The position numbers and the translations under genes were made by a program. The notes beneath the pieces are model-generated. The model was not told the origin of the DNA. It saw only the letters and a program-made list of their open reading frames with translations, and made no database searches. Positions 1-48,286 of a stretch of DNA of 48,286 nt are shown here, piece after piece (position 1 is the stretch's first letter; each line of letters opens with the position of its first letter). The stretch is from Planctomycetota bacterium. GTDB lineage: Bacteria; Planctomycetota; UBA1135; GCA-002686595. The stretch is taken from positions 1 through 48,286 of the forward strand of contig JANMRV010000232.1 in NCBI GenBank assembly GCA_031388685.1. The letters run 5' to 3'.

Positions 1-261
1 GGCCCACGGCGAGCCGGCGCGCGACTCGCCTGCGACCGGCAGCGTGCGCTCGCCCGCCGGCGCCGCTTCCAGCGTGAAATCGGCGTGCTGCACCGCGAAG
101 CCGTCCACCGCGCTCTTGTTGAAAGGAGGTAAATCCAGGTCGGAAACCACGTCGCGGGCAAGAACCCGGCCCGGAGCTTGTTCCAATGGCGCGAGTTCGC
201 CTTGAGCGATCGGCTCGACGCGAGCCAGGATCTCGAAAAGGACCTCGCGGGGAGTGCGCAT
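1..261 (-). CDS. moeA: Molybdopterin molybdenumtransferase MoeA, N-terminal 87 codons (gene runs off the window start)
   Basis: Not in the ORF track because it is open to the window edge. Minus-strand ATG at 261..259 gives MRTPREVLFEILARVEPIAQGELAPLEQAPGRVLARDVVSDLDLPPFNKSAVDGFAVQ...LPVAGESRAGSP. This matches the MoeA N-domain pattern GR(I/V)LAxDVxS..d.PxFdxSAmDGyAV...PVaG.s.AG. Confidence 0.8.
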   Translation of the reverse strand, partial: MRTPREVLFEILARVEPIAQGELAPLEQAPGRVLARDVVSDLDLPPFNKSAVDGFAVQHADFTLEAAPAGERTLPVAGESRAGSPWA

Positions 262-382
262 CAGCGAAGTCTAGCGATCGCGATTGAATCGGCGCAGACT
301 CGCAAAGTAGGCAGACCGAAGTCACCCGCGCGCGCCCGTTTGATCGCTGCTCCCCCGTCCCAAGCACCGCCGTCTCCCCCCC

Positions 383-1909
383 ATGACCAACGCTTCGCGA
401 TTGGCAACCGTTGCGCTGCTTGTCTCCGCTCTCGTCGCCTGCAGAAAGTCCCCCGCCGAGTCGGGGTCGATCGAAGCCGCAACGATCAAGAAGCGCGATC
501 CGGCCAGGGTGCGGGTCGAGCCGGTCGTATGCCGCGAGATGCTGCGCATCCTCGAAACGACCACGCGGGTCGAGTCCGAGCATCAGGTGGAGGTGACCCC
601 GCGCTCCGCCGGCATCGTGACCGAAGTATTTGTCGAGGAGGGTGGGATTGTCACGCTTGGCCAGATCCTGGCTCGGATGGACCCGCGCGAACTCGCAATC
701 GCTGTTTCCGACGCCGAGGTGGCCTTGGAAGAGGCGCGCTCGGCTGAGCCGAGGCTCGACCTCAGCCGGCGCGAAGCCGAAGCGAAACTGGCGACCGCCA
801 AGCGCAGCTACGACCAGATCCAGCGCGACTTCGATCGCAACGTGGCGATCTCCCAAGCCAGCCCCGATCGGCCTGCGCTGCTCTCACCCAAGGACCTCGA
901 CGCTTCGCGGCTTGCCCGCGACAACGCGCTCGCCGAGACGAACAACGCCGCACTTGCCGTCGAGCGCGGACGGCTGGAGCAGGACAACGCGAAAACCGCG
1001 GCCCGTCGGGCCCAACTGACGCTTGACCGCGCTCGACTGAATCTCGAGAACGTGAACATCAGCGCGCCGTTCGCAGGGGTCCTCGCGGCGCGCAACATCA
1101 AGGTCGGTGACACGATCAACGTAGCGACGAGCGCGTTCACGCTCACCGATCCCGCGCACCTGCGTGTAGTTTTCTATCGCCCACAACGCGAACTCGGAAT
1201 GTTCATGAGCAAGCTTGCCAACTCAGATGCGCCGTCCGCGCAGCCGGGTGAGAGCCCACGCTCGGCCGAAGTCGAGTTGTTCGCGAGCGCGGAGGCGCTG
1301 CCGGGCAAGCGCTTCAAGGGCGCGATCTTGCGCATCGCCCCGACCATCGATCCGCAGTCCGGCAATTTCCGGGTGACCGCGAGCCTGAACGGAACGGCGG
1401 AGGGGGAGAGGGGTCTCGGCCTGCTTCCGGGAATGCTGGTGCGCCTCGAGATCATCACGGAACGCCGGGCCGCGGTGCTGGTAGTCCCCAAGCGGGCCTT
1501 GCGGCGCGAGGGCGATCTGAACATGGTCTTCGTCGTCCGCGACAACAAGGCCGTGCGCGTCGTCGTCAGCGAAGGCCTGGCCGATGGCGAAACGCTCGAA
1601 GTGACTCCGCTCGCCGGCGCACAATTGAAGCCTGGCGAATCCGTCGTGGTCGTCGGGAACCGGGATCTCGAGGACGGCGGCGAGGTTTCCGTCGCGGACG
1701 ATGGCGAGATCGCCGACGTACCGAAACCGAGTGCGATCGCCGAGGCCACTGCACGCAGCGACGGACACGCAGCTCCCACGAACGAAATCGAAACGCGAGC
1801 AGTCGATCCTGCTGCTGAGGCAGTGGCCGGCGAGGGTGCGGGCAAGCCTACGGCCGCTCCCGCGGAATCGAACGCACCCGCGCAGCCTGCCTCAGGCGGC
1901 GGGCAGTAG
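383..1909 (+). CDS. RND efflux periplasmic adaptor subunit (membrane fusion protein, HlyD/AcrA family), probable lipoprotein
   Basis: 508-aa ORF with a lipobox-like N-terminus (LLVSALVAC). It has MFP lipoyl/beta-barrel motifs (VTEVFVEEGGIVTLGQILARMDP; ISAPFAGVLAARNIKVGDTI) around a coiled-coil hairpin, and an Ala/Pro/Glu-rich tail. It lies directly upstream of two RND permeases. Confidence 0.85.
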   Translation: MTNASRLATVALLVSALVACRKSPAESGSIEAATIKKRDPARVRVEPVVCREMLRILETTTRVESEHQVEVTPRSAGIVTEVFVEEGGIVTLGQILARMDPRELAIAVSDAEVALEEARSAEPRLDLSRREAEAKLATAKRSYDQIQRDFDRNVAISQASPDRPALLSPKDLDASRLARDNALAETNNAALAVERGRLEQDNAKTAARRAQLTLDRARLNLENVNISAPFAGVLAARNIKVGDTINVATSAFTLTDPAHLRVVFYRPQRELGMFMSKLANSDAPSAQPGESPRSAEVELFASAEALPGKRFKGAILRIAPTIDPQSGNFRVTASLNGTAEGERGLGLLPGMLVRLEIITERRAAVLVVPKRALRREGDLNMVFVVRDNKAVRVVVSEGLADGETLEVTPLAGAQLKPGESVVVVGNRDLEDGGEVSVADDGEIADVPKPSAIAEATARSDGHAAPTNEIETRAVDPAAEAVAGEGAGKPTAAPAESNAPAQPASGGGQ

Positions 1910-1918
1910 GTTCCAGGC

Positions 1919-4900
1919 GTGAACCCTGTCGAAGTTCCGTCGCCCACGAGCGCCACCCCGCATGCCGAGCGCGCCAAGGGCCGGCTGGCCTTCGTCGTCG
2001 AGCGGCCGGTCGCGATCACGATGTTCATCGTCGCAATCGCTGTCTTCGGCTTCGTCGCTTTCGGCAAGCTGCGCGTCGATCTGCTGCCGGAAATCAGCTA
2101 CCCGACGATGACGGTGCGCACCACCTATAAGGGCGCGGCTCCCGAGGACATCGAGGACCGTATTTCTGAACGCATTCAGGAAGCACTTTCGACACTGCCG
2201 CGCCTGGTACGCTCGACTTCGATCTCGCGCGCCGAGACTTCCGACATCGTGCTCGATTTCGACTGGGGCACGGCGATGGCCTTCGCGGTGCAGGACGTGC
2301 GCGACAAGCTCGACGGCGTGTTCCTGCCCGACGGAGCCGAACGTCCGCTGATTCTGCGCTACGACCCCAATCTCGATCCGATCCTGCGCATCGGACTCTC
2401 GCTGCCCGAGAATCGCGCCGGCAAGTTCGAACGCGACAACGCGTTGATCCAACTGCGCTGGATCGCCGAAAACCGCATCCAGCGCGAGCTCGAGGGCATG
2501 CGAGGCGTCGCCGCGGTCCAAATTCGCGGCGGCCTGATCGAGGAAATTCGCGTCCGCAACGATCCGTTCAAGATGGCGGCGCAGGGACTCGACCCGGCGA
2601 AACTCGCCGCGCGACTGGCCCAAGAGAACATCAACGCGTCGGGCGGAATGATCCGCGAGGGTTCGACCGAGTACCTCGTGCGCACGCTCAACGAGTTCAA
2701 GGACGTGCACGAGATCGAGGAGCTGGCGCTCGAGCGACGCGGCGATGCGACGATTCGAGTGCGCGACGTGGCGACCGTCGAGCGCACGCATGCCGAACGC
2801 GAGGTCGTGACGACGCTCTCGGGATCCGAAGCCGTCGAGATCGCGATCTATCGCGAAGCCGGCTCGAACATCGTCGAGCTTGCCGCAAGCGTCAAGCAGA
2901 AGCTCTTCGGCGACGACGCCGCGCAGGCGGCCGCCAAGGATTTTTCAGAGCGCGGCAAGCGCGCGAATTCGCTGACGATCGAGGAGCGCGAAAAGGTGGA
3001 CTTCCTGGCCTGGCGCCTGCGCGACGAAGCGCGCATGGAGTTGCTCAGCGACCAGTCGACGTTCATCAAAGCCGCGGTCGACGACGTCAAGAGCTCGGCC
3101 CTCTTCGGCGCCATCCTGGCCATCGCCGTGCTGTGGGTATTCCTGCGCAACGCTACGAGCACGGTCATCATCGGCATCACGATCCCGATCTCGGTGGTCG
3201 CGACGTTCGCGCCGATGTTCATGACGGACGTGTCGCTGAACATCATGTCGCTGGGCGGCCTGGCACTGGGCGCTGGGATGCTGGTCGACAATTCGATCGT
3301 GGTCCTGGAGTCGATCGCGCGCTGTCGCAAGGAGGGCGATTCGATCGGCCAAGCCGCGATGCGCGGAACCTCGGAGGTCGTCGGCGCGGTGACCGCGTCG
3401 ACCCTGACCACCGTCGCGGTCTTCGCTCCGATCGTTTTCGTGCACGGCATCGCGGGCCAAATCTTCGGCGACCAGGCGGTCACCGTGGTCTGGTCGCAGG
3501 TGATTTCACTGGGCGTCGGCATCACCCTGATCCCGATGCTCGCCTCGCGCGTCTGGCTCTCGAAGGAAGGACTTGGTGCGGGAGTCGCACTGGCCACTCC
3601 GCTGACAGCGGACCTCGCCTGGTCATGGGGCACACTGGTTCCCAACGCCCTGCTCGTGCTGGGCCGCGGCCTCTTGTGGTCCCTCGGCGCGCTGACATTC
3701 CTCGCCGGAGCGCTGTTCAAGAGCACGGGCTGGCTGCTGGGCTGGATTCTCAAGCCCTTCCACTTCGTCTTCGAGTACCTGTGGGGCAGCGTCGAGCGCG
3801 CCTATCCCGCGGCGATCCGCAAGGCACTGCGCGCGCCCTGGCTCGTCGTGGCGATCACCGTCTCGCTCTCGGTCCTGGCTGCGTGGCGGATTCCGCATCT
3901 GGGCGTCGAGCTCCTGCCTGAGATGCAGCAGGGCGAGTTCACGCTGTACACCACGCTGGGCGTGGGCACTCCGCTCGAGACAACCGAAACGGTCATGTCG
4001 AAGCTGGAGCAAAGCGTGCGTAGCTTGCCCGGTGTGCAGACGACGGCGCTCACCGTCGGCGTTGAAAAGGAGACGTTGACGCGCGACATCGAGGGCAAGC
4101 ACACCGCGCGACTGACCGTTCGCCTCGATCCCACGGCTGCGGCCAACGGTGGCGAGGAGCGCCTGCTGGCCAAAGCGCGCGGCATCGTGGCGGCGGATCC
4201 GGCCGTGCGTTCGATCGACGTACGCAGGCCGACGCCGTTCTCACTGGATGCGCCGATCACAGTCGAGATCCTCGGGCACGATCTCGGGAAGATGGAAGTC
4301 GTCGCGGCTCAAGTGTTCAAGCTCGTTTCCATGGTCCCCGGGATCGAAGACGTGCGCACGACGATTCGACCGGGCCATCCTGAAGCGCGCGTGACCTTCG
4401 ACCGCGAGAAGACGCTGCAGTACGGACTCGACCTCGATCAGGTTTCGAAGCTGGTGCGCGATCAGGTGCTCGGAAACGTCAGCACGCGCTTCGACGAAGG
4501 CGAGGAGAAGATCGACGTGCGCGTGCAGGGCGACGAAGTCCTGCTGGCCAGCCTCGACCAGGTTCTCGACCTGGTGGTCAATCCGGGTGCCGCGACGCCG
4601 GTCGAACTGCGCTCCGTGGCCAGCATCGAACGCGTGCAAGGCCCCGCGGAAATCCGGCGCATGGGCAACACTCGCGCGATCCTCGTGACCGCAGCGGGCG
4701 CCGGACTGAATCTCGGGCAGCTCAACCGCGACATCGAACTGGAATTGGCCGGTATGACACCGCCCGAGGACGTGACCGTGCAGCTCGGCGGCCAGAAACG
4801 CGAGCTCGACGATGCACAGTCGAGCTTGCGCTTCGCGCTCTATCTCGCGATCTTCCTGGTCTACGTCGTGATGGCCTGCCAGTTCGAGTCGCTGCTGCAG

Positions 4901-5356
4901 CCGCTGATCGTTCTCGTGACGGTGCCGCTGGCCTTGGTCGGCGTGGTCTTCACGCTGGAAGCGCTCTCGGTTCCGATCTCGGTGACCGTCTTCCTCGGTG
5001 TGATCCTGCTCGCGGGCATCGTCGTCAACAACGCAATCGTGCTGATCGACCGCGTGAACCAGCAACGCACGGCGGGCATGGGTGTGGCCGAAGCTCTGAT
5101 CGAAGCCGGGGGGACGCGACTGCGGCCGATCATGATGACGATGGCGACCAGCGTGCTGGGATTGCTTCCGATGACCGGCTGGCTCGAGAAACTGCCTTTC
5201 CTTGCTTCGCTTTCCGGGGGTGAAGGGGCCGAGATCCGAGCGCCCATGGCGATCACCGTGATCGCGGGACTGTCGGTCTCGACGCTCTTGACCCTGATTG
5301 TGATCCCGGCTGTTTATTATCTGGTCTATCGCAAGGGCGAACGCGCGGCGGTCTAG
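1919..5356 (+). CDS. RND efflux transporter permease subunit 1 (AcrB/AcrD/AcrF superfamily)
   Basis: 1145 aa with a GTG start 10 nt after the adaptor stop. RND signatures are RPVAITMFIVAIAVFG (TM1), LGGLALGAGMLVDNSIVVLESI (TM4), AGIVVNNAIVLIDRV (TM10) and GTRLRPIMMTMATSVLGLLPM. The protein has the two-fold pseudo-repeat of porter domains. Confidence 0.9.
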   Translation: MNPVEVPSPTSATPHAERAKGRLAFVVERPVAITMFIVAIAVFGFVAFGKLRVDLLPEISYPTMTVRTTYKGAAPEDIEDRISERIQEALSTLPRLVRSTSISRAETSDIVLDFDWGTAMAFAVQDVRDKLDGVFLPDGAERPLILRYDPNLDPILRIGLSLPENRAGKFERDNALIQLRWIAENRIQRELEGMRGVAAVQIRGGLIEEIRVRNDPFKMAAQGLDPAKLAARLAQENINASGGMIREGSTEYLVRTLNEFKDVHEIEELALERRGDATIRVRDVATVERTHAEREVVTTLSGSEAVEIAIYREAGSNIVELAASVKQKLFGDDAAQAAAKDFSERGKRANSLTIEEREKVDFLAWRLRDEARMELLSDQSTFIKAAVDDVKSSALFGAILAIAVLWVFLRNATSTVIIGITIPISVVATFAPMFMTDVSLNIMSLGGLALGAGMLVDNSIVVLESIARCRKEGDSIGQAAMRGTSEVVGAVTASTLTTVAVFAPIVFVHGIAGQIFGDQAVTVVWSQVISLGVGITLIPMLASRVWLSKEGLGAGVALATPLTADLAWSWGTLVPNALLVLGRGLLWSLGALTFLAGALFKSTGWLLGWILKPFHFVFEYLWGSVERAYPAAIRKALRAPWLVVAITVSLSVLAAWRIPHLGVELLPEMQQGEFTLYTTLGVGTPLETTETVMSKLEQSVRSLPGVQTTALTVGVEKETLTRDIEGKHTARLTVRLDPTAAANGGEERLLAKARGIVAADPAVRSIDVRRPTPFSLDAPITVEILGHDLGKMEVVAAQVFKLVSMVPGIEDVRTTIRPGHPEARVTFDREKTLQYGLDLDQVSKLVRDQVLGNVSTRFDEGEEKIDVRVQGDEVLLASLDQVLDLVVNPGAATPVELRSVASIERVQGPAEIRRMGNTRAILVTAAGAGLNLGQLNRDIELELAGMTPPEDVTVQLGGQKRELDDAQSSLRFALYLAIFLVYVVMACQFESLLQPLIVLVTVPLALVGVVFTLEALSVPISVTVFLGVILLAGIVVNNAIVLIDRVNQQRTAGMGVAEALIEAGGTRLRPIMMTMATSVLGLLPMTGWLEKLPFLASLSGGEGAEIRAPMAITVIAGLSVSTLLTLIVIPAVYYLVYRKGERAAV

Positions 5357-5360
5357 TCCC

Positions 5361-8300
5361 ATGCAGAACGAACACGGCGAAACCACGCTGATCGATACGG
5401 GCTTCTTCGCCGGCCTGGTCCGCCATCCGGTCACGCTGCTCGTCCTGTTCGTGACACTGATGGTGATCGGCACGATCGCCTACGTGCGCATCCCGATGCA
5501 GATGATGCCGGACGGCATCGTCGAACCCGGCCTGCAGGTCTACGCGATTCATCCAGGCTCCAGCGCGGAAGAAAACGAAGAACAGGTCGCGCGCATTCTC
5601 GAGGAGGAAATTCGCACGATCGCGGGCATCGGCAGCATCTCTTCGACGTCCTCCGACGAACAGGTCGGCATTTCCGTGCGCTTCGACGCCGACACGGACA
5701 TGAACTTGGCCAAGGCGGAGATTCGCGACCGCATCGAACGAGCGCGTCCGAAGTTGCCGAGTACTGTGCGGGAGATCGGCATCTGGTCGTGGTCGAACTC
5801 CGACATGCCGGTCATGTTCTTCGCGATGCTGCATCCGGGCGACTCGCCGCGGACCGACTTCCTGATCGACACTGTGATCAAGCGCAGGCTCGAGGCCGTC
5901 GACGGGATCGGACGACTTGGACTGTGGGGCGTGCTCGATGACTCCGTGCGCATCGAATTGGACGAAGACCGCGTGCGCGCGGCCGGACTGAACCTCGGCG
6001 CGCTGATCGCCCGCCTCTCGGCGGACAACTTCGCGATGCCGATGGGCGAAGTCACGGATGGCGGTCGGCGGGTGCTCCTGCGCAGCGACATGCGCTTCAA
6101 GACCAAAGCGGAGATCGCCGCCTATCCGCTCGATGGCGGACTGGTGCTCGGCGACATCGGCCGCGTCATCGACGCCAAGAGCGTACGCGATCGCCTGTTC
6201 CGCATGGACGGCACCTATGCCTACTTCGGTGAGGTCCAGAAGGAAGCCCAGGCCAACGTGATCGAAGTCTGCGATCGGGTGAAGGCAACGCTGGATGAAC
6301 TGCAGGCGGATCCAAGGCTCGAGGGCGAATTCAAATTCCTGGTCTTCTTCAACCAGGGCGAGTTCATCCAGAACTCCGTCGGTCAGCTGCGCCATTCGGC
6401 GCTCGAGGGCGGGCTGCTTTCGATCGTGATCCTCTTTCTGTTCCTGCCGCGCGTGCGCCTGACAATGTGCATGGCGTTGGCAATTCCCTTTTCGGTGCTG
6501 ATCGCGATCGCTTGGGTCTTTTTCACTGGAGGCACATTCAATGTGCTGACCATGGCGGGCATCACGCTCGCCATGGGCATGCTGGTGGACAACGCCGTGG
6601 TCGTGGTCGAGAACATCACGCGCCTGCGCAACAAGGGGCTCGCGCCGATGGATGCCGCAGCGACGGGCACGCGCGAAGTCGCCTTGGCCGTGGTGCTTTC
6701 CACGCTGACGACAGTGGTCGTGTTCCTGCCGATGATTTTCATGAGCGAGAATCCCGTGCTGCGCATCATGTTCGGCGCACTCGGCCTGCCACTGTGCGTT
6801 TCGCTGGTGGCGAGCCTCGTGGTCGCGATGATCTTCTTGCCAGCGATCACTGCGCGCGTGCTCGTCCCCAGGCATCGTTACACCGAATGGCTCGCGAGCA
6901 AGATCGCTCCGATCGCAGCGGTCCCATCGCAACTGCTAGGTCTCGTGCTCGCGTTGCTGCGCATGCTCTCGTTCGCCGCCGTGGTTTTGCTTCACAAGCT
7001 GAACCGCATCCTGTTGGCGGGGTTCAGCTCACTGCAAGGTGTTGCGATCCTGCTGATTTCCGGCTGGCTCGCGCGCGAGATTTTTCAAGGCACGCAGCTG
7101 GGCGCTCAGCTGATCAGGCTCACTGCAAGCACATCAGGCGGCCCGCTGAGCGGACGCTTGATCCCGCTTGCGCTACTGGCTCTGGCCACGCTGCTCCTGC
7201 TCTTCGTCGTCTCGATCGGCCCGCAGCGCCGATACAAGGACGCGAACGCCAGTGCCGCGCGCTGGACTTTGCTGCTTGCGATCCTCGCGATCGCAGGCTG
7301 GCGAGCGAACGAGGTCGTTCAAGGTTCAGAGCTGGCTGCGCAATTCGCTTCGATCACAGGTCGCGCTTCGGGAGGCTTTCTGGGCGCAGGACTCCCCGCC
7401 GCGCTCGCCACGCTCGCTGCTGCGGCGCTACTTGCTGTGCTGCTTGTCGCGATCGGCGTTCGGCACTGGGCCGCGCGCTCGAACGCAGTGCCCGCGCCTC
7501 CGCCGCGCTGGCGACCGGCGGCGACCGGGATCGTCGACGGCGCGGTCGCCCTCAATCAGTCCCTGCTCCAGTGGACGCTTGGCAATCGTTTCTGGGCCAG
7601 CGTCGTCGCCACGCTCGTGCTCGTTTCCGTGGTCATCCCGCAGATGAACATGAAAATGGCCGCATTCGGCGAGGACGAAAACTCCGGCCGGGTGCGCGTC
7701 GAGGTCGAACTTGAAAACAACTTCACGCTCAAGCAGGCCGAGGCCGAGCTGGCCCACTACGAACAGTTCTTCAACGAGCGCAAGCTGCAGTATGGCTTCC
7801 AGCACATGGCCTGCCGCTTCAACAAGGACGGTGGCCGAGTCGATGCGTACTGGGACGGTCAGCGCACGAAGGAACAGCACGACCTCGTGATCGAGGACCT
7901 GCGCAAGCATCTCCAAGCGCGCCCCGGCCACACGCTGCACATCGGCGGCGACGACGGAGACCAGGCACGCAATCGCAATCTCGTCATTTTCCGGCTCGTC
8001 GGGCCGGAATCAGAAGAACTGTCGCGCCTGGGCCAAGAAGCCGTGCGCATTCTCGAGGCGCTCCCCGGCCTGGAAGACATCAAGTCGCCGCTGGCGACCG
8101 CGCCGGAGCAGGTGCGCGTCGTGTTCGACTCCGACCTGGCCAGCATGATGGGCGTCTCGCCCCAGAACGCTCTGCAAAACGTGGCCTGGGCCCTGCGCGG
8201 CTGGCAGTTGCCGCGCTTCCAGGAGCCGGGACGCGAAGTGCCGCTGATCATCGAGTACGACTCCGAGCGCACGGCCGGACTGTCGACCTTGCGCGACCTG

Positions 8301-9125
8301 GAAGTACGCGCTGCGACCAGCGCGGTTCCACTCTCGACCTTCTCCACGATCGAATACGCGCGCGCGAGCCGCACGATCGAACGTGTCGACGGCAAGACTT
8401 CGTTCCAGATCACGGCACGCGTCGACGATCCGCTGCGGCAACGCGAACTCTCAGACCTCGGGCTGGCAGCCCTGGGAGGCATCGAATTCCCGCGCGGCTA
8501 TTCCGTCATGGAAGACGACCTTGTCAGCGCACGGCAGGACTCGGAGATGAAAGAGATCTACTCGGCGCTGCTTCTGTCGATCGTGCTCGTCTTCCTATTG
8601 ATGGGCGTGCTGTCCGAATCGTTCCTGCTGCCAATCTCGATCCTTTTCACCATTCCATTCGCGATCGTCGGCGCACTGTGGACGATGTACGTGACGCATA
8701 CGGCCATGGATTCGATCGGCTGGATCGGCGTGATCATCCTGGTCGGCGTGGTCGTCAACCACGGAATCGTGCTGATCGACCGCATCCATCAACTGCGCAA
8801 CCAGGGCGTCGATCGCACGCTCTCGATTCTCGAAGGCAGCGCGAATCGCGTACGACCTGTCCTGATGACTGCATTGACGACTGTGGTCGGACTCCTGCCG
8901 ATGGCACTGACCGAGCCGCCGGGCGAAGGCATCGACTACCGTGCGCTGGCGACTTGCGTTGCAGGCGGCTTGAGCGTGTCTACGATCTCGACATTGTGGG
9001 TCGTGCCGCTCGCCTACGCGATGCTCGACGACCTGCGTATTGCATTCGCCGCGCGCGTGGTTCGCTGGCGCATGGGCAAGTTGCCGGCGCAGATCGCCGA
9101 AAAGCCGGCCCCTGCATCCGTCTGA
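5361..9125 (+). CDS. RND efflux transporter permease subunit 2, with a large duplicated TM insertion in the central linker
   Basis: 1254 aa, starting 5 nt after permease 1. RND signatures are GITLAMGMLVDNAVVVVENI, VGVVVNHGIVLIDRI and ANRVRPVLMTALTTVVGLLPM. About 250 extra residues lie between the two halves. Confidence 0.9.
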   Translation: MQNEHGETTLIDTGFFAGLVRHPVTLLVLFVTLMVIGTIAYVRIPMQMMPDGIVEPGLQVYAIHPGSSAEENEEQVARILEEEIRTIAGIGSISSTSSDEQVGISVRFDADTDMNLAKAEIRDRIERARPKLPSTVREIGIWSWSNSDMPVMFFAMLHPGDSPRTDFLIDTVIKRRLEAVDGIGRLGLWGVLDDSVRIELDEDRVRAAGLNLGALIARLSADNFAMPMGEVTDGGRRVLLRSDMRFKTKAEIAAYPLDGGLVLGDIGRVIDAKSVRDRLFRMDGTYAYFGEVQKEAQANVIEVCDRVKATLDELQADPRLEGEFKFLVFFNQGEFIQNSVGQLRHSALEGGLLSIVILFLFLPRVRLTMCMALAIPFSVLIAIAWVFFTGGTFNVLTMAGITLAMGMLVDNAVVVVENITRLRNKGLAPMDAAATGTREVALAVVLSTLTTVVVFLPMIFMSENPVLRIMFGALGLPLCVSLVASLVVAMIFLPAITARVLVPRHRYTEWLASKIAPIAAVPSQLLGLVLALLRMLSFAAVVLLHKLNRILLAGFSSLQGVAILLISGWLAREIFQGTQLGAQLIRLTASTSGGPLSGRLIPLALLALATLLLLFVVSIGPQRRYKDANASAARWTLLLAILAIAGWRANEVVQGSELAAQFASITGRASGGFLGAGLPAALATLAAAALLAVLLVAIGVRHWAARSNAVPAPPPRWRPAATGIVDGAVALNQSLLQWTLGNRFWASVVATLVLVSVVIPQMNMKMAAFGEDENSGRVRVEVELENNFTLKQAEAELAHYEQFFNERKLQYGFQHMACRFNKDGGRVDAYWDGQRTKEQHDLVIEDLRKHLQARPGHTLHIGGDDGDQARNRNLVIFRLVGPESEELSRLGQEAVRILEALPGLEDIKSPLATAPEQVRVVFDSDLASMMGVSPQNALQNVAWALRGWQLPRFQEPGREVPLIIEYDSERTAGLSTLRDLEVRAATSAVPLSTFSTIEYARASRTIERVDGKTSFQITARVDDPLRQRELSDLGLAALGGIEFPRGYSVMEDDLVSARQDSEMKEIYSALLLSIVLVFLLMGVLSESFLLPISILFTIPFAIVGALWTMYVTHTAMDSIGWIGVIILVGVVVNHGIVLIDRIHQLRNQGVDRTLSILEGSANRVRPVLMTALTTVVGLLPMALTEPPGEGIDYRALATCVAGGLSVSTISTLWVVPLAYAMLDDLRIAFAARVVRWRMGKLPAQIAEKPAPASV

Positions 9126-9151
9126 GCGACAATTCGGCGTCGCTCGCTTTT
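9124..9151 (+). terminator. Putative rho-independent terminator after the RND operon
   Basis: Stem GAGCGAC (9124-9130), 8-nt loop, stem GTCGCTC (9139-9145), then GCTTTTGG. It overlaps the stop codon of permease 2. The stem is short, so confidence is moderate. Confidence 0.45.
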
Positions 9152-9164
9152 GGTGCGCGTCAAC

Positions 9165-10967
9165 TCAGGGCAGGAAATTGATCCGCATCGCGTTGGTCAA
9201 GTTCTTGCCCGTCCCGCAAGGCCCGGCCGGATCGCGGAACCAGCCTTGGAAGTGGAAGCTCGAGCCCGGCGTCACGTGCCCTAGTGGCGGCAGGTGCGTG
9301 TTCGCGTAGTTGATCAGGCCAGGCCCAAACGACATGTTCCCGAACGGCCCTGAATTCATGCCGAAGTAGCGATAGACCGGAGCTCTCAGGCACAGCACGC
9401 CGTCGCCGAAGATCGCGGGCGTGTCGGCGTTCGGCGACATGATCAGGATGCCCGGCTTGTTCAAGGGCAGGCGAGTCATGTCGAGTGTCATGTCGTCCAG
9501 CGCCACGCTCGTCGAACCGCCGGCCGCCATCTCGGCACCGACTCCCGTGGAGTTGCGGCAGCCGCCGTTCGCGCCCGGATATCCATCGCCGTTGCCGCAG
9601 GGCGCGTAGTCCGTCAGGCAGAAGCAGTAGCGCATCTTGTCGTCTTCGCACTCGTCCGGGATGCCGTTGTTGTTGGCGTCCATCGACGAACCGACCGCGA
9701 TGTCGACCGAGTCTTCGATGCCGTTGTGGTTGCAGTCGTAGTACGGCCGCTTGGTCAGGTCGAGCGCGTCGAGGTCGTCGCCTTCCGTCCCCGGCGTTCC
9801 CGAGCGCGAGGTCTGCAGCCCGAGATTCTCGGCCGCGATCCAGATCCCGGGGAAAAGACTCCCTGCGCGCGGCGGAACCAGGATGTCGCCGGCTTCGATC
9901 GGAAGGTTGAAGATACTGTCCTGCTGGCCGATCACTTGCGAACCGCGCCGGACCGAGAACATGAGCATGTCGACGGCCGCGCCAGGACCCGACCAGTCGT
10001 AGTCGGCCTGGCTCGGTTGAAAGACACCGTCGCCGTTCTCGACGAGAATCAACGCATCGATGTCATCGGTGCCCGGACCGAACACGTCCAGGCCAAGTTG
10101 CGGGGCCTGCGCGTAGCGTGCCGGCGTCGTGCCCGGCGCCGCCGTGCGCAGCACGTCACCAGGCCGGAAATTAGCGCCGTTCAACGCGGCCGAGTTCGAG
10201 TTCGGGACCTGGGCCAGCGAATCGAAGAAGCCCCCGTCGAGGGAAAAGAAAACTCCTCCGGCCGGAAACGTCGGCGCGCCGCCGATGTCGAGCGCATCGA
10301 TGTTGTCGCCGGCATTCAACGGCCCGGGAGTGGCCGGATTTGGTTCCACGAGTCCGAGACCTGGATAGATGAAGCCCGTCACCGCATTGGGCAGTCCATT
10401 GCCGTCGATCGCACCGACGTTCGCGTGCAGGATGACACCAGGCGCGAGCGGGCCGGGCGGCAGCCCGCGATCGGTGAACAGGTCGGCGCTCACATCGCCC
10501 GTGGGGCCTTCGGTGGAGACCTGCGCGAATCCCGCAAAGCCCGGCACGCCGACTGCAAACTCGTCGACCGAGAACCAAAGTCGTCCGGGCAGCATCGGCG
10601 AGGAGCGGAACTTCTCGTCCGTACCTTCCGAGAACGCGTCCACTTCGATGCCGCAGGGCGTGCCCGGGATGTGGCCTAGGCAGTTCGCGTATTGCTGCAA
10701 TCCGAGCATGGCACCCGTGTAGCGAATGCGCGGCGCCGGTTGAGTCCCGAGGGTCGGCACGCCCAGGGCCGGATTGATCAGGTCGGCCTCGGTGATGCTC
10801 ACACCGCTCCCTGTCGCGGCCCGATTGATCGTCGGTCCCTTCCAATCGACCGAGAAGGTGATCGGATCCTGGGCAGGGGTCGCCTGCGTGGCAAGCGCCA
10901 CGAAGCCAAGCGGTGCGGCGCTGGACAAGAGTCCAGAAAGTTTGAGCATCTTGAGCGGGCGCAACAT
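9165..10967 (-). CDS. Secreted repeat protein, paralog A (four FSxD...GD(I/V)L...DxxDAL modules, DxNxNGIPDxCE calcium-type motifs, Cys-bearing C-terminal domain); function unknown
   Basis: ORF 9165..11060. The preferred start is ATG at 10967 (MLRPLKMLKLSGLLSSAAPLGFVALATQATPAQD, a Sec signal peptide) with GAGG 5 nt upstream. It is colinear with and clearly homologous to ORF 11162..12991 along the full length. Confidence 0.8.
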   Translation of the reverse strand: MLRPLKMLKLSGLLSSAAPLGFVALATQATPAQDPITFSVDWKGPTINRAATGSGVSITEADLINPALGVPTLGTQPAPRIRYTGAMLGLQQYANCLGHIPGTPCGIEVDAFSEGTDEKFRSSPMLPGRLWFSVDEFAVGVPGFAGFAQVSTEGPTGDVSADLFTDRGLPPGPLAPGVILHANVGAIDGNGLPNAVTGFIYPGLGLVEPNPATPGPLNAGDNIDALDIGGAPTFPAGGVFFSLDGGFFDSLAQVPNSNSAALNGANFRPGDVLRTAAPGTTPARYAQAPQLGLDVFGPGTDDIDALILVENGDGVFQPSQADYDWSGPGAAVDMLMFSVRRGSQVIGQQDSIFNLPIEAGDILVPPRAGSLFPGIWIAAENLGLQTSRSGTPGTEGDDLDALDLTKRPYYDCNHNGIEDSVDIAVGSSMDANNNGIPDECEDDKMRYCFCLTDYAPCGNGDGYPGANGGCRNSTGVGAEMAAGGSTSVALDDMTLDMTRLPLNKPGILIMSPNADTPAIFGDGVLCLRAPVYRYFGMNSGPFGNMSFGPGLINYANTHLPPLGHVTPGSSFHFQGWFRDPAGPCGTGKNLTNAMRINFLP

Positions 10968-11077
10968 GGGGACCTCGGGGGAGAGTGCGGCTGAAGTTAG
11001 ACGGCGCCTAGCGCTTGCGGTTCCATCAGAACCGCTCGAGGCAAGGCTGGGCAGTGACAATCGAAGGATCGATGAGT

Positions 11078-11124
11078 GAAAAGAGGTCGGGCGGAGGCCT
11101 GATCGGGCGGCCTCCGCCCTTTTC
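11078..11124 (-). terminator. Rho-independent terminator between the two paralogs (bidirectional-type hairpin)
   Basis: Perfect 11-bp GC-rich stem GGGCGGAGGCC (11089-11099) / GGCCTCCGCCC (11109-11119) with a 9-nt loop. T runs flank it on both strands: CTTTTC on the minus strand after the stem, CTTTTCG on the plus strand. It lies 40-80 nt downstream of the paralog B stop. Confidence 0.6.
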
Positions 11125-11161
11125 GAGGCCCCAGCTCACGCTGGAGTCCCGCCCCTCGCGG

Positions 11162-12991
11162 TCAGGGCGTAAAGGTGACCTTCACAGCGTTCGTGAGGTT
11201 GGCGTGGGTTCCGCAGGGCGCGGCCGTGTCGCGATGCCAGTACTGGAAGTACCAGACGCCTCCGGGAAGGATCCAACCTGGTGGCCCGAAGTTCGCCACC
11301 GTGTAGGCCGCCAGACCCGGTCCGTAGGTATCGATCCCCGCCGGCCCCGTGTTGGACGGAGCGTGGCGGAAGAGCGGCCCGGCGACGCAACGCCGTCCGT
11401 CGAAGAACGGTGTCGGAGGCACAGTGCTGCCGCCCTGCAGCAAGAACGCCGGCTTGTTGAGAGGCAGCTGCGAACTGGTGAGGACCAGATTGTCCATCGC
11501 GACGCTCGAGCTTCCGCTGGCCGAAAGCAAACCACCGACTCCCGTGGAGTTCCTGCAGCCGGCGGTCGCGTCATGATTGCCGCAAGGCCCCAGCGGCGCC
11601 GGGCAGAAGCAGTAGGAGGTCGCGATCAGCTCGCAGCTGTCGGGAATTCCGTTCTTGTTGACGTCCGGTGTTCCGGTGGCGATGTCATAGGCATCCTCGA
11701 GTCCGTTTCCGTTGCAGTCGTAGAGCGCTGCGACTGGAATCTCGAGCGCGTCGAGATCCGACGAAAATCCGACGGCCGGCGCAGGCAAGCGCAGCGTGGC
11801 AAGACCGAGGTTTTCGGCCGCGATGTAGATGCCGGGGAAGGGCGAGACTCCACCGAACGCAGCAGGCAGAGGTGTCGTCAGCACATCGCCCTCGCAGACC
11901 GGAATCCCGAAGATGCTGTCGGGCATGCCGATGACCGCCGAGCCGCGGCGCACGCTGAAGAGCAGCATGTCGGTACCTGCGCCAGCCGCCCAATCGTTGG
12001 GCACGATCGACGGTTGATAGCCGGCGATTCCGTTTTCGTGGATGACCAGCGCATCGAGGTCGTCCGCGTCGATCCCGCCGATCAGATTCAGTCCCAGCAC
12101 GGGCGCGGGTGCGTAGAGCATGGGCGGACCGCCCGGAACCATCGAATGCAGGACATCGCCGCCGAGGAATCCATGGGCAATGGCCGAGCCCGTATTGGGC
12201 ACACCGCTCAGCGGATCCATGAAGCCTGAATCGAGCGAGAACCAGATACCGGCAGGCGGAAACCCAAGCGGGCCCGGCAGAAAGCCGATCGCCAGCGCGT
12301 CAAGATTGTCGCCCGGAGCCACGGGCCCGCCACCCGGAGGATTAGGCTCGCGCAGGCCGACGCCCTTCTGTGTGAAGCCGCTGCCGGAGATCAGGCCATT
12401 GCCGTCGATCACCGCGCTGTTGCCGGGCATCGGCGCCGCGAAGGGCGGCAGCGGGCCGGCGATCAGACCTAGGCCCACGAAGACGTCGGCGCTGGCTTCG
12501 AAGACACCGGGCGCGCTCTCGGAAGCAACGCAGGGCGGCATCGGTCCCCCGCCCGCCGCGAAGCGATCGACGGAGAACATCAGCTGGCCCTTGAACGGCG
12601 TACCGGGCACGACCATCGCCGAGCGGCCGTAGTCGAGCGCGTCAACTTCGACCACGCAGGGAGTTCCGCCGGGATGGCCGACGCAGGGCGCGTGTAACAT
12701 CAGGCCAAGTCCAGGGACAGGCGCGAAGCCCGCGCTGTACTGGATGGCCGGGAGGGCCAGGGGCCCAAAGGCAGGCATGCCCGGCGCGGCCCGGAGAATG
12801 TCGCCCTCCGTGATCGGGAAGCCGAAGGCGCTGTCGGGCAAACCGACCGTGGGCCCGTGCCAATCAATGGAGAAGTTGACCAGCGCGGTGGCCTGCGCGC
12901 GGGCAGCGCCTGAAAACGAAAGCACGGCCAGCGCTCCGAAGGCGAGCTTCGAAAGCCGGTGAGGGGACGCGGGAGTGTGGGAGAATTGCAT
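11162..12991 (-). CDS. Secreted repeat protein, paralog B (same architecture as 9165..10967); function unknown
   Basis: 609 aa with signal peptide MQFSHTPASPHRLSKLAFGALAVLSFSGAARA/QA and GAGG 5 nt upstream of the ATG. It has the same four-module body, a YDCNGNGLEDAYDIATGTPDVNKNGIPDSCE motif and a CFC..PCGN..GCRNSTGVG C-terminal domain as paralog A. Confidence 0.8.
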   Translation of the reverse strand: MQFSHTPASPHRLSKLAFGALAVLSFSGAARAQATALVNFSIDWHGPTVGLPDSAFGFPITEGDILRAAPGMPAFGPLALPAIQYSAGFAPVPGLGLMLHAPCVGHPGGTPCVVEVDALDYGRSAMVVPGTPFKGQLMFSVDRFAAGGGPMPPCVASESAPGVFEASADVFVGLGLIAGPLPPFAAPMPGNSAVIDGNGLISGSGFTQKGVGLREPNPPGGGPVAPGDNLDALAIGFLPGPLGFPPAGIWFSLDSGFMDPLSGVPNTGSAIAHGFLGGDVLHSMVPGGPPMLYAPAPVLGLNLIGGIDADDLDALVIHENGIAGYQPSIVPNDWAAGAGTDMLLFSVRRGSAVIGMPDSIFGIPVCEGDVLTTPLPAAFGGVSPFPGIYIAAENLGLATLRLPAPAVGFSSDLDALEIPVAALYDCNGNGLEDAYDIATGTPDVNKNGIPDSCELIATSYCFCPAPLGPCGNHDATAGCRNSTGVGGLLSASGSSSVAMDNLVLTSSQLPLNKPAFLLQGGSTVPPTPFFDGRRCVAGPLFRHAPSNTGPAGIDTYGPGLAAYTVANFGPPGWILPGGVWYFQYWHRDTAAPCGTHANLTNAVKVTFTP

Positions 12992-13011
12992 GAGAACCTC
13001 GTTCTCTTTCA

Positions 13012-13061
13012 GGGGGTTGACGGATCCGGGCGGCGGGAATCCCCGCCGGCATCAACCCTCC
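13012..13061. other. Imperfect 50-nt GC-rich inverted repeat in the intergenic region upstream of paralog B and downstream of the kinase gene
   Basis: GGGGGTTGAcGGatCCGGgCGGCGGGaatCCCCGCCGGcaTCAACCCTCC, with core stem CGGCGGG/CCCGCCG and outer arms GGGTTGA/TCAACCC. No T run follows on either strand. Confidence 0.3.
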
Positions 13062-13120
13062 GTGAAACGACCGCCCTGCAAACGACAACAATCCCACAGA
13101 TTCTTTCTTTCCCGGCCGAT

Positions 13121-16100
13121 TCAGCGCCGGGCCGCCGGGCGCGGCTCATAGTCGAGGGGCAGTGCGATCTCCTGTTCGCGCTTTACTAGCAGTTGCAGGA
13201 GCTCTTGGGGCAGGCGCGGCTGACGCGCGATGGCAGCGGGCAGGGGGTCAAGCGGCCAGATCCAGACAGTTCCATCCTCGAACGCGAACATGGCGCGCGC
13301 CGACCCAGGCCCTGGGCTGATCGCGCCAGCGAAACAAGCGCGACCGCGGCCTGGAAAATGCGCGAAGAGCATGCCGTTGCGTGCATCGCGAACGTAGGCG
13401 TCGCCATCGGTCGCGGTGGTGATGACCCAGTGCCCATCCGGACTGAACGAACCGCCGGTGACATCGCCAGTGTGCAGCACGCGCTGCCCGATCTCCCCCA
13501 CTCGGCTGCTGCGCTTCTCGCCGGTCTTGGGCCGAGCGACATCCAGCCGGACGGCATCGAGGTCCAGCAATCGCAACGCGCTCCGGCCGCCGCTGCCCGT
13601 GACCAGCAGTCGCGTGCCGTCGAGGCTGTATTCGATCGAGCGCGCCTTGACGACCGTGAGGCGCAAGCTCTCTTCGGAGCCGACCGGGAAGAGCAGGGCG
13701 ACGCCCTCCTCGCAGGCAACCGCGATCTCCTTGCCATCGGCGCGAGCAGCGAGGGCGAGCACGCCCTTGGGCGCCTCTGGTTTCGAATTCTCCCACACCC
13801 TTCGCTCGATGCGCGAGCCATCGATGGCGGCGAATCTCTGGATCAGATTCTCGGCGTGTCCGGTGACCAGCTCCGCCCGACCCGGCAACAAGACCATCGC
13901 GGTCACGGGTGATTCCGTGTCGAGTTCGCGCGCGGATCGCACACCCTGCGGATCGCAGAGAAAGACCTTGCCCAAGCGCGTGCGGACCGCGACGTAAACG
14001 CCGTCGCCGCTGAACGCCAATTCCGCAAGCGCCGACTGACCCTCGACGAGCACTGCAGCGGGCTTTCCATCCGCCGCACTCCAGATCCGCGCGCTGCCGT
14101 CGTCGCTCGCACTGGCGATCAGTGTTCCATCGGGCGAGAAGACTGCGTCGCGTACCGCTGCGCCGTGGCGCAGGCTGAACAAGAATTGTCCAGGCTGCGG
14201 CCCGTCGCGATTGGCCGCGACCGAATCACCGCTCGGGGTGGCCCACACGCGCACGAGTCCATCCTCGGATGCGACCACGACGCGCTCGCCGTCGGGAGAA
14301 TAGCGTGTCGCATAGATGCGACTTCCGGCGGCGCGCAGCGCGTAGACATCCGGGCGCGTACCGGCGTACCAAACGGACACGGTCGCGCCGATGGCGCTGG
14401 TGACCAGGCGCCGGCCATCGGGAGTCCAAGCGATCTCACGCGGCGCGAAAAGGCCGCGAAAACTCTCTTCGGCGTGGTTGTCGCTCCCGCCCCACAGCCG
14501 CACGACCATGTCGGATCCGACCGTGGCCAGCCGCTCTCCATCGGGGCTGAACGCGGCGTGAAGGACGCGCACACCGGGACTGCCGATCGGAACCGCGGCA
14601 CCGCTCGCGGTGTAGACGATCCATGCGCGCGATTCCTGACCGTCGTCGAGCAAGGCGAGCATGCGCAGGCCGTCTGGGGACAGACGCACGAGACTCGCGA
14701 CCTTGCCGGGGCCGAGGTTGTCGAACTGACGCTCCAGCTCGCCGTCCTTGGAACGCCACAGGCAAAGTTTGCTGTTGTCCGAGCCGGTTGCGAAAGCAGA
14801 GCCGTCGCGACGGAATTCGGCCGAGGCGAATGCGCCGCTGGTGTCGAGCGTCCGCAGTACGGCGCCGTTGGAAACGTCGAGCAGCCAAGCTCGCGACGAC
14901 TCGAGCTTGCGCCGGGTTGTACACCAGACCAGCGCACGTCCGACACCCGAGTGAACCGCAAACCTCGCTTCGCGATCGGAGGGCGCGTCCTCGGGCAGGC
15001 TCCATTTCCAGTGCACTGCGCCGTCGCCGGCGCTTGCACAAACAAGTCCGCCATCCGACAGCGCAAGCACCCGCGCGCCGTCAGCGCAGTATTCGATCGC
15101 GCGCGCTTCGCCAGGCTGCAGCGGAAACTCCGCGACAATCTTGCCGCTGTGCGCGTGGGCCACACGCGCGAGTTCATCCGCGGCGACAAAGGCCAGCCCG
15201 CTGCCGTCGGCTGAGAAACTTACCGCGCGTACTTCCATGCGCTCGCCTGGAACTGTGAGCAAAGTTTCGCCGGTCTCCAACGCGCACAAGCGCACTGCGC
15301 CGTCGTCGAGTCCGATGGCGACACTGCCGCTGTCGGGAGAAACGCAGAAGTCCAGCGCGCGGTGCGCGGGCGAGCCGTCGATCAAGCTGCGCAGGTGACA
15401 CGCCTCGAGCACGCGAAACAACGAAGCACGGGTCTGGTAGACAGGCGCCCGTTCAACCGCCTCGATGCCCAGTGCGAGCGCGAAGGCGGGATCCTCCACA
15501 AGCAGCGCATCCGCGCGTTGTCCCAGGTGCCGGCCGAGCGCGTTCTCGAGCGCGATGTTCTTGTTGAACACCTCGATGTCCTTCTCGCCGAGCACGCGAT
15601 TCTTCTCGGACAACAAGTACAGACTGCTCGCCAGACCGATCGACAGCGCGACGATCGAACCCAGCGTCGAATACGCGATCGCCGGATGGCGCTGAAACCA
15701 GCCGCGAAACACTCGCCACGCGCTCGGCGGTCTTGCGCGTACCGGTTCGTATTCGCGCACGCGCCGCAGGTCCTCCGCGAAATCGAGCGCCGTCTGATAG
15801 CGCCGCGCTGGATCCTTCTCGAGCGCCGTGGCGACGACGAGACTCAAGTCCGTAGGCAAGGCCGGATTCAACGCACGCGGATCCGGCAACACGGCGCCGC
15901 GGATCGCCATGAACAACGCCGGCACATTTTCGGCCTCGAAGGCGCGCTTGAGCGTCAGCGCTTCGTAGAGACTCGAGCCCAGGGACCAGACGTCCGAGCG
16001 CCGATCGACGCCGTCGCGTTTCCCAAGAATCTGCTCGGGCGACATGTAGGCCGGCGTCCCGAGCACGTCGCCCGAACGCGTCAACTCAAAGCTGTCCGAG

Positions 16101-16882
16101 GTCTCGTCGCGGGCCTGACCAAAGTCGAGCAGCACCGGATCGCCGCTGCGCGCGACCATCAGGTTCTGAGGCTTGACGTCGCGGTGCACGACGCCGACTT
16201 CGTGGGCCGCGTGCAAGGCGCGCGCGGCGCGCTCGAAGTACATCAGGAGGCCGGCCAGCTCGAGCGTGTTGCGCGGCGCCATCTGGATCGGGCCTTCGCG
16301 TTTCGCCGCGCCGTCGCGCTCGCCGCGCCGATTTTCGCGCGCGCGCGAAATCCACTCTCCCAAAGTGGAGCCGTCGACGAATCGCATCGCGATGTACGGT
16401 CGATCGCCGTCGATACGCGCATCGAGCACAGCGCATAGGCAGGGATGGTCCAGGCGCGCGATGACTTCGGCTTCGCGCTGCAACCGTCGCCGACGCTCTT
16501 GGCTGAGCGCGGCGAATTCAGCGGGCAAGAGTTTCAGCGCCACCTGGCGCGCGATGCGCGTGTCCTCGGCGAGCCACACGACCGCCTGACCGCCGCGGCC
16601 GAGTTCGCGCAGCAATCGATAGGGCCCGACGCGCTGTGGATCTTGCTGGAGCTCGGCGGCATTGGCCGCTGAAACGCTCGCAGCCTGCTGCGCCACCGAA
16701 AGTCCGGCGCGCTCGAGTTCGGCGAAGTACTCGCCGGCCACGGCTTCTTCGTGGCCCTTGTAGCGCGCCAGATAATGGGTCAGAGGCTGGCGCGTCCCGC
16801 GCTCGAGATCGCGCAAAAACTCATCCAGGAAATCGAAGACGGCTGCGTCGTCCGAGGGATCCCCTGAGGCCATGCCCTGCAT
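13121..16882 (-). CDS. Ser/Thr protein kinase with a single TM and a large C-terminal WD40 (double beta-propeller) region
   Basis: 1253 aa with Hanks kinase motifs (GRGGQAVVW, VALK, HRDVKPQNLMV, DFG, GTPAYMSPE, SDVWSLG). The TM is AIAYSTLGSIVALSIGLASSLYLL. About 14 WD-like blades follow (for example HAAFSPDGERLATVGSDMVVRLWG, DAVFSPDGTLIASASDDGSARIWS). Confidence 0.9.
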   Translation of the reverse strand: MQGMASGDPSDDAAVFDFLDEFLRDLERGTRQPLTHYLARYKGHEEAVAGEYFAELERAGLSVAQQAASVSAANAAELQQDPQRVGPYRLLRELGRGGQAVVWLAEDTRIARQVALKLLPAEFAALSQERRRRLQREAEVIARLDHPCLCAVLDARIDGDRPYIAMRFVDGSTLGEWISRARENRRGERDGAAKREGPIQMAPRNTLELAGLLMYFERAARALHAAHEVGVVHRDVKPQNLMVARSGDPVLLDFGQARDETSDSFELTRSGDVLGTPAYMSPEQILGKRDGVDRRSDVWSLGSSLYEALTLKRAFEAENVPALFMAIRGAVLPDPRALNPALPTDLSLVVATALEKDPARRYQTALDFAEDLRRVREYEPVRARPPSAWRVFRGWFQRHPAIAYSTLGSIVALSIGLASSLYLLSEKNRVLGEKDIEVFNKNIALENALGRHLGQRADALLVEDPAFALALGIEAVERAPVYQTRASLFRVLEACHLRSLIDGSPAHRALDFCVSPDSGSVAIGLDDGAVRLCALETGETLLTVPGERMEVRAVSFSADGSGLAFVAADELARVAHAHSGKIVAEFPLQPGEARAIEYCADGARVLALSDGGLVCASAGDGAVHWKWSLPEDAPSDREARFAVHSGVGRALVWCTTRRKLESSRAWLLDVSNGAVLRTLDTSGAFASAEFRRDGSAFATGSDNSKLCLWRSKDGELERQFDNLGPGKVASLVRLSPDGLRMLALLDDGQESRAWIVYTASGAAVPIGSPGVRVLHAAFSPDGERLATVGSDMVVRLWGGSDNHAEESFRGLFAPREIAWTPDGRRLVTSAIGATVSVWYAGTRPDVYALRAAGSRIYATRYSPDGERVVVASEDGLVRVWATPSGDSVAANRDGPQPGQFLFSLRHGAAVRDAVFSPDGTLIASASDDGSARIWSAADGKPAAVLVEGQSALAELAFSGDGVYVAVRTRLGKVFLCDPQGVRSARELDTESPVTAMVLLPGRAELVTGHAENLIQRFAAIDGSRIERRVWENSKPEAPKGVLALAARADGKEIAVACEEGVALLFPVGSEESLRLTVVKARSIEYSLDGTRLLVTGSGGRSALRLLDLDAVRLDVARPKTGEKRSSRVGEIGQRVLHTGDVTGGSFSPDGHWVITTATDGDAYVRDARNGMLFAHFPGRGRACFAGAISPGPGSARAMFAFEDGTVWIWPLDPLPAAIARQPRLPQELLQLLVKREQEIALPLDYEPRPAARR

Positions 16883-16890
16883 GATACGGG

Positions 16891-17559
16891 GTGCATGGGC
16901 CGGATGACCCGCGCGCTCGCCGCCCGGGCCGTGTTGGTGGTACGCTCGGCAACGTGGATCAGGTTGCCAAGGACCCAGCGCCGAACGATCCGCGCCGCGA
17001 CGAACAATCGGCGCGCTTCCAGGAGCTCTACGAGGCGATCGCGCCCAGTCTCTACACCTGGGCCGAGATCAAGATCCGCCCGCAGATGCGTGGGCTGGTC
17101 GATCCTTCGGACGTGGTGCAAGAAGTCTGGTATCGCGCCTGGCGCGCCTACAGCGCTTCGGACCTGGAAAGCGAATCGTTCCGGCGCTGGATTTTCAGCG
17201 TGGCCAAGAACGTGCTGCTCGAGTCTTTTCGCGCGCTGCGCGGCAGCGACACGCTCGGCGGCGGCGCGGGCGAGAGCGCCAGGCTGCGCCGGCTCGCCGA
17301 AGTTCCTGACACCGCCACCGCGATCACGCGCCGCGTGGCCCGCGACGAAGGCCTGAAATTGTTCGCGCGCTGGACGATCGGCCTGGACGAGGACGATCGC
17401 GCGCTGGTCGTGCACCTGGGTCTGGAGGACATGGATCGCACGGAACTCGCCGCGCGCCTAGGTCTCAGCGAGGCTTCGCTTTCCAAACGCTGGGAGCGGC
17501 TGATGTCGCGCATGGCCGAATCGAAAACCACGCGCGATCTTTTTGCCGCGGTGCAGTAG
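16891..17559 (+). CDS. ECF-type RNA polymerase sigma-70 family factor
   Basis: Region 2 is FQELYEAIAPSLYTWA...DVVQEVWYRAWRAY...FRRWIFSVAKNVLLESFR. Region 4 HTH is DRALVVHLGLEDMDRTELAARLGLSEASLSKRWERLMSRM. The start is uncertain: the track gives GTG at 16891, only 8 nt from the divergent kinase start. An in-frame GTG at 16954 (201 aa) fits a typical ECF length better. Confidence 0.85.
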   Translation: MHGPDDPRARRPGRVGGTLGNVDQVAKDPAPNDPRRDEQSARFQELYEAIAPSLYTWAEIKIRPQMRGLVDPSDVVQEVWYRAWRAYSASDLESESFRRWIFSVAKNVLLESFRALRGSDTLGGGAGESARLRRLAEVPDTATAITRRVARDEGLKLFARWTIGLDEDDRALVVHLGLEDMDRTELAARLGLSEASLSKRWERLMSRMAESKTTRDLFAAVQ

Positions 17560-17668
17560 CGCCCGTTTTCCGTCCGGGCGCCGGCCTGCTACACTCTTCG
17601 TCCACCGCGATCCGCAGCCAGCTGCGGGACGCCTTCCGCCGACCTGGCCCTCGCTCCTTCGAAACGAC

Positions 17669-18241
17669 ATGGCTCAGCCCCGATCCAGCCCGATCTCCGA
17701 CGACGCGCACGAAGTCGGCGGCCTGCCCGCGGGCACGCGCATCGCGGCCGTCGTTTCGTCCTACCACGAAGAGCTGTGCGCGAGCATGGCCGCATCGGCC
17801 CGCCGCGAACTCGAACGCCATGGCCTCGCGCCCGAGAACTTCTTTGAGCTGCGCGCGCCGGGAGCGTTTGAACTGCCGCTGATCGCGCGGCGCCTCGCCG
17901 TGCGCGACGACATCGCCGCTGTGTTGTGCTTCGGACTGGTGCTCAAGGGCGAGACCAACCACGACGGTTACATCGCCGGCGCGGCTGCCAACGGGATTCT
18001 CAACGCGTCGCTGCAGACTGACACGCCGATCCTGTTCGGCGTGCTGACCTGCGAGACGCGCGAACAAGCGCAGGCGCGCGCGCTGCCCGCCGAACAAGGC
18101 GGTCTGCACGACAAGGGCCGTGAGGTCGCGCGCGCGGCGGTCATGGCCATCGAAGCCCTCAGGCTGGCCGCCGAAATCGGTCTGCGCGAACGGCCCGCGG
18201 GCTTCGGGCCGCGCACGCTCGAAAGCGGAACTTCACGATGA
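17669..18241 (+). CDS. ribH: 6,7-dimethyl-8-ribityllumazine synthase
   Basis: Within ORF 17543..18241. From the ATG at 17669 the protein reads RIAAVVSSYHEELCASM...ELRAPGAFELPLIARRL...AVLCFGLVLKGETNHDGYIAGAAANGI...PILFGVLTCET.EQA, which are classic lumazine synthase motifs. It has an ATGA overlap with nusB. Confidence 0.9.
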   Translation: MAQPRSSPISDDAHEVGGLPAGTRIAAVVSSYHEELCASMAASARRELERHGLAPENFFELRAPGAFELPLIARRLAVRDDIAAVLCFGLVLKGETNHDGYIAGAAANGILNASLQTDTPILFGVLTCETREQAQARALPAEQGGLHDKGREVARAAVMAIEALRLAAEIGLRERPAGFGPRTLESGTSR

Positions 18242-18744
18242 AGAGCCGCACTCGAGGACGCGAACTCGCGCTGCAGTTCCTGTACCAAGTCGATCTGCGC
18301 GGAAAATCCGCGCTGGGCGAACGCGACTTGTTCTTGAAAGAGGAGGAGCAGGACAAGGAAGCCCGCAAGTTTGCGCAAGCGCGCATCGAGGGCGTGCTCG
18401 AATCGCAGGCCGAACTCGACCGCACGATCCAGGAAGTCGCGCAGAACTGGGACATCTCGCGCATGGCGGTGATCGACCGAAACGTGCTGCGCATCGCCAC
18501 GTTCGAGCTGTTGCACTGCAAAGACATTCCGCCCAAGGTCGCGATCAACGAAGCGATTGAAATCGGCAAGCGCTTCTCGACTTCGAATTCGGGTGCCTTC
18601 ATCAACGGCATCCTCGACAAGATCAAGACCCGCCACGTCGACAAGGTCGCGGGCGCAACGGCGGCCGGCGAGGGCACGAGCGACGCCGCTGTGGCCGCGC
18701 CCAGCGACGCGGTCAGCAGCGACGAACTCGACGAAGACATCTGA
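18238..18744 (+). CDS. nusB: Transcription antitermination factor NusB
   Basis: Motifs RELALQFLYQVDL...W...MAVIDRNVLRIATFELLHCKDIPPKVAINEAIEIGKRFSTSNSGAFINGILDKI, plus the conserved ribH-nusB arrangement. Confidence 0.9.
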   Translation: MKSRTRGRELALQFLYQVDLRGKSALGERDLFLKEEEQDKEARKFAQARIEGVLESQAELDRTIQEVAQNWDISRMAVIDRNVLRIATFELLHCKDIPPKVAINEAIEIGKRFSTSNSGAFINGILDKIKTRHVDKVAGATAAGEGTSDAAVAAPSDAVSSDELDEDI

Positions 18745-18747
18745 GCC

Positions 18748-19668
18748 ATGGGCCTCCTCGATCGACTCAAGGCCAAGCTGGTCAAGACGCGCGAGACGCT
18801 GTCGGACGGCATCACTGGATTGTTCCGCGGCGGGCGCGCCATCGACCAGGCGCTGCTCGATGAACTCGAAGAACTGCTTTACACCTCCGACCTCGGGCCG
18901 GTAGCTCTGGAAGTCACCAAGGAACTCGCTCGCGCGCACCAGCGCGGCGAAATCAAGGGCGAGGACGACGTGCGCGAGCGCATGCGCGCTGTCCTGATCG
19001 CGCGCCTCGACGAGCGCGGCGGCGAAATCGTTCTCGCCCACAAACCGACTGTGATCCTGGTCTGCGGCGTCAACGGTTCGGGCAAGACGACTTCGATCGC
19101 CAAGCTCGGTCATCGTTTTCGCCAGCAGGGAAAAACTGTGTTGCTCGGAGCCTGCGACACCTTCCGCGCCGCGGCCGCGGAACAACTCGGCATCTGGGCT
19201 TCGCGCAACGGCGCCGACTTCGTGCGCGGCGGCGACGCGGCCGATCCGGCTTCGGTGGCTTTCGATGCCGTCGACAAGGGTCTGGCGCGCGGAGTCGACG
19301 TGATCGTGCTCGACACCGCCGGCCGCCTGCACACGCAAAAGAACCTGATGGCCGAACTCGGCAAGTTGGAGCGCGTGGTCGCCAAGCGCCTGAGCGGTGC
19401 GCCGCACGAGGTGCTCTTGGTCATCGACGCCACCAACGGCCAGAACGCGATCCGCCAGGCGCGCGAATTCACGGCCGCGGTCAAGGTCAGCGGGCTGATA
19501 GTGGCCAAGCTCGACGGCACGGCGCGGGCCGGAGCCATTTTCACGATCCAGCAGGAGCTGGGCATTCCGGTGCGCTACATCGGCACCGGCGAGGCGCTCG
19601 AATTGCTCGAAGCCTTCGACCGCGAGGCCTTCGTCGACGCGGTGGTCAGCACGCAATTGACCCATTAG
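18748..19668 (+). CDS. ftsY: Signal recognition particle receptor FtsY (NG domain only)
   Basis: SRP-GTPase motifs GVNGSGKTTSIAKL, DTAGRLH, AKLDGTARAGAIF and PVRYIGTGE. At 306 aa it has no acidic A domain. Confidence 0.95.
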   Translation: MGLLDRLKAKLVKTRETLSDGITGLFRGGRAIDQALLDELEELLYTSDLGPVALEVTKELARAHQRGEIKGEDDVRERMRAVLIARLDERGGEIVLAHKPTVILVCGVNGSGKTTSIAKLGHRFRQQGKTVLLGACDTFRAAAAEQLGIWASRNGADFVRGGDAADPASVAFDAVDKGLARGVDVIVLDTAGRLHTQKNLMAELGKLERVVAKRLSGAPHEVLLVIDATNGQNAIRQAREFTAAVKVSGLIVAKLDGTARAGAIFTIQQELGIPVRYIGTGEALELLEAFDREAFVDAVVSTQLTH

Positions 19669-19693
19669 CCGGGACAAATCGTTTTCGAACGCC

Positions 19694-21838
19694 GTGGAAG
19701 CTCGTAGCGTGTCGGGCGTCACCCCCACCATGGCCTGGCTCGACCCTCTGCTCGCGCTGTTATTGCTGTTGCCCGCGGCTTGGCTCGCATACCCAGCGAC
19801 GCTCGCGCAGCAGCTCGAGCCTGAATTGAGCGCGACAGGTTGGTGGCTCCTGCTGCAGATTCCCGCTGCGCTCGTGCTGCTCGCGCGCACGCCGCGGCCG
19901 AAGCTGCCACTGTTGACACTGTTCGCGGTCTTCGTCGCGGTCAGCCTCTTGTCTCTGCAGTTGCGCTCGCCGAGCGACACGCTTTCCGCGTCGCGCGCCG
20001 TCATGGCTGGAATCGCGGGCTTGAGCACGCTCGCCGCCGGTTCTTCGCTCGCTGCGCGCGGCCGCCGCGTCCTCGCGATCGGTTTGTTGTTGATCACGAT
20101 CGCCTTGAGCGTGCCGGCGCTCGCCGGCTCTTCCGCGCGATTGCAGGGCGCGCTGCAGAACAGTGGCGCGACGAGCGAAGCAGCCCTGCTCGGCGCCTTG
20201 GCCGCGCTCGCGCTGCTCGTGACACTGCGCGGCAGTTTGCGCGTGCTCGCGCTGATCGCCATCGCCGCCTACGCGGCCTTCGTGGCTCTCGCCCCGGTGA
20301 TCACGGGCGCTTTGGTCTTTGTCGCTTGCGCGCTCATCGCCTTCTTCCTGCGCGCCAAGGATCGCCGCGCGATCGCGCTGGGCCTGTGCGTCTTCGCGCT
20401 CACGGCCGCCGGTTCATTGGCGACAGCTCGCGCCTTCTCGTCGTCCAAGTCAGCAGCGCAACTCGAGTCGCAAGCGCATGCCGAAGGCCACATCGGCGGT
20501 CTGGCCGTTCGACTCTCGATCGCTCCGCGCGCACTGTCCCTATTCGCGGATCATGCCCTGCTCGGTGCCGGCCCCGGCCAATTTCGCGCCAGTTTCCCGC
20601 CCTATCGCGACGCGACCGAACGCGCTCAGTCCAATCGCGCCGCGGGCAGCGGAGTCGAAAGCGAAGTGGAGCACGCGCACAACGACGTGCTGACAACGCT
20701 CGTCGAAACCGGCCTGCTCGGCGGCTTGCCCTGGATCGCGATGAACGTCTGGCTCGCGCTGCTCGCGCTCGCCGCGCTGCGCAGAGACGACGTCACACGC
20801 ATGGCGCTCGCGCTTGCAGTTCTCGGTGTGCTCGCAAACGCCTGGCTGCGCGCGCCATTGAGTTTCAATCCCGCGAGCGCGAGCTTGTTCTTCGCCGCGG
20901 CGGGCGCGTTGATCGCGCGCGACGAGGACGGCGAAACTGGGTCAGGCGCGCGACGCCTGTTCGCCCTCTTGAGTCTTGCCTTGCTCGGATTGCAAGCGCC
21001 GCGCGCGTGGAGTTACGTGAAGCATGGCCGAGCTATGCGCGCGCCCGATGCGATCGACCTCGACGCAGCGCTCGCCGCCTGTCCCGATTCGCCGCTCGCG
21101 CTTTCGCTGAAAGCGCGCAAACTCGCGGCCGATCCGGAGCAGATTCCGCAGGCGCGCGGCGCGTGGCAACGCGTGCTCGACTTGCGCCCGCAAAACTTCG
21201 AGGCGCTCGTGCAAGCCGGAGTACTCGCCGCCGAATCGAACGACCACGCCGCCGCGCGCGCGGATTGGCTGCGCGCAGTCGAACTCGCGCCCGAGCGAAC
21301 CAGCGTGCTACAGAATCTGCTCTTGCTCGACGCGCGCACCGGCGAAGACGCCGACTTTACGGACACCTCGACGCGCGCAACCGGAAAAGTCGATCGCGCC
21401 TGGGCGATCGAAGCCGGCGCGAAGGAACTACTTTCCGGCGACGAGCGCGCCGCGCTGCGCCTGTGGACCTTTGCGCGCTGCGATTGGGTCTTTGAGACTC
21501 CCGAGCAGGTTTACGAACGCTCGCGCGCCGCCGCGAGCGAACCCTCGCCGCTGGTCAAAGCCTGGGAAATGCTCGCCCACCTGCGTTGGGCGCGCGACCA
21601 CGCCTCGGCCAACGACTTTTCCGGCGCTGTGCGCAGCTATCGCCAGGCCCTGCGACTCGGCCCCGATTCGCGGATCATCAGACTCGAACTCGCCGCTGCA
21701 TTGTGGAGCGACGGCAAGCCGGACGACGCGCGCACCGAAATCGAGCGCGCCGCCGCGCGAGCGTCGGATTGGTCGAGACTGTCAACGTGGGCCGGCGACG
21801 TCCTGCTGAAGGCCGGTCTGTTCCCGCGTGCAGACTAA
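19694..21838 (+). CDS. O-antigen ligase family (Wzy_C) polytopic membrane protein fused to C-terminal TPR repeats
   Basis: 714 aa with about 10 TM segments. The Wzy_C loop and motif is ESEVEHAHNDVLTTLVETGLLGGLPWI. The C-terminal 270 aa are TPR-like (AWQRVLDLRPQNFEALVQAGVL..., AVRSYRQALRLGPDS...). The start could be the internal ATG at 19730. Confidence 0.8.
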   Translation: MEARSVSGVTPTMAWLDPLLALLLLLPAAWLAYPATLAQQLEPELSATGWWLLLQIPAALVLLARTPRPKLPLLTLFAVFVAVSLLSLQLRSPSDTLSASRAVMAGIAGLSTLAAGSSLAARGRRVLAIGLLLITIALSVPALAGSSARLQGALQNSGATSEAALLGALAALALLVTLRGSLRVLALIAIAAYAAFVALAPVITGALVFVACALIAFFLRAKDRRAIALGLCVFALTAAGSLATARAFSSSKSAAQLESQAHAEGHIGGLAVRLSIAPRALSLFADHALLGAGPGQFRASFPPYRDATERAQSNRAAGSGVESEVEHAHNDVLTTLVETGLLGGLPWIAMNVWLALLALAALRRDDVTRMALALAVLGVLANAWLRAPLSFNPASASLFFAAAGALIARDEDGETGSGARRLFALLSLALLGLQAPRAWSYVKHGRAMRAPDAIDLDAALAACPDSPLALSLKARKLAADPEQIPQARGAWQRVLDLRPQNFEALVQAGVLAAESNDHAAARADWLRAVELAPERTSVLQNLLLLDARTGEDADFTDTSTRATGKVDRAWAIEAGAKELLSGDERAALRLWTFARCDWVFETPEQVYERSRAAASEPSPLVKAWEMLAHLRWARDHASANDFSGAVRSYRQALRLGPDSRIIRLELAAALWSDGKPDDARTEIERAAARASDWSRLSTWAGDVLLKAGLFPRAD

Positions 21839-22013
21839 CCGCACGTCTTCCGCGATGTTCGTGCCAGCGTTGCCAGTAGGCTCGACGGCGCGCACCGAAG
21901 CGAAGTGGCCGTTGGCACCACTCTCATACGCCAAGCCGAGTGCACCCTTGCTGATGGGCCGAAACGCTGGCGTCGGCCGGAACGACTACTGGACAATGGT
22001 GTACTCGACCGCG

Positions 22014-22166
22014 TCAGAGAGCATCGATGATCACGACTCCCAGGGCGACCAAGGCGATCGCGCCGAGAAGCGCGATGCCAGAGCGATCGAGAGCCAATCC
22101 GGGAAGTGTGCCGGCGATCAGGCCCAGGTAGACCAGGCAGAAGATCAGGATCACGGTCGTGGTCAT
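22014..22166 (-). pseudogene. 50-codon hydrophobic ORF resembling the N-terminus of ArsB/NhaD-superfamily (YbiR/SLC13-like) anion permeases; likely gene remnant, alternatively a small 2-TM peptide
   Basis: MTTTVILIFCLVYLGLIAGTLPGLALDRSGIALLGAIALVALGVVIIDAL, then a stop. The ATG overlaps the stop of the upstream YfhO-like gene (ATGA). The pattern vYlG.i.g.lPgL.lDRtGiALlGA is what I recall from the first two helices of these permeases. No continuation in any frame in 21839..22013. Confidence 0.3.
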
Positions 22167-25033
22167 GGCGCGAGCAACTTCCAGCGCGCGATCCTCCAAC
22201 TTCCTATCACGACCGAGAGCAAGCCGAGCGCTGCGAGCCACAGGCCAAGCGTCCACGAACGCGGCGCGTAGCGAAACACGACGCGGTGCGCGCCCGTTTC
22301 AAGCGCCACGGCGCGGAAGATCGAATCGGCGCGCAGCAGGGGCCGATCGACTCCGTCGACGCTGACGTGCCAGCCGGGGAAATGCTGCTCGGTCAAGATC
22401 AAGAGACCAGCGCCGTCCAATTTGACTTCGAGTTCCACGGCGTCGTTGTGCCAGGCGATCGCTCCCACATCGGCATGCTGGAAAGGCGTCGCCGTTTCGA
22501 ACTTGCCGCCGTCCTCGAGGAACGCTGCCTGCAGCGGATCGAAGTGCGCGAGGTCGGCGAGCACGCTTTCGCGCGTCACCGTGCGCGACACGCAAAACGC
22601 GCGCGGCAGCGGATCGATCGCACGATAAATCCAACATTCAGCTCGCTCCGGAGCCGTCGCATCCGGGCTCGCGATCAACTCGAAGCCGGGCGCGTCGATC
22701 GGAGCGGCGAGCACCAGCGCGCCGACGCCGAGCAAACGGAAGGCCGGTGAATCGAGTTGCGCATTGCGCGCCGAGAATCCCAGCAGCGGCTGAGCTCCCG
22801 GTCGAAGTACCGCGCTGCGATAGCCGTCGAACGACGCGGGATCGAGGCCGTCGTAGCCGTCGATCGCGCGCAGGCCGCGGATCATGCCGGTGTTCGCGGG
22901 CAGCACGCCGGGCTCGGCAAAGTAGCGCCGCGAGCCGAGTTCGCGGGCCAAAATCGTCTCGGTTTGCGTCAGCGGAAACACGCGCGTGCGCTCGATCGCT
23001 GGATGAATCTGCGCCAAGAATCCAAGGCCCTGCAACGCGGCGAAAAGGATCAGGCACCAGGCCGGAATTCCGGGCGAGAGACCGATCACGAACAACGCGG
23101 CGAGCAACCAATACACAATCGAACGTGTCGAGGCGCTGACCTCGCGCTCGAGACTCGAAGTCGAAACGACGCGCTCGCCCAGCAGTTTTCCGCTCGCGTC
23201 CAGGAGCCGCAGCGTGAAACGCCAGTGGCCTTCTGGAAGATGCTCCAGCCAAAGGCGCGACGCGCGAAAGTACGTGGCGTCGGCGGGACCGGGCGACGTG
23301 TTGATCCCCGGCGTGCGCGACAGTTCGACGGGCACACTGCGGGGCACGTCGTCGTCCGATGCGGAACCCACGCGCTCGACCGCGAGCTCCGCGCCCTGGA
23401 CCGTGAGTCCAGGATGGATCCAACCGGACAGGCCGGCCTCGGCGCTGATCTCGCGGCCAGGCCGCTCGCTGAATTCGACCACGCCGTCGTTGGGATCGCT
23501 GCTGCGCAGATTGTCGTCGAGCGCTTCGAGTGGCGCATGACGCAGCGCGAGGATCGCAAGTAGGCCCAGCGTCCCGACGGCGGCGAGGCGCGAGCTCAGA
23601 TTCGCGCGTTCGAGCGCTTCGCCGGCAAGCAACGAAAGGCAAAGCGCGGAAACGAGCGCGAAGCGCACCGTCGCCGCAAGTCCTATCAGCGGAAGTTGGC
23701 GGTAGAGGTCGAGCACGCCCGGCGCATGCAGTGCCAGGAGCAGCGCGCCGAGACCGAGCAACATGCACGTCGTGCGGCGAGTCATGCCAGGCGCTTCGGC
23801 TCGCGGCGAAGTCAAACACGCGGCCAAGGCCAGGATCGCGATCGGTGCGGCGATCCAGGCGCTGGCCTGCTCCAGGAATTGCCCGCCACCGCGAAACTCG
23901 GCCGGACCTCCCAGCGCATCGGGCCACAGGAAAAGACGCGCGGACTCAGTCGCTTGCCGCGAAAAAATCATGGTGAGGCAAACGGCGAGCAGCAGTCCCA
24001 CGCCGAACGATGTCGCGCGGCCCGCCGAGTTGGTTCGTTGCGCGCTCAGCTCGCGCCAGCGCCAAACGATGCCGATCGCGACCGCGCACAGACCGAGGGC
24101 AATCCAATCGGGTTCCCGCGGCGGCGCTAGCAGCTGCCGGGCGATCATCGCGCCGGAGCTTTGCAGGTATTCGACGAACGGCGCGAGGCTTGGCGCCGCG
24201 AGCAGAGTCCCGCAGGCCAGCGCCGCGATCGCGGCGACGCCAGTGCGCCGCTGGTCGCGCCAAAGCGCGAGCGACCACAGTCCGCAGGCGAGACCGACGT
24301 TGAAGGCGGTCTCGGGATGGCCGCCGAGGATCGCGGCGGCAAAGAGCAGGCTCGCGGCGACGAAGGCGCGCGCCGGCCGTGCGCCGCGCAGTCCCTCCAA
24401 CGCAAATAGGCACCATGGCAGGAACGGCGCCACGTGGCCGAGACTGTGGTTGGCCCACAGCGCGACGAAGCCCGCGCTCGAGAAGCCGACGGCCGCCAGC
24501 GTCGCGCCCTGGGCCCCCAGCCCCAGGCGCCGCGCGAGCGCGAATGCTCCGCTCGCGGCAAAGGCCAGGCGCATCCATATAAGGAAGGCAAAACTCCAGT
24601 CGAAGGCCGCCGGACCGAAAAGCTTGCCGATGAGGACCTGCAGAAGAACCTGCGGATCGAGCACACCGAGCTGCGGATTGCCGATCGCTGGAGCGCCTGC
24701 GTAGATCAGCGGATTCCACAGGGGCGGCCCACCGCTCCCCCACTCGCGCGCCACGAAGCGGTAGGCCGGGTAGAAGACCATGCCCTGATCGGCGAGTTCG
24801 GGATTGGCGACCTGATCGCTGCCGTCGGGGGCGGCGGACCAGGGCCGCTGAGCGCAGGCTGTGTCCACGCCGAATAGGATCCGGCTCGGGTCAAACAGGC
24901 CTGCGCGCAACGGCCAGGCGAACAGCGTCAGCGCGACGAAGAAGCTGAGCGCGAGTTCGCGCCAGGTCAACGGGGGTCGCGCGTTCGTGGATCTCAACTC
25001 GCCCAGCAGAGACAAGTGCAGGGCGCCCTGCAA
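22163..25033 (-). CDS. YfhO-family polytopic membrane protein (GT-C type glycosyltransferase-like)
   Basis: 956 aa with a TTG start. It has more than 10 N-terminal TMs, a large extracytoplasmic domain and a final C-terminal TM. The YfhO-like C-terminal pattern is LILTEQHFPGWHVSVDGVDRPLLRADSIFRAVALETGAHRVVFRYAPRSW. Confidence 0.7.
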   Translation of the reverse strand: MQGALHLSLLGELRSTNARPPLTWRELALSFFVALTLFAWPLRAGLFDPSRILFGVDTACAQRPWSAAPDGSDQVANPELADQGMVFYPAYRFVAREWGSGGPPLWNPLIYAGAPAIGNPQLGVLDPQVLLQVLIGKLFGPAAFDWSFAFLIWMRLAFAASGAFALARRLGLGAQGATLAAVGFSSAGFVALWANHSLGHVAPFLPWCLFALEGLRGARPARAFVAASLLFAAAILGGHPETAFNVGLACGLWSLALWRDQRRTGVAAIAALACGTLLAAPSLAPFVEYLQSSGAMIARQLLAPPREPDWIALGLCAVAIGIVWRWRELSAQRTNSAGRATSFGVGLLLAVCLTMIFSRQATESARLFLWPDALGGPAEFRGGGQFLEQASAWIAAPIAILALAACLTSPRAEAPGMTRRTTCMLLGLGALLLALHAPGVLDLYRQLPLIGLAATVRFALVSALCLSLLAGEALERANLSSRLAAVGTLGLLAILALRHAPLEALDDNLRSSDPNDGVVEFSERPGREISAEAGLSGWIHPGLTVQGAELAVERVGSASDDDVPRSVPVELSRTPGINTSPGPADATYFRASRLWLEHLPEGHWRFTLRLLDASGKLLGERVVSTSSLEREVSASTRSIVYWLLAALFVIGLSPGIPAWCLILFAALQGLGFLAQIHPAIERTRVFPLTQTETILARELGSRRYFAEPGVLPANTGMIRGLRAIDGYDGLDPASFDGYRSAVLRPGAQPLLGFSARNAQLDSPAFRLLGVGALVLAAPIDAPGFELIASPDATAPERAECWIYRAIDPLPRAFCVSRTVTRESVLADLAHFDPLQAAFLEDGGKFETATPFQHADVGAIAWHNDAVELEVKLDGAGLLILTEQHFPGWHVSVDGVDRPLLRADSIFRAVALETGAHRVVFRYAPRSWTLGLWLAALGLLSVVIGSWRIARWKLLAP

Positions 25034-25076
25034 GCGGGCCGCGAAAAGCTCATGCCTGTGCCGATAGACTCAAGCG

Positions 25077-25799
25077 GTGCCGCCTCCCCGTCTGTCGGTC
25101 GTCGTGCCCGCCTTCAATGAAGCGCGCGGCCTGGAAGAGCACCTGAAGCAGATCTCCGCATACCTGGCCGGCCGCGCGGAGAGTTTCGAGATCCTGTGCG
25201 TCGACGACGGTTCGCGCGACGGCAGCGGCGAGATTTTGGCGCGCCTCGGACCCGAGGTTCGCGCGCTGCGTCACACTGAAAATCGCGGCAAGGGCGCGGC
25301 GGTCCGCAGCGGTGCGCTCGAAGCTCGCGGCGAGCGCATCGTTTTCCTCGATGCGGACCTGGCCACCGACCTCGCCTGCTTGGAACCGCTGCTAGCAGCC
25401 CTTGACGCGGGCGCCGATGTCGCGCTCGGAAGCCGGCGAGCGCCCGGCGCCGACATCGCGCAGCGTCAGCCGCCTTTGCGCGAGTTCATGGGCCGCGTTT
25501 TTTCGCGTCTGGCGCGCGTCCTGATCGCGCCGGAGGTGCTCGACTTCACCTGCGGCTTCAAGGGTTTTCGGCGCGAAGCGGCCCAGGCGATTTTCTCCCG
25601 AGCGCGCGTGAATCGCTGGGCTTTTGACGCCGAGGTCGTCGCAATCGCACGCTCGCGTGGGCTGAAGCTGGTCCAGGTCCCGGTGCGCTGGCGCCATTGC
25701 GGCCCAAGCAAAGTGCGCGTCTTCGGTGCGGCGGCGGGCTCGCTGCTTGCGCTGCTTGGGATTTTCGGCCGCAGACTCCTGAGAACCTATCGGGCATGA
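25077..25799 (+). CDS. Family 2 glycosyltransferase (polyprenyl-phosphate sugar synthase-like, DPM1/GtrB/CsbB type)
   Basis: 240 aa with a GTG start. Motifs are LSVVVPAFNEA, ILCVDDGSRDGS, VFLDADL and a KGFRR-type acceptor loop. It is divergent from the YfhO-like gene, 43 nt apart. Confidence 0.85.
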   Translation: MPPPRLSVVVPAFNEARGLEEHLKQISAYLAGRAESFEILCVDDGSRDGSGEILARLGPEVRALRHTENRGKGAAVRSGALEARGERIVFLDADLATDLACLEPLLAALDAGADVALGSRRAPGADIAQRQPPLREFMGRVFSRLARVLIAPEVLDFTCGFKGFRREAAQAIFSRARVNRWAFDAEVVAIARSRGLKLVQVPVRWRHCGPSKVRVFGAAAGSLLALLGIFGRRLLRTYRA

Positions 25800-26551
25800 A
25801 CCGCGAAGCCTTCGACGAGTTGCGCGCCCTCGAGGACCACCACTGGTGGTTCCGCAGCCGGCGCGCGGCCATTCGCGAACACGTCGATCTCGGTCTCGCG
25901 CGCTCTCCAACGGGCGCGATCGTCGATGTCGGCTGCGGCACAGGCGCCAACCTGGCCTGGCTCGCGCAGCGCACGAAGAATTCGCGACTGATCGGATTGG
26001 AGCCCGATGCCCATGCGCTCGAACTCGCAGACGAGCGGGAACTCCGCGTGTGCCTCTTGCGCGCCGACGCCGCGCGCCTGCCACTCAAGTCGGCCGGCGC
26101 GGCCCTGATCGTCTGCTGCGACGTGCTCGAACACATCGACGACGATTCGGCGGCCTGCCGCGAGCTGTTCCGCGTGCTCGCTCCTGGCGGGACGCTCGTG
26201 GTCACCGTCCCGGCCGGCGACTCGCTCTGGTCGGCGCACGATCGGGCCCTGGGACATCGGCGGCGCTATGCGCGCGGAGTCCTGGAGGGGCGTCTCGCTG
26301 CCGCGGGCTTCGAGATCGAAGCCCGACACGGGTTCATCCTGGCACTCTGGCCGCTGGTCTGGATCGTGCGCCGCTGGCGACGGAATTCAGAATACAAGAA
26401 GGCGAGCGTCGCGCCGAGTTCAGACTTCGTCGCGCTGCCGTCGCCGATCAACGCCGCGCTGGTGGGCTGGCTGTGGCTCGAGAGCCGGACGATTCGCCTC
26501 ATGCGCTGGCGCAGCGGCGTCTCGCTGGTCGTCCGCGCGCGGCGCAGATGA
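25796..26551 (+). CDS. Class I SAM-dependent methyltransferase, HWWF-type (paralog 1)
   Basis: Within ORF 25697..26551. The ATG at 25796 overlaps the GT2 stop (ATGA). The protein has MNREAFDELRALEDHHWWFRSRR, SAM motif I VDVGCGTGAN, CCDVLEHIDDD and LAPGGTLVVTVP. Confidence 0.85.
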   Translation: MNREAFDELRALEDHHWWFRSRRAAIREHVDLGLARSPTGAIVDVGCGTGANLAWLAQRTKNSRLIGLEPDAHALELADERELRVCLLRADAARLPLKSAGAALIVCCDVLEHIDDDSAACRELFRVLAPGGTLVVTVPAGDSLWSAHDRALGHRRRYARGVLEGRLAAAGFEIEARHGFILALWPLVWIVRRWRRNSEYKKASVAPSSDFVALPSPINAALVGWLWLESRTIRLMRWRSGVSLVVRARRR

Positions 26552-26804
26552 CCGAACGGTCGCGGGCCTGTAAGTCTTCGCCCGGATACACACATCGAAC
26601 GCCCTGCACCTGCAACAGGGGTATTCCAGGTGCGTACGCGCAGCGCTTCCTATCCCGCCCCTGACGTCCGCTCGCTATCCTTGGAGCCAGCGACGCCACG
26701 GGGAAACCATGACAGAGCGCGCGAGCATTCCGTTCGCCCGCGAAAATCCTGCGAGCCCCTAAATGATTCAAGCAGCACCGACGTCGCGTCCGAAGGCGAA
26801 AACG

Positions 26805-27494
26805 ATGACCCACAGCATCTTGATCATCGAAGACGAGCAGGACCTGGCGCTTGGCGTGCGCGACGCGCTGACCAACGCCGGGTTCCAAGCCGAGGTGGCG
26901 AGCGACGGCCCGTCGGGACTGGCGCGCTTGCGCGCAGGTGTTTTCGACCTGGTCGTCCTGGACTTGATGTTGCCGGGCATGAACGGCCTCGAGCTTTTGC
27001 GCACGCTGCGGCGCGATCGCCAGGACGTGCGCGTCCTGATCCTGACCGCGATGGCCGAGGAGGACGACTTGATCGCGGGCTTCCAAGCCGGCGCCGACGA
27101 CTACATGTCCAAGCCCTTTTCCCCGCGCGAATTGGTGGCGCGCGTCGAGGCGCAGTTTCGCCGCCGCGACTCGGTCACGCCGGCGCGGGCCAAGTTGGAT
27201 CTGCCCGGCGGCATCACGGTCGATCTGGCGCGTCTGGAGGTCTACCGCAAGGGCCAAGTGATCGCGATGACGCCGCGCGAGGGCGACATCCTCGAATACC
27301 TGATGCGCCACCGCGACAAGGTGGTCACGCGCGACGACCTGCTGCTCGACGTCTGGCACTACAAGAGCGCGAACGTCGAGACGCGCACGGTCGACATTCA
27401 CATCGTCGGATTGCGTCGCAAGATCGAAGTCGACCCCGCCAAGCCGCAGTTCATCCAGACGGTGCGCGGCAAGGGCTACCGTTGGTTCAGCTGA
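26805..27494 (+). CDS. OmpR/PhoB-family response regulator (receiver + winged-helix)
   Basis: ORF 26763..27494. The preferred ATG is 26805 (MTHSILIIEDE), with GAAGG 8 nt upstream. Receiver motifs are DLVVLDLMLPGMNG, ILTA and KPF. The winged helix is LTPREGDILEYLMRH...VDIHIVGLRRKIE...IQTVRGKGYRW. Confidence 0.9.
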   Translation: MTHSILIIEDEQDLALGVRDALTNAGFQAEVASDGPSGLARLRAGVFDLVVLDLMLPGMNGLELLRTLRRDRQDVRVLILTAMAEEDDLIAGFQAGADDYMSKPFSPRELVARVEAQFRRRDSVTPARAKLDLPGGITVDLARLEVYRKGQVIAMTPREGDILEYLMRHRDKVVTRDDLLLDVWHYKSANVETRTVDIHIVGLRRKIEVDPAKPQFIQTVRGKGYRWFS

Positions 27495-29302
27495 GAACAC
27501 AGCGCACCGCCCTGATCCTGTATGGGGTGCTGCTCGTGCTGCCGACGCTGGTGCTCGGCGGTTTGCAGTGGCGCCAATTGCTGCGCGATTACGACACGGA
27601 CCGCGTGGCGGTTCCGGAGATGGCCGAGGAGGCGTCCGGGCGATTTCGGGACGGAATTCTGAACCAGCTCGATCGCCTGATCGAGACCGAGGCTCGCCGG
27701 CCGTTCACCGCATATGGCGCCATGACGATCGCGTCCGACGCGACACTGGCGGAGAGCACTCCGATCACGTCGCCTCTCGTGGACGACGCGCGCCCGCAGG
27801 CGATCCTGACCTGGTTCGCCTTCGATTTGATGGAGCTGCGCGAGGCGCACATCGACTTGTGGGGCGGTGCCAACTCAGCCCCTGACAAGTTGGTCAAGAC
27901 CTACGAGCCGGCGTTGCATGAACTCCTGAACCGCTACCTCGACGAACAGCCGACCTTGCGCCTGTCGTCGCGCTGGGATGAGCCCGCGATCGTCGACGTT
28001 CCGTTGCTCTCGGTGGTGTTCAACCGCTTGCACAAGCGCGACCTCGACTGCCTGCAATTCGGACAAGATCGGCTCGCGCAACTCAAGGTCACGCTGGCGA
28101 TCACGCCTTTCCACCTGCAGTTCTTCATCGACAGCTCCGGCACCCCGCGTCTGGTGGCGACGCGCCGCGTGATCCTGGACAGTCAAGTGCCCGAGCTGCG
28201 CGATTTCGCGGCCTGCATGGACCCGCTGACCAGGGGCGTTTCGCTGGTGCAGGGTTTCCTGATCGATCCCGATTGGTTCTTCAGATCGCTGCCGGAGCAG
28301 CAGGCCAAGAACGTGCTCGACAAGTCGCAGCGCTTCGTGCCCTGGGGCGGGCCGCCGTGCTGCGGCGACAACCTCGAGTATCACGCCGATATCCACCTGC
28401 TCGAAGACCTCGCGATCGAAACCAGCGATCCGAGCGAACTGAGCTTCGCGCCCCTGCGCATCGCGGTGGACACCAGGGAGATCGACGCCCATTTCCAAGG
28501 CGTGAGGCTGCGCTTCCTCGGACTCGCCGCGATGCTGGCCGTTTCACTCGGCACGGGAATGTGGCTGCTCCTGCGCAGCGTGCGCCGGGACCTCGAGCAG
28601 GCGGCGCGCACCGAGAACTTCGTCGCGGCGGTGACCCACGAACTCAGAACGCCGCTGACCTCGATCAAGATGTACGGCGAGATGCTGCTCGACGGCGATG
28701 CCAGCGAGCCCGAGAAGCAGCGCGAGTACTACAAGCGCATCGTGCGCGCCACGGAACGTCTGGGCACGCTGATCGAGCGCGTGCTCGAAAAATCACGGCT
28801 CTCCGCGGGCAGCGCGCGAGCAGAACCCGGCGACCTCAACCACGTCATCTCCGGATTGGAGCGCCAGCTTTCGCAGTACGGCCCTGAGGGCGATCTGGTC
28901 TTCGAACTCGGTCCCGAGGTTCCCGACGTGTTGCTCACGCAGGAAGCCGTGGTCTCGATCGTCTCGAACCTGGTCGAAAACGCGCGCAAATACGCGCCCG
29001 TGGATCCAAGCCGGCCGGGAGCCGAGCCGATCCTGGTTCGCACAGAGGTCAAGGACGGCGAAATCTCCCTGGAAGTCCTGGACCGCGGCCCTGGCGTGCC
29101 CGAGGCCGAGCGCGAGAAGATTTTCGAAGCGTTTTATCGGGTCGGCAATGAGACGACGCGCACGGCGCGCGGGGCGGGTCTTGGACTGCATCTGGTGCTG
29201 CTCCAGGCGCGCTCGATCGGCGGCGACGGCGGTTACCGGCCGCGCGAGGGCGGCGGATCGGTCTTCTGGGTGCATTTCGCCCCCGCCGAGCCGCAATCCT
29301 GA
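27482..29302 (+). CDS. Sensor histidine kinase with a roughly 300-aa extracytoplasmic sensor domain
   Basis: This is the C-terminal part of track ORF 26630..29302; the upstream part overlaps the regulator out of frame. A likely TTG start at 27482 overlaps the regulator end by 13 nt, with an alternative GTG near 27527. TM1 is ALILYGVLLVLPTLVLGGL and TM2 is LGLAAMLAVSLGTGMWLLL. The H box is AAVTHELRTPLTSI, the N box NLVENARKYAP, G1 DRGPGVP and G2 GAGLGLHLV. Confidence 0.85.
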   Translation: MVQLRTQRTALILYGVLLVLPTLVLGGLQWRQLLRDYDTDRVAVPEMAEEASGRFRDGILNQLDRLIETEARRPFTAYGAMTIASDATLAESTPITSPLVDDARPQAILTWFAFDLMELREAHIDLWGGANSAPDKLVKTYEPALHELLNRYLDEQPTLRLSSRWDEPAIVDVPLLSVVFNRLHKRDLDCLQFGQDRLAQLKVTLAITPFHLQFFIDSSGTPRLVATRRVILDSQVPELRDFAACMDPLTRGVSLVQGFLIDPDWFFRSLPEQQAKNVLDKSQRFVPWGGPPCCGDNLEYHADIHLLEDLAIETSDPSELSFAPLRIAVDTREIDAHFQGVRLRFLGLAAMLAVSLGTGMWLLLRSVRRDLEQAARTENFVAAVTHELRTPLTSIKMYGEMLLDGDASEPEKQREYYKRIVRATERLGTLIERVLEKSRLSAGSARAEPGDLNHVISGLERQLSQYGPEGDLVFELGPEVPDVLLTQEAVVSIVSNLVENARKYAPVDPSRPGAEPILVRTEVKDGEISLEVLDRGPGVPEAEREKIFEAFYRVGNETTRTARGAGLGLHLVLLQARSIGGDGGYRPREGGGSVFWVHFAPAEPQS

Positions 29303-29416
29303 TCCAGCCGCCGCCGGCCGAAGGGGCCTAGAAATCGATCCCGCTCGACGCCGAGCTTGAGCCGCGAGGTGCGGCGGTCGATCCTAGGGGCCGCGCCGGA
29401 TCCCCTGGCGTCCCCC

Positions 29417-30817
29417 ATGCACGTCGTCATCCTCGGCGCAGGGCTCGCCGGCCTCTCGGCTGCCCACGAACTCACACGCGCGGGCCATCAAGTCACGCTG
29501 CTCGAGAAGCAGGACTACGTCGGCGGCATGGCCTCGAGCTGGCAGGTCGGTCCCTACTGGCTCGACCATGGACCGCACCGTTTCCATTCGCGCGACGCCG
29601 AGATGATCGCGCACCTGTACGAGATCCTCGACAACGACGTGGTGATCCGCGAACGGCTCTCGCGCATCTACTTGCGCGGGAAGTTCTTCGACTACCCGCT
29701 GCGCGCGAGCAACGTCCTGAACAATCTGCCTGCGACGTTGCTCGCCAAGGCGATCCTCGACTACATGTGGATCCGCGTCGTGCAGTGGTTCAAGCCGATC
29801 CCCGACACGCACTTCGAAAACTGGGTCCTGAAACGCTTCGGCCGCACGTTGTACGAGTTGTTCTTCGGCACGTACACGTCGAAGGCCTGGGGCATGCCGA
29901 CCACGGAGATTTCGGCCGACTGGGCGGCGCAGCGCATCAGTCAGGCGAATCTCTGGGACACGATGGTGAAAACCCTGCGGCCGCCGAAGAACGGCGAGGT
30001 GCGCAGCCTGGTGACGCAGTTCTGGTATCCCGGCCACGGCGGCATCGGGCAACTCTCGCGCAAGTACGCGGAGAAGATCAGCCGCCAGGGCGGCGAGATC
30101 TGGCTCGAGACCCCGGTCGAACGCATCGACATCGAAAATGGAAGAGCGCTGCGCGTGGTCTGTCAGCGCAATGGCGCGCGCGTCGAGCTCGCCTGCGATC
30201 AGGTGATCAGCACGATTCCGCTGCCGCGGCTGCTCGAAGCGCTGAACCCCGCCATCGACGAGTCCACGCGCGAAGCGATCGCGCGCCTGAAGTACATCGG
30301 GATCGTCTTCGTCTACCTCGAGGTCAATCGCCCCAGCGTGATCCCCGATCACTGGGTCTATCTGCCGCAAAAGGACCTGACGATCCACCGCATCACGGAG
30401 TTCAAGAACTTCAGCGACACTTCGGCGCCCGGCAACAGCACGGTGGTCTGCTGCGAAATCACCTGTCGGCCCGGCGACGAACGCTGGAAGTCCACGCTGA
30501 GCGAGGCTGCGCGCATCGCCGAAGCCGACCTGGTGAAAATCGGAGTCGTGAAGCCCGGCGAAACGCGCGGCATCGACATCGCCAAGCTGCCCTACGCCTA
30601 TCCGGTCTACGACTTGCAGTACAAAGCGAACCTCGAAGTGCTGCGGCGTGCCACGGCCGCCGTCTCGAACCTCGGCACGACCGGTCGCCAAGGCCTGTAC
30701 CGCTACAACAACATGGACCACTCGATCGCGATGGGACGCAAGTTCGCCGCGCAGGTCGCGAGCGGCGTGGACCTCGGCGCTGGCGCCGTGGCCGCGCAAA
30801 GCGAGTACTTCGGTTGA
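29417..30817 (+). CDS. FAD/NAD(P)-binding oxidoreductase of the UDP-galactopyranose mutase / amine-oxidase fold
   Basis: ORF 29357..30817, with preferred ATG at 29417 (MHVVILGAGLAGLSAAHEL...LLEKQDYVGGM, a Rossmann GxGxxG-E motif). The UGM-like segment is LYELFFGTYTSKAWGMPTTEISADWAAQRI. Confidence 0.8.
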   Translation: MHVVILGAGLAGLSAAHELTRAGHQVTLLEKQDYVGGMASSWQVGPYWLDHGPHRFHSRDAEMIAHLYEILDNDVVIRERLSRIYLRGKFFDYPLRASNVLNNLPATLLAKAILDYMWIRVVQWFKPIPDTHFENWVLKRFGRTLYELFFGTYTSKAWGMPTTEISADWAAQRISQANLWDTMVKTLRPPKNGEVRSLVTQFWYPGHGGIGQLSRKYAEKISRQGGEIWLETPVERIDIENGRALRVVCQRNGARVELACDQVISTIPLPRLLEALNPAIDESTREAIARLKYIGIVFVYLEVNRPSVIPDHWVYLPQKDLTIHRITEFKNFSDTSAPGNSTVVCCEITCRPGDERWKSTLSEAARIAEADLVKIGVVKPGETRGIDIAKLPYAYPVYDLQYKANLEVLRRATAAVSNLGTTGRQGLYRYNNMDHSIAMGRKFAAQVASGVDLGAGAVAAQSEYFG

Positions 30818-31734
30818 GCGTCGCGGCAGGAGTGCCGGCGGCGAACTCGATCGACCCCGCCTGCGCCCTGTGCGGATCGCGCGAGCGGCGCGTGCTCTTT
30901 CGCGACGGTGCGCACACGCTTGTGCGTTGTGCAAGTTGCGAGCTCGTCTACGTCACGCCGCGGCGCGCAGCGGCCGAGTTGATCCGCGAGGTCTACGACG
31001 CAAGTTATTGGGCCTCGCCGGCGGCGCGCGAACGCGGTTACAGCGACTACGCCGCTGACGAGGAGTTGTATCTGCGCACCTTCCGGCGACGTTTCGACGG
31101 ACTGGCACAGCTGCTGCCGCGCTCCGGCAAGGCGCTCGAAGTCGGTTGCGCAGCCGGCTTCTCGATGCAAGTGCTCTCCGAGCGAGGCTTCGAAGTTTTC
31201 GGTATCGAACCGTCGGCCGCGATTCGCGCACTCGCACAGCAGCGCTTCGGCAAGGATCGCATCCACGCCGGCACGCTCGACGACGCGCCCTTCGCGGCCG
31301 GGTCCTTCGACCTGATCGTGATGTGGGACGTGCTCGAACACCTGCCTGATCCGCTTTGCGCGCTGCGCAAGGCGCGCGAACTCTTGACGCCGTCAGGCCG
31401 GCTGGTGCTCGAGACCCAGAACGTCGAGGCCTTCGCAGCACGCATGCTCGGGAAGCGCTGGACGCACTTCAAGCACGACGAACATCTGGTGCACTTCTCG
31501 CCGGCGACGCTGCGCAAAGCCCTGGAGCTGTCAGGCTTCGAGCTCGTGTCCTTGAGCTCGCGCGGCGCGGGTAAACTCGTTTCGCCGCGTTTCATCGCCG
31601 AGCGCGCGCGCCGCGTGGCGCCGTGGCTCGCCTGGTGTTTCGCGCCGCTCGCCAGACTTCCGATCGACGGCGTCTACGTGAATCCACTCGACGAAATGAT
31701 CGCCGTGGCGCGCGCCAAGGGCGCCGCAAACTGA
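30814..31734 (+). CDS. Class I SAM-dependent methyltransferase with N-terminal CxxC..CxxC zinc ribbon
   Basis: This is the C-terminal part of track ORF 29767..31734. The start is either TTG at 30814 (TTGA overlap with the previous stop) or GTG at 30832. The zinc ribbon is CALCGSRER...RCASCELVYV. SAM motifs are LEVGCAAGF, IVMWDVLEHLPDP and LTPSGRLVLE. Confidence 0.8.
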   Translation: MSVAAGVPAANSIDPACALCGSRERRVLFRDGAHTLVRCASCELVYVTPRRAAAELIREVYDASYWASPAARERGYSDYAADEELYLRTFRRRFDGLAQLLPRSGKALEVGCAAGFSMQVLSERGFEVFGIEPSAAIRALAQQRFGKDRIHAGTLDDAPFAAGSFDLIVMWDVLEHLPDPLCALRKARELLTPSGRLVLETQNVEAFAARMLGKRWTHFKHDEHLVHFSPATLRKALELSGFELVSLSSRGAGKLVSPRFIAERARRVAPWLAWCFAPLARLPIDGVYVNPLDEMIAVARAKGAAN

Positions 31735-31736
31735 GC

Positions 31737-32504
31737 GTGCGTCGCGAAGCCTTCGAACAGTTCGCGAGCCTGGACCGGGACCACTGGTGGTTCCGCGGCC
31801 GGCGCGCGGTTTACCTGGGCCTGCTCGATCGCGTGCTCGAGGGCAAGCTGCCGGCGCGCGCGCTCGATCTCGGCTGCGGGCCGGGTGGCTTTTTGCCCGG
31901 CCTCGTTTCGCGCTGCGCGAGCGTGATTGCCGCCGACACTGACTTGGAATCCCTGAGCGCACTCGCGACGCAAGACTCGCCCGCGCCAAGCGCCGCGCGT
32001 GTGGCGAGCGCCGCGGAAAAATTGCCGTTTCGAGCGTGGAGCTTCGAGCTGGTCTGCCTCTTCGACGTGCTCGAACACCTCGATTCGGATGTCGAGGCCC
32101 TGCGCGAGGTACACCGCGTGCTCGCTCCCGGCGGACTCGTCGCGATCAGCGTGCCGGCCTATCCCTGGCTGTTCGCCAACAACGATGTGGTGGCCATGCA
32201 CCGCCGGCGCTACACGCGCGCGATGCTCGCCGCGGCGCTCGACGCCGCCGGATTCGAAATCGTGCGCAACACGCACGCGAACGTGCTGCTCACGCCGCTG
32301 ATCGTTCCGCTGGCGCTGCTCGGCAAGGCGATCGAAGCGACGATCCTGCGCAAGAGAACCTCGCGGCACACGAATTTGAGCTGGCCCTTGCCGCGCTTCG
32401 CGCACAGCGCGCTGGCGAAGATTTTTGCCGCCGAGTTGCTGTTCACGAAGCGCTTCGACGCGCCCTTCGGTCACTCGATCGCCGCATTCGCGCGGCGCAA
32501 GTGA
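31737..32504 (+). CDS. Class I SAM-dependent methyltransferase, HWWF-type (paralog 2)
   Basis: Within ORF 31623..32504. The GTG at 31737 lies 2 nt after the previous stop. The protein has VRREAFEQFASLDRDHWWFRGRR, LDLGCGPGG, LFDVLEHLDSD and LAPGGLVAISVP. It is colinear with 25796..26551. Confidence 0.8.
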   Translation: MRREAFEQFASLDRDHWWFRGRRAVYLGLLDRVLEGKLPARALDLGCGPGGFLPGLVSRCASVIAADTDLESLSALATQDSPAPSAARVASAAEKLPFRAWSFELVCLFDVLEHLDSDVEALREVHRVLAPGGLVAISVPAYPWLFANNDVVAMHRRRYTRAMLAAALDAAGFEIVRNTHANVLLTPLIVPLALLGKAIEATILRKRTSRHTNLSWPLPRFAHSALAKIFAAELLFTKRFDAPFGHSIAAFARRK

Positions 32505-34364
32505 TCAGGCATCCGGCAAGGGCACTTCCTTCGAGCCGCGCACGCGCAGCTTGTAGCGTTCGCCGAGCGCTTTGATCGAAAGGTTCGCCTCGACGAAAGC
32601 CTCGAAGTTCTTGCGGGCGAGCGCCTCCTGGATCGAGGCCACATCGCCGGGAGTCAGTTTCGCTGCCGGAGGTTCGCGCTGGCCGAGTGCGCGCACCAGG
32701 TAGCTGTGCGTGCGCGTGCGATCCTGCTGGACCGCGGACACGGCATCGGCGGGCAGGTTGCGCAAGAATCCGTTGAAGCGGATGAATTCGTGCGTGGACT
32801 TCGACGCGTCGGGTTCGTTGTTCTGCTCCGTCGACGTCATCCAATCGCGCCGTTCGACGCTGAGTCCCTGGGCCTCGGCCGCGGCCTTGAACGCCGCTTC
32901 ATCGGCTTTCGGACTTTGGTCGGCCGCGCCCGCTTCGGGCTTCGGAAAGCTGTCGCGGATCAGCGTCAGCTTCGCCACGGCAAGTTCCTGCGACTTCTGC
33001 TTCAGCCATTCGGCGGTCGCCTTCTCGGCAACTTTTTCGAAAGGCGGCGCCGCGTTCTGGTTCTTCTCCAGCACGCGCGGGAACGTGATCCCCGTGAGAT
33101 CGATGGCGACATCGGCGCCGAAATCGTCCTTCTGCGTCCCCGAGATCGAGCGCGCCATGAACGGGCCGCCGAAGTCCGCCAATCCCGTCCACTCCGCGTC
33201 GGTCTTCGCGCCGTCGCTGGCGCGATAGGACAGGCCCATGGCGCCGGCTTCCGCCGCGAGGTCGATGGTCTCGCCCGCCGTCTTGCGCGCCTTGAGGTCC
33301 GCCACCCAGGCGCGGAAGGCGTTGACGACCAGCGCTTCCTGCCTGGCGATCGCGCTGACTTCCTCGTAGGAGCTGATCAGGCGGTCCTTGCCTTCGGATT
33401 CGGGCAAGCCCTCGGGCAGCGGCGTCGCGCGCACGAAGCGCACGCTGGAGTACTGGTTGTAGTAGTCCTTGGCGATCTGCTCTGCGTCCTTGTCCGCGGC
33501 CAGCGGAAACTTCGCCAGCAATCCGGCCGCCGTGTTGTCGGCGCCGAAGCGATAGGCGATCAACTCCGCGGCATTCGACGCGGGCAGGAAGTCCGCCATG
33601 AACTGCGCGCGCTTGTCGGGGATTGCGTCGTACCAGGCCTTCAAGCCGGCTTCGTCGAGTTGTGCCGCCTTGGCCTCGGCATCGAAGCGCGCGTGGTCGA
33701 CTTCGATCAGGTCGAAGGCGTACTGCGGATGCTGCTTCTTCCACTCGCCCTCGATCAGGCTCGCATCGGCGACCAGGGTCGCGCCGCGCAGGAATCCCTG
33801 GTAGCGCTCGATGCGCAGCTTGCGCTTGAGCACGCTTTCGAACACGGGCGCCGAGACGCGCGAGTTGGTCAGGATCGTCTTGTAGAACTCGATGCTCTGA
33901 AAGGCGGGACAGATGCCGGGGAAGCCCGAAATCACGGCGCGCTTGAGGTCTTCGGTCGAGACTTCGATCCCGGAGCGCTGGGCGAGTTCGTCGATGAGCA
34001 GTTCGCTGGCCAGTTCATCGTCCTCGAAGCGGCTGGCCTGCTGGCCGAAGACGCTGCGGAATTCGTCCTCGCGACGCTTCTCGTCCATGAATTCGTAGGC
34101 CGTCCAGGTCTTCTTGCCGACCAGCGGGCCATCCCAGGTCACGTCGTCGCTGCTCGACGATGAGGGCCCGCCGACCGAACTCATCAGCTGATCGCCGACC
34201 GTGAAGAGCACCAGGGTGAGGATCGTCAGGCCGAGCAGGATGAGGAAGCGCAGCTTGCTCGCGCCCTTCGGGACGAGAATCACGTCATCGTCGTGAGCGG
34301 CCTCAGGACGGGTCGCTTCGGGGCCGTGTTGCTCAGGACCGGGATGCTTGGCTTTGTTGGACAT
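32505..34364 (-). CDS. Membrane-anchored PpiD/SurA-N-domain-like periplasmic chaperone
   Basis: Within track ORF 32505..35027; the upstream part overlaps scpB out of frame. From the ATG at 34364 the protein starts MSNKAKHPG... and has one TM, LRFLILLGLTILTLVLFTV. The rest is a long soluble region with SurA_N/PpiD-like character (ELLIDELAQRSGIEVSTEDLKRAVIS). I saw no clear parvulin motif. Confidence 0.5.
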   Translation of the reverse strand: MSNKAKHPGPEQHGPEATRPEAAHDDDVILVPKGASKLRFLILLGLTILTLVLFTVGDQLMSSVGGPSSSSSDDVTWDGPLVGKKTWTAYEFMDEKRREDEFRSVFGQQASRFEDDELASELLIDELAQRSGIEVSTEDLKRAVISGFPGICPAFQSIEFYKTILTNSRVSAPVFESVLKRKLRIERYQGFLRGATLVADASLIEGEWKKQHPQYAFDLIEVDHARFDAEAKAAQLDEAGLKAWYDAIPDKRAQFMADFLPASNAAELIAYRFGADNTAAGLLAKFPLAADKDAEQIAKDYYNQYSSVRFVRATPLPEGLPESEGKDRLISSYEEVSAIARQEALVVNAFRAWVADLKARKTAGETIDLAAEAGAMGLSYRASDGAKTDAEWTGLADFGGPFMARSISGTQKDDFGADVAIDLTGITFPRVLEKNQNAAPPFEKVAEKATAEWLKQKSQELAVAKLTLIRDSFPKPEAGAADQSPKADEAAFKAAAEAQGLSVERRDWMTSTEQNNEPDASKSTHEFIRFNGFLRNLPADAVSAVQQDRTRTHSYLVRALGQREPPAAKLTPGDVASIQEALARKNFEAFVEANLSIKALGERYKLRVRGSKEVPLPDA

Positions 34365-34498
34365 GCTGCTGTGCCGCCCCCCTGGGGCGGATCGCGACAA
34401 CGAACCCGAAGGAAGGCCTCCGGGGTGTCGCTGGGGGCGAAGAGTGTAGGTGCGCCTGCGGCTTGACCGCAACCGTGGAAGCCGCGCAGCCGCCTGGA

Positions 34499-35194
34499 TC
34501 AGGAATCTCGGACGAGTTCCGCGTCGCGCGGCAGGTCCGCGAGATCCGCCAGACCGAAGGTGTCGAGGAATTTGCGCGTGGTGCAGTAGAGCAGCGCATG
34601 CCCGGGATCGTCGGATCGTCCCGCCACCTTGACCAGTCCGCGATCGACGAGTGCGCGCAGGATCGGACCGGCCTGAACGCCGCGAACGGCCTCGATTTCG
34701 GCCTTGGTGACCGGTTGACGGTAGGCAACGACCGCCAGGGTCTCCAGCGCGGCCGGGCTGACCTTGTCCTCGCGGCGAGCCTTGGAGAAGCCCGCCACGA
34801 CGTCGGCCATGTCGGGAGCGGAAAAGATCTGCCAGCCGCCGGCAATGGCGACCAGCTGGAAGGGCAGGCCAGAATTCACCAGGCGCTGCGAGACGCAATC
34901 GATGGCGGCGGCGACGTGGGCCGGGGTCGTGTGCCCCAGGCCGTCCGCGATGCGCGCATTGGAAAGCGGTTCCGAGGAGGCAAAAAGGATCGCGGCGACA
35001 GCGCGCTCGAGCTGCTCCTCGGACCAATGCGAAAGCGCCTGCGCCACTTCGGCGGCCTTTTCCGCATGGACTTCGCGGCCCGCGACCTGCGCGGATTCGA
35101 GGTTGTCTCCCGCTTCGCCCAGGGGCTCGGCCGTGGGCTCGACCGTGGCGATTTCCTCGCTGGTCTCCAGGCTCGAATCGAGTTCGCTGCGCAT
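34499..35194 (-). CDS. scpB: Segregation and condensation protein B
   Basis: Motifs AAILFASSEPLS...IADGL, VAIAGGWQIFS, ALETLAVVAYRQPVTKAEIEAVRGV..GPILRALVDRGLVKVAGR.DDPGHALLYCTT.KFLD.FGL. No scpA is adjacent. Confidence 0.9.
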   Translation of the reverse strand: MRSELDSSLETSEEIATVEPTAEPLGEAGDNLESAQVAGREVHAEKAAEVAQALSHWSEEQLERAVAAILFASSEPLSNARIADGLGHTTPAHVAAAIDCVSQRLVNSGLPFQLVAIAGGWQIFSAPDMADVVAGFSKARREDKVSPAALETLAVVAYRQPVTKAEIEAVRGVQAGPILRALVDRGLVKVAGRSDDPGHALLYCTTRKFLDTFGLADLADLPRDAELVRDS

Positions 35195-35344
35195 GATGAA
35201 AAGAGCTTCGCGCAGCGCCGTCGCGGGGTCAAGGATTCATCCAGCGGGCCGCTCCAATGCTTGCGATTCCAAGGCCCGAGGTCTGCGTCGCGATACGATC
35301 CTGGCCCCGCCCGCCTCCAAAGAGCCCCGAACCGACCCACCCTC

Positions 35345-36205
35345 ATGCGCACGATCCAATTTCTACTCACCGGCCTCGCGCTCGCCTGCCTGCCCGCGCT
35401 GGCCTTCGCACGCCCCCAACTCAAGCTGCCTCAGGCGAGCCCCGCCGCTTCCTTGAGCCAGGCGATCGGCCCGGCGACGGTCTCGATCGAGTACCACCGC
35501 CCCGCCGTCCGCAACCGAACGATCTGGGGTGGTCTCGTGCCCTACAGCGAAGTCTGGCGCACGGGCGCCAACGAGGCGACGAAGCTGCAGTTCAGCGACG
35601 CCGTGCGCATCGACGGACACGAGGTTCCCGCCGGCACCTACTCGTTCTTCGCCATCCCGACGGCGACCTCGTGGACGCTGATCCTGAACAAGAAGGCCGC
35701 GCAGTGGGGCGCATTCAGTTACGCGGCAGCCGACGATCAACTGCGCTTCGAAGTCAAGCCGAGCGCGATCCCCGAGCAGGAGTGGCTGCGATATTCGATC
35801 GAGGCGAAGACGGACACTGCAGCGGTCGTTCAGCTCGCCTGGGAAAAGCTCGCTGTCGAATTCACGATCGAAGTCGACTCTGAGCAGATCCTGATTGCGC
35901 GCATCGACGATGCCATCGCGAAGGCGAAGCCCGACGATGCCGCCGTCTACCTGACCTCGGCGAAGTACTACTACGAACACGGGCTCGCGCCGGAGAAGGC
36001 CATGCTCTGGATCGACAAGTCGATCGCGATCAAAGATGGATTCCAGGCGCGCGAATGCAAGGCGCGACTCGCAGATCGCCTGGGCCGCAAAGCAGAAGCC
36101 GTGGCGCAAGTCGAAAAAGCGATCGAACTCGCCAGCGCTGCCAAGGCACGTCCGCAGTTCCTCGACGCGCTCGGCAAGTTGCTCGCCGACTACAAGGCGA
36201 AGTGA
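35345..36205 (+). CDS. DUF2911 domain protein with signal peptide and C-terminal TPR-like helical region
   Basis: Within track ORF 34463..36205. From the ATG at 35345 the protein starts MRTIQFLLTGLALACLPALAFA. The DUF2911 pattern is VSIEYHRPAVRNRTIWGGLVPYSEVWRTGANEATKLQFSDAVRIDGHEVPAGTYSFFAIP...WTLILNK. Confidence 0.8.
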   Translation: MRTIQFLLTGLALACLPALAFARPQLKLPQASPAASLSQAIGPATVSIEYHRPAVRNRTIWGGLVPYSEVWRTGANEATKLQFSDAVRIDGHEVPAGTYSFFAIPTATSWTLILNKKAAQWGAFSYAAADDQLRFEVKPSAIPEQEWLRYSIEAKTDTAAVVQLAWEKLAVEFTIEVDSEQILIARIDDAIAKAKPDDAAVYLTSAKYYYEHGLAPEKAMLWIDKSIAIKDGFQARECKARLADRLGRKAEAVAQVEKAIELASAAKARPQFLDALGKLLADYKAK

Positions 36206-36232
36206 AACGCGCGCCGCAGCGCGAAGCAAAAC

Positions 36233-36475
36233 CTACCGGGCGAGGATCTTGCGCTGATTGGCGAGGATCGTCGCCTGGTTTTTTTTGATCGTCGCCTGGT
36301 TGGCGAGGATGCGATCCAGCTTCTTCTGGTTCGCGCGGATGGTCGCCTGGTTGGCGAGGATGGCTTTCTGATTGGTGAGGACGGCTGCCAGGGACGCGGG
36401 CGATGAACTGCTCTTCATGGCCGTAGTCTGCGAAAACTCCTGCGGGCCGGGAAGCACCCGCTCGAGTAGCCGCAT
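36233..36475 (-). CDS. Small (61-80 aa) heptad-repeat protein made of (L/I)ANQ(A/K)xI units; function unknown
   Basis: The sequence is ...AVLTNQKAILANQATIRANQKKLDRILANQATIKKNQATILANQRKILAR. The start is ATG 36475 (GGAAG upstream) or ATG 36418. There is no signal peptide. Coding is supported only by the repeat periodicity being in frame. Confidence 0.5.
   Translation of the reverse strand: MRLLERVLPGPQEFSQTTAMKSSSSPASLAAVLTNQKAILANQATIRANQKKLDRILANQATIKKNQATILANQRKILAR
36266..36362. repeat. In-frame 21-nt-periodic direct repeats plus a T8/A8 homopolymer inside the small heptad-repeat ORF
   Basis: GATCGTCGCCTGGTT occurs at 36266-36280 and again at 36287-36301, an offset of 21 nt. GTCGCCTGGTTGGCGAGGATG occurs at 36291-36311 and 36342-36362, an offset of 51 nt. 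A T8 run lies at 36279-36286. Confidence 0.75.
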
Positions 36476-36544
36476 GACTTCCGGAGCCCACGCCGAAATC
36501 CATCGGCCGATTCCGAAAGCGGCTCACAGCACGCAGCCGGGCTC

Positions 36545-37579
36545 CTAATTCTTCACGCCGATCAGATGGAAGAAGGGGTCGAGGTCGACGGAGTAGCTCT
36601 TGACCATTTCGGCGCGCCACTGGATGAACTCGAAATCGTCGACGGGGTAGTCCTCGAGGCTCTTTTCGATCGCGGCCCCGTTGTCCTTCCAGTTGCCCGT
36701 GATCGCCGGCAGGAGCTTGTCGACGCGCAACATCAACTGCTTGCCATCGTCGGCCTTGAGCGGCCCGGCGACCTTGCCCACGGGCGTGTTGAAGGCGACG
36801 CGCGAAAGTTCGGCGTTTTCGTTGCGAATCACCGTGATGAGCGCGCCGCCAGGTTCCTTTTCGCGATAGCGATGCAGCTCCTTGGCGAGCGAATCGAAGT
36901 CGCGGCCGGCGGCGAGCCCGACGTTGAAAGCATCCATGGCCTGCTGGTCGGCAAGTTCGACCATGCGCACGACGCAGCGCTCGCGGCCGCAGGCCCATGT
37001 GCGCACGACGCGCTCGGCGATCAGTTGAGCGATCGCATCGCGGCGCAATTGGCGGCGGTAGTACTCGGTGTCGACGCCCAGCTCCGTCTGCAGGTGCTTG
37101 GCGATCGAGATTCCGCGGCCCTGGCGCTCGAGGCTGTCGCCCAACACTTTCCACGCGGCTTCGAGACGCTCGTCGACCCTGCTCTGCGAGACTGCGATCT
37201 CCTGACGCTCGGCTTCGAGCAGAGCCAGGCGTTCGACGACCAGACGATCGAGGACCTCGCGCGAGACATCGCTCGAGCGCAACCAGATGCGCGCGAGGAA
37301 CGAGCGAATGTCGATCGGTTCGCCGGAAACCAGAGCGATGGCGAGGTCCTGGTCAGCAGCCACAGGCGCGGGCGCGCCGGCAGGCGCCGCGGGCGCTTGG
37401 GACTGTTGGCCCTCGACAGCGCTCTCGGCGCGCAGCGCTTCGCGAGTCGACGCGTCGGCGAGTGCCGCGTGCCCTGCGCTGAGGTTCGAGCGCGTCGTGC
37501 CGGCGCAGCCCGCAAGCAGGACGCACGACAGGACGCCGGTCGCCAGTGCACCGCGGAAGGGGAATCGACTCGTTTGCAT
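36545..37579 (-). CDS. SurA/PrsA-like lipoprotein with degenerate parvulin-type PPIase domain
   Basis: Within track ORF 36545..37753. From the ATG at 37579 the protein starts MQTSRFPFRGALATGVLSCVLLAGC (lipobox). It has a SurA_N-like helical region (VLDRLVVERLALLEAERQEI) and a parvulin-like segment (VRMVEL...AGRDFDSLAKEL...PGGALITV...FNTPVGKVAGPLKADDGKQLMLRV). It lies 11 nt downstream of the preceding gene. Confidence 0.55.
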   Translation of the reverse strand: MQTSRFPFRGALATGVLSCVLLAGCAGTTRSNLSAGHAALADASTREALRAESAVEGQQSQAPAAPAGAPAPVAADQDLAIALVSGEPIDIRSFLARIWLRSSDVSREVLDRLVVERLALLEAERQEIAVSQSRVDERLEAAWKVLGDSLERQGRGISIAKHLQTELGVDTEYYRRQLRRDAIAQLIAERVVRTWACGRERCVVRMVELADQQAMDAFNVGLAAGRDFDSLAKELHRYREKEPGGALITVIRNENAELSRVAFNTPVGKVAGPLKADDGKQLMLRVDKLLPAITGNWKDNGAAIEKSLEDYPVDDFEFIQWRAEMVKSYSVDLDPFFHLIGVKN

Positions 37580-37590
37580 TGATTTTGCGC

Positions 37591-39171
37591 TCACCAGAAG
37601 TTCACGCGGCGGATACGGCCGACGCGGTGGCACGAGGGACAGTCGACGACGACCAGACCCGCACTGTTCGCGCCTTGCCCGGGCTGCTGGCCTCCCGTGT
37701 TGGAGCGAGCGCTGCCGGTGTTGATCATCTCGCGCGTGCCGGTGCCGCCGCAATCAGGGCAATTGGAAAGCTCTTCCTTGACGATCCGGAAGTCGCCGCC
37801 GTTCTCGGCATAGTGCGCAAGCAGCCACTGGGCGCGAGCATACGAAGTCCAGCTACGCCAGAAGACTTCCTGCTCGCTCTCTTCGCCTTCCTTCGCACCC
37901 GCGTCGGCTTTCTTCTTCGCCACCATCTGTTGATTGAGGAGGTAACGTTTGATCTTGTCCTCGATCTTGGCGCGCTCGGCTTCGGCTCCGGTCTTCGGTG
38001 CCTCGGCGGGCTTGGCCTGATCCTTGCCGTACTCCTTCAGCGCGGCAGCGTCACCGAGCAGCCACGTGCCTTGACCGTACGATGCGCGGCGGAATCGTCC
38101 GCGCTTGCGCTCTTCCCAGAGCTTCTTGATCTCCTCAGGCTTGACGCTCGCACCCACGGCACGCTGCAGGTCCGCGGTCACGGCGGCGAGCAGTTCGTCC
38201 TTGAGCTGCTCGGAGATGTAAGCCAGCGAACTCTCGAGCGTTGCGCCATCCGCTTTCGCCTGTTTGTCGGCAAGCCGCTCGGCCCACTTGTTCCATCGTT
38301 CCGTGACCATCTCACGCAGGGCCGCGAGGCGCGATTTCTCGACTTGCTTCTTCTTGCGATCGACCTCGGTCCTGAGGGTCGAGTCGGGCCACTTCTGAAG
38401 AAATGCTTCCAGATCCCTCAGCGCGGCATCGTATTGCCCGCGGGCGCGCTTCGAGTCGACTGCGTAGAGATAGTCGAGCTGCGCCTGATTCGCGGCCTTT
38501 TCTTGCACGCGCAGCAGGGTCGGCTTGAGCGATCCATTGTCGAAACCCGGATCGATCATGGCTGCAGCCTTGTAGTGTTCGAGCGCGCGCGAGAAGTCGA
38601 AGATGCGCTCGCAGTACTTGGCCAGGTCAAGCTCGCTCTGCGCGCTCTTGGGGTCGAGCTTGTCCGCCTCGGCGCGGTACAGTTCCTCGCGCGTGAACAC
38701 GTCTAGGGCAGGCACGACCACACTGGTCACCGCCCCGCTGATGCGTCGCTTGGGAACCGGAACCAATCGCTCGGCGGTCTTGACGAAGATCTCGAGCTCG
38801 GTGCGGCTGACGATGCGGCCGACGATCTCGGTGCCGTCGTCGAGTTGCAGCCGGTCGGCTTCGACGGTCAGTTCGTCGCCGGAGTGATCGACATAGCCAA
38901 ACTCCTCGAGCATCGCGCCCGACTGGGTCGGGTCGATCTGCTTCCAGGGCATGCGCACGATGCCGCCGTTGTCCAGGCGCTGGAACGAGAGCCGTTCGGA
39001 GTCGTGGCCGAAGATGCGGCCCCACAGGGATCCGCCATCGGCGAGCTTCAGCAACATGACTTCGCCGGTCGCGCCGGCATCGTTTTCGCCATCCTGAGCC
39101 TCGCACGGCGTAGCGAAAACACTGAGCACGATGGACAGGATCGCGCACGGAATGAATCGAATGGGCTGCAT
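37591..39171 (-). CDS. Secreted helical/TPR-like protein with C-terminal DnaJ-type CxxCxGxG zinc finger; function unknown
   Basis: Within track ORF 37591..39789. From the ATG at 39171 the protein starts MQPIRFIPCAILSIVLSVFATPCEA/QD (Sec signal). It has a Lys/Glu-rich helical body and the C-terminus NCPDCGGTG...(28 aa Gly/Gln/Ser linker)...DCPSCHRVGRIRRVNFW. Its start overlaps the upstream stop (TGATG). Confidence 0.7.
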   Translation of the reverse strand: MQPIRFIPCAILSIVLSVFATPCEAQDGENDAGATGEVMLLKLADGGSLWGRIFGHDSERLSFQRLDNGGIVRMPWKQIDPTQSGAMLEEFGYVDHSGDELTVEADRLQLDDGTEIVGRIVSRTELEIFVKTAERLVPVPKRRISGAVTSVVVPALDVFTREELYRAEADKLDPKSAQSELDLAKYCERIFDFSRALEHYKAAAMIDPGFDNGSLKPTLLRVQEKAANQAQLDYLYAVDSKRARGQYDAALRDLEAFLQKWPDSTLRTEVDRKKKQVEKSRLAALREMVTERWNKWAERLADKQAKADGATLESSLAYISEQLKDELLAAVTADLQRAVGASVKPEEIKKLWEERKRGRFRRASYGQGTWLLGDAAALKEYGKDQAKPAEAPKTGAEAERAKIEDKIKRYLLNQQMVAKKKADAGAKEGEESEQEVFWRSWTSYARAQWLLAHYAENGGDFRIVKEELSNCPDCGGTGTREMINTGSARSNTGGQQPGQGANSAGLVVVDCPSCHRVGRIRRVNFW

Positions 39172-39653
39172 CACTTCTTCTCCACGAACTGACGCCGCAG
39201 GCGCTCCGAGAACGGTATTTCGCGCAGGCACAACGTCGTGAACTTCTTCTGTTTGCTCTCGCCGGCGCTCTTCCACTTGACGGTGACGTCGACGCGGTAC
39301 TCGAGCGCGCCGCCAGGATAGTCCTTCTGTGAAGGATCCGCCGTCGCCTTGGCCGAATAGGTGATGTCCGGGTTGCCAAAGAGCGGCCGATCGATGATGT
39401 CGACCGGCAGTCCGACCTTCACGCTGGAGCCATCGGCTTCGAGCGGAAACATCTGCTCCTCGAGGTCGGCGACCACGGCTTCGACCGCGGACGCGCCGTC
39501 GTTGCGCAGCGCGGCCGTGCGCGTCAGGGCAGCGCCAAAGGACAACAAACCCAGCACACAGGTCATGCCCAGCAGGAAAAGGCCCATGGCGATGACGACC
39601 TCGATGATCGTGAAGCCGGCTTGCCGGCTCGCTGTGCGAAGCGCGAGTTTCAC
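39171..39653 (-). CDS. Minor pseudopilin, GspI-like (prepilin-type N-terminal motif)
   Basis: Within track ORF 39171..40637. The GTG at 39653 overlaps the upstream stop (GTGA). The N-terminus is VKLALRTASRQAG/FTIIEVVIAMGLFLLGM with Glu at +5. The protein is 160 aa. The I-type assignment is tentative. Confidence 0.75.
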   Translation of the reverse strand: MKLALRTASRQAGFTIIEVVIAMGLFLLGMTCVLGLLSFGAALTRTAALRNDGASAVEAVVADLEEQMFPLEADGSSVKVGLPVDIIDRPLFGNPDITYSAKATADPSQKDYPGGALEYRVDVTVKWKSAGESKQKKFTTLCLREIPFSERLRRQFVEKK

Positions 39654-40771
39654 AGGTCCCAATCCTCCTGCGAGAGCCGCACCGGAACTTCGCGCCTGTA
39701 GGTCTCGCCGAAGTGGATGCGCGCGCCGCGCTCGTGATTGGCGGCGCGGGTGCCGCGCATGCCGCGCTGCACGGAAACGTTGCGGCCACCGGGCGTGCTG
39801 AGCTTCAACCATTCGCCGTCGATCTTGACGAAGGACACCGACGTCGTCGGCAGGCGCTTTTCGTCGTCGACCAGCATCGTGTTGGCGCCGAGCGCCAAGA
39901 ACTCTGCAAGCCGCGTGCGCTTCTGCGCCTCCTTCGGCCGTTCGAATTCGAGTTCGATCTTCACGCGCCGCGGCAGCAGCGCGCGCTGCTTGGCCTTCGG
40001 CATGCCCGCGCCCGGTTCGTTCCACACGTGCAGCAGCGCGTCGGGCCGTTTCTTGCGCCAGGCGTCCCAGGAGAAACACGAATCGCTCAACTGATCGCCC
40101 GCATGCCAGCCATGGCTCAGCGTGGTCATCTGAGTCGCGAACTCGAAGCCCAGCCACAACACGCCGCCGCTGACTTCGCTCAGCGCACCGGGCGTCGGTT
40201 CGCCGCCCTTCGAGAAGAAGCGCTCGTCGAAGTAGGAGACTTCCTTGCCCGGCACACGCGGCGCATTCGGGTCGTCGCGCGGCGTGGCCAGGCGCTCGCC
40301 GCGCAGCACCAGGCCTTCCGAGCGGCGGTCCTGTTCCTGCTTGCCCTTGTAGGCGGGCACGACGGCCCAGGCGACTTCGATCAGGCCCTGCCCTTGATTC
40401 GGGTCCTTTGAGCGGAAACGCAGACGCGCCAGCTCGGCCTCGGAAGCGTGACGCACGAGCCGCAGCCTGGGCCACAACGCATCGCCGGCGCCGTCGCCAT
40501 CGGTGTCGAAGGAAATCCACTCGGCCACAAGGTCGCCGCGCGCGCCGCCGTCCATCTGGACCAGATCGTTGGCCAGCAATTCGCCGAGCGCCGAGGATTC
40601 CTCGACGCGCGCGCGGCGCGTTTCGCTCTTGTCCCACACGCCGATGAAACCGCGCATCACGGCGAATACGGAAACCATCAGGAGCGCGAGCAGGCCGACG
40701 GCGATGACCAGTTCGATCACGGTCAAGCCGCGCCGTGACGAGCGGGTCGCGCGGATCCGAGCAGCGCTCAT
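39650..40771 (-). CDS. Minor pseudopilin, GspJ-like (enlarged, 373 aa)
   Basis: Within track ORF 39650..42223. The ATG at 40771 overlaps the upstream stop (ATGA). The N-terminus is MSAARIRATRSSRRG/LTVIELVIAVGLLALLMVSVFAV with Glu at +5, followed by a J-like helix ...RRARVEESSALGELLANDLVQM. Confidence 0.75.
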   Translation of the reverse strand: MSAARIRATRSSRRGLTVIELVIAVGLLALLMVSVFAVMRGFIGVWDKSETRRARVEESSALGELLANDLVQMDGGARGDLVAEWISFDTDGDGAGDALWPRLRLVRHASEAELARLRFRSKDPNQGQGLIEVAWAVVPAYKGKQEQDRRSEGLVLRGERLATPRDDPNAPRVPGKEVSYFDERFFSKGGEPTPGALSEVSGGVLWLGFEFATQMTTLSHGWHAGDQLSDSCFSWDAWRKKRPDALLHVWNEPGAGMPKAKQRALLPRRVKIELEFERPKEAQKRTRLAEFLALGANTMLVDDEKRLPTTSVSFVKIDGEWLKLSTPGGRNVSVQRGMRGTRAANHERGARIHFGETYRREVPVRLSQEDWDL

Positions 40772-43700
40772 TCGTCGACCCTCCGCAACGTGAGACCGGG
40801 CCCGAGGTACTCGACGCCGAACTGCGTCAGGCGCGGTGTGCGCTTCCAGCCGTGCGAAAGTCCGTTCGTGAAATCGAACGCGTTCGGCGCATAGCGCACG
40901 TAGACGCGCCATTCGAGGGCGTCGCGTTGAATGCCGATCGTGCGACCCGCTCCGTCCTTCAACCCCTGCTCGATTCGCGCCAGATTTTTGCTCAGGTCCG
41001 TGGAAGGTTCGTCGTCCCAAGCTGTCAGCGGGTTGGAACGCTGCAGCACTTCGATCTTCGTGCCCGGCGGTTCGTCGGCCTGGAAAAACACGTCGCGCCA
41101 GAAAGCATTGGGTTGATCGATCGAGAATCCGAAGTAGGCCAGTTCCGGCGCATCGGCGCGATCGGCCCAGCGATCCCAGTAGCGGAACGGGAAGAGGATC
41201 ACGGGTTCTCCGGCGGAATGCGCCGACGGTGAGGTGCCGAAGCGTCCGCGGAAAAGGCCGCCGCCATTGTCGTCCATGGCGCCGGGCTTCGAAGATCCGC
41301 GCGGCATCTCGAGCTGCGTGCCGGCGAGGTGCGTGTAGTGGATCAATTCGCCGCCGATCAGGACCGTGCCTTGGCTCGGAAAATCCGTGGCGTCCTCGAG
41401 TTGAATGATCGCCGAGCCGGGGCTGAGCGAACCCGCCAGCGTGGTCACGATGCGCGATTCGAGCCAGGTCGCCGTCTCGCCGATCTCGTGCGTCTCCTCC
41501 GTCGTGCCCAGCAGTCCGCGGCCGCTGCTGGCGATCGTGATCAGTCCGCTGCTCGAGTCGATCGAGTCGTAGCACAGGATTTCCGATCCGATGCGCAGCA
41601 AGCCGGCGTCCTTGGGCAGGTCGTCCAGGAAGATGCGCGTGTCGCCGAGCAGGCCGCGCGCGACGCGGATCACCTTCGGAAACGTGTAGAATCCCGACGA
41701 GCCCGCGGCGAGAGGCAGGCTCACCGTCATCTGTGCCGCCTGCGCCGCCTCGGCGTGCACAGTGCCCTCGCCGAAGTGCGGATTGCCGAAGGCGATCTCG
41801 TCGACCACAGCCGAGGGCATTCCGGAACCGTTGAGCGCGCGGCCGATCTCGACCTGCGTCGCCTCGCGCAGCCGCTCGCCCGAAGGGAAGAGCGTCAGAC
41901 GTGCGCGCAACCGGGTCTCGAACGCGCTGACATTGGGCAGGGAGGTGCCGGCGGCGATCGGCGCGCGCAATGCGGCATTGGCGGCGACGAAGATGTCGTT
42001 CAGGTTGCCGATTCCGTACTCCACGGCGCGGATCGGGATGCCGGCGACGGGGGTCATCGTGTTCGCACCCGGGATCCAGTCCGCTTCCACGTACTCGCGC
42101 GGCCGGTAGGAGCGCTGCACTTCGAGCGGCCAGCCTGGATCGCTCGGCAGCGCATCGACGAGGAAGGCCGCGTCGCCGTGACCGGGCTGTCCGCTGTTGA
42201 CGTCGCCGCCTTCGACGCGCCACACGGCGTGGACCTTCGTGTTCTTCTTGTGCGCGTGCGAATACGTGCCGAACACGCCGCGGAATTGCAGCGCCGTGCG
42301 AGCAGCGCGCGTGACCGGCGCGGAAAGATCCTCATCGGTGCCGACGTAAGGCAGCCACTGCGCCGGCACGTATCCGGGCGGGTTCTGCGCCGGCGGCGCG
42401 GCGGGTGGCGCAAACGAACTTTGGGCGCCTCCCCCATTCGTGCCGGGCGGCGCGAAAGGCGGAGGCGGAGGCGGAACCGGAGGCTGACCGGTGCCGCGCG
42501 GCGCGCCGATCACGATCTCGCGGCAGTGGGCCAAGGCCACGGGATCCGAACGCACGAGCTGCGTCTGTTCGATGCGGTCGTAGCGCACCCACTCGGTCAA
42601 CTCGGCCGCGCCCAACTCGGTGATCTGCGCGAACTCCGAGCGGCCGATATTGTTTCCCTGCGCCACTTGCGGAACCAGGAACGCATTCGCGCTCGCGCCG
42701 GCGTTGATCGAAATCGGCAGGACGAAGATCTTGCGATCGAGCTCGGTGTCGGGATCGACGCCGCCGAAGGTGATCTGCCAGTCGAGGATGAAGGCGTGCG
42801 GGCGTGTGTCGTTGTTCTCGCTGGGCAGCGCCGCGCGGCGATCGATGTACAGGACGTCGTTGGTCCAATTCGTGTAGTGAACGACTTCCGTGCCCCAGAT
42901 CGGCGAGTTGTTCAGCGTCACCGCGATCGTGCCCGGCGGCTGGCCCTGCACCGTGGCTGGGCCCAACTGCATGAGCAGCGCGTATCCACCAGTCTTCTGG
43001 AACGCGGCCATCATCGTCGCGGTCGTCATTGGCGACGGATCCGCCGGCAGCAGCTTCAAGCCCGTGATCTGGCTGGTGTAGCCCTCCATGCCCAGTCCGA
43101 GCGGAAAGACGAAATTCTGAATGCTGATCGGCTCGCCGGGATTGTTGGTGCCGTTGGATTCGAGCCCTGAGACATAACCGACCGCGAAACGGCCGATGTC
43201 CTCGAACAACGTGCCCTCACCGAATGGCGCGTTGCCCGCGAGCGGCAGGCTGTAGCCGTAGAGTTCGACCGGCGTGCCGGTCACATGGTTCTCGTTGACG
43301 GTGCCCTTTGCCTCATTCGTTCCCGGCTCAACGGGATTCGTTTGGGGCAGGCTGAATCTGTTTCGCGCCAGTCTTCCGCCGAAGCCGGCGTCCACACCGG
43401 AAACTTCGTGTTGCGCGACGAAGGTCGTCGCGTTCTGGCGTTTGTACTCGATCAATTCGTTGCCGATACGCGCGACACCGCGGTCGGGAAAACCCTCGCC
43501 GCTCTCGACCGTGAAGACCAGCGCGTCGACGCCGAAGGTCGAAGTCAGACGCGTCAATCCCGGCGTGCGCACGCCCAGCGCGCGGCCGTCGATCGAAAGC
43601 GAAATCTGATCCGGGCGATTGCCGCGCACGTCGATTTCGATGTGGCTCCATGTGTCCTGCGCGAGCCCGGGCCCCGTTCCCGCGGCGAGTTCGAAGCGCG

Positions 43701-45840
43701 CTTCGCCGAATTCCTTCAGCACACTGGCCGGGTGATCGCCCGGTCCGTCGATCACGCGCAGCACGAGGTCGGGTCCTTCGATCCCAAGCCAGACTCGATC
43801 GGTGTCGAGCGCGCCCTTGCCGAAGTCGACGAAGGTTCCATCGCCGATCTGACGCGGCCGGATCCAGAAGGACGCGCTCAAGCCGCGCGCCAATCTGCCG
43901 GGGCCCGGCGACCACTGCACCTTCTTGTCGTCGGGCAGATACGTGATCGGCTCGTCGGGCAGGTAGCGGCCTTCGAGATCGCGGGTCTCGTTGTCGAAGT
44001 GCAGCATCCGGCCGCTCGTGAAGGCGGTCTCCTCCACGCGCGAAGGCATCAGTTGAATCCAGGCCGTTTCCTCGCGCGAAGCGAAGACGTGCTGCGGATT
44101 CGGTACCTCGTCGGCGGCGACGACCGTGCGTCCGGGAACGTAGGGCTGGTCCTTCCAGGTTCCAAAGTGCGCGAACAAACGCGACGGCGGGACGGACGGA
44201 CCGTCGAAGCGCGAAGTCGCGTTCGGACCGCTCGCCCACAACGGCGCGTCGCTGGTGAGGCGGATCGCTTCCTCGAAGTCCTCCTGGCGTGCCCAGAGGG
44301 TCAACAAATCGTCCTGCGGAATGATCACTGCGACTTCCTCGCGCACGCCGCTCGAGCGCAGCACCCCCGAGGGCGCATTGACCGCGGCACGCGCGTGCAT
44401 CGCGTAGACGTCTCGAGAGACGAACGAAAGCGGCATCGTGGAATACGAGAGGCGCTCGTCGTTCGCGTTGAGAGCGTTCGCATACAGCGCGAGCGCATCG
44501 TCAGCGTCGATCAGGTTGCCGGTGGCGCTGGCCAGCACAGCAGGCGTCACCGGTGCATCCTTGGGCAGCGACTCGATTCCGGCCGCGGGCAGCACGACAC
44601 GTCGCAGGAAGTCCTCGAGGCCGAGCAGCGGCCGCGATTCGATCGCGAGCACCGCGAGCTTGCCTGCCTCGTCGCGCGTGATCCGACTCGAGCGGTTGAT
44701 GATCTGCAGGTTCAAGAACAGCGCTTCGAGCACCTCGACCGGAGCCACATTGACATTGACCGGGCGGCGCGCGAGCGGCGCGATCGTCGCGCGATAGCCG
44801 AGGTAATCCATGCGCACGGGATTGAAGAGCTTGATGCCGTTCCCATCCTGCAGCGCGAGCACGATCCCGAACTCGATCGTGCGCCCGTCCGTGATCATGA
44901 CCGTCGTGCCCGGATTGAAATTGCGGCGCTCGTTCACGCGCACCAGGCAATCCTCGCCCGCCTTCAGCGCGTTGGTGATGCGCACAGCGCGTTGCCATTG
45001 CGGCCCGGCGCGCACGCCTCCGTACACCGAACCGCGCTGCTCGAGTGCCGCGCCGAAATCCTGTCCGAGAACGCCGCTCAACGCGAGCGGCGCACTGTCG
45101 CGCACCTGCTCGATCGCATCGAAGCTGCGCAGTCCCTTCGAAGCGTCGGCGATGCGCCACATCGGTATCGCGAACGCGCGCTGATCGACCACCGCGAGAT
45201 TGATCGAGTGATCGAGCGCCGGACTCGGGCCGCAGCCGGTCCAGTTGCCGTCCTTGTCGACGTTGGCCGTCAGACCGCGTGTCAGGCCGGCGAACTTGCC
45301 GTCCTCGATCGAGGTGTAGCGCACGAGTTCCGCCCCGACCCACAGGAAGCCCTCGGGCTCGAATCCGAAGGTCGAGAGCACGCCGATCGCTTTCGCCTTG
45401 CCCTTGAGCGGCTCGGCGAGACGCGTCACGCAGCCCAGCATGTTGGCGAACATCTGCGGCGGCGCGCTGCCGACATCGATGCGGCCGGCGACATCGAAGG
45501 CGTCGACGTCCCACATGACGGCGCGCGGGTCGTGGTTGTTCCAGAAGCCGGGCTCGAGCGTGCTCGTGACCGTGAGCTCGTCCTGATCGTCCCAATACGG
45601 CGTGGCGTCGCGCGCGGGATGCGAGCCGCCGAGGTTGGCGCGCGCGTGCTTGATGCCAGCGTCGAGCGCGAGCCTGGTCTGCACCTTGTCGGACAACTGC
45701 GTGCTGGCCTTCGAAGCGTTGCGCGCGGTCATCAGGAACGGCGCGCACAGGATCAAGAGCGCGATCAGCACGAACAGCACGCTCAGCACCGCGAAGCCGC
45801 GGCGATCTGCGTGCCCACGATTCCATGCGCGGTACTTCAT
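40768..45840 (-). CDS. Giant (1690 aa) GspK-like minor pseudopilin with about 1200-aa extension
   Basis: The N-terminus is MKYRAWNRGHADRRG/FAVLSVLFVLIALLIL, hydrophobic like a pilin but without Glu at +5, as in GspK/PilX. GspK-like segments are WDVDAFDVAGRIDVGSAPPQMFANMLG and RRPVNVNVAPVEVLEALFLNL...ITRDEAGKLAVLAIESRPLLGLEDFLRRV. A Pro-rich linker PVPPPPPPFAPPGTNGGG lies at about 42421-42480. ATGA overlaps occur at both ends. Confidence 0.75.
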   Translation of the reverse strand: MKYRAWNRGHADRRGFAVLSVLFVLIALLILCAPFLMTARNASKASTQLSDKVQTRLALDAGIKHARANLGGSHPARDATPYWDDQDELTVTSTLEPGFWNNHDPRAVMWDVDAFDVAGRIDVGSAPPQMFANMLGCVTRLAEPLKGKAKAIGVLSTFGFEPEGFLWVGAELVRYTSIEDGKFAGLTRGLTANVDKDGNWTGCGPSPALDHSINLAVVDQRAFAIPMWRIADASKGLRSFDAIEQVRDSAPLALSGVLGQDFGAALEQRGSVYGGVRAGPQWQRAVRITNALKAGEDCLVRVNERRNFNPGTTVMITDGRTIEFGIVLALQDGNGIKLFNPVRMDYLGYRATIAPLARRPVNVNVAPVEVLEALFLNLQIINRSSRITRDEAGKLAVLAIESRPLLGLEDFLRRVVLPAAGIESLPKDAPVTPAVLASATGNLIDADDALALYANALNANDERLSYSTMPLSFVSRDVYAMHARAAVNAPSGVLRSSGVREEVAVIIPQDDLLTLWARQEDFEEAIRLTSDAPLWASGPNATSRFDGPSVPPSRLFAHFGTWKDQPYVPGRTVVAADEVPNPQHVFASREETAWIQLMPSRVEETAFTSGRMLHFDNETRDLEGRYLPDEPITYLPDDKKVQWSPGPGRLARGLSASFWIRPRQIGDGTFVDFGKGALDTDRVWLGIEGPDLVLRVIDGPGDHPASVLKEFGEARFELAAGTGPGLAQDTWSHIEIDVRGNRPDQISLSIDGRALGVRTPGLTRLTSTFGVDALVFTVESGEGFPDRGVARIGNELIEYKRQNATTFVAQHEVSGVDAGFGGRLARNRFSLPQTNPVEPGTNEAKGTVNENHVTGTPVELYGYSLPLAGNAPFGEGTLFEDIGRFAVGYVSGLESNGTNNPGEPISIQNFVFPLGLGMEGYTSQITGLKLLPADPSPMTTATMMAAFQKTGGYALLMQLGPATVQGQPPGTIAVTLNNSPIWGTEVVHYTNWTNDVLYIDRRAALPSENNDTRPHAFILDWQITFGGVDPDTELDRKIFVLPISINAGASANAFLVPQVAQGNNIGRSEFAQITELGAAELTEWVRYDRIEQTQLVRSDPVALAHCREIVIGAPRGTGQPPVPPPPPPFAPPGTNGGGAQSSFAPPAAPPAQNPPGYVPAQWLPYVGTDEDLSAPVTRAARTALQFRGVFGTYSHAHKKNTKVHAVWRVEGGDVNSGQPGHGDAAFLVDALPSDPGWPLEVQRSYRPREYVEADWIPGANTMTPVAGIPIRAVEYGIGNLNDIFVAANAALRAPIAAGTSLPNVSAFETRLRARLTLFPSGERLREATQVEIGRALNGSGMPSAVVDEIAFGNPHFGEGTVHAEAAQAAQMTVSLPLAAGSSGFYTFPKVIRVARGLLGDTRIFLDDLPKDAGLLRIGSEILCYDSIDSSSGLITIASSGRGLLGTTEETHEIGETATWLESRIVTTLAGSLSPGSAIIQLEDATDFPSQGTVLIGGELIHYTHLAGTQLEMPRGSSKPGAMDDNGGGLFRGRFGTSPSAHSAGEPVILFPFRYWDRWADRADAPELAYFGFSIDQPNAFWRDVFFQADEPPGTKIEVLQRSNPLTAWDDEPSTDLSKNLARIEQGLKDGAGRTIGIQRDALEWRVYVRYAPNAFDFTNGLSHGWKRTPRLTQFGVEYLGPGLTLRRVDE

Positions 45841-46850
45841 TCGACCGTCCCGTACACGTTGACGATCACGCGCGCCTTGGAGCCGTCCTCGTACTCCAGG
45901 CCGATCGAGAGCGGCGCGGAGAACAGCTCGCGATCGAGCGCGCCATCGGCGGAAAAAACGATTTCGCGCGGCACGTCGGACGCGAAGCTGACCGTCCTGG
46001 GCAAGACCGCCTTGCCGCTGTCGACCACGCCGTAAATCGAGAGCGCGTCGATCGCGCCGGGGAATGCCATGCGCGGGTCGCCGATCACGAGCGGCGCCTC
46101 GAGTTTCCAGACCGGATCGTCCGCCTGCGCGCGCGCGATTTCGACGCCGTCGAGCGCGAGCCGCAAGAGCCGGCGGTCATAGGTCACTTCGACGCGCATC
46201 CAGGATCCCGTTCGCCACACGCCCGGCGCGCTGTCGACCGCGACGATGCCGCCGCCGGAAACGACGCCGCTCGCGGAAGTGACCGCGGGCCGGAACCATG
46301 CGCGCAGGCTGCCATTGGCGCGGCACTCCAAACCCGCAACCAACCCGATGTCGAGCGCGCGGCCACCGTCCGAATTCTCGAGCTTGAGCGCGCACTGCAG
46401 CATGAAGCCCTCGCGCAGATCGAAAGTCGGATTCTCCTGCAGCGCAACTTCGCCGTGCGCTCCGGCCGGTGCGCCTGCGAAGGACAGTGCCTTGCCGAGA
46501 AATCCAGCGTCGATCAGCACGCCACCCATGCAGACTCCGTCGTCGCCCGAAGAGCCCTCGAGTCCAAGCGTTTCGAACTGCCAGGTGCCGAGTGCGTCCA
46601 TGCCGGCGGCAACGATTTCGCCGCTCGCCGGATCGAGGCGAAGGCGCGCCGGAGCGGAGCGCGCGACCGCGTTGTTGCGCGCCGAGCGCAGCATGTTCTG
46701 CACGAGTCCCAGCGCGGCGCGCTTGCCCGGATTCAGCGCGGTCAGCATCCCGACGCCGATCCCGAACAGCATCGCCATCAGGCCCATCACGACGATCAGC
46801 TCGATCAGCGTGAAGCCAGCCTTGCGTCCGGGTTGCAGGAAAGGTCTCAC
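45837..46850 (-). CDS. Pseudopilin (GspH-like N-terminus) fused to a LamG / concanavalin-like (Laminin_G_3 type) domain
   Basis: The N-terminus is MRPFLQPGRKAG/FTLIELIVVMGLMAMLF with Glu at +5. LamG-type hallmarks are GKALSFAG, GFMLQCALKL, WMRVEVTYDRRLLRLALDGVEIA and PLVIGD...FPGAIDALSIYG. Confidence 0.8.
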   Translation of the reverse strand: MRPFLQPGRKAGFTLIELIVVMGLMAMLFGIGVGMLTALNPGKRAALGLVQNMLRSARNNAVARSAPARLRLDPASGEIVAAGMDALGTWQFETLGLEGSSGDDGVCMGGVLIDAGFLGKALSFAGAPAGAHGEVALQENPTFDLREGFMLQCALKLENSDGGRALDIGLVAGLECRANGSLRAWFRPAVTSASGVVSGGGIVAVDSAPGVWRTGSWMRVEVTYDRRLLRLALDGVEIARAQADDPVWKLEAPLVIGDPRMAFPGAIDALSIYGVVDSGKAVLPRTVSFASDVPREIVFSADGALDRELFSAPLSIGLEYEDGSKARVIVNVYGTVE

Positions 46851-46854
46851 CGCA

Positions 46855-47496
46855 TCACTTCTTGAAATTCGAGATGTCGTCCGCGGTGCCGAACCTGCCG
46901 TCGATGCCGGCTGAAAACAATTGGAAGCTGCTGGGCTCCTCGTAGCGGCCGGTCGTCGAATTCTTCAGCGCGCGCAGCGTGGCCTCGTTCTCCTCGCCGG
47001 TCTCCGTGTCGACGAAGATGTAGCGGAACTCGCGCTCGTAGTCCGAAGCGCGGATGTAGACGATCGGGTTGCCCCACGGATCGGCCATCTCGAGCAGGTC
47101 CTGGGTCTCGAAACCCTTGGGCCGCTTGGAGAGCGCGTCGCGATCGGTGTTGCACAGATATTCTGCCTTGCCGAGCGTCGCGTATCCGGGCGCGCCCTCC
47201 GCGCACAGCGCCAGGTACAGGCACTCCGAGCCGACGTTGGTCGCGTCCGGCGCCGTACCCAGGTCGCTTGGCAACTGCGAGGGCGGATACTCGCCGTGTT
47301 CGTCGGAGTGTTCGCCCAGCGCCGTGCCCAGTTGCGCGAGCCGATTCCTGGCGACGCCGGCCTTGACCGCATCCTCACCCTGCATGAGGCTCGAGACCAG
47401 CACTGCGATCAGGATCGCGAGGATCATGAGCACGGCGAGCAGCTCGATCAGCGTGAAGCCGGCGCGTGTCGAAGATCGGTGGTGAAATTGCCTCAT
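46855..47496 (-). CDS. gspG: Type II secretion system major pseudopilin GspG-like
   Basis: Within track ORF 46855..47748. From the ATG at 47496 the N-terminus is MRQFHHRSSTRAG/FTLIELLAVLMILAILIAVLV with Glu at +5. T2SS-G C-terminal motifs are DPWGNPIVY and FQLFSAGIDGRFGTADDI. Confidence 0.85.
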   Translation of the reverse strand: MRQFHHRSSTRAGFTLIELLAVLMILAILIAVLVSSLMQGEDAVKAGVARNRLAQLGTALGEHSDEHGEYPPSQLPSDLGTAPDATNVGSECLYLALCAEGAPGYATLGKAEYLCNTDRDALSKRPKGFETQDLLEMADPWGNPIVYIRASDYEREFRYIFVDTETGEENEATLRALKNSTTGRYEEPSSFQLFSAGIDGRFGTADDISNFKK

Positions 47497-47516
47497 CGGC
47501 CGCTGCTCCATGGCGC

Positions 47517-48286
47517 TCAGGGCGCGCGAGACTTGACGATCTGGACGTTGTCGATCGTGATGTCCACGGGTTGACCGCTGTCGCCCCAGGCCATCAGGCC
47601 GACGCACACATCGCCCGCGGAGGCGATCGAGCGCAGCGAGAATCGATCCGCGACGGGAATGCCGTCGACGCTGATGCGGCCGATCGAATCGGAGCCTTCG
47701 CCGATGCGCTCGATGCGCAGGCGCACGGGCTTGTCGAGCGGCCACCACGGAATACCGCCTACCGGCGCGATGTCGACGCGTTCAGGTTCGGCGGTGGCGC
47801 GGTCCATCAAGAGCACCTGCAATCCGCCCTCGGGGTGACGCTCGACGGCGATCCAGCTCGTCGGCGCCGCGTTGCCGCGGCTGCCTTGCTTCTCGCGCGT
47901 CATGAACATGCCGACGTGGGCGGAAGTCACGCTCGCCACGGTCACGTCCATCTCGATCGAAACGAAGTCCTTCGAATGGTAGCGGCGCAACAGGCGCGCG
48001 CGCCCGTCGGTCTGCTTGATGGATCCGCGCAGGTGCATGGCATTGTCGCCGAGCGAAAAGGTCGCACCGGCGGCTTCTTCCACGTCCCACTGGTTCGAAC
48101 CGGCGTTGCCGCTGCGGTCGAAATTGTCTTCCCAGGCTTCCTTGGCGACGTGGTCGCCGATGCGCTTGATCTGGGCCAGCGTGAAGACGCGCCAGGCATC
48201 TTTTTCCGGCAATTTTCGCCGTGCGTCGTCGAGCGCGCGGAACAGTTCGATCGCGCGACCAAAGTCGCCCTTGCGATAGGCGCACC
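47517..48286 (-). CDS. TPR-containing protein with C-terminal concanavalin/LamG-like beta-sandwich (partial; continues past window end)
   Basis: Track ORF 47517..48212 begins at a TTG, but the frame stays open to 48286 (..CAYRKGDFGRAIELFRALDDARRKLPEKDAW.., a TPR-like helix pair). The C-terminal 200 aa are beta-rich and end VDITIDNVQIVK. The gene lies 20 nt upstream of the gspG-like gene. Confidence 0.6.
   Translation of the reverse strand, partial: CAYRKGDFGRAIELFRALDDARRKLPEKDAWRVFTLAQIKRIGDHVAKEAWEDNFDRSGNAGSNQWDVEEAAGATFSLGDNAMHLRGSIKQTDGRARLLRRYHSKDFVSIEMDVTVASVTSAHVGMFMTREKQGSRGNAAPTSWIAVERHPEGGLQVLLMDRATAEPERVDIAPVGGIPWWPLDKPVRLRIERIGEGSDSIGRISVDGIPVADRFSLRSIASAGDVCVGLMAWGDSGQPVDITIDNVQIVKSRAP

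What the first reader, a model, noticed from the sequence alone, without database searches (positions are those of the whole stretch)
36545..48286. Atypical, tightly overlapped pseudopilin operon (G - H/LamG - giant K - J - I) with non-canonical passengers and no assembly machinery in view
Seen in the sequence:
- Five consecutive minus-strand ORFs carry prepilin-type N-termini: G/FTLIELL, G/FTLIELI, G/FAVLSVL (no Glu+5), G/LTVIEL and G/FTIIEV.
- Junctions are H/K ATGA, K/J ATGA, J/I GTGA and I/next TGATG. The other gaps are 4-20 nt.
- The operon continues into a signal-peptide zinc-finger protein and a SurA-like lipoprotein. It is preceded by a TPR/beta-sandwich protein.

Established knowledge: canonical gsp operons run G-H-I-J-K, with small proteins of about 120-330 aa, next to GspC/D/E/F/L/M/O.

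What differs here: the minor pseudopilins are in K-J-I order, K is about 5 times normal size, H carries a lectin-like domain, and no ATPase, platform protein, secretin or peptidase is within 11 kb downstream.

Inference: this may be a specialised pseudopilus or pilus-tip module, for adhesion or substrate capture, rather than a standard T2SS.
Basis: partly seen in the sequence, partly recalled or inferred. Interest (0 to 1): 0.8.

Follow-up and report, generated by a model that had tools for sequence, protein, structure and literature searches.

The report
Planctomycete pseudopilin operon with giant tip subunit
This is the filament-subunit half of a pilus-like (type IV filament) machine found, in the same gene order, in every relative sampled from a deep branch of Planctomycetota (the Saltatorellus clade); its cap subunit is about five times normal size and carries lectin-like domains, an unstudied variant of a design already known from cyanobacteria, Thermus and Caulobacter.

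Summary
Five consecutive minus-strand genes (46855-47511, 45837-46850, 40768-45840, 39650-40771, 39171-39653) carry prepilin-type N-termini. They are joined by 4-5 nt gaps or ATGA/GTGA/TGATG overlaps. A secreted TPR/zinc-finger protein and a PPIase-like lipoprotein follow.

G is a full-length GspG homologue. J is GspJ-like. K is GspK-like: it has no Glu+5, and orthologues pass the Pfam T2SSK threshold. The H and I labels are tentative.

K (1690 aa) models confidently as a pilin-like module with inserted small beta-barrels, followed by laminin-G jelly-rolls.

"No assembly machinery" is only partly true. The window is a whole contig that ends inside the operon. In the related genomes long enough to show it, the same 11-gene block starts with an FHA membrane protein, a PilM-PilN fusion, a small bitopic protein and the TPR protein. 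No ATPase, platform protein, secretin or peptidase lies within about 10 kb in any of them, so these must act in trans.

The block sits among housekeeping genes and persists down to 28% K identity.

Best reading: a clade-wide type IV filament whose tip displays lectin-like domains for adhesion or capture. Giant K/PilX-type tip pilins are already known (HpsA, ComZ, CpaL), so this is a new variant, not a new kind.

The parts
47517..48284 (-). 3' end (255 codons) of a bitopic TPR protein with a C-terminal beta-sandwich. The gene runs off the contig end. Orthologues are ~890-935 aa with an N-terminal TM helix.
   Evidence: The fragment is 55% identical to L001 5444-8251 residues 682-929. The orthologue has TPR Pfam hits and a TM helix at residues 3-21. 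The C-terminus is only weakly like the LamG domain of H (hhalign 48%).
46855..47511 (-). G: GspG-type major pseudopilin, 218 aa, with a ~60-70 aa insertion relative to E. coli GspG.
   Evidence: Pfam N_methyl and T2SSG hits. NCBIfam gspG E=6e-13. tblastn with E. coli GspG residues 4-138 gives E=1.7e-8. hhalign gives 99.6% probability, E=1.6e-23, over 137 columns.
45837..46850 (-). H: modular pseudopilin, 337 aa, made of a prepilin N-terminus plus a laminin-G/ConA-like domain. The 'GspH' label is tentative.
   Evidence: N_methyl E=1e-5 and Laminin_G_3 E=3e-7 at residues 201-276. NCBIfam gspH E=5e-4 on residues 11-80 only. hhalign is ambiguous between GspG and GspH and covers the helix only.
40768..45840 (-). 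K: giant GspK/PilX-family pseudopilin, 1690 aa. It has a pilin-like module (aa 1 to ~600) with inserted small beta-barrels and a helical HhH region, then LamG jelly-roll(s), further beta domains, a Pro-rich linker (aa ~1115-1157) and a conserved C-terminal domain.
   Evidence: G(-1) is present in 225 of 226 homologues and +5 is never Glu. Matches to the NCBIfam GspK model are weak. Pfam T2SSK passes its cut-off in orthologues P0022, P0040 and P0118. AF2 models reach pLDDT 85.8 and 83.5. Foldseek finds LG/LNS domains. Homologues fall into 475 clusters, and full-length ones are 1590-1850 aa.
44581..44769 (-). K aa 358-420, the 'RRPVNVNVAPVEVLEALFLNLQ...SRPLLGLEDFLRRV' segment. This is the GspK signature (T2SSK/HhH) region.
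   Evidence: Orthologous positions hit PF03934 at 25-28 bits against a cut-off of 24.2, and hit NCBIfam GspK model positions 206-249 in P0111. The window protein itself does not reach the threshold.
43471..44043 (-). K aa ~600-790: laminin-G/ConA-like jelly-roll.
   Evidence: Orthologues have Laminin_G_3 hits at ~635-780. Foldseek matches neurexin LNS, laminin LG4-5, Gas6, agrin and SHBG LG domains and the neurotoxin HC lectin-like domain.
39650..40771 (-). J: GspJ-like pseudopilin, 373 aa, with a C-terminal small beta-barrel module shared with K.
   Evidence: N_methyl hit. NCBIfam gspJ E=5e-4. hhalign best match is GspJ at 91% over 65 columns. The PDB profile search finds T. thermophilus pilin TTHA1219. 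The C-terminal module is 90-94% hhalign-similar to the K barrels.
39171..39653 (-). I: small pseudopilin, 160 aa. The 'GspI' label is tentative.
   Evidence: N_methyl hit. NCBIfam XpsI E=7e-7 and Verru_Chthon B E=8e-5, both far below their cut-offs. hhalign is ambiguous between GspJ, GspI and GspH. G13, F14, T15 and E18 are conserved.
37591..39171 (-). Sec-exported TPR protein, 526 aa, with a C-terminal DnaJ-type CxxCxGxG...CxxC zinc finger. Inferred to be a periplasmic folding or holdase factor.
   Evidence: Sequence. TPR_14 hit. The orthologue in L083 has a faint DnaJ_CXXCXGXG hit. It is present in every related locus that reaches this position.
36545..37579 (-). Lipoprotein with SurA-N-like and parvulin-type PPIase-like regions, 344 aa. 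Inferred to be a periplasmic chaperone.
   Evidence: The lipobox LLAGC is visible in the sequence. SurA_N_3 and Rotamase_2 hits are weak. The L002 orthologue passes the Rotamase cut-off. It is conserved in the block.
36233..36475 (-). Small ORF with 'LANQxxI' repeats, possibly the last gene of the transcript. A terminator-like hairpin follows at 36208-36223.
   Evidence: Translation. It is conserved only in the nearest relatives L072 and L003, directly after the PPIase gene. Hairpin. Membership in the system is uncertain.

Best explanation
The window holds the distal two-thirds of an 11-gene, translationally coupled operon. The operon encodes the filament subunits and the inner-membrane alignment subcomplex of a type IV filament machine, with T2SS-like subunits and a PilM/PilN-like platform.

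Shown:
- A GspG-type major subunit, four further prepilin-type subunits, and a K subunit that lacks Glu+5.
- The full block in relatives is FHA-TM protein, PilM-PilN fusion, small bitopic protein, TPR protein, G, H, K, J, I, zinc-finger protein, PPIase.
- It sits in the same core-genome position in every related locus sampled that is long enough to show it.

Inferred from established knowledge of T2SS and T4P tip complexes:
- I, J and K form the initiation/tip complex with K at the apex, and H links it to the G polymer.
- The tip therefore displays about 1100 residues of K's laminin-G-like and small-barrel domains, plus the LamG domain of H, as a ligand-binding head. Carbohydrate or surface binding for adhesion or capture is the most likely role.
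- K is built like CpaL, HpsA or ComZ, as a pilin module interrupted by a very large excursion. Its conserved C-terminal domain returns to dock on the pilin module.
- The secreted zinc-finger/TPR protein and the PPIase lipoprotein are dedicated periplasmic folding factors for the large beta-rich subunits.
- The FHA protein links assembly to Ser/Thr-kinase signalling.
- The ATPase, platform protein, prepilin peptidase and secretin are supplied in trans. In Saltatorellus ferox the only reported set is the T4P locus Poly30_38940-39200.
For: - Prepilin motifs and gene junctions.
- G is a full-length GspG homologue.
- J matches GspJ and K matches GspK best.
- T2SSK domain in K orthologues.
- K has G(-1) in 225 of 226 homologues and no Glu+5 in any.
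- AF2 of K 1-600 gives a 60-residue N-terminal helix plus pilin-like strands (108-116, 478-505) around a large insertion, at pLDDT 85.8.
- AF2 of K 561-1690 is almost all beta, at pLDDT 83.5. It has LG/LNS-type jelly-rolls.
- H has a LamG domain.
- The PilM-like protein matches M. xanthus PilM (9e-20) and, after its TM helix, PilN (1.5e-3).
- The block order is identical wherever the related loci are long enough to show it, and it holds at 28-29% K identity.
- There are no GspE/F/D/O hits in 1.64 Mb of related loci.
- Mean-field DCA on 243 K sequences recovers the modelled hairpins. It also gives two couplings between the pilin module and the C-terminal domain (534-1568, 597-1668) above the maximum of 10 control windows.
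- K's C-terminus is conserved to the last residue, yet has low pLDDT when modelled without the pilin module.
- Precedents.
- A separate T4P locus exists, and pilV/W/X/Y1 have 'no clear prediction' in cultured relatives.
Against: - No experiment bears on this locus.
- Foldseek found no global match of the K N-terminal model to GspK. hhalign probability to E. coli GspK is only 19-32%, on the N-terminal ~100 residues.
- The window's own K does not reach the Pfam T2SSK threshold.
- The H and I assignments are not specific.
- The small bitopic protein shows no PilO/GspM similarity.
- The coevolution signal is modest (Meff 194). It does not resolve a terminal beta-strand insertion, because those pairs fall within noise.
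- The trans-acting motor was not located. I could not scan any whole genome.
- LamG domains bind many ligand types, so a carbohydrate-binding role is a guess.
Confidence: 0.5

Rival explanations
1. This is not a separate machine. H, K, J and I are the missing core minor pilins of the clade's single T4aP machine, with K acting as a PilX plus PilY1-like single chain. They prime a specialised filament on the shared PilB/PilC/PilQ apparatus, as distinct minor-pilin sets do in cyanobacteria.
For: - The Saltatorellota preprint found PilA/B/C/D/T/U/M/O/Q in one locus but 'no clear prediction' for pilV, pilW, pilX and pilY1 in all three strains.
- No E/F/D/O gene accompanies the block in any genome sampled.
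- The PilM-like protein resembles T4aP PilM/PilN rather than GspL.
- Cyanobacteria use alternative minor-pilin sets, including giant HpsA-like PilX, on one machine.
Against: - The block has its own GspG-type polymerising subunit, homologous over its full length, and its own PilM-PilN fusion.
- The T4P locus already has PilM and PilO.
- The preprint's gene list is not exhaustive. It did not list this block's PilM_2-domain protein.
Confidence: 0.25
2. This is a conventional type II secretion pseudopilus. A short periplasmic G polymer pushes exoproteins through a secretin. K's extra domains work in the periplasm, in substrate loading or gating, and are never surface-exposed.
For: - G is a true GspG homologue with the DPWGNP motif region.
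- The five-pseudopilin set with a Glu5-less K is the T2SS hallmark.
- The T2SSK domain is found in K orthologues.
- The block is conserved in the core genome, as expected of a housekeeping secretion route.
Against: - No GspC, D, E, F or O gene lies in cis in any of the related loci.
- The platform protein matches PilM/PilN rather than GspL.
- A ~180-kDa cap with several lectin-type domains, and a LamG on H, have no counterpart in characterised T2SS.
- The gene order is G-H-K-J-I.
Confidence: 0.15
3. The block does not build a filament. Its proteins use prepilin-type anchors to build a periplasm-spanning or envelope-organising scaffold, tied to the unusual, plastic cell envelope of this clade.
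For: - The block is present in every related locus sampled, strictly syntenic, and sits next to ScpB, RsmE, FtsY and an O-antigen-ligase-like gene.
- It has an FHA regulator and dedicated periplasmic chaperones.
- The clade is known for shapeshifting.
Against: - Every recognisable component belongs to type IV filament families.
- Glu+5 is conserved in the polymerising subunits and absent only from K. This is the pattern expected for a capped polymer.
- Nothing positive supports a scaffold role.
Confidence: 0.05

Closest known systems
Cyanobacterial HpsA / 'PilX-EPS' with HpsB-D pseudopilins (hps locus of Nostoc punctiforme; preprint 10.64898/2026.02.12.705559)
   Same: Both have a very large (>1280 aa) PilX/GspK-family tip pilin encoded beside small pseudopilins. 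Both have a bulky insertion inside the pilin fold before the last strand. Neither has a PilY1. In both, the motor is encoded elsewhere.
   Different: K gives no sequence match to the NCBIfam Hps models. The inserted domains here are LamG jelly-rolls and small barrels, not a beta-solenoid. This block also carries a GspG-type major subunit and its own PilM-PilN platform, and it comes from a different phylum.
T2SS pseudopilus tip complex GspH-I-J-K (e.g. E. coli gspG-K; Pseudomonas XcpU-X)
   Same: Both have a GspG homologue, five prepilin-type subunits, a K without Glu5 that carries the T2SSK/HhH region, and overlapping genes.
   Different: The order here is G-H-K-J-I. K is 5x larger, H has a LamG domain and J is about 2x larger. 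No GspC/D/E/F/O gene lies in cis in any genome sampled. The platform is PilM/PilN-like.
Large tip-located pilin-like proteins: Caulobacter CpaL/TadG (~600 aa), Thermus ComZ, Vibrio MshQ (~1200 aa) and PilY1/PilC (PMC13533445, PMC6561018)
   Same: These share the concept of a bulky functional domain held at the filament tip through a PilK-type pilin sheet. In CpaL the extreme C-terminus returns to the N-terminal pilin-like domain. Here, coevolution suggests that K's C-terminal domain contacts its pilin module.
   Different: No sequence or global fold match to any of them was found. K is far larger than CpaL or ComZ. Unlike PilY1/MshQ, the adhesin-like part and the pilin are one chain. Terminal-strand insertion was not demonstrated.
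Modular type IV pilins of Streptococcus sanguinis (PilB with a vWA module; the PilA-PilC minor-pilin complex that binds glycans; PMC9934059, 10.1101/2021.01.27.428410)
   Same: Both graft a functional module onto a pilin. In S. sanguinis a complex of minor pilins binds glycans. H here is a prepilin N-terminus plus a LamG/ConA-like domain. That PilC's module is a ConA-like lectin is from my own recollection and was not checked here.
   Different: The S. sanguinis pili are Gram-positive T4P. There is no detectable homology beyond the domain classes. Ligand binding was not tested here.
Verru_Chthon cassette A-D (NCBIfam TIGR02600/02598/02599/02596; Verrucomicrobia)
   Same: It is a catalogued but uncharacterised PVC-group cassette: a ~1300-aa protein A with a GspK-like N-terminus plus three small prepilin-type proteins. 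There are weak N-terminal hits of I to B, J to C, H to D and distant K orthologues to A.
   Different: All scores are far below the family cut-offs (for example 12-13 bits against 332 for A). The matches cover only the N-terminal helix. No paper in the library mentions the cassette.

Membership tests
Type II secretion system (Gsp) | GspG-type major pseudopilin | tested here: met
   hhalign gives 99.6% probability, E=1.6e-23, over 137 of 145 GspG positions. tblastn E=1.7e-8. Pfam T2SSG scores 21.1 bits against a cut-off of 21.
Type II secretion system (Gsp) | Minor pseudopilins H, I, J and K with prepilin motifs, and K lacking Glu+5 and carrying the T2SSK domain | tested here: inconclusive
   The motifs are present and K lacks Glu5 in all 243 homologues. 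J and K match GspJ and GspK best. T2SSK passes its cut-off in orthologues but not in the window protein. H and I are not specifically assignable.
Type II secretion system (Gsp) | GspE ATPase, GspF platform, GspD secretin, GspC and GspO peptidase encoded with the pseudopilins | tested here: not met
   There are no Pfam hits in the 48-kb contig. tblastn with E. coli GspC/D/E/F/L/M/O finds nothing in the window or in 1.64 Mb of related loci. Whole genomes could not be scanned.
Type II secretion system (Gsp) | Canonical gene order G-H-I-J-K | tested here: not met
   The order is G-H-K-J-I in the window and in every related locus that covers these genes.
Type IVa pilus (minor-pilin/PilY1 operon plus PilMNOPQ) | PilM actin-like protein and PilN | tested here: met
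   This is met in relatives only, because the window's contig ends before these genes. The profile matches PilM 3JC8 (9e-20) and 2YCH (4e-18), and PilN 3JC8_N (1.5e-3), as a single fused 571-aa protein.
Type IVa pilus (minor-pilin/PilY1 operon plus PilMNOPQ) | PilY1/PilC beta-propeller adhesin and a T4a-type major pilin in the locus | tested here: not met
   No Neisseria_PilC or Pilin Pfam hit on any of the eight proteins. The polymerising subunit is GspG-type.
HpsA-like / PilX-EPS giant minor pilins (cyanobacteria) | Match to the HpsA family models, and a beta-solenoid inserted in the pilin fold | tested here: not met
   K and five orthologues give no NCBIfam Hps hit at E<=1. The models show LamG jelly-rolls and small barrels, and Foldseek finds LG/LNS domains rather than solenoids. 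The architecture is analogous, but membership is not supported.
Verru_Chthon cassette | Scores above the NCBIfam cut-offs for proteins A, B, C and D | tested here: not met
   B scores 22.9 against 51.4, C 13.2 against 256.5, D 17.3 against 70. A scores 12-13 against 332.3, in distant orthologues only.
Modular pilins (pilin module plus grafted functional module) | Class III signal peptide, a pilin module and an additional folded domain | tested here: met
   H has N_methyl plus Laminin_G_3. K has a prepilin-like N-terminus, a pilin-like helix and sheet in the AF2 model, and LamG and other domains.
PilK-family cis/trans terminal beta-strand addition (Ellison et al. 2026) | The extreme C-terminal strand completes the pilin-module beta-sheet | tested here: inconclusive
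   The C-terminal domain couples to the pilin module (534-1568 and 597-1668 above the control maximum). The last-strand pairs (507-1680, 502-1684) are within noise. The full-length protein exceeds the structure tool's 1200-aa limit.

The most novel reading that the evidence does not exclude
The block could be a third, lineage-defining kind of type IV filament machine, neither a T2SS nor a T4aP. Its cap would be a single-chain fusion of a PilK-type pilin with a PilY1/MshQ-sized adhesin that closes on itself through its own C-terminus. It would have dedicated periplasmic chaperones and FHA/Ser-Thr-kinase control. It would underlie the peculiar surface behaviours of the Saltatorellus clade: trunk or pseudopodium-like extensions, cell-cell contact or fusion, tissue-like colonies, or macromolecule or prey capture.
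Probability: 0.15. Interest if true: 0.8.

Novelty: new variant of a known kind. Interest (0 to 1): 0.5.

Why it matters
- **A testable gap.** Type IV filaments need a minor-pilin tip complex to start assembly. In the Saltatorellus clade, noted for shapeshifting, no minor pilins had been identified. This block supplies a candidate set, conserved in every related locus sampled, and a concrete target for the genetic tools now appearing for Planctomycetota.
- **Convergent design.** The cap pilin absorbs the adhesin here as in cyanobacterial HpsA/PilX, Thermus ComZ and Caulobacter CpaL. This suggests the design has arisen repeatedly with different inserted domains, here laminin-G jelly-rolls and phage-tail-like small barrels.
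- **Annotation.** About 475 protein clusters are now labelled 'hypothetical protein' or, misleadingly, 'PulG' or 'PilX'. These can be given a better annotation.

Tried and rejected
- **Exact look-up of K.** Not on record as an encoding contig.
- **Full-length K profile against PDB sequences.** No hit at E<=1.
- **Foldseek of K 1-600 against PDB.** It returned only ~80-residue barrel matches to phage tail proteins, with no GspK, ComZ or PilY1.
- **hhalign of the K family against E. coli GspK.** It aligned only the N-terminal ~100 residues, at 19-32% probability.
- **The 278-aa bitopic protein as PilO/GspM.** PDB profile and Pfam scans of 25 orthologues gave nothing. The PilO/GspM role stays a guess from position and topology.
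- **I-family profile against PDB.** It gave only generic pilin-helix hits.
- **Verru_Chthon cassette and HpsA families.** I considered filing the block under them and rejected both on score.
- **A LamG-like C-terminus on the TPR protein.** Only 48% hhalign probability, so not claimed.
- **Coevolution test for C-terminal strand insertion.** The specific strand pairs are within noise. Only a domain-level contact exceeds the controls.
- **Mobile or accessory island.** Rejected, because the flanks are syntenic housekeeping genes down to 28% K identity.
- **Promoter scan.** It found nothing, and the tool does not cover non-sigma-70 promoters.

Full report
**1. What is in the window**

On the minus strand, 48284 to 36545, there is a run of eight tightly packed genes:
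- The last 255 codons of a TPR/beta-sandwich protein that runs off the contig end (47517-48284).
- G (46855-47511, 218 aa).
- H (45837-46850, 337 aa).
- K (40768-45840, 1690 aa).
- J (39650-40771, 373 aa).
- I (39171-39653, 160 aa).
- A signal-peptide TPR protein ending in CPDCGGTG...CPSC (37591-39171, 526 aa).
- A lipoprotein with weak SurA-N and parvulin hits (36545-37579, 344 aa).

The G[FL][TS]xxE prepilin motif occurs four times in all six frames of the 48-kb window, and all four are at the starts of G, H, J and I. K has the same Gly(-1) plus hydrophobic helix, but Ser at +5. Pfam N_methyl passes its threshold for G, H, J and I, and H also has Laminin_G_3 above threshold.

**2. Which pseudopilin is which**

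I built profiles from 64-79 orthologues and compared them with E. coli GspG to GspK.
- G is a full-length GspG homologue (99.6% probability, E=1.6e-23, 137 columns). tblastn with E. coli GspG also finds it.
- J matches GspJ best (91%, 65 columns).
- K matches GspK best, but weakly (32%, ~100 N-terminal columns).
- H and I align only through the N-terminal helix and cannot be told apart from other pseudopilins. Their letters are provisional, resting on weak NCBIfam best hits to gspH and XpsI.

Three further results strengthen the GspK identity of K:
- Gly(-1) is present in 225 of 226 homologues, and position +5 is never Glu in the 243 aligned sequences.
- Several orthologues pass the Pfam T2SSK gathering score at the segment that corresponds to window K 358-420, 'RRPVNVNVAPVEVLEALF...'.
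- One orthologue also matches NCBIfam GspK model positions 206-249 there.

**3. Anatomy of the giant K**

AlphaFold2 with a 38-sequence alignment gave confident models of both halves.

K 1-600 (pLDDT 85.8, pTM 0.83) has these elements:
- a 60-residue N-terminal helix;
- pilin-like strands at 108-116 and 478-505;
- between them, a large insertion made of two small beta-barrels (138-220, 286-356) and a helical region that contains the T2SSK-like segment.

K 561-1690 (pLDDT 83.5, pTM 0.80) is almost entirely beta. It has one disordered Pro-rich linker at about aa 1115-1157.

Foldseek results:
- The C-terminal part matched only laminin-G/LNS-type jelly-rolls (neurexin, laminin LG4-5, Gas6, agrin, SHBG) and the lectin-like half of clostridial neurotoxin receptor-binding domains. 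This agrees with Laminin_G_3 hits at ~635-780 in orthologues.
- The N-terminal model matched nothing globally. Its small barrels resemble the N-terminal anchor domains of phage tailspikes, tail fibres and baseplate proteins.

Profile-profile comparison shows that this ~55-80-residue barrel is a repeat. It occurs at least four times in K and once at the C-terminus of J, with 90-99% probabilities.

**4. Does K fold back on itself?**

Recent work shows that the last beta-strand of the PilK-family sheet is supplied in one of two ways. GspK and the ~600-aa CpaL supply it in cis. The C-terminus of PilY1/PilC or MshQ supplies it in trans. Cyanobacterial PilX/HpsA carry their bulky insert just before the last strand.

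K's C-terminus is conserved to the final residue (V-L-R-R/S-V-E-R). It nevertheless has low confidence when modelled without the pilin module.

I ran a mean-field DCA on 243 K sequences (Meff 194).
- It recovered the modelled hairpins (482-499, 483-504, 109-488, 537-595).
- It gave two couplings between the pilin module and the C-terminal domain, 534-1568 and 597-1668, above the maximum seen in ten control windows.
- The pairs that would show insertion of the very last strand are within noise.

I therefore infer, with modest support, that the C-terminal domain docks on the pilin module. Strand insertion remains untested.

**5. The window cuts the operon**

The window is the whole contig. K has about 475 homologous clusters at 50% identity. 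Every full-length member is 1590-1850 aa, down to 28% identity.

Seventy-nine loci from GTDB species representatives, plus metagenome contigs, show one invariant block:
- FHA-TM protein (~680 aa)
- PilM_2-domain protein (~570 aa)
- a ~270-aa bitopic protein
- the TPR protein (~900 aa)
- G, H, K, J, I
- the zinc-finger protein
- the PPIase

The block is flanked by a divergent RsmE gene and by ScpB. The most distant members (28-29% identity) keep the block, and they keep the wider neighbourhood too: a SurA_N-like gene, an O-antigen-ligase-like gene, FtsY, NusB, RibH and an RND pump. Most of those genes are also in this window. This is a vertically inherited core-genome locus, not an island.

Nearly all the hits are uncultured Planctomycetota. 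One is the cultured Saltatorellus ferox Poly30. The ~66% G+C of the window fits that clade.

**6. Machinery**

- The PilM_2 protein matches M. xanthus and T. thermophilus PilM over residues 3-337. After a TM helix, it matches PilN. It is a PilM-PilN fusion with GspL-like architecture.
- The 270-aa protein has the position and topology of PilO/GspM, but no detectable similarity.
- The FHA protein has a cytoplasmic FHA domain, one TM helix and a ~500-aa periplasmic part.
- tblastn with E. coli GspC, D, E, F, L, M and O found nothing in the window or in 1.64 Mb of related loci.

The alignment subcomplex is present but lies beyond the contig end. The ATPase, platform protein, secretin and peptidase are truly absent from the locus in every genome sampled.

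The Saltatorellota preprint reports a separate T4P locus in all three cultured strains, with PilA-like, PilB, PilC, PilD, PilT/U, PilM, PilO and PilQ. It reports 'no clear prediction' for pilV, pilW, pilX and pilY1. It does not mention this block.

**7. How it most likely works**

By analogy with solved T2SS and T4P tip complexes, I, J and K would nucleate assembly with the Glu5-less K at the apex. H would bridge to the G polymer. This rests on established knowledge plus the family assignments above, and it is inference for this locus.

The tip would then display about 1100 residues of lectin-type and small-barrel domains, plus the LamG domain of H. That points to ligand binding, meaning adhesion or capture, rather than a bare piston. 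The two 'passengers' are best read as periplasmic folding factors for these large beta-rich subunits. The FHA protein is best read as a link to Ser/Thr-kinase control. The motor must be supplied in trans.

The rivals are:
- the block is simply the missing minor-pilin set of the clade's T4aP (0.25);
- it is a conventional T2SS pseudopilus (0.15);
- it is a non-filament envelope scaffold (0.05).

None of these is excluded, because no whole genome could be scanned and no experiment exists.

**8. Comparison with known systems and novelty**

The closest precedents are:
- cyanobacterial HpsA-like 'PilX-EPS', >1280 aa, encoded beside HpsB-D pseudopilins, with the motor elsewhere;
- Thermus ComZ, and Caulobacter CpaL;
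- the modular pilins of S. sanguinis;
- the uncharacterised Verru_Chthon cassette of Verrucomicrobia, whose 1296-position protein A model has a GspK-like N-terminus.

The block fails the membership tests for the Hps and Verru_Chthon families. It also lacks defining T2SS features: E/F/D/O in cis, and the canonical gene order.

It is best described as a new variant of a known kind. It is a planctomycetal type IV filament module with a single-chain giant K-type cap built from different inserted domains. It has its own PilM-PilN platform, an FHA protein and chaperones, and it is conserved in every related locus sampled. Source annotations call K 'hypothetical protein', or occasionally 'PulG' or 'PilX'.

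**9. Verdict**

Interest is moderate (0.5). The locus is a clean, testable candidate for the missing tip complex of an unusual bacterial clade, and another example of the cap pilin absorbing the adhesin. The principle itself is already in the literature.

Noticed in passing
window 39650-39886 (J aa 295-373); K aa 136-222, ~755-830, 1401-1470 and 1460-1560 (within 40768-45840): A ~55-80-residue small beta-barrel module (motif [IV]G.E[LIW][IV].Y...RG..GT.A..H..G..V) occurs once in J and at least four times in K, with hhalign probabilities of 90-99%. By Foldseek it resembles the N-terminal anchor domains of phage tailspikes, tail fibres and baseplate proteins. By HMM it resembles repeats in the phage Chi tail-tip protein 8VJH_A. 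It may be a protein-docking module.
   Followed up: partly
window 36233-36475 (-), hairpin 36208-36223 (-): A small ORF encodes a protein made of 'LANQxxI(K/R)' repeats. It is conserved (67-74% aa) only in the two nearest relatives (L072, L003), directly after the PPIase gene. A terminator-like hairpin follows it. It may be a lineage-specific last gene of the operon.
   Followed up: partly
window 34463-36205 (+): A DUF2911 lipoprotein-like gene on the opposite strand sits between the end of the operon and ScpB (34499-35194, -). In L001, ScpB follows the PPIase gene directly, and no DUF2911 gene appears in that interval in L001 or L002.
   Followed up: no
window 9165-11060 (-) and 11162-12991 (-): Two large adjacent ORFs (631 and 609 aa) have coding-type GC3 and no Pfam hit at E<=0.001.
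   Followed up: no
window 383-9125 (+): An RND efflux operon has a HlyD-type adaptor followed by two tandem AcrB-family genes of 1145 and 1254 aa. An RND (ACR_tran) gene also lies at the edge of the syntenic neighbourhood in the distant relative L085.
   Followed up: no
window 13121-16882 (-) and 16891-17559 (+): A 1253-aa Ser/Thr kinase fused to WD40 propellers lies next to a divergent ECF-type sigma factor. It could in principle feed the FHA protein of the pilus block. There is no evidence for this link.
   Followed up: no
window 47517-48116 (TPR protein C-terminal ~200 aa): The C-terminal beta-sandwich of the TPR protein has no Pfam hit. It shows only a weak profile similarity to the LamG domain of H (hhalign 48%, E=1.8e-4). 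It might be a third lectin-like module in the system.
   Followed up: partly
L001-L086; window 17543-21838 and 34499-35194: The whole neighbourhood is syntenic across relatives down to 28% K identity: RsmE, the block, ScpB, a SurA_N-like gene, an O-antigen-ligase/TPR gene, FtsY, NusB and RibH. Gene order in this clade is unusually stable around the locus.
   Followed up: partly
L030 (JBLIMI010000007.1) and L079 (JBLIHL010000350.1): Two GTDB records that carry the block are labelled 'Candidatus Paceibacteria bacterium' and 'Paracoccaceae bacterium'. Given the otherwise exclusive planctomycetal distribution, these are probably mis-binned contigs.
   Followed up: no

Follow-up and report, generated by a model that had tools for sequence, protein, structure and literature searches.

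The minor pseudopilin K of the type II secretion system (T2SS), known as GspK, XcpX, or EpsK, is represented by the NCBIfam model NF037980 and the Pfam pair PF21687 plus PF03934, with 3CI0 (chain K) and 5VTM (chain X) as its structures. Together, GspK, GspI, and GspJ make up a tip that touches substrates and the secretin. In type IVa pili (T4aP), the PilY1 and PilC tip adhesins act with the minor-pilin complex, with PilY1 being a separate, non-pilin protein that has a C-terminal beta-propeller. Modular type IV pilins are known as well, and include S. sanguinis PilB (vWA) and PilC (ConA-like lectin), ETEC CofB, and Thermus ComZ, with the ConA/LamG-type lectin module (PF13385) being among the commonest pilin grafts (Raynaud et al., 2021, PMC8179133).

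In the window, i.e., the whole stretch of 48,286 nucleotides that was analysed from a Planctomycetota bacterium, an initial annotation had placed a 1690-aa GspK-like ORF at positions 40768-45840. Here, this ORF is borne out as one intact, stop-free frame (1690 aa plus stop, ~180 kDa), though it lies on the minus strand, which had gone unmentioned (Table 1). The enlargement had been put at about five-fold and amounts to 5.2 times (1690 versus 327 aa for GspK), and the coupling to both neighbours is indeed by ATGA overlaps, both at the start junction with the upstream neighbour (...GTCGAATGAAGTAC...) and at the end junction with the downstream one (...GACGAATGAGCGCT...). The one point in favour of an artefact, be it a chimeric assembly or several genes read through as one, is this unusual length. 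However, besides the single frame, the same length (1673-1868 aa) recurs in 118 of the 120 homologues among the matches listed, with over 200 full-length homologues falling in this range. These homologues come from independent assemblies and many habitats, reaching down to 36% identity, while conserved residues run along the whole protein, AF2 models each half with confidence, and the gene order does not change across 80 loci. The artefact reading is thus already refuted, and we give it a negligible chance. The family (306 clusters at 50% identity, E<=1e-30) is found only in uncultured Planctomycetota, of which at least 117 species-level MAGs carry the giant gene (117 loci).

Table 1. Features of the giant gene and its cassette in the window, with residue numbers referring to the giant protein.
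Feature	Coordinates	Strand	Remarks
3' end of conserved ~900-aa TPR protein gene	47517..48286	-	cut by window edge
GspG-like major pseudopilin	46855..47514	-	GFTLIE; TIGR01710 E 2.3e-12; N_methyl
GspH-like minor pseudopilin, 337 aa	45837..46850	-	N_methyl; LamG domain, Laminin_G_3 E 3e-7
Giant GspK-like protein, whole CDS	40768..45840	-	
Residues 1-73	45622..45840	-	short basic leader, putative prepilin-peptidase site G15|F16, alpha-1 helix
Residues 74-137	45430..45621	-	first beta-strand (108-116) and motif D-V-A-G-x-I-D-l-N-S-A
Residues 138-219	45184..45429	-	inserted small beta-barrel R1, motif GAELVRY...LTRGL (AF2 strands)
Residues 220-285	44986..45183	-	helical segment: helices 220-229, 243-252, 260-269 (AF2)
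Residues 286-356	44773..44985	-	second inserted beta-barrel R2 (AF2)
Residues 357-460	44461..44772	-	helix-hairpin-helix/SAM-like subdomain, RRPVNVNVAP...ESRP...EDFLRRV
Residues 461-530	44251..44460	-	beta-hairpin (478-488, 494-505) closing pilin-type sheet (AF2)
Residues 531-640	43921..44250	-	connector with invariant HFDxETRDxEGRYLPD motif
Residues 641-782	43495..43920	-	LamG/concanavalin-A-like jelly-roll domain
Residues 783-870	43231..43494	-	repeat copy R3, VARIGNELIEY...GFGGRLAR
Residues 871-1074	42619..43230	-	beta-rich region; weak repeat copy near 983-1010
Residues 1075-1210	42211..42618	-	split repeat copy TEWVRYD ... FRGVFGTYSHAH, Pro/Gly-rich loop inserted
Residues 1116-1156	42373..42495	-	proline/glycine-rich loop, predicted disordered
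Residues 1211-1404	41629..42210	-	beta-rich region
Residues 1405-1555	41176..41628	-	tandem repeat copies R6 and R7
Residues 1556-1690	40771..41175	-	conserved C-terminal beta-sandwich, FPFRYWDRW...HGW motifs
GspJ-like minor pseudopilin, 373 aa	39650..40771	-	GLTVIE; N_methyl; TIGR01711 gspJ N-terminal, E 4.8e-4
GspI-like minor pseudopilin, ~159 aa	39171..39650	-	GFTIIE; N_methyl E 5e-5
Conserved 526-aa secreted protein	37591..39171	-	signal peptide, TPR, C-terminal CxxC...CxxC zinc ribbon

According to the AF2 model of the N-terminal part (pLDDT 90.4, pTM 0.87), residues 1 to ~530 are a GspK-type module in which two small beta-barrels interrupt the helical domain. This model has a 60-residue alpha-1 helix (residues 14-73; NF037980 match at 14-72) and keeps the GspK element order of leader, long alpha-1 helix, first strand, helical domain, and closing beta-hairpin, with the helical domain bearing two (I/V)-N/D-x-N-x-A motifs. 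The N-terminus resembles that of a prepilin (MKYRAWNRGHADRRG|FAVLSVLFVLIALLILCAPF), the putative cleavage being at G|FAVLS. Here, Gly15 (position -1) is at least 90% conserved across the family, and position +5 is occupied by Ser and not Glu, in line with the absence of this Glu reported initially; such a pairing of conserved Gly(-1) and missing Glu+5 is as in GspK. Moreover, both of the GspK-like motifs pointed out earlier are present, the first as DVAGRIDVGSAPPQ (residues 116-129) and the second as PVNVNVAPVEVLEAL (residues 360-374), and they are more than chance, being the segments to which the GspK models align. The motif in residues 74-137 pairs with D-x-Q-x-c-F-N-L-N of GspK in hhalign. 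The two barrels lie between these segments, with R1 matching the phrog_708 baseplate wedge (E 4.5e-5) and, in Foldseek, the barrels of phage tailspike and tail-tip, and R2 matching the phrog_1082 tail assembly protein (E 0.0076). Residues 220-285, a segment with a length ranging from 65 to 122 aa, are probably what is left of the first helical subdomain in the alpha-domain of GspK, as supported by a second hhalign alignment (82% probability). Residues 357-460 are the most conserved part of the giant protein (conservation 0.74), and the hairpin of residues 461-530 aligns with the C-terminal GspK strands and their S-x-x-F motif (hhalign).

Judged from profile comparisons, the GspK homology of this module is real but remote. 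NF037980, an NCBIfam GspK equivalog and the sole pilin model matched, matches all 28 members of the family along two collinear stretches (model positions 2-108 and 206-249), with a best E-value of 5.6e-11 among these members and 1.1e-14 for more distant relatives. Pfam T2SSK (PF03934) matches 18 of the 28 (best E 2.5e-6; from residue 361 in the window protein), and hhalign of the N-terminal profile against one built from 34 GspK sequences gave 93% probability and an E-value of 3e-7, the alignment being collinear between residues 9-526 and GspK 2-319. The likeness of the N-terminal third to the T2SSK family therefore stands. Nonetheless, counting against a GspK-type cap, no family member reaches the curated NF037980 cut-off (best 54.6 bits versus 130, the window protein alone scoring a weak 20.5 bits), PF21687, the model of the first GspK subdomain, is never matched in the 28 members searched, and the best 50 Foldseek matches of the 600-residue N-terminal model include no GspK structure. 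The top PDB sequence match is XcpX/GspK (5vtm_X) at the second motif, a non-significant one (E 1.1). When single sequences from E. coli are used, the lead of GspK over GspG or GspH is slight, and part of the signal is therefore that of the generic pilin helix. That the GspK matches all fall below the curated cut-offs would also suit a membrane-anchored periplasmic or cell-surface protein, which keeps a pilin-like signal-anchor, is not polymerised, and could serve as a scaffold or stator of a PilM/TPR/FHA complex, or act in binding while tethered to the inner membrane. Yet, the Gly at -1 is conserved, the full GspK motif order reaches well past the helix, and conservation peaks in the helix-hairpin-helix subdomain and closing hairpin, as would suit an assembly interface that has been kept.

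The extension (residues 531-1690), earlier described as ~1200 residues without a recognisable motif, gives no Pfam match above threshold, and its AF2 model (pLDDT 85, pTM 0.82) is almost all beta. The extension is conserved and comprises a LamG/ConA-like jelly roll, further copies of the ~80-aa barrel seen in R1 and R2 (three at the least and probably four or five), and other beta domains. For the jelly roll, Laminin_G_3 has an E-value of 0.015 in the window protein and matches in eight of the 28 members, while Foldseek matches residues 641-782 to neurexin LNS, laminin LG, agrin, and BoNT HCN, with viral ConA-like proteins matching as well. The ~80-aa barrel (consensus h-h-R-I-G-x-E-l-I-x-Y ... 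R-G-x-x-G-T-x-x-x-x-H) is a domain known elsewhere from the proteins of phage tails, baseplates, and tailspikes. Its R1 profile matches residues 763-808 (R3 copy, 3.8e-8) and, twice, the R6/R7 region (1.5e-3 and 6.6e-10), where the motifs are LLRIGSEILCY...GRGLLGT..H in R6 and VLIGGELIHY...FRGRFGT..H..G in R7. The R6/R7 region also matches phrog_1101 tail protein (2.7e-6), phrog_7578 (9e-7), phrog_4406 (4.4e-4), and Pfam Rcc01698_C (E 0.017). For the split copy, profile matches are weak at 1176-1203 (R7 iE 5.6e-4, R6 iE 0.014) and non-significant at 1083-1096 (R1 iE 0.47). AF2 is confident on both sides of the Pro/Gly-rich loop but gives the loop itself a pLDDT below 50 (516-556 of the C-terminal model). 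Homologues have between 29 and 84 aa here, and of all regions only the 15-residue leader is less conserved. Thus, the Pro-rich stretch noted initially exists, as a variable loop inside one split repeat domain and not as a hinge between modules.

As for the surroundings, the gene order is fixed as TPR protein, GspG-like, GspH-like (LamG), giant gene, GspJ-like, GspI-like, and a ~520-aa secreted protein (526 aa in the window), the last always closing the cassette, and the G-H-K-J-I synteny is kept wherever the contig extends (80 loci). On related contigs, genes for an FHA protein, a PilM-like protein (Amuc_1101 family, 2.8e-35), and the TPR protein precede the cassette, with TPR domains present in the full-length orthologues of loci L001 and L002. 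The GspG-like protein ends in a DPWGNP...DGRFGTADD motif, the gspH model matches the N-terminal part of the GspH-like protein, and the GspI-like orthologue in L002 matches XpsI (6.4e-7 over 2-114 of 132). No GspD, E, F, or O gene was found within 10 kb in the 80 loci or the window, and a standard secretin may have no room for a folded head of ~180 kDa, both of which speak against a GspK-type cap. This lack of nearby ATPase, platform, secretin, and peptidase genes, along with a very large globular mass awkward to pass through a secretin, again favours the unpolymerised membrane anchor, though we find the latter quite improbable given the strict co-linearity at ~70 loci with G-, H-, J-, and I-like pseudopilins having canonical GF(T)xIE sites. 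Alternatively, the GspG-type major subunit (DPWGNP...DG..GT.DD motif, TIGR01710 match) and the H-, I-, and J-like minor subunits would agree with a true secretion pseudopilus that remains periplasmic and has this protein as its tip or piston head, the extension being a substrate-docking platform that pushes specific exoproteins or polymers out and not an adhesin exposed outside. The contacts of the GspK-GspI-GspJ tip with substrates and the secretin also favour this reading. Although the two readings fare alike computationally, it seems unlikely to us, with neither a secretin nor GspC nearby, and with LamG and phage-tail-type domains being typical of externally exposed binding modules.

In our view, the ORF is probably a GspK-type minor pseudopilin that caps a type II-secretion-like (type IV filament) pseudopilus and is expanded with a ligand-binding tip head. 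By analogy with GspK-GspI-GspJ, its N-terminal module would nucleate and cap the filament with the I- and J-like proteins, whereupon the extension would form a bulky ligand-binding head at the tip. The predicted LamG-like fold and phage-tail-like barrels fit such a binding module, and, since domains of these lectin-like and phage receptor-binding types are present, the most plausible candidate ligand would be a glycan or a polymer on the cell surface. Tip location, prepilin processing, and ligand binding are what we infer for the giant protein. If true, a cap function and a PilY1-like tip-adhesin function would be joined in one polypeptide.

Several features of the giant protein are shared with GspK. 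The N-terminus is prepilin-like and has no Glu+5, the alpha-1 helix is long, the pilin sheet takes in a helical domain bearing (I/V)N(x)N(T)A...L..L motifs and is closed by a beta-hairpin, profile matches are collinear, and the gene stands among GspG/H/I/J-like ones. In contrast, the giant protein has a 1160-aa C-terminal extension, two beta-barrels break up its helical domain, neither the first subdomain (PF21687) nor the DWID...GAED..Y segment is detected, family scores lie far under the cut-offs, adjacent GspC-F or GspL-O are absent, and the cassette order is G-H-K-J-I instead of the G-H-I-J-K of T2SS. A resemblance to Verru_Chthon cassette protein A (TIGR02600, 1296 model positions) lies in the giant size, pilin-like partners, and PVC-superphylum host; we take these models to be of uncharacterised cassettes from Verrucomicrobia and Chthoniobacter. 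Among the neighbours, weak matches link the H-like protein to cassette protein D (TIGR02596), the J-/G-like ones to C (TIGR02599), and the I-like one to B (TIGR02598), and TIGR02600 itself weakly matches the N-terminal helix in seven of the 28 members (best E 0.0022). However, only model positions 1 to ~70 match, the best score is 18 bits against a cut-off of 332, and the body of the giant protein is unrelated in sequence, which therefore rules out membership in the protein A family. With PilY1/PilC, it would share a proposed role, namely that of a large non-repetitive head of >1000 aa borne at the filament tip by a minor-pilin complex, but PilY1/PilC models in Pfam and NCBIfam are unmatched and propellers are absent from the Foldseek matches. 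There is no PilY1-type homology, and the likeness is a functional analogy only. The ~80-aa repeat resembles small barrels of phage tail, baseplate, and tailspike proteins (phrog_708, phrog_1101, phrog_4406; PDB 4Y9V, 4RU4, 8VJH; Rcc01698_C) in sequence and fold, though this likeness is at the domain level, in a protein whose remaining architecture is unrelated and whose context is not that of a phage. As in modular type IV pilins, a pilin module carries grafted functional modules expected at the filament tip. Here, though, the pilin module is GspK-type and itself broken by insertions, the grafted domains are many rather than one or two, and the 1690-aa length is about twice that of the most extreme multi-domain case (860 aa) in an InterPro survey (PMC8179133).

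The giant GspK-like protein is encoded by one open reading frame of 1690 aa, across which the composition is unbroken (the G+C content is ~66% throughout the window), and its start and stop each share an ATGA overlap with the adjoining gene. Its N-terminus reads MKYRAWNRGHADRRG/FAVLSVLFVLIALLILCAPF, with a short and basic leader followed by a conserved Gly and a hydrophobic helix. Here, Gly15 (position -1) is at least 90% conserved within the family, the start reads RRG/FAVLS, and position +5 is occupied by Ser, without Glu. The set of a Gly at -1, an α1 helix, and no Glu at +5 agrees with the class III (prepilin) signal peptide of GspK. Moreover, two GspK-like motifs are located at residues 116-129 (DVAGRIDVGSAPPQ) and 360-374 (PVNVNVAPVEVLEAL), and a Pro-rich stretch covers residues 1116-1156. 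All of these features, namely the open reading frame, the ATGA overlaps, the missing Glu at +5, both motifs, and the Pro-rich stretch, had been reported in the initial annotation, which is confirmed since both quoted motifs and the Pro-rich stretch are present; its description holds in content but had left out that the gene lies on the minus strand.

The same annotation had taken the N-terminal third to be GspK-like, and this identity is supported at the level of profiles. When searched alone against NF037980 (the NCBIfam GspK equivalog), the giant protein aligned over residues 14-72 with an E of 2.8e-4 and 20.5 bits, the curated cut-off being 130 bits. This model matched all members of a 28-member family sample (best E 5.6e-11, best 42.5 bits) as well as more distant relatives of 1300-1500 aa (best E 1.1e-14, best 54.6 bits), with the cut-off reached by none of the family members or distant relatives examined. 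The alignment is collinear and falls into two parts, covering positions 2-108 and 206-249 of the 307 in the model. Among the other NCBIfam pilus-filament models, only Verru_Chthon_A was matched by the family, via the N-terminal helix alone, and one member gave a marginal GspM/XpsM match (E 0.059). For PF03934 (Pfam T2SSK, the second SAM-like/HhH subdomain), the giant protein alone gave a weak match at residues 361-378 (E 4; gathering score 24.2), while 18 of the 28 members matched at E ≤ 1 (best 2.5e-6) and three homologues carry a precomputed match. PF21687, the first SAM-like subdomain, is present in nearly all bona fide GspK homologues and was found in 0/28 members at E ≤ 1; its place in the giant protein is taken up by an inserted β-barrel (R1, residues 138-219).

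In a profile-to-profile comparison (hhalign), the N-terminal family profile matched a GspK profile built from 34 homologues of E. coli K-12 GspK with a probability of 93.2% and an E of 3e-7, a significance that rests mostly on residues 11-129. Under a permissive setting (low mact), residues 9-526 are collinear with GspK 2-319, and the paired elements are α1 with α1, DVAGxIDLNSA with DxQxCFNLNAL, PVNxNTA..vLeaL with INVNT..LLxAL, ESRP with xxRP, and SRDVY..l.a.V with the SxxF strand. When single E. coli sequences were used (GspG, GspH, GspI, GspJ, and GspK), GspK scored best (32.3), though these do not discriminate, since GspG (27.6) and GspH (24.9) are close. Against PDB sequences, XcpX/GspK was the only match of the N-terminal profile (E 1.1), and the full-length profile had none. 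A Pfam scan of the whole protein and of four pieces returned nothing above threshold, nor did the IPR012902/N_methyl model match. Judged from these profiles, the GspK signal is consistent and specific at the family level, and a homology to GspK is well supported as a remote one; the protein should not be classed as a GspK equivalog.

The AF2 model of residues 1-600, based on a 91-sequence alignment, has a pLDDT of 90.4 and a pTM of 0.87. As modelled, its elements follow the GspK order, the helical domain being interrupted by two inserted barrels, and this order is compatible with a pilin fold bearing an α-domain between strands 1 and 2 (3CI0 chain K). A Foldseek search of this model against the PDB gave no GspK chain among the best 50 matches. 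The matches were mostly to the inserted barrels, with small barrels of phage tailspikes (N-domains) and tail tips at the top (4Y9V, E 1.3e-4; 4RU4; 8VJH) and ATPase N-terminal barrels also present, at TM values of ~0.1 because the query is multi-domain. The model of residues 601-1690 (45 sequences; pLDDT 85, pTM 0.82) is almost entirely β, and the Pro-rich stretch is its only long disordered segment. Here, Foldseek matches in the PDB were jelly rolls of the LamG/LNS/pentraxin/BoNT-HCN type (E 2e-6 to 1e-2), and those in BFVD were (cyano)phage proteins, either ConA-like or large and structural. The global TM-scores are all low, and the similarities are therefore domain-to-domain rather than whole-protein. 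PF13385 (LamG/ConA-like) is present in 8 of the 28 family members.

Features of the giant protein and its gene cassette
Feature	Residues of giant protein	Window position	Strand	Basis or remark
TPR protein gene, 3' end		47517-48286	minus	cut by window edge
GspG-like major pseudopilin		46855-47514	minus	GFTLIE; DPWGNP...DGRFGTADD; TIGR01710 E 2.3e-12
GspH-like pseudopilin with LamG, 337 aa		45837-46850	minus	Laminin_G_3 E 3e-7
Giant GspK-like protein	1-1690	40768-45840	minus	
GspJ-like pseudopilin, 373 aa		39650-40771	minus	GLTVIE
GspI-like pseudopilin, ~159 aa		39171-39650	minus	GFTIIE
Secreted TPR and zinc-ribbon protein, 526 aa		37591-39171	minus	
60-residue helix	14-73			AF2
Strand	108-116			AF2
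Short helix	128-135			AF2
β-barrel	138-219			AF2
Three helices	220-269			AF2
Second barrel	286-356			AF2
Five-helix bundle with T2SSK-type motif	368-457			AF2
Long β-hairpin	478-505			AF2
Repeat segment	138-219	45184-45429		
Repeat segment	783-870	43231-43494		
Repeat segment	1405-1555	41176-41628		

The first inserted barrel recurs along the chain. A profile of R1 found further copies at residues 763-808 (3.8e-8), 1411-1450 (1.5e-3), and 1466-1548 (6.6e-10), and reciprocal repeat profiles gave weak extra matches at 983-1010 and 1176-1203, with 1083-1096 matched only non-significantly. The ~80-aa repeat has the motif h-h-R-I-G-x-E-l-I-x-Y followed by R-G-x-x-G-T-x-x-x-x-H. Matches to PHROG families fall exactly on the repeat segments, these being phrog_708 (baseplate wedge; 4.5e-5), phrog_1101 (tail protein; 2.7e-6), phrog_7578 (9e-7), and phrog_4406 (virion structural protein), and Pfam Rcc01698_C matches weakly. 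Together with the structural matches, this identifies a barrel common to phage baseplate, tail, and tailspike proteins, for which no dedicated Pfam model was identified. As for the Pro/Gly-rich segment, which had been regarded as a hinge between modules, it appears to sit between the two halves of one repeat copy, an assignment that rests on weak profile matches. Across homologues it is anywhere between 29 and 84 aa long, and only the 15-residue leader is less conserved. Given this variable length and low conservation, along with the high pTM, we regard it as a surface loop inside a split repeat and not as a hinge between independent modules.

That the long open reading frame might be an assembly chimera is ruled out by full-length homologues and their spread over 117 loci of GTDB species representatives. 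A protein search gave 206 matches, and among the best 120 of these the homologues align over the whole length with 41-76% identity and, bar two incomplete entries, measure 1673-1868 aa. Conserved residues are distributed along the entire protein. When residues 1-600 were searched as a profile against 1.84 billion cluster representatives, 992 clusters matched at E ≤ 1e-3, 306 of them at E ≤ 1e-30, and the full-length proteins among the matches listed are 1300-1870 aa. The family comprises 300 or more clusters at 50% identity. In GTDB, all of the titles that name a phylum give Planctomycetota, and the genomes, all of them metagenome-assembled (MAGs), derive from lakes, groundwater, soil, marine water, and wastewater. 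Neither Pfam nor NCBIfam holds a family-specific model, and database names of the homologues are "hypothetical" or an automatic PulG or PilX.

The G-, H-, J-, and I-like genes adjoin that of the giant protein and are translationally coupled. By tblastn, each cassette gene is found in 69-75 of 80 related loci, in an order that is unchanged wherever the contig extends. The 526-aa protein, always the last gene (69/80 loci), has a signal peptide, a TPR, and a C-terminal CPDCGGTG...CPSCHRVG zinc ribbon, and no family assignment was found for it. The I-like orthologue in a related 286-kb contig matches Xanthomonas XpsI (6.4e-7). The J-like protein is about twice as long as E. coli GspJ (195 aa), and since the H-, J-, and I-like minor pseudopilins are all enlarged, the whole tip complex may be oversized. 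Genes for SurA_N/PpiC-rotamase-like periplasmic chaperones lie downstream (32505-35027 and 36545-37753, both minus) and may be co-functional with the cassette, as they are also downstream in two related loci (L001 and L002). Elsewhere in the window are an RND efflux operon unrelated to the giant protein (383-9125, plus), with an HlyD-family membrane-fusion protein and two AcrB-type transporters (1145 and 1254 aa), and three long open reading frames (631, 609, and 764 aa; 9165-12991 and 17968-20262, minus) with no Pfam match at E ≤ 1e-3. A 1253-aa Ser/Thr protein kinase fused to WD40 β-propellers (13121-16882, minus) is of a kind typical of Planctomycetota and Myxococcota genomes.

Using E. coli queries (tblastn, E 1e-4), we found no GspD, GspE, GspF, GspO, or GspL within 10 kb of the cassette in any of the 80 loci, nor anywhere in the window. 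The cassette has no linked genes for an assembly ATPase, a platform, a secretin, or a peptidase, and the motor and channel must be encoded elsewhere. On the 286-kb contig, genes for an FHA protein, a PilM-like protein, and a 278-aa protein precede the cassette, and in related contigs (L002, 813-8251) FHA/YscD-like, PilM-like, 278-aa, and ~900-aa TPR protein genes lie upstream of the pseudopilins. The PilM-like protein belongs to the Amuc_1101 family (E 2.8e-35), of the Akkermansia pilus-cluster type, and these upstream genes suggest a PVC-specific assembly module.

The giant protein and its cassette bring together a GspK-type module, a pseudopilin set, a lectin-like domain, and phage-tail-type barrels, all with family-wide conservation. 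In the GspK-GspI-GspJ model, the tip complex primes assembly and caps the filament. By extension from this model, the N-terminal module would dock on its I- and J-like partners, and the extension of 1160 residues would form a head at the filament tip. The protein could instead head a secretion piston in the periplasm, or serve as a membrane anchor that is not polymerised. Both types of extension domain, lectin-like and phage-tail-type, typically serve to bind ligands, glycans, or receptors, and the H-like neighbour has a LamG domain too, for which reason we consider tip-mediated binding, with cap and adhesin in one chain, the most likely role by analogy. A bolder proposal, to which we give only a slim chance, would place the protein at the head of a so far undescribed PVC-type fibre in uncultured Planctomycetota, a T2SS-derived pseudopilus turned into an extracellular "harpoon" whose lectin and receptor-binding barrels of phage-tail origin capture polysaccharides, prey, or partner surfaces, and which is assembled by an FHA/Amuc_1101-type PilM/TPR machine without adjacent GspD/E/F. 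Were this true, the fibres that have been proposed to supply macromolecule uptake in Planctomycetes would be an instance.

More generally, the family shows that the cap itself can grow to ~180 kDa and, in doing so, reuse a domain otherwise known from phage tails. It occurs in over 100 species-level Planctomycetota MAGs, whose habitats are lakes, groundwater, soil, sea, and wastewater, and it offers a handle on type IV-filament roles in a phylum with unusual cell-envelope biology, as well as a test case for the carrying of bulky cargo at a filament tip.

In comparison with known systems, GspK-type caps are small (~330 aa) and nucleate and terminate the pseudopilus. The giant protein is likewise encoded beside GspG-, H-, I-, and J-like genes, it probably also works in a GspK-like manner, and its descent from GspK is supported but remote, with scores that fall short of the curated membership criteria. 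PilY1 and other large tip adhesins are proteins separate from the cap. PilY1 is a non-pilin protein with a C-terminal β-propeller, to which the giant protein is analogous and not homologous; PilY1 homology was rejected, as no PilY1/Neisseria PilC domain was matched in Pfam or NCBIfam and no propeller was among the Foldseek matches. The uncharacterised Verru_Chthon cassettes of sister phyla pair a giant protein A with pilin-like B, C, and D, a make-up that the present cassette parallels. Membership in Verru_Chthon_A itself (TIGR02600; cut-off 332 bits, 1296 positions) was rejected, the family matching only positions 1 to ~72 (the N-terminal helix) at no more than 18.4 bits. Our literature search on GspK with Planctomycetes and on the Verru_Chthon cassette found nothing relevant beyond a paper on modular pilins (Raynaud et al., 2021; PMC8179133), and no published description of the family was found in the literature searched. 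In that paper, a modular pilin is an N-terminal pilin module with at least one domain not specific to filament biology, and ConA-like lectin grafts are common (PMC8179133). The giant protein, with its GspK-type module, LamG/ConA-like domain, and phage-tail-like barrels, fits this class, and its architecture, which is striking, widespread, and unnamed in an under-studied phylum, conceptually extends the modular minor pilins, being about twice as large as the most extreme multi-domain example in the 2021 InterPro survey (860 aa; PMC8179133).
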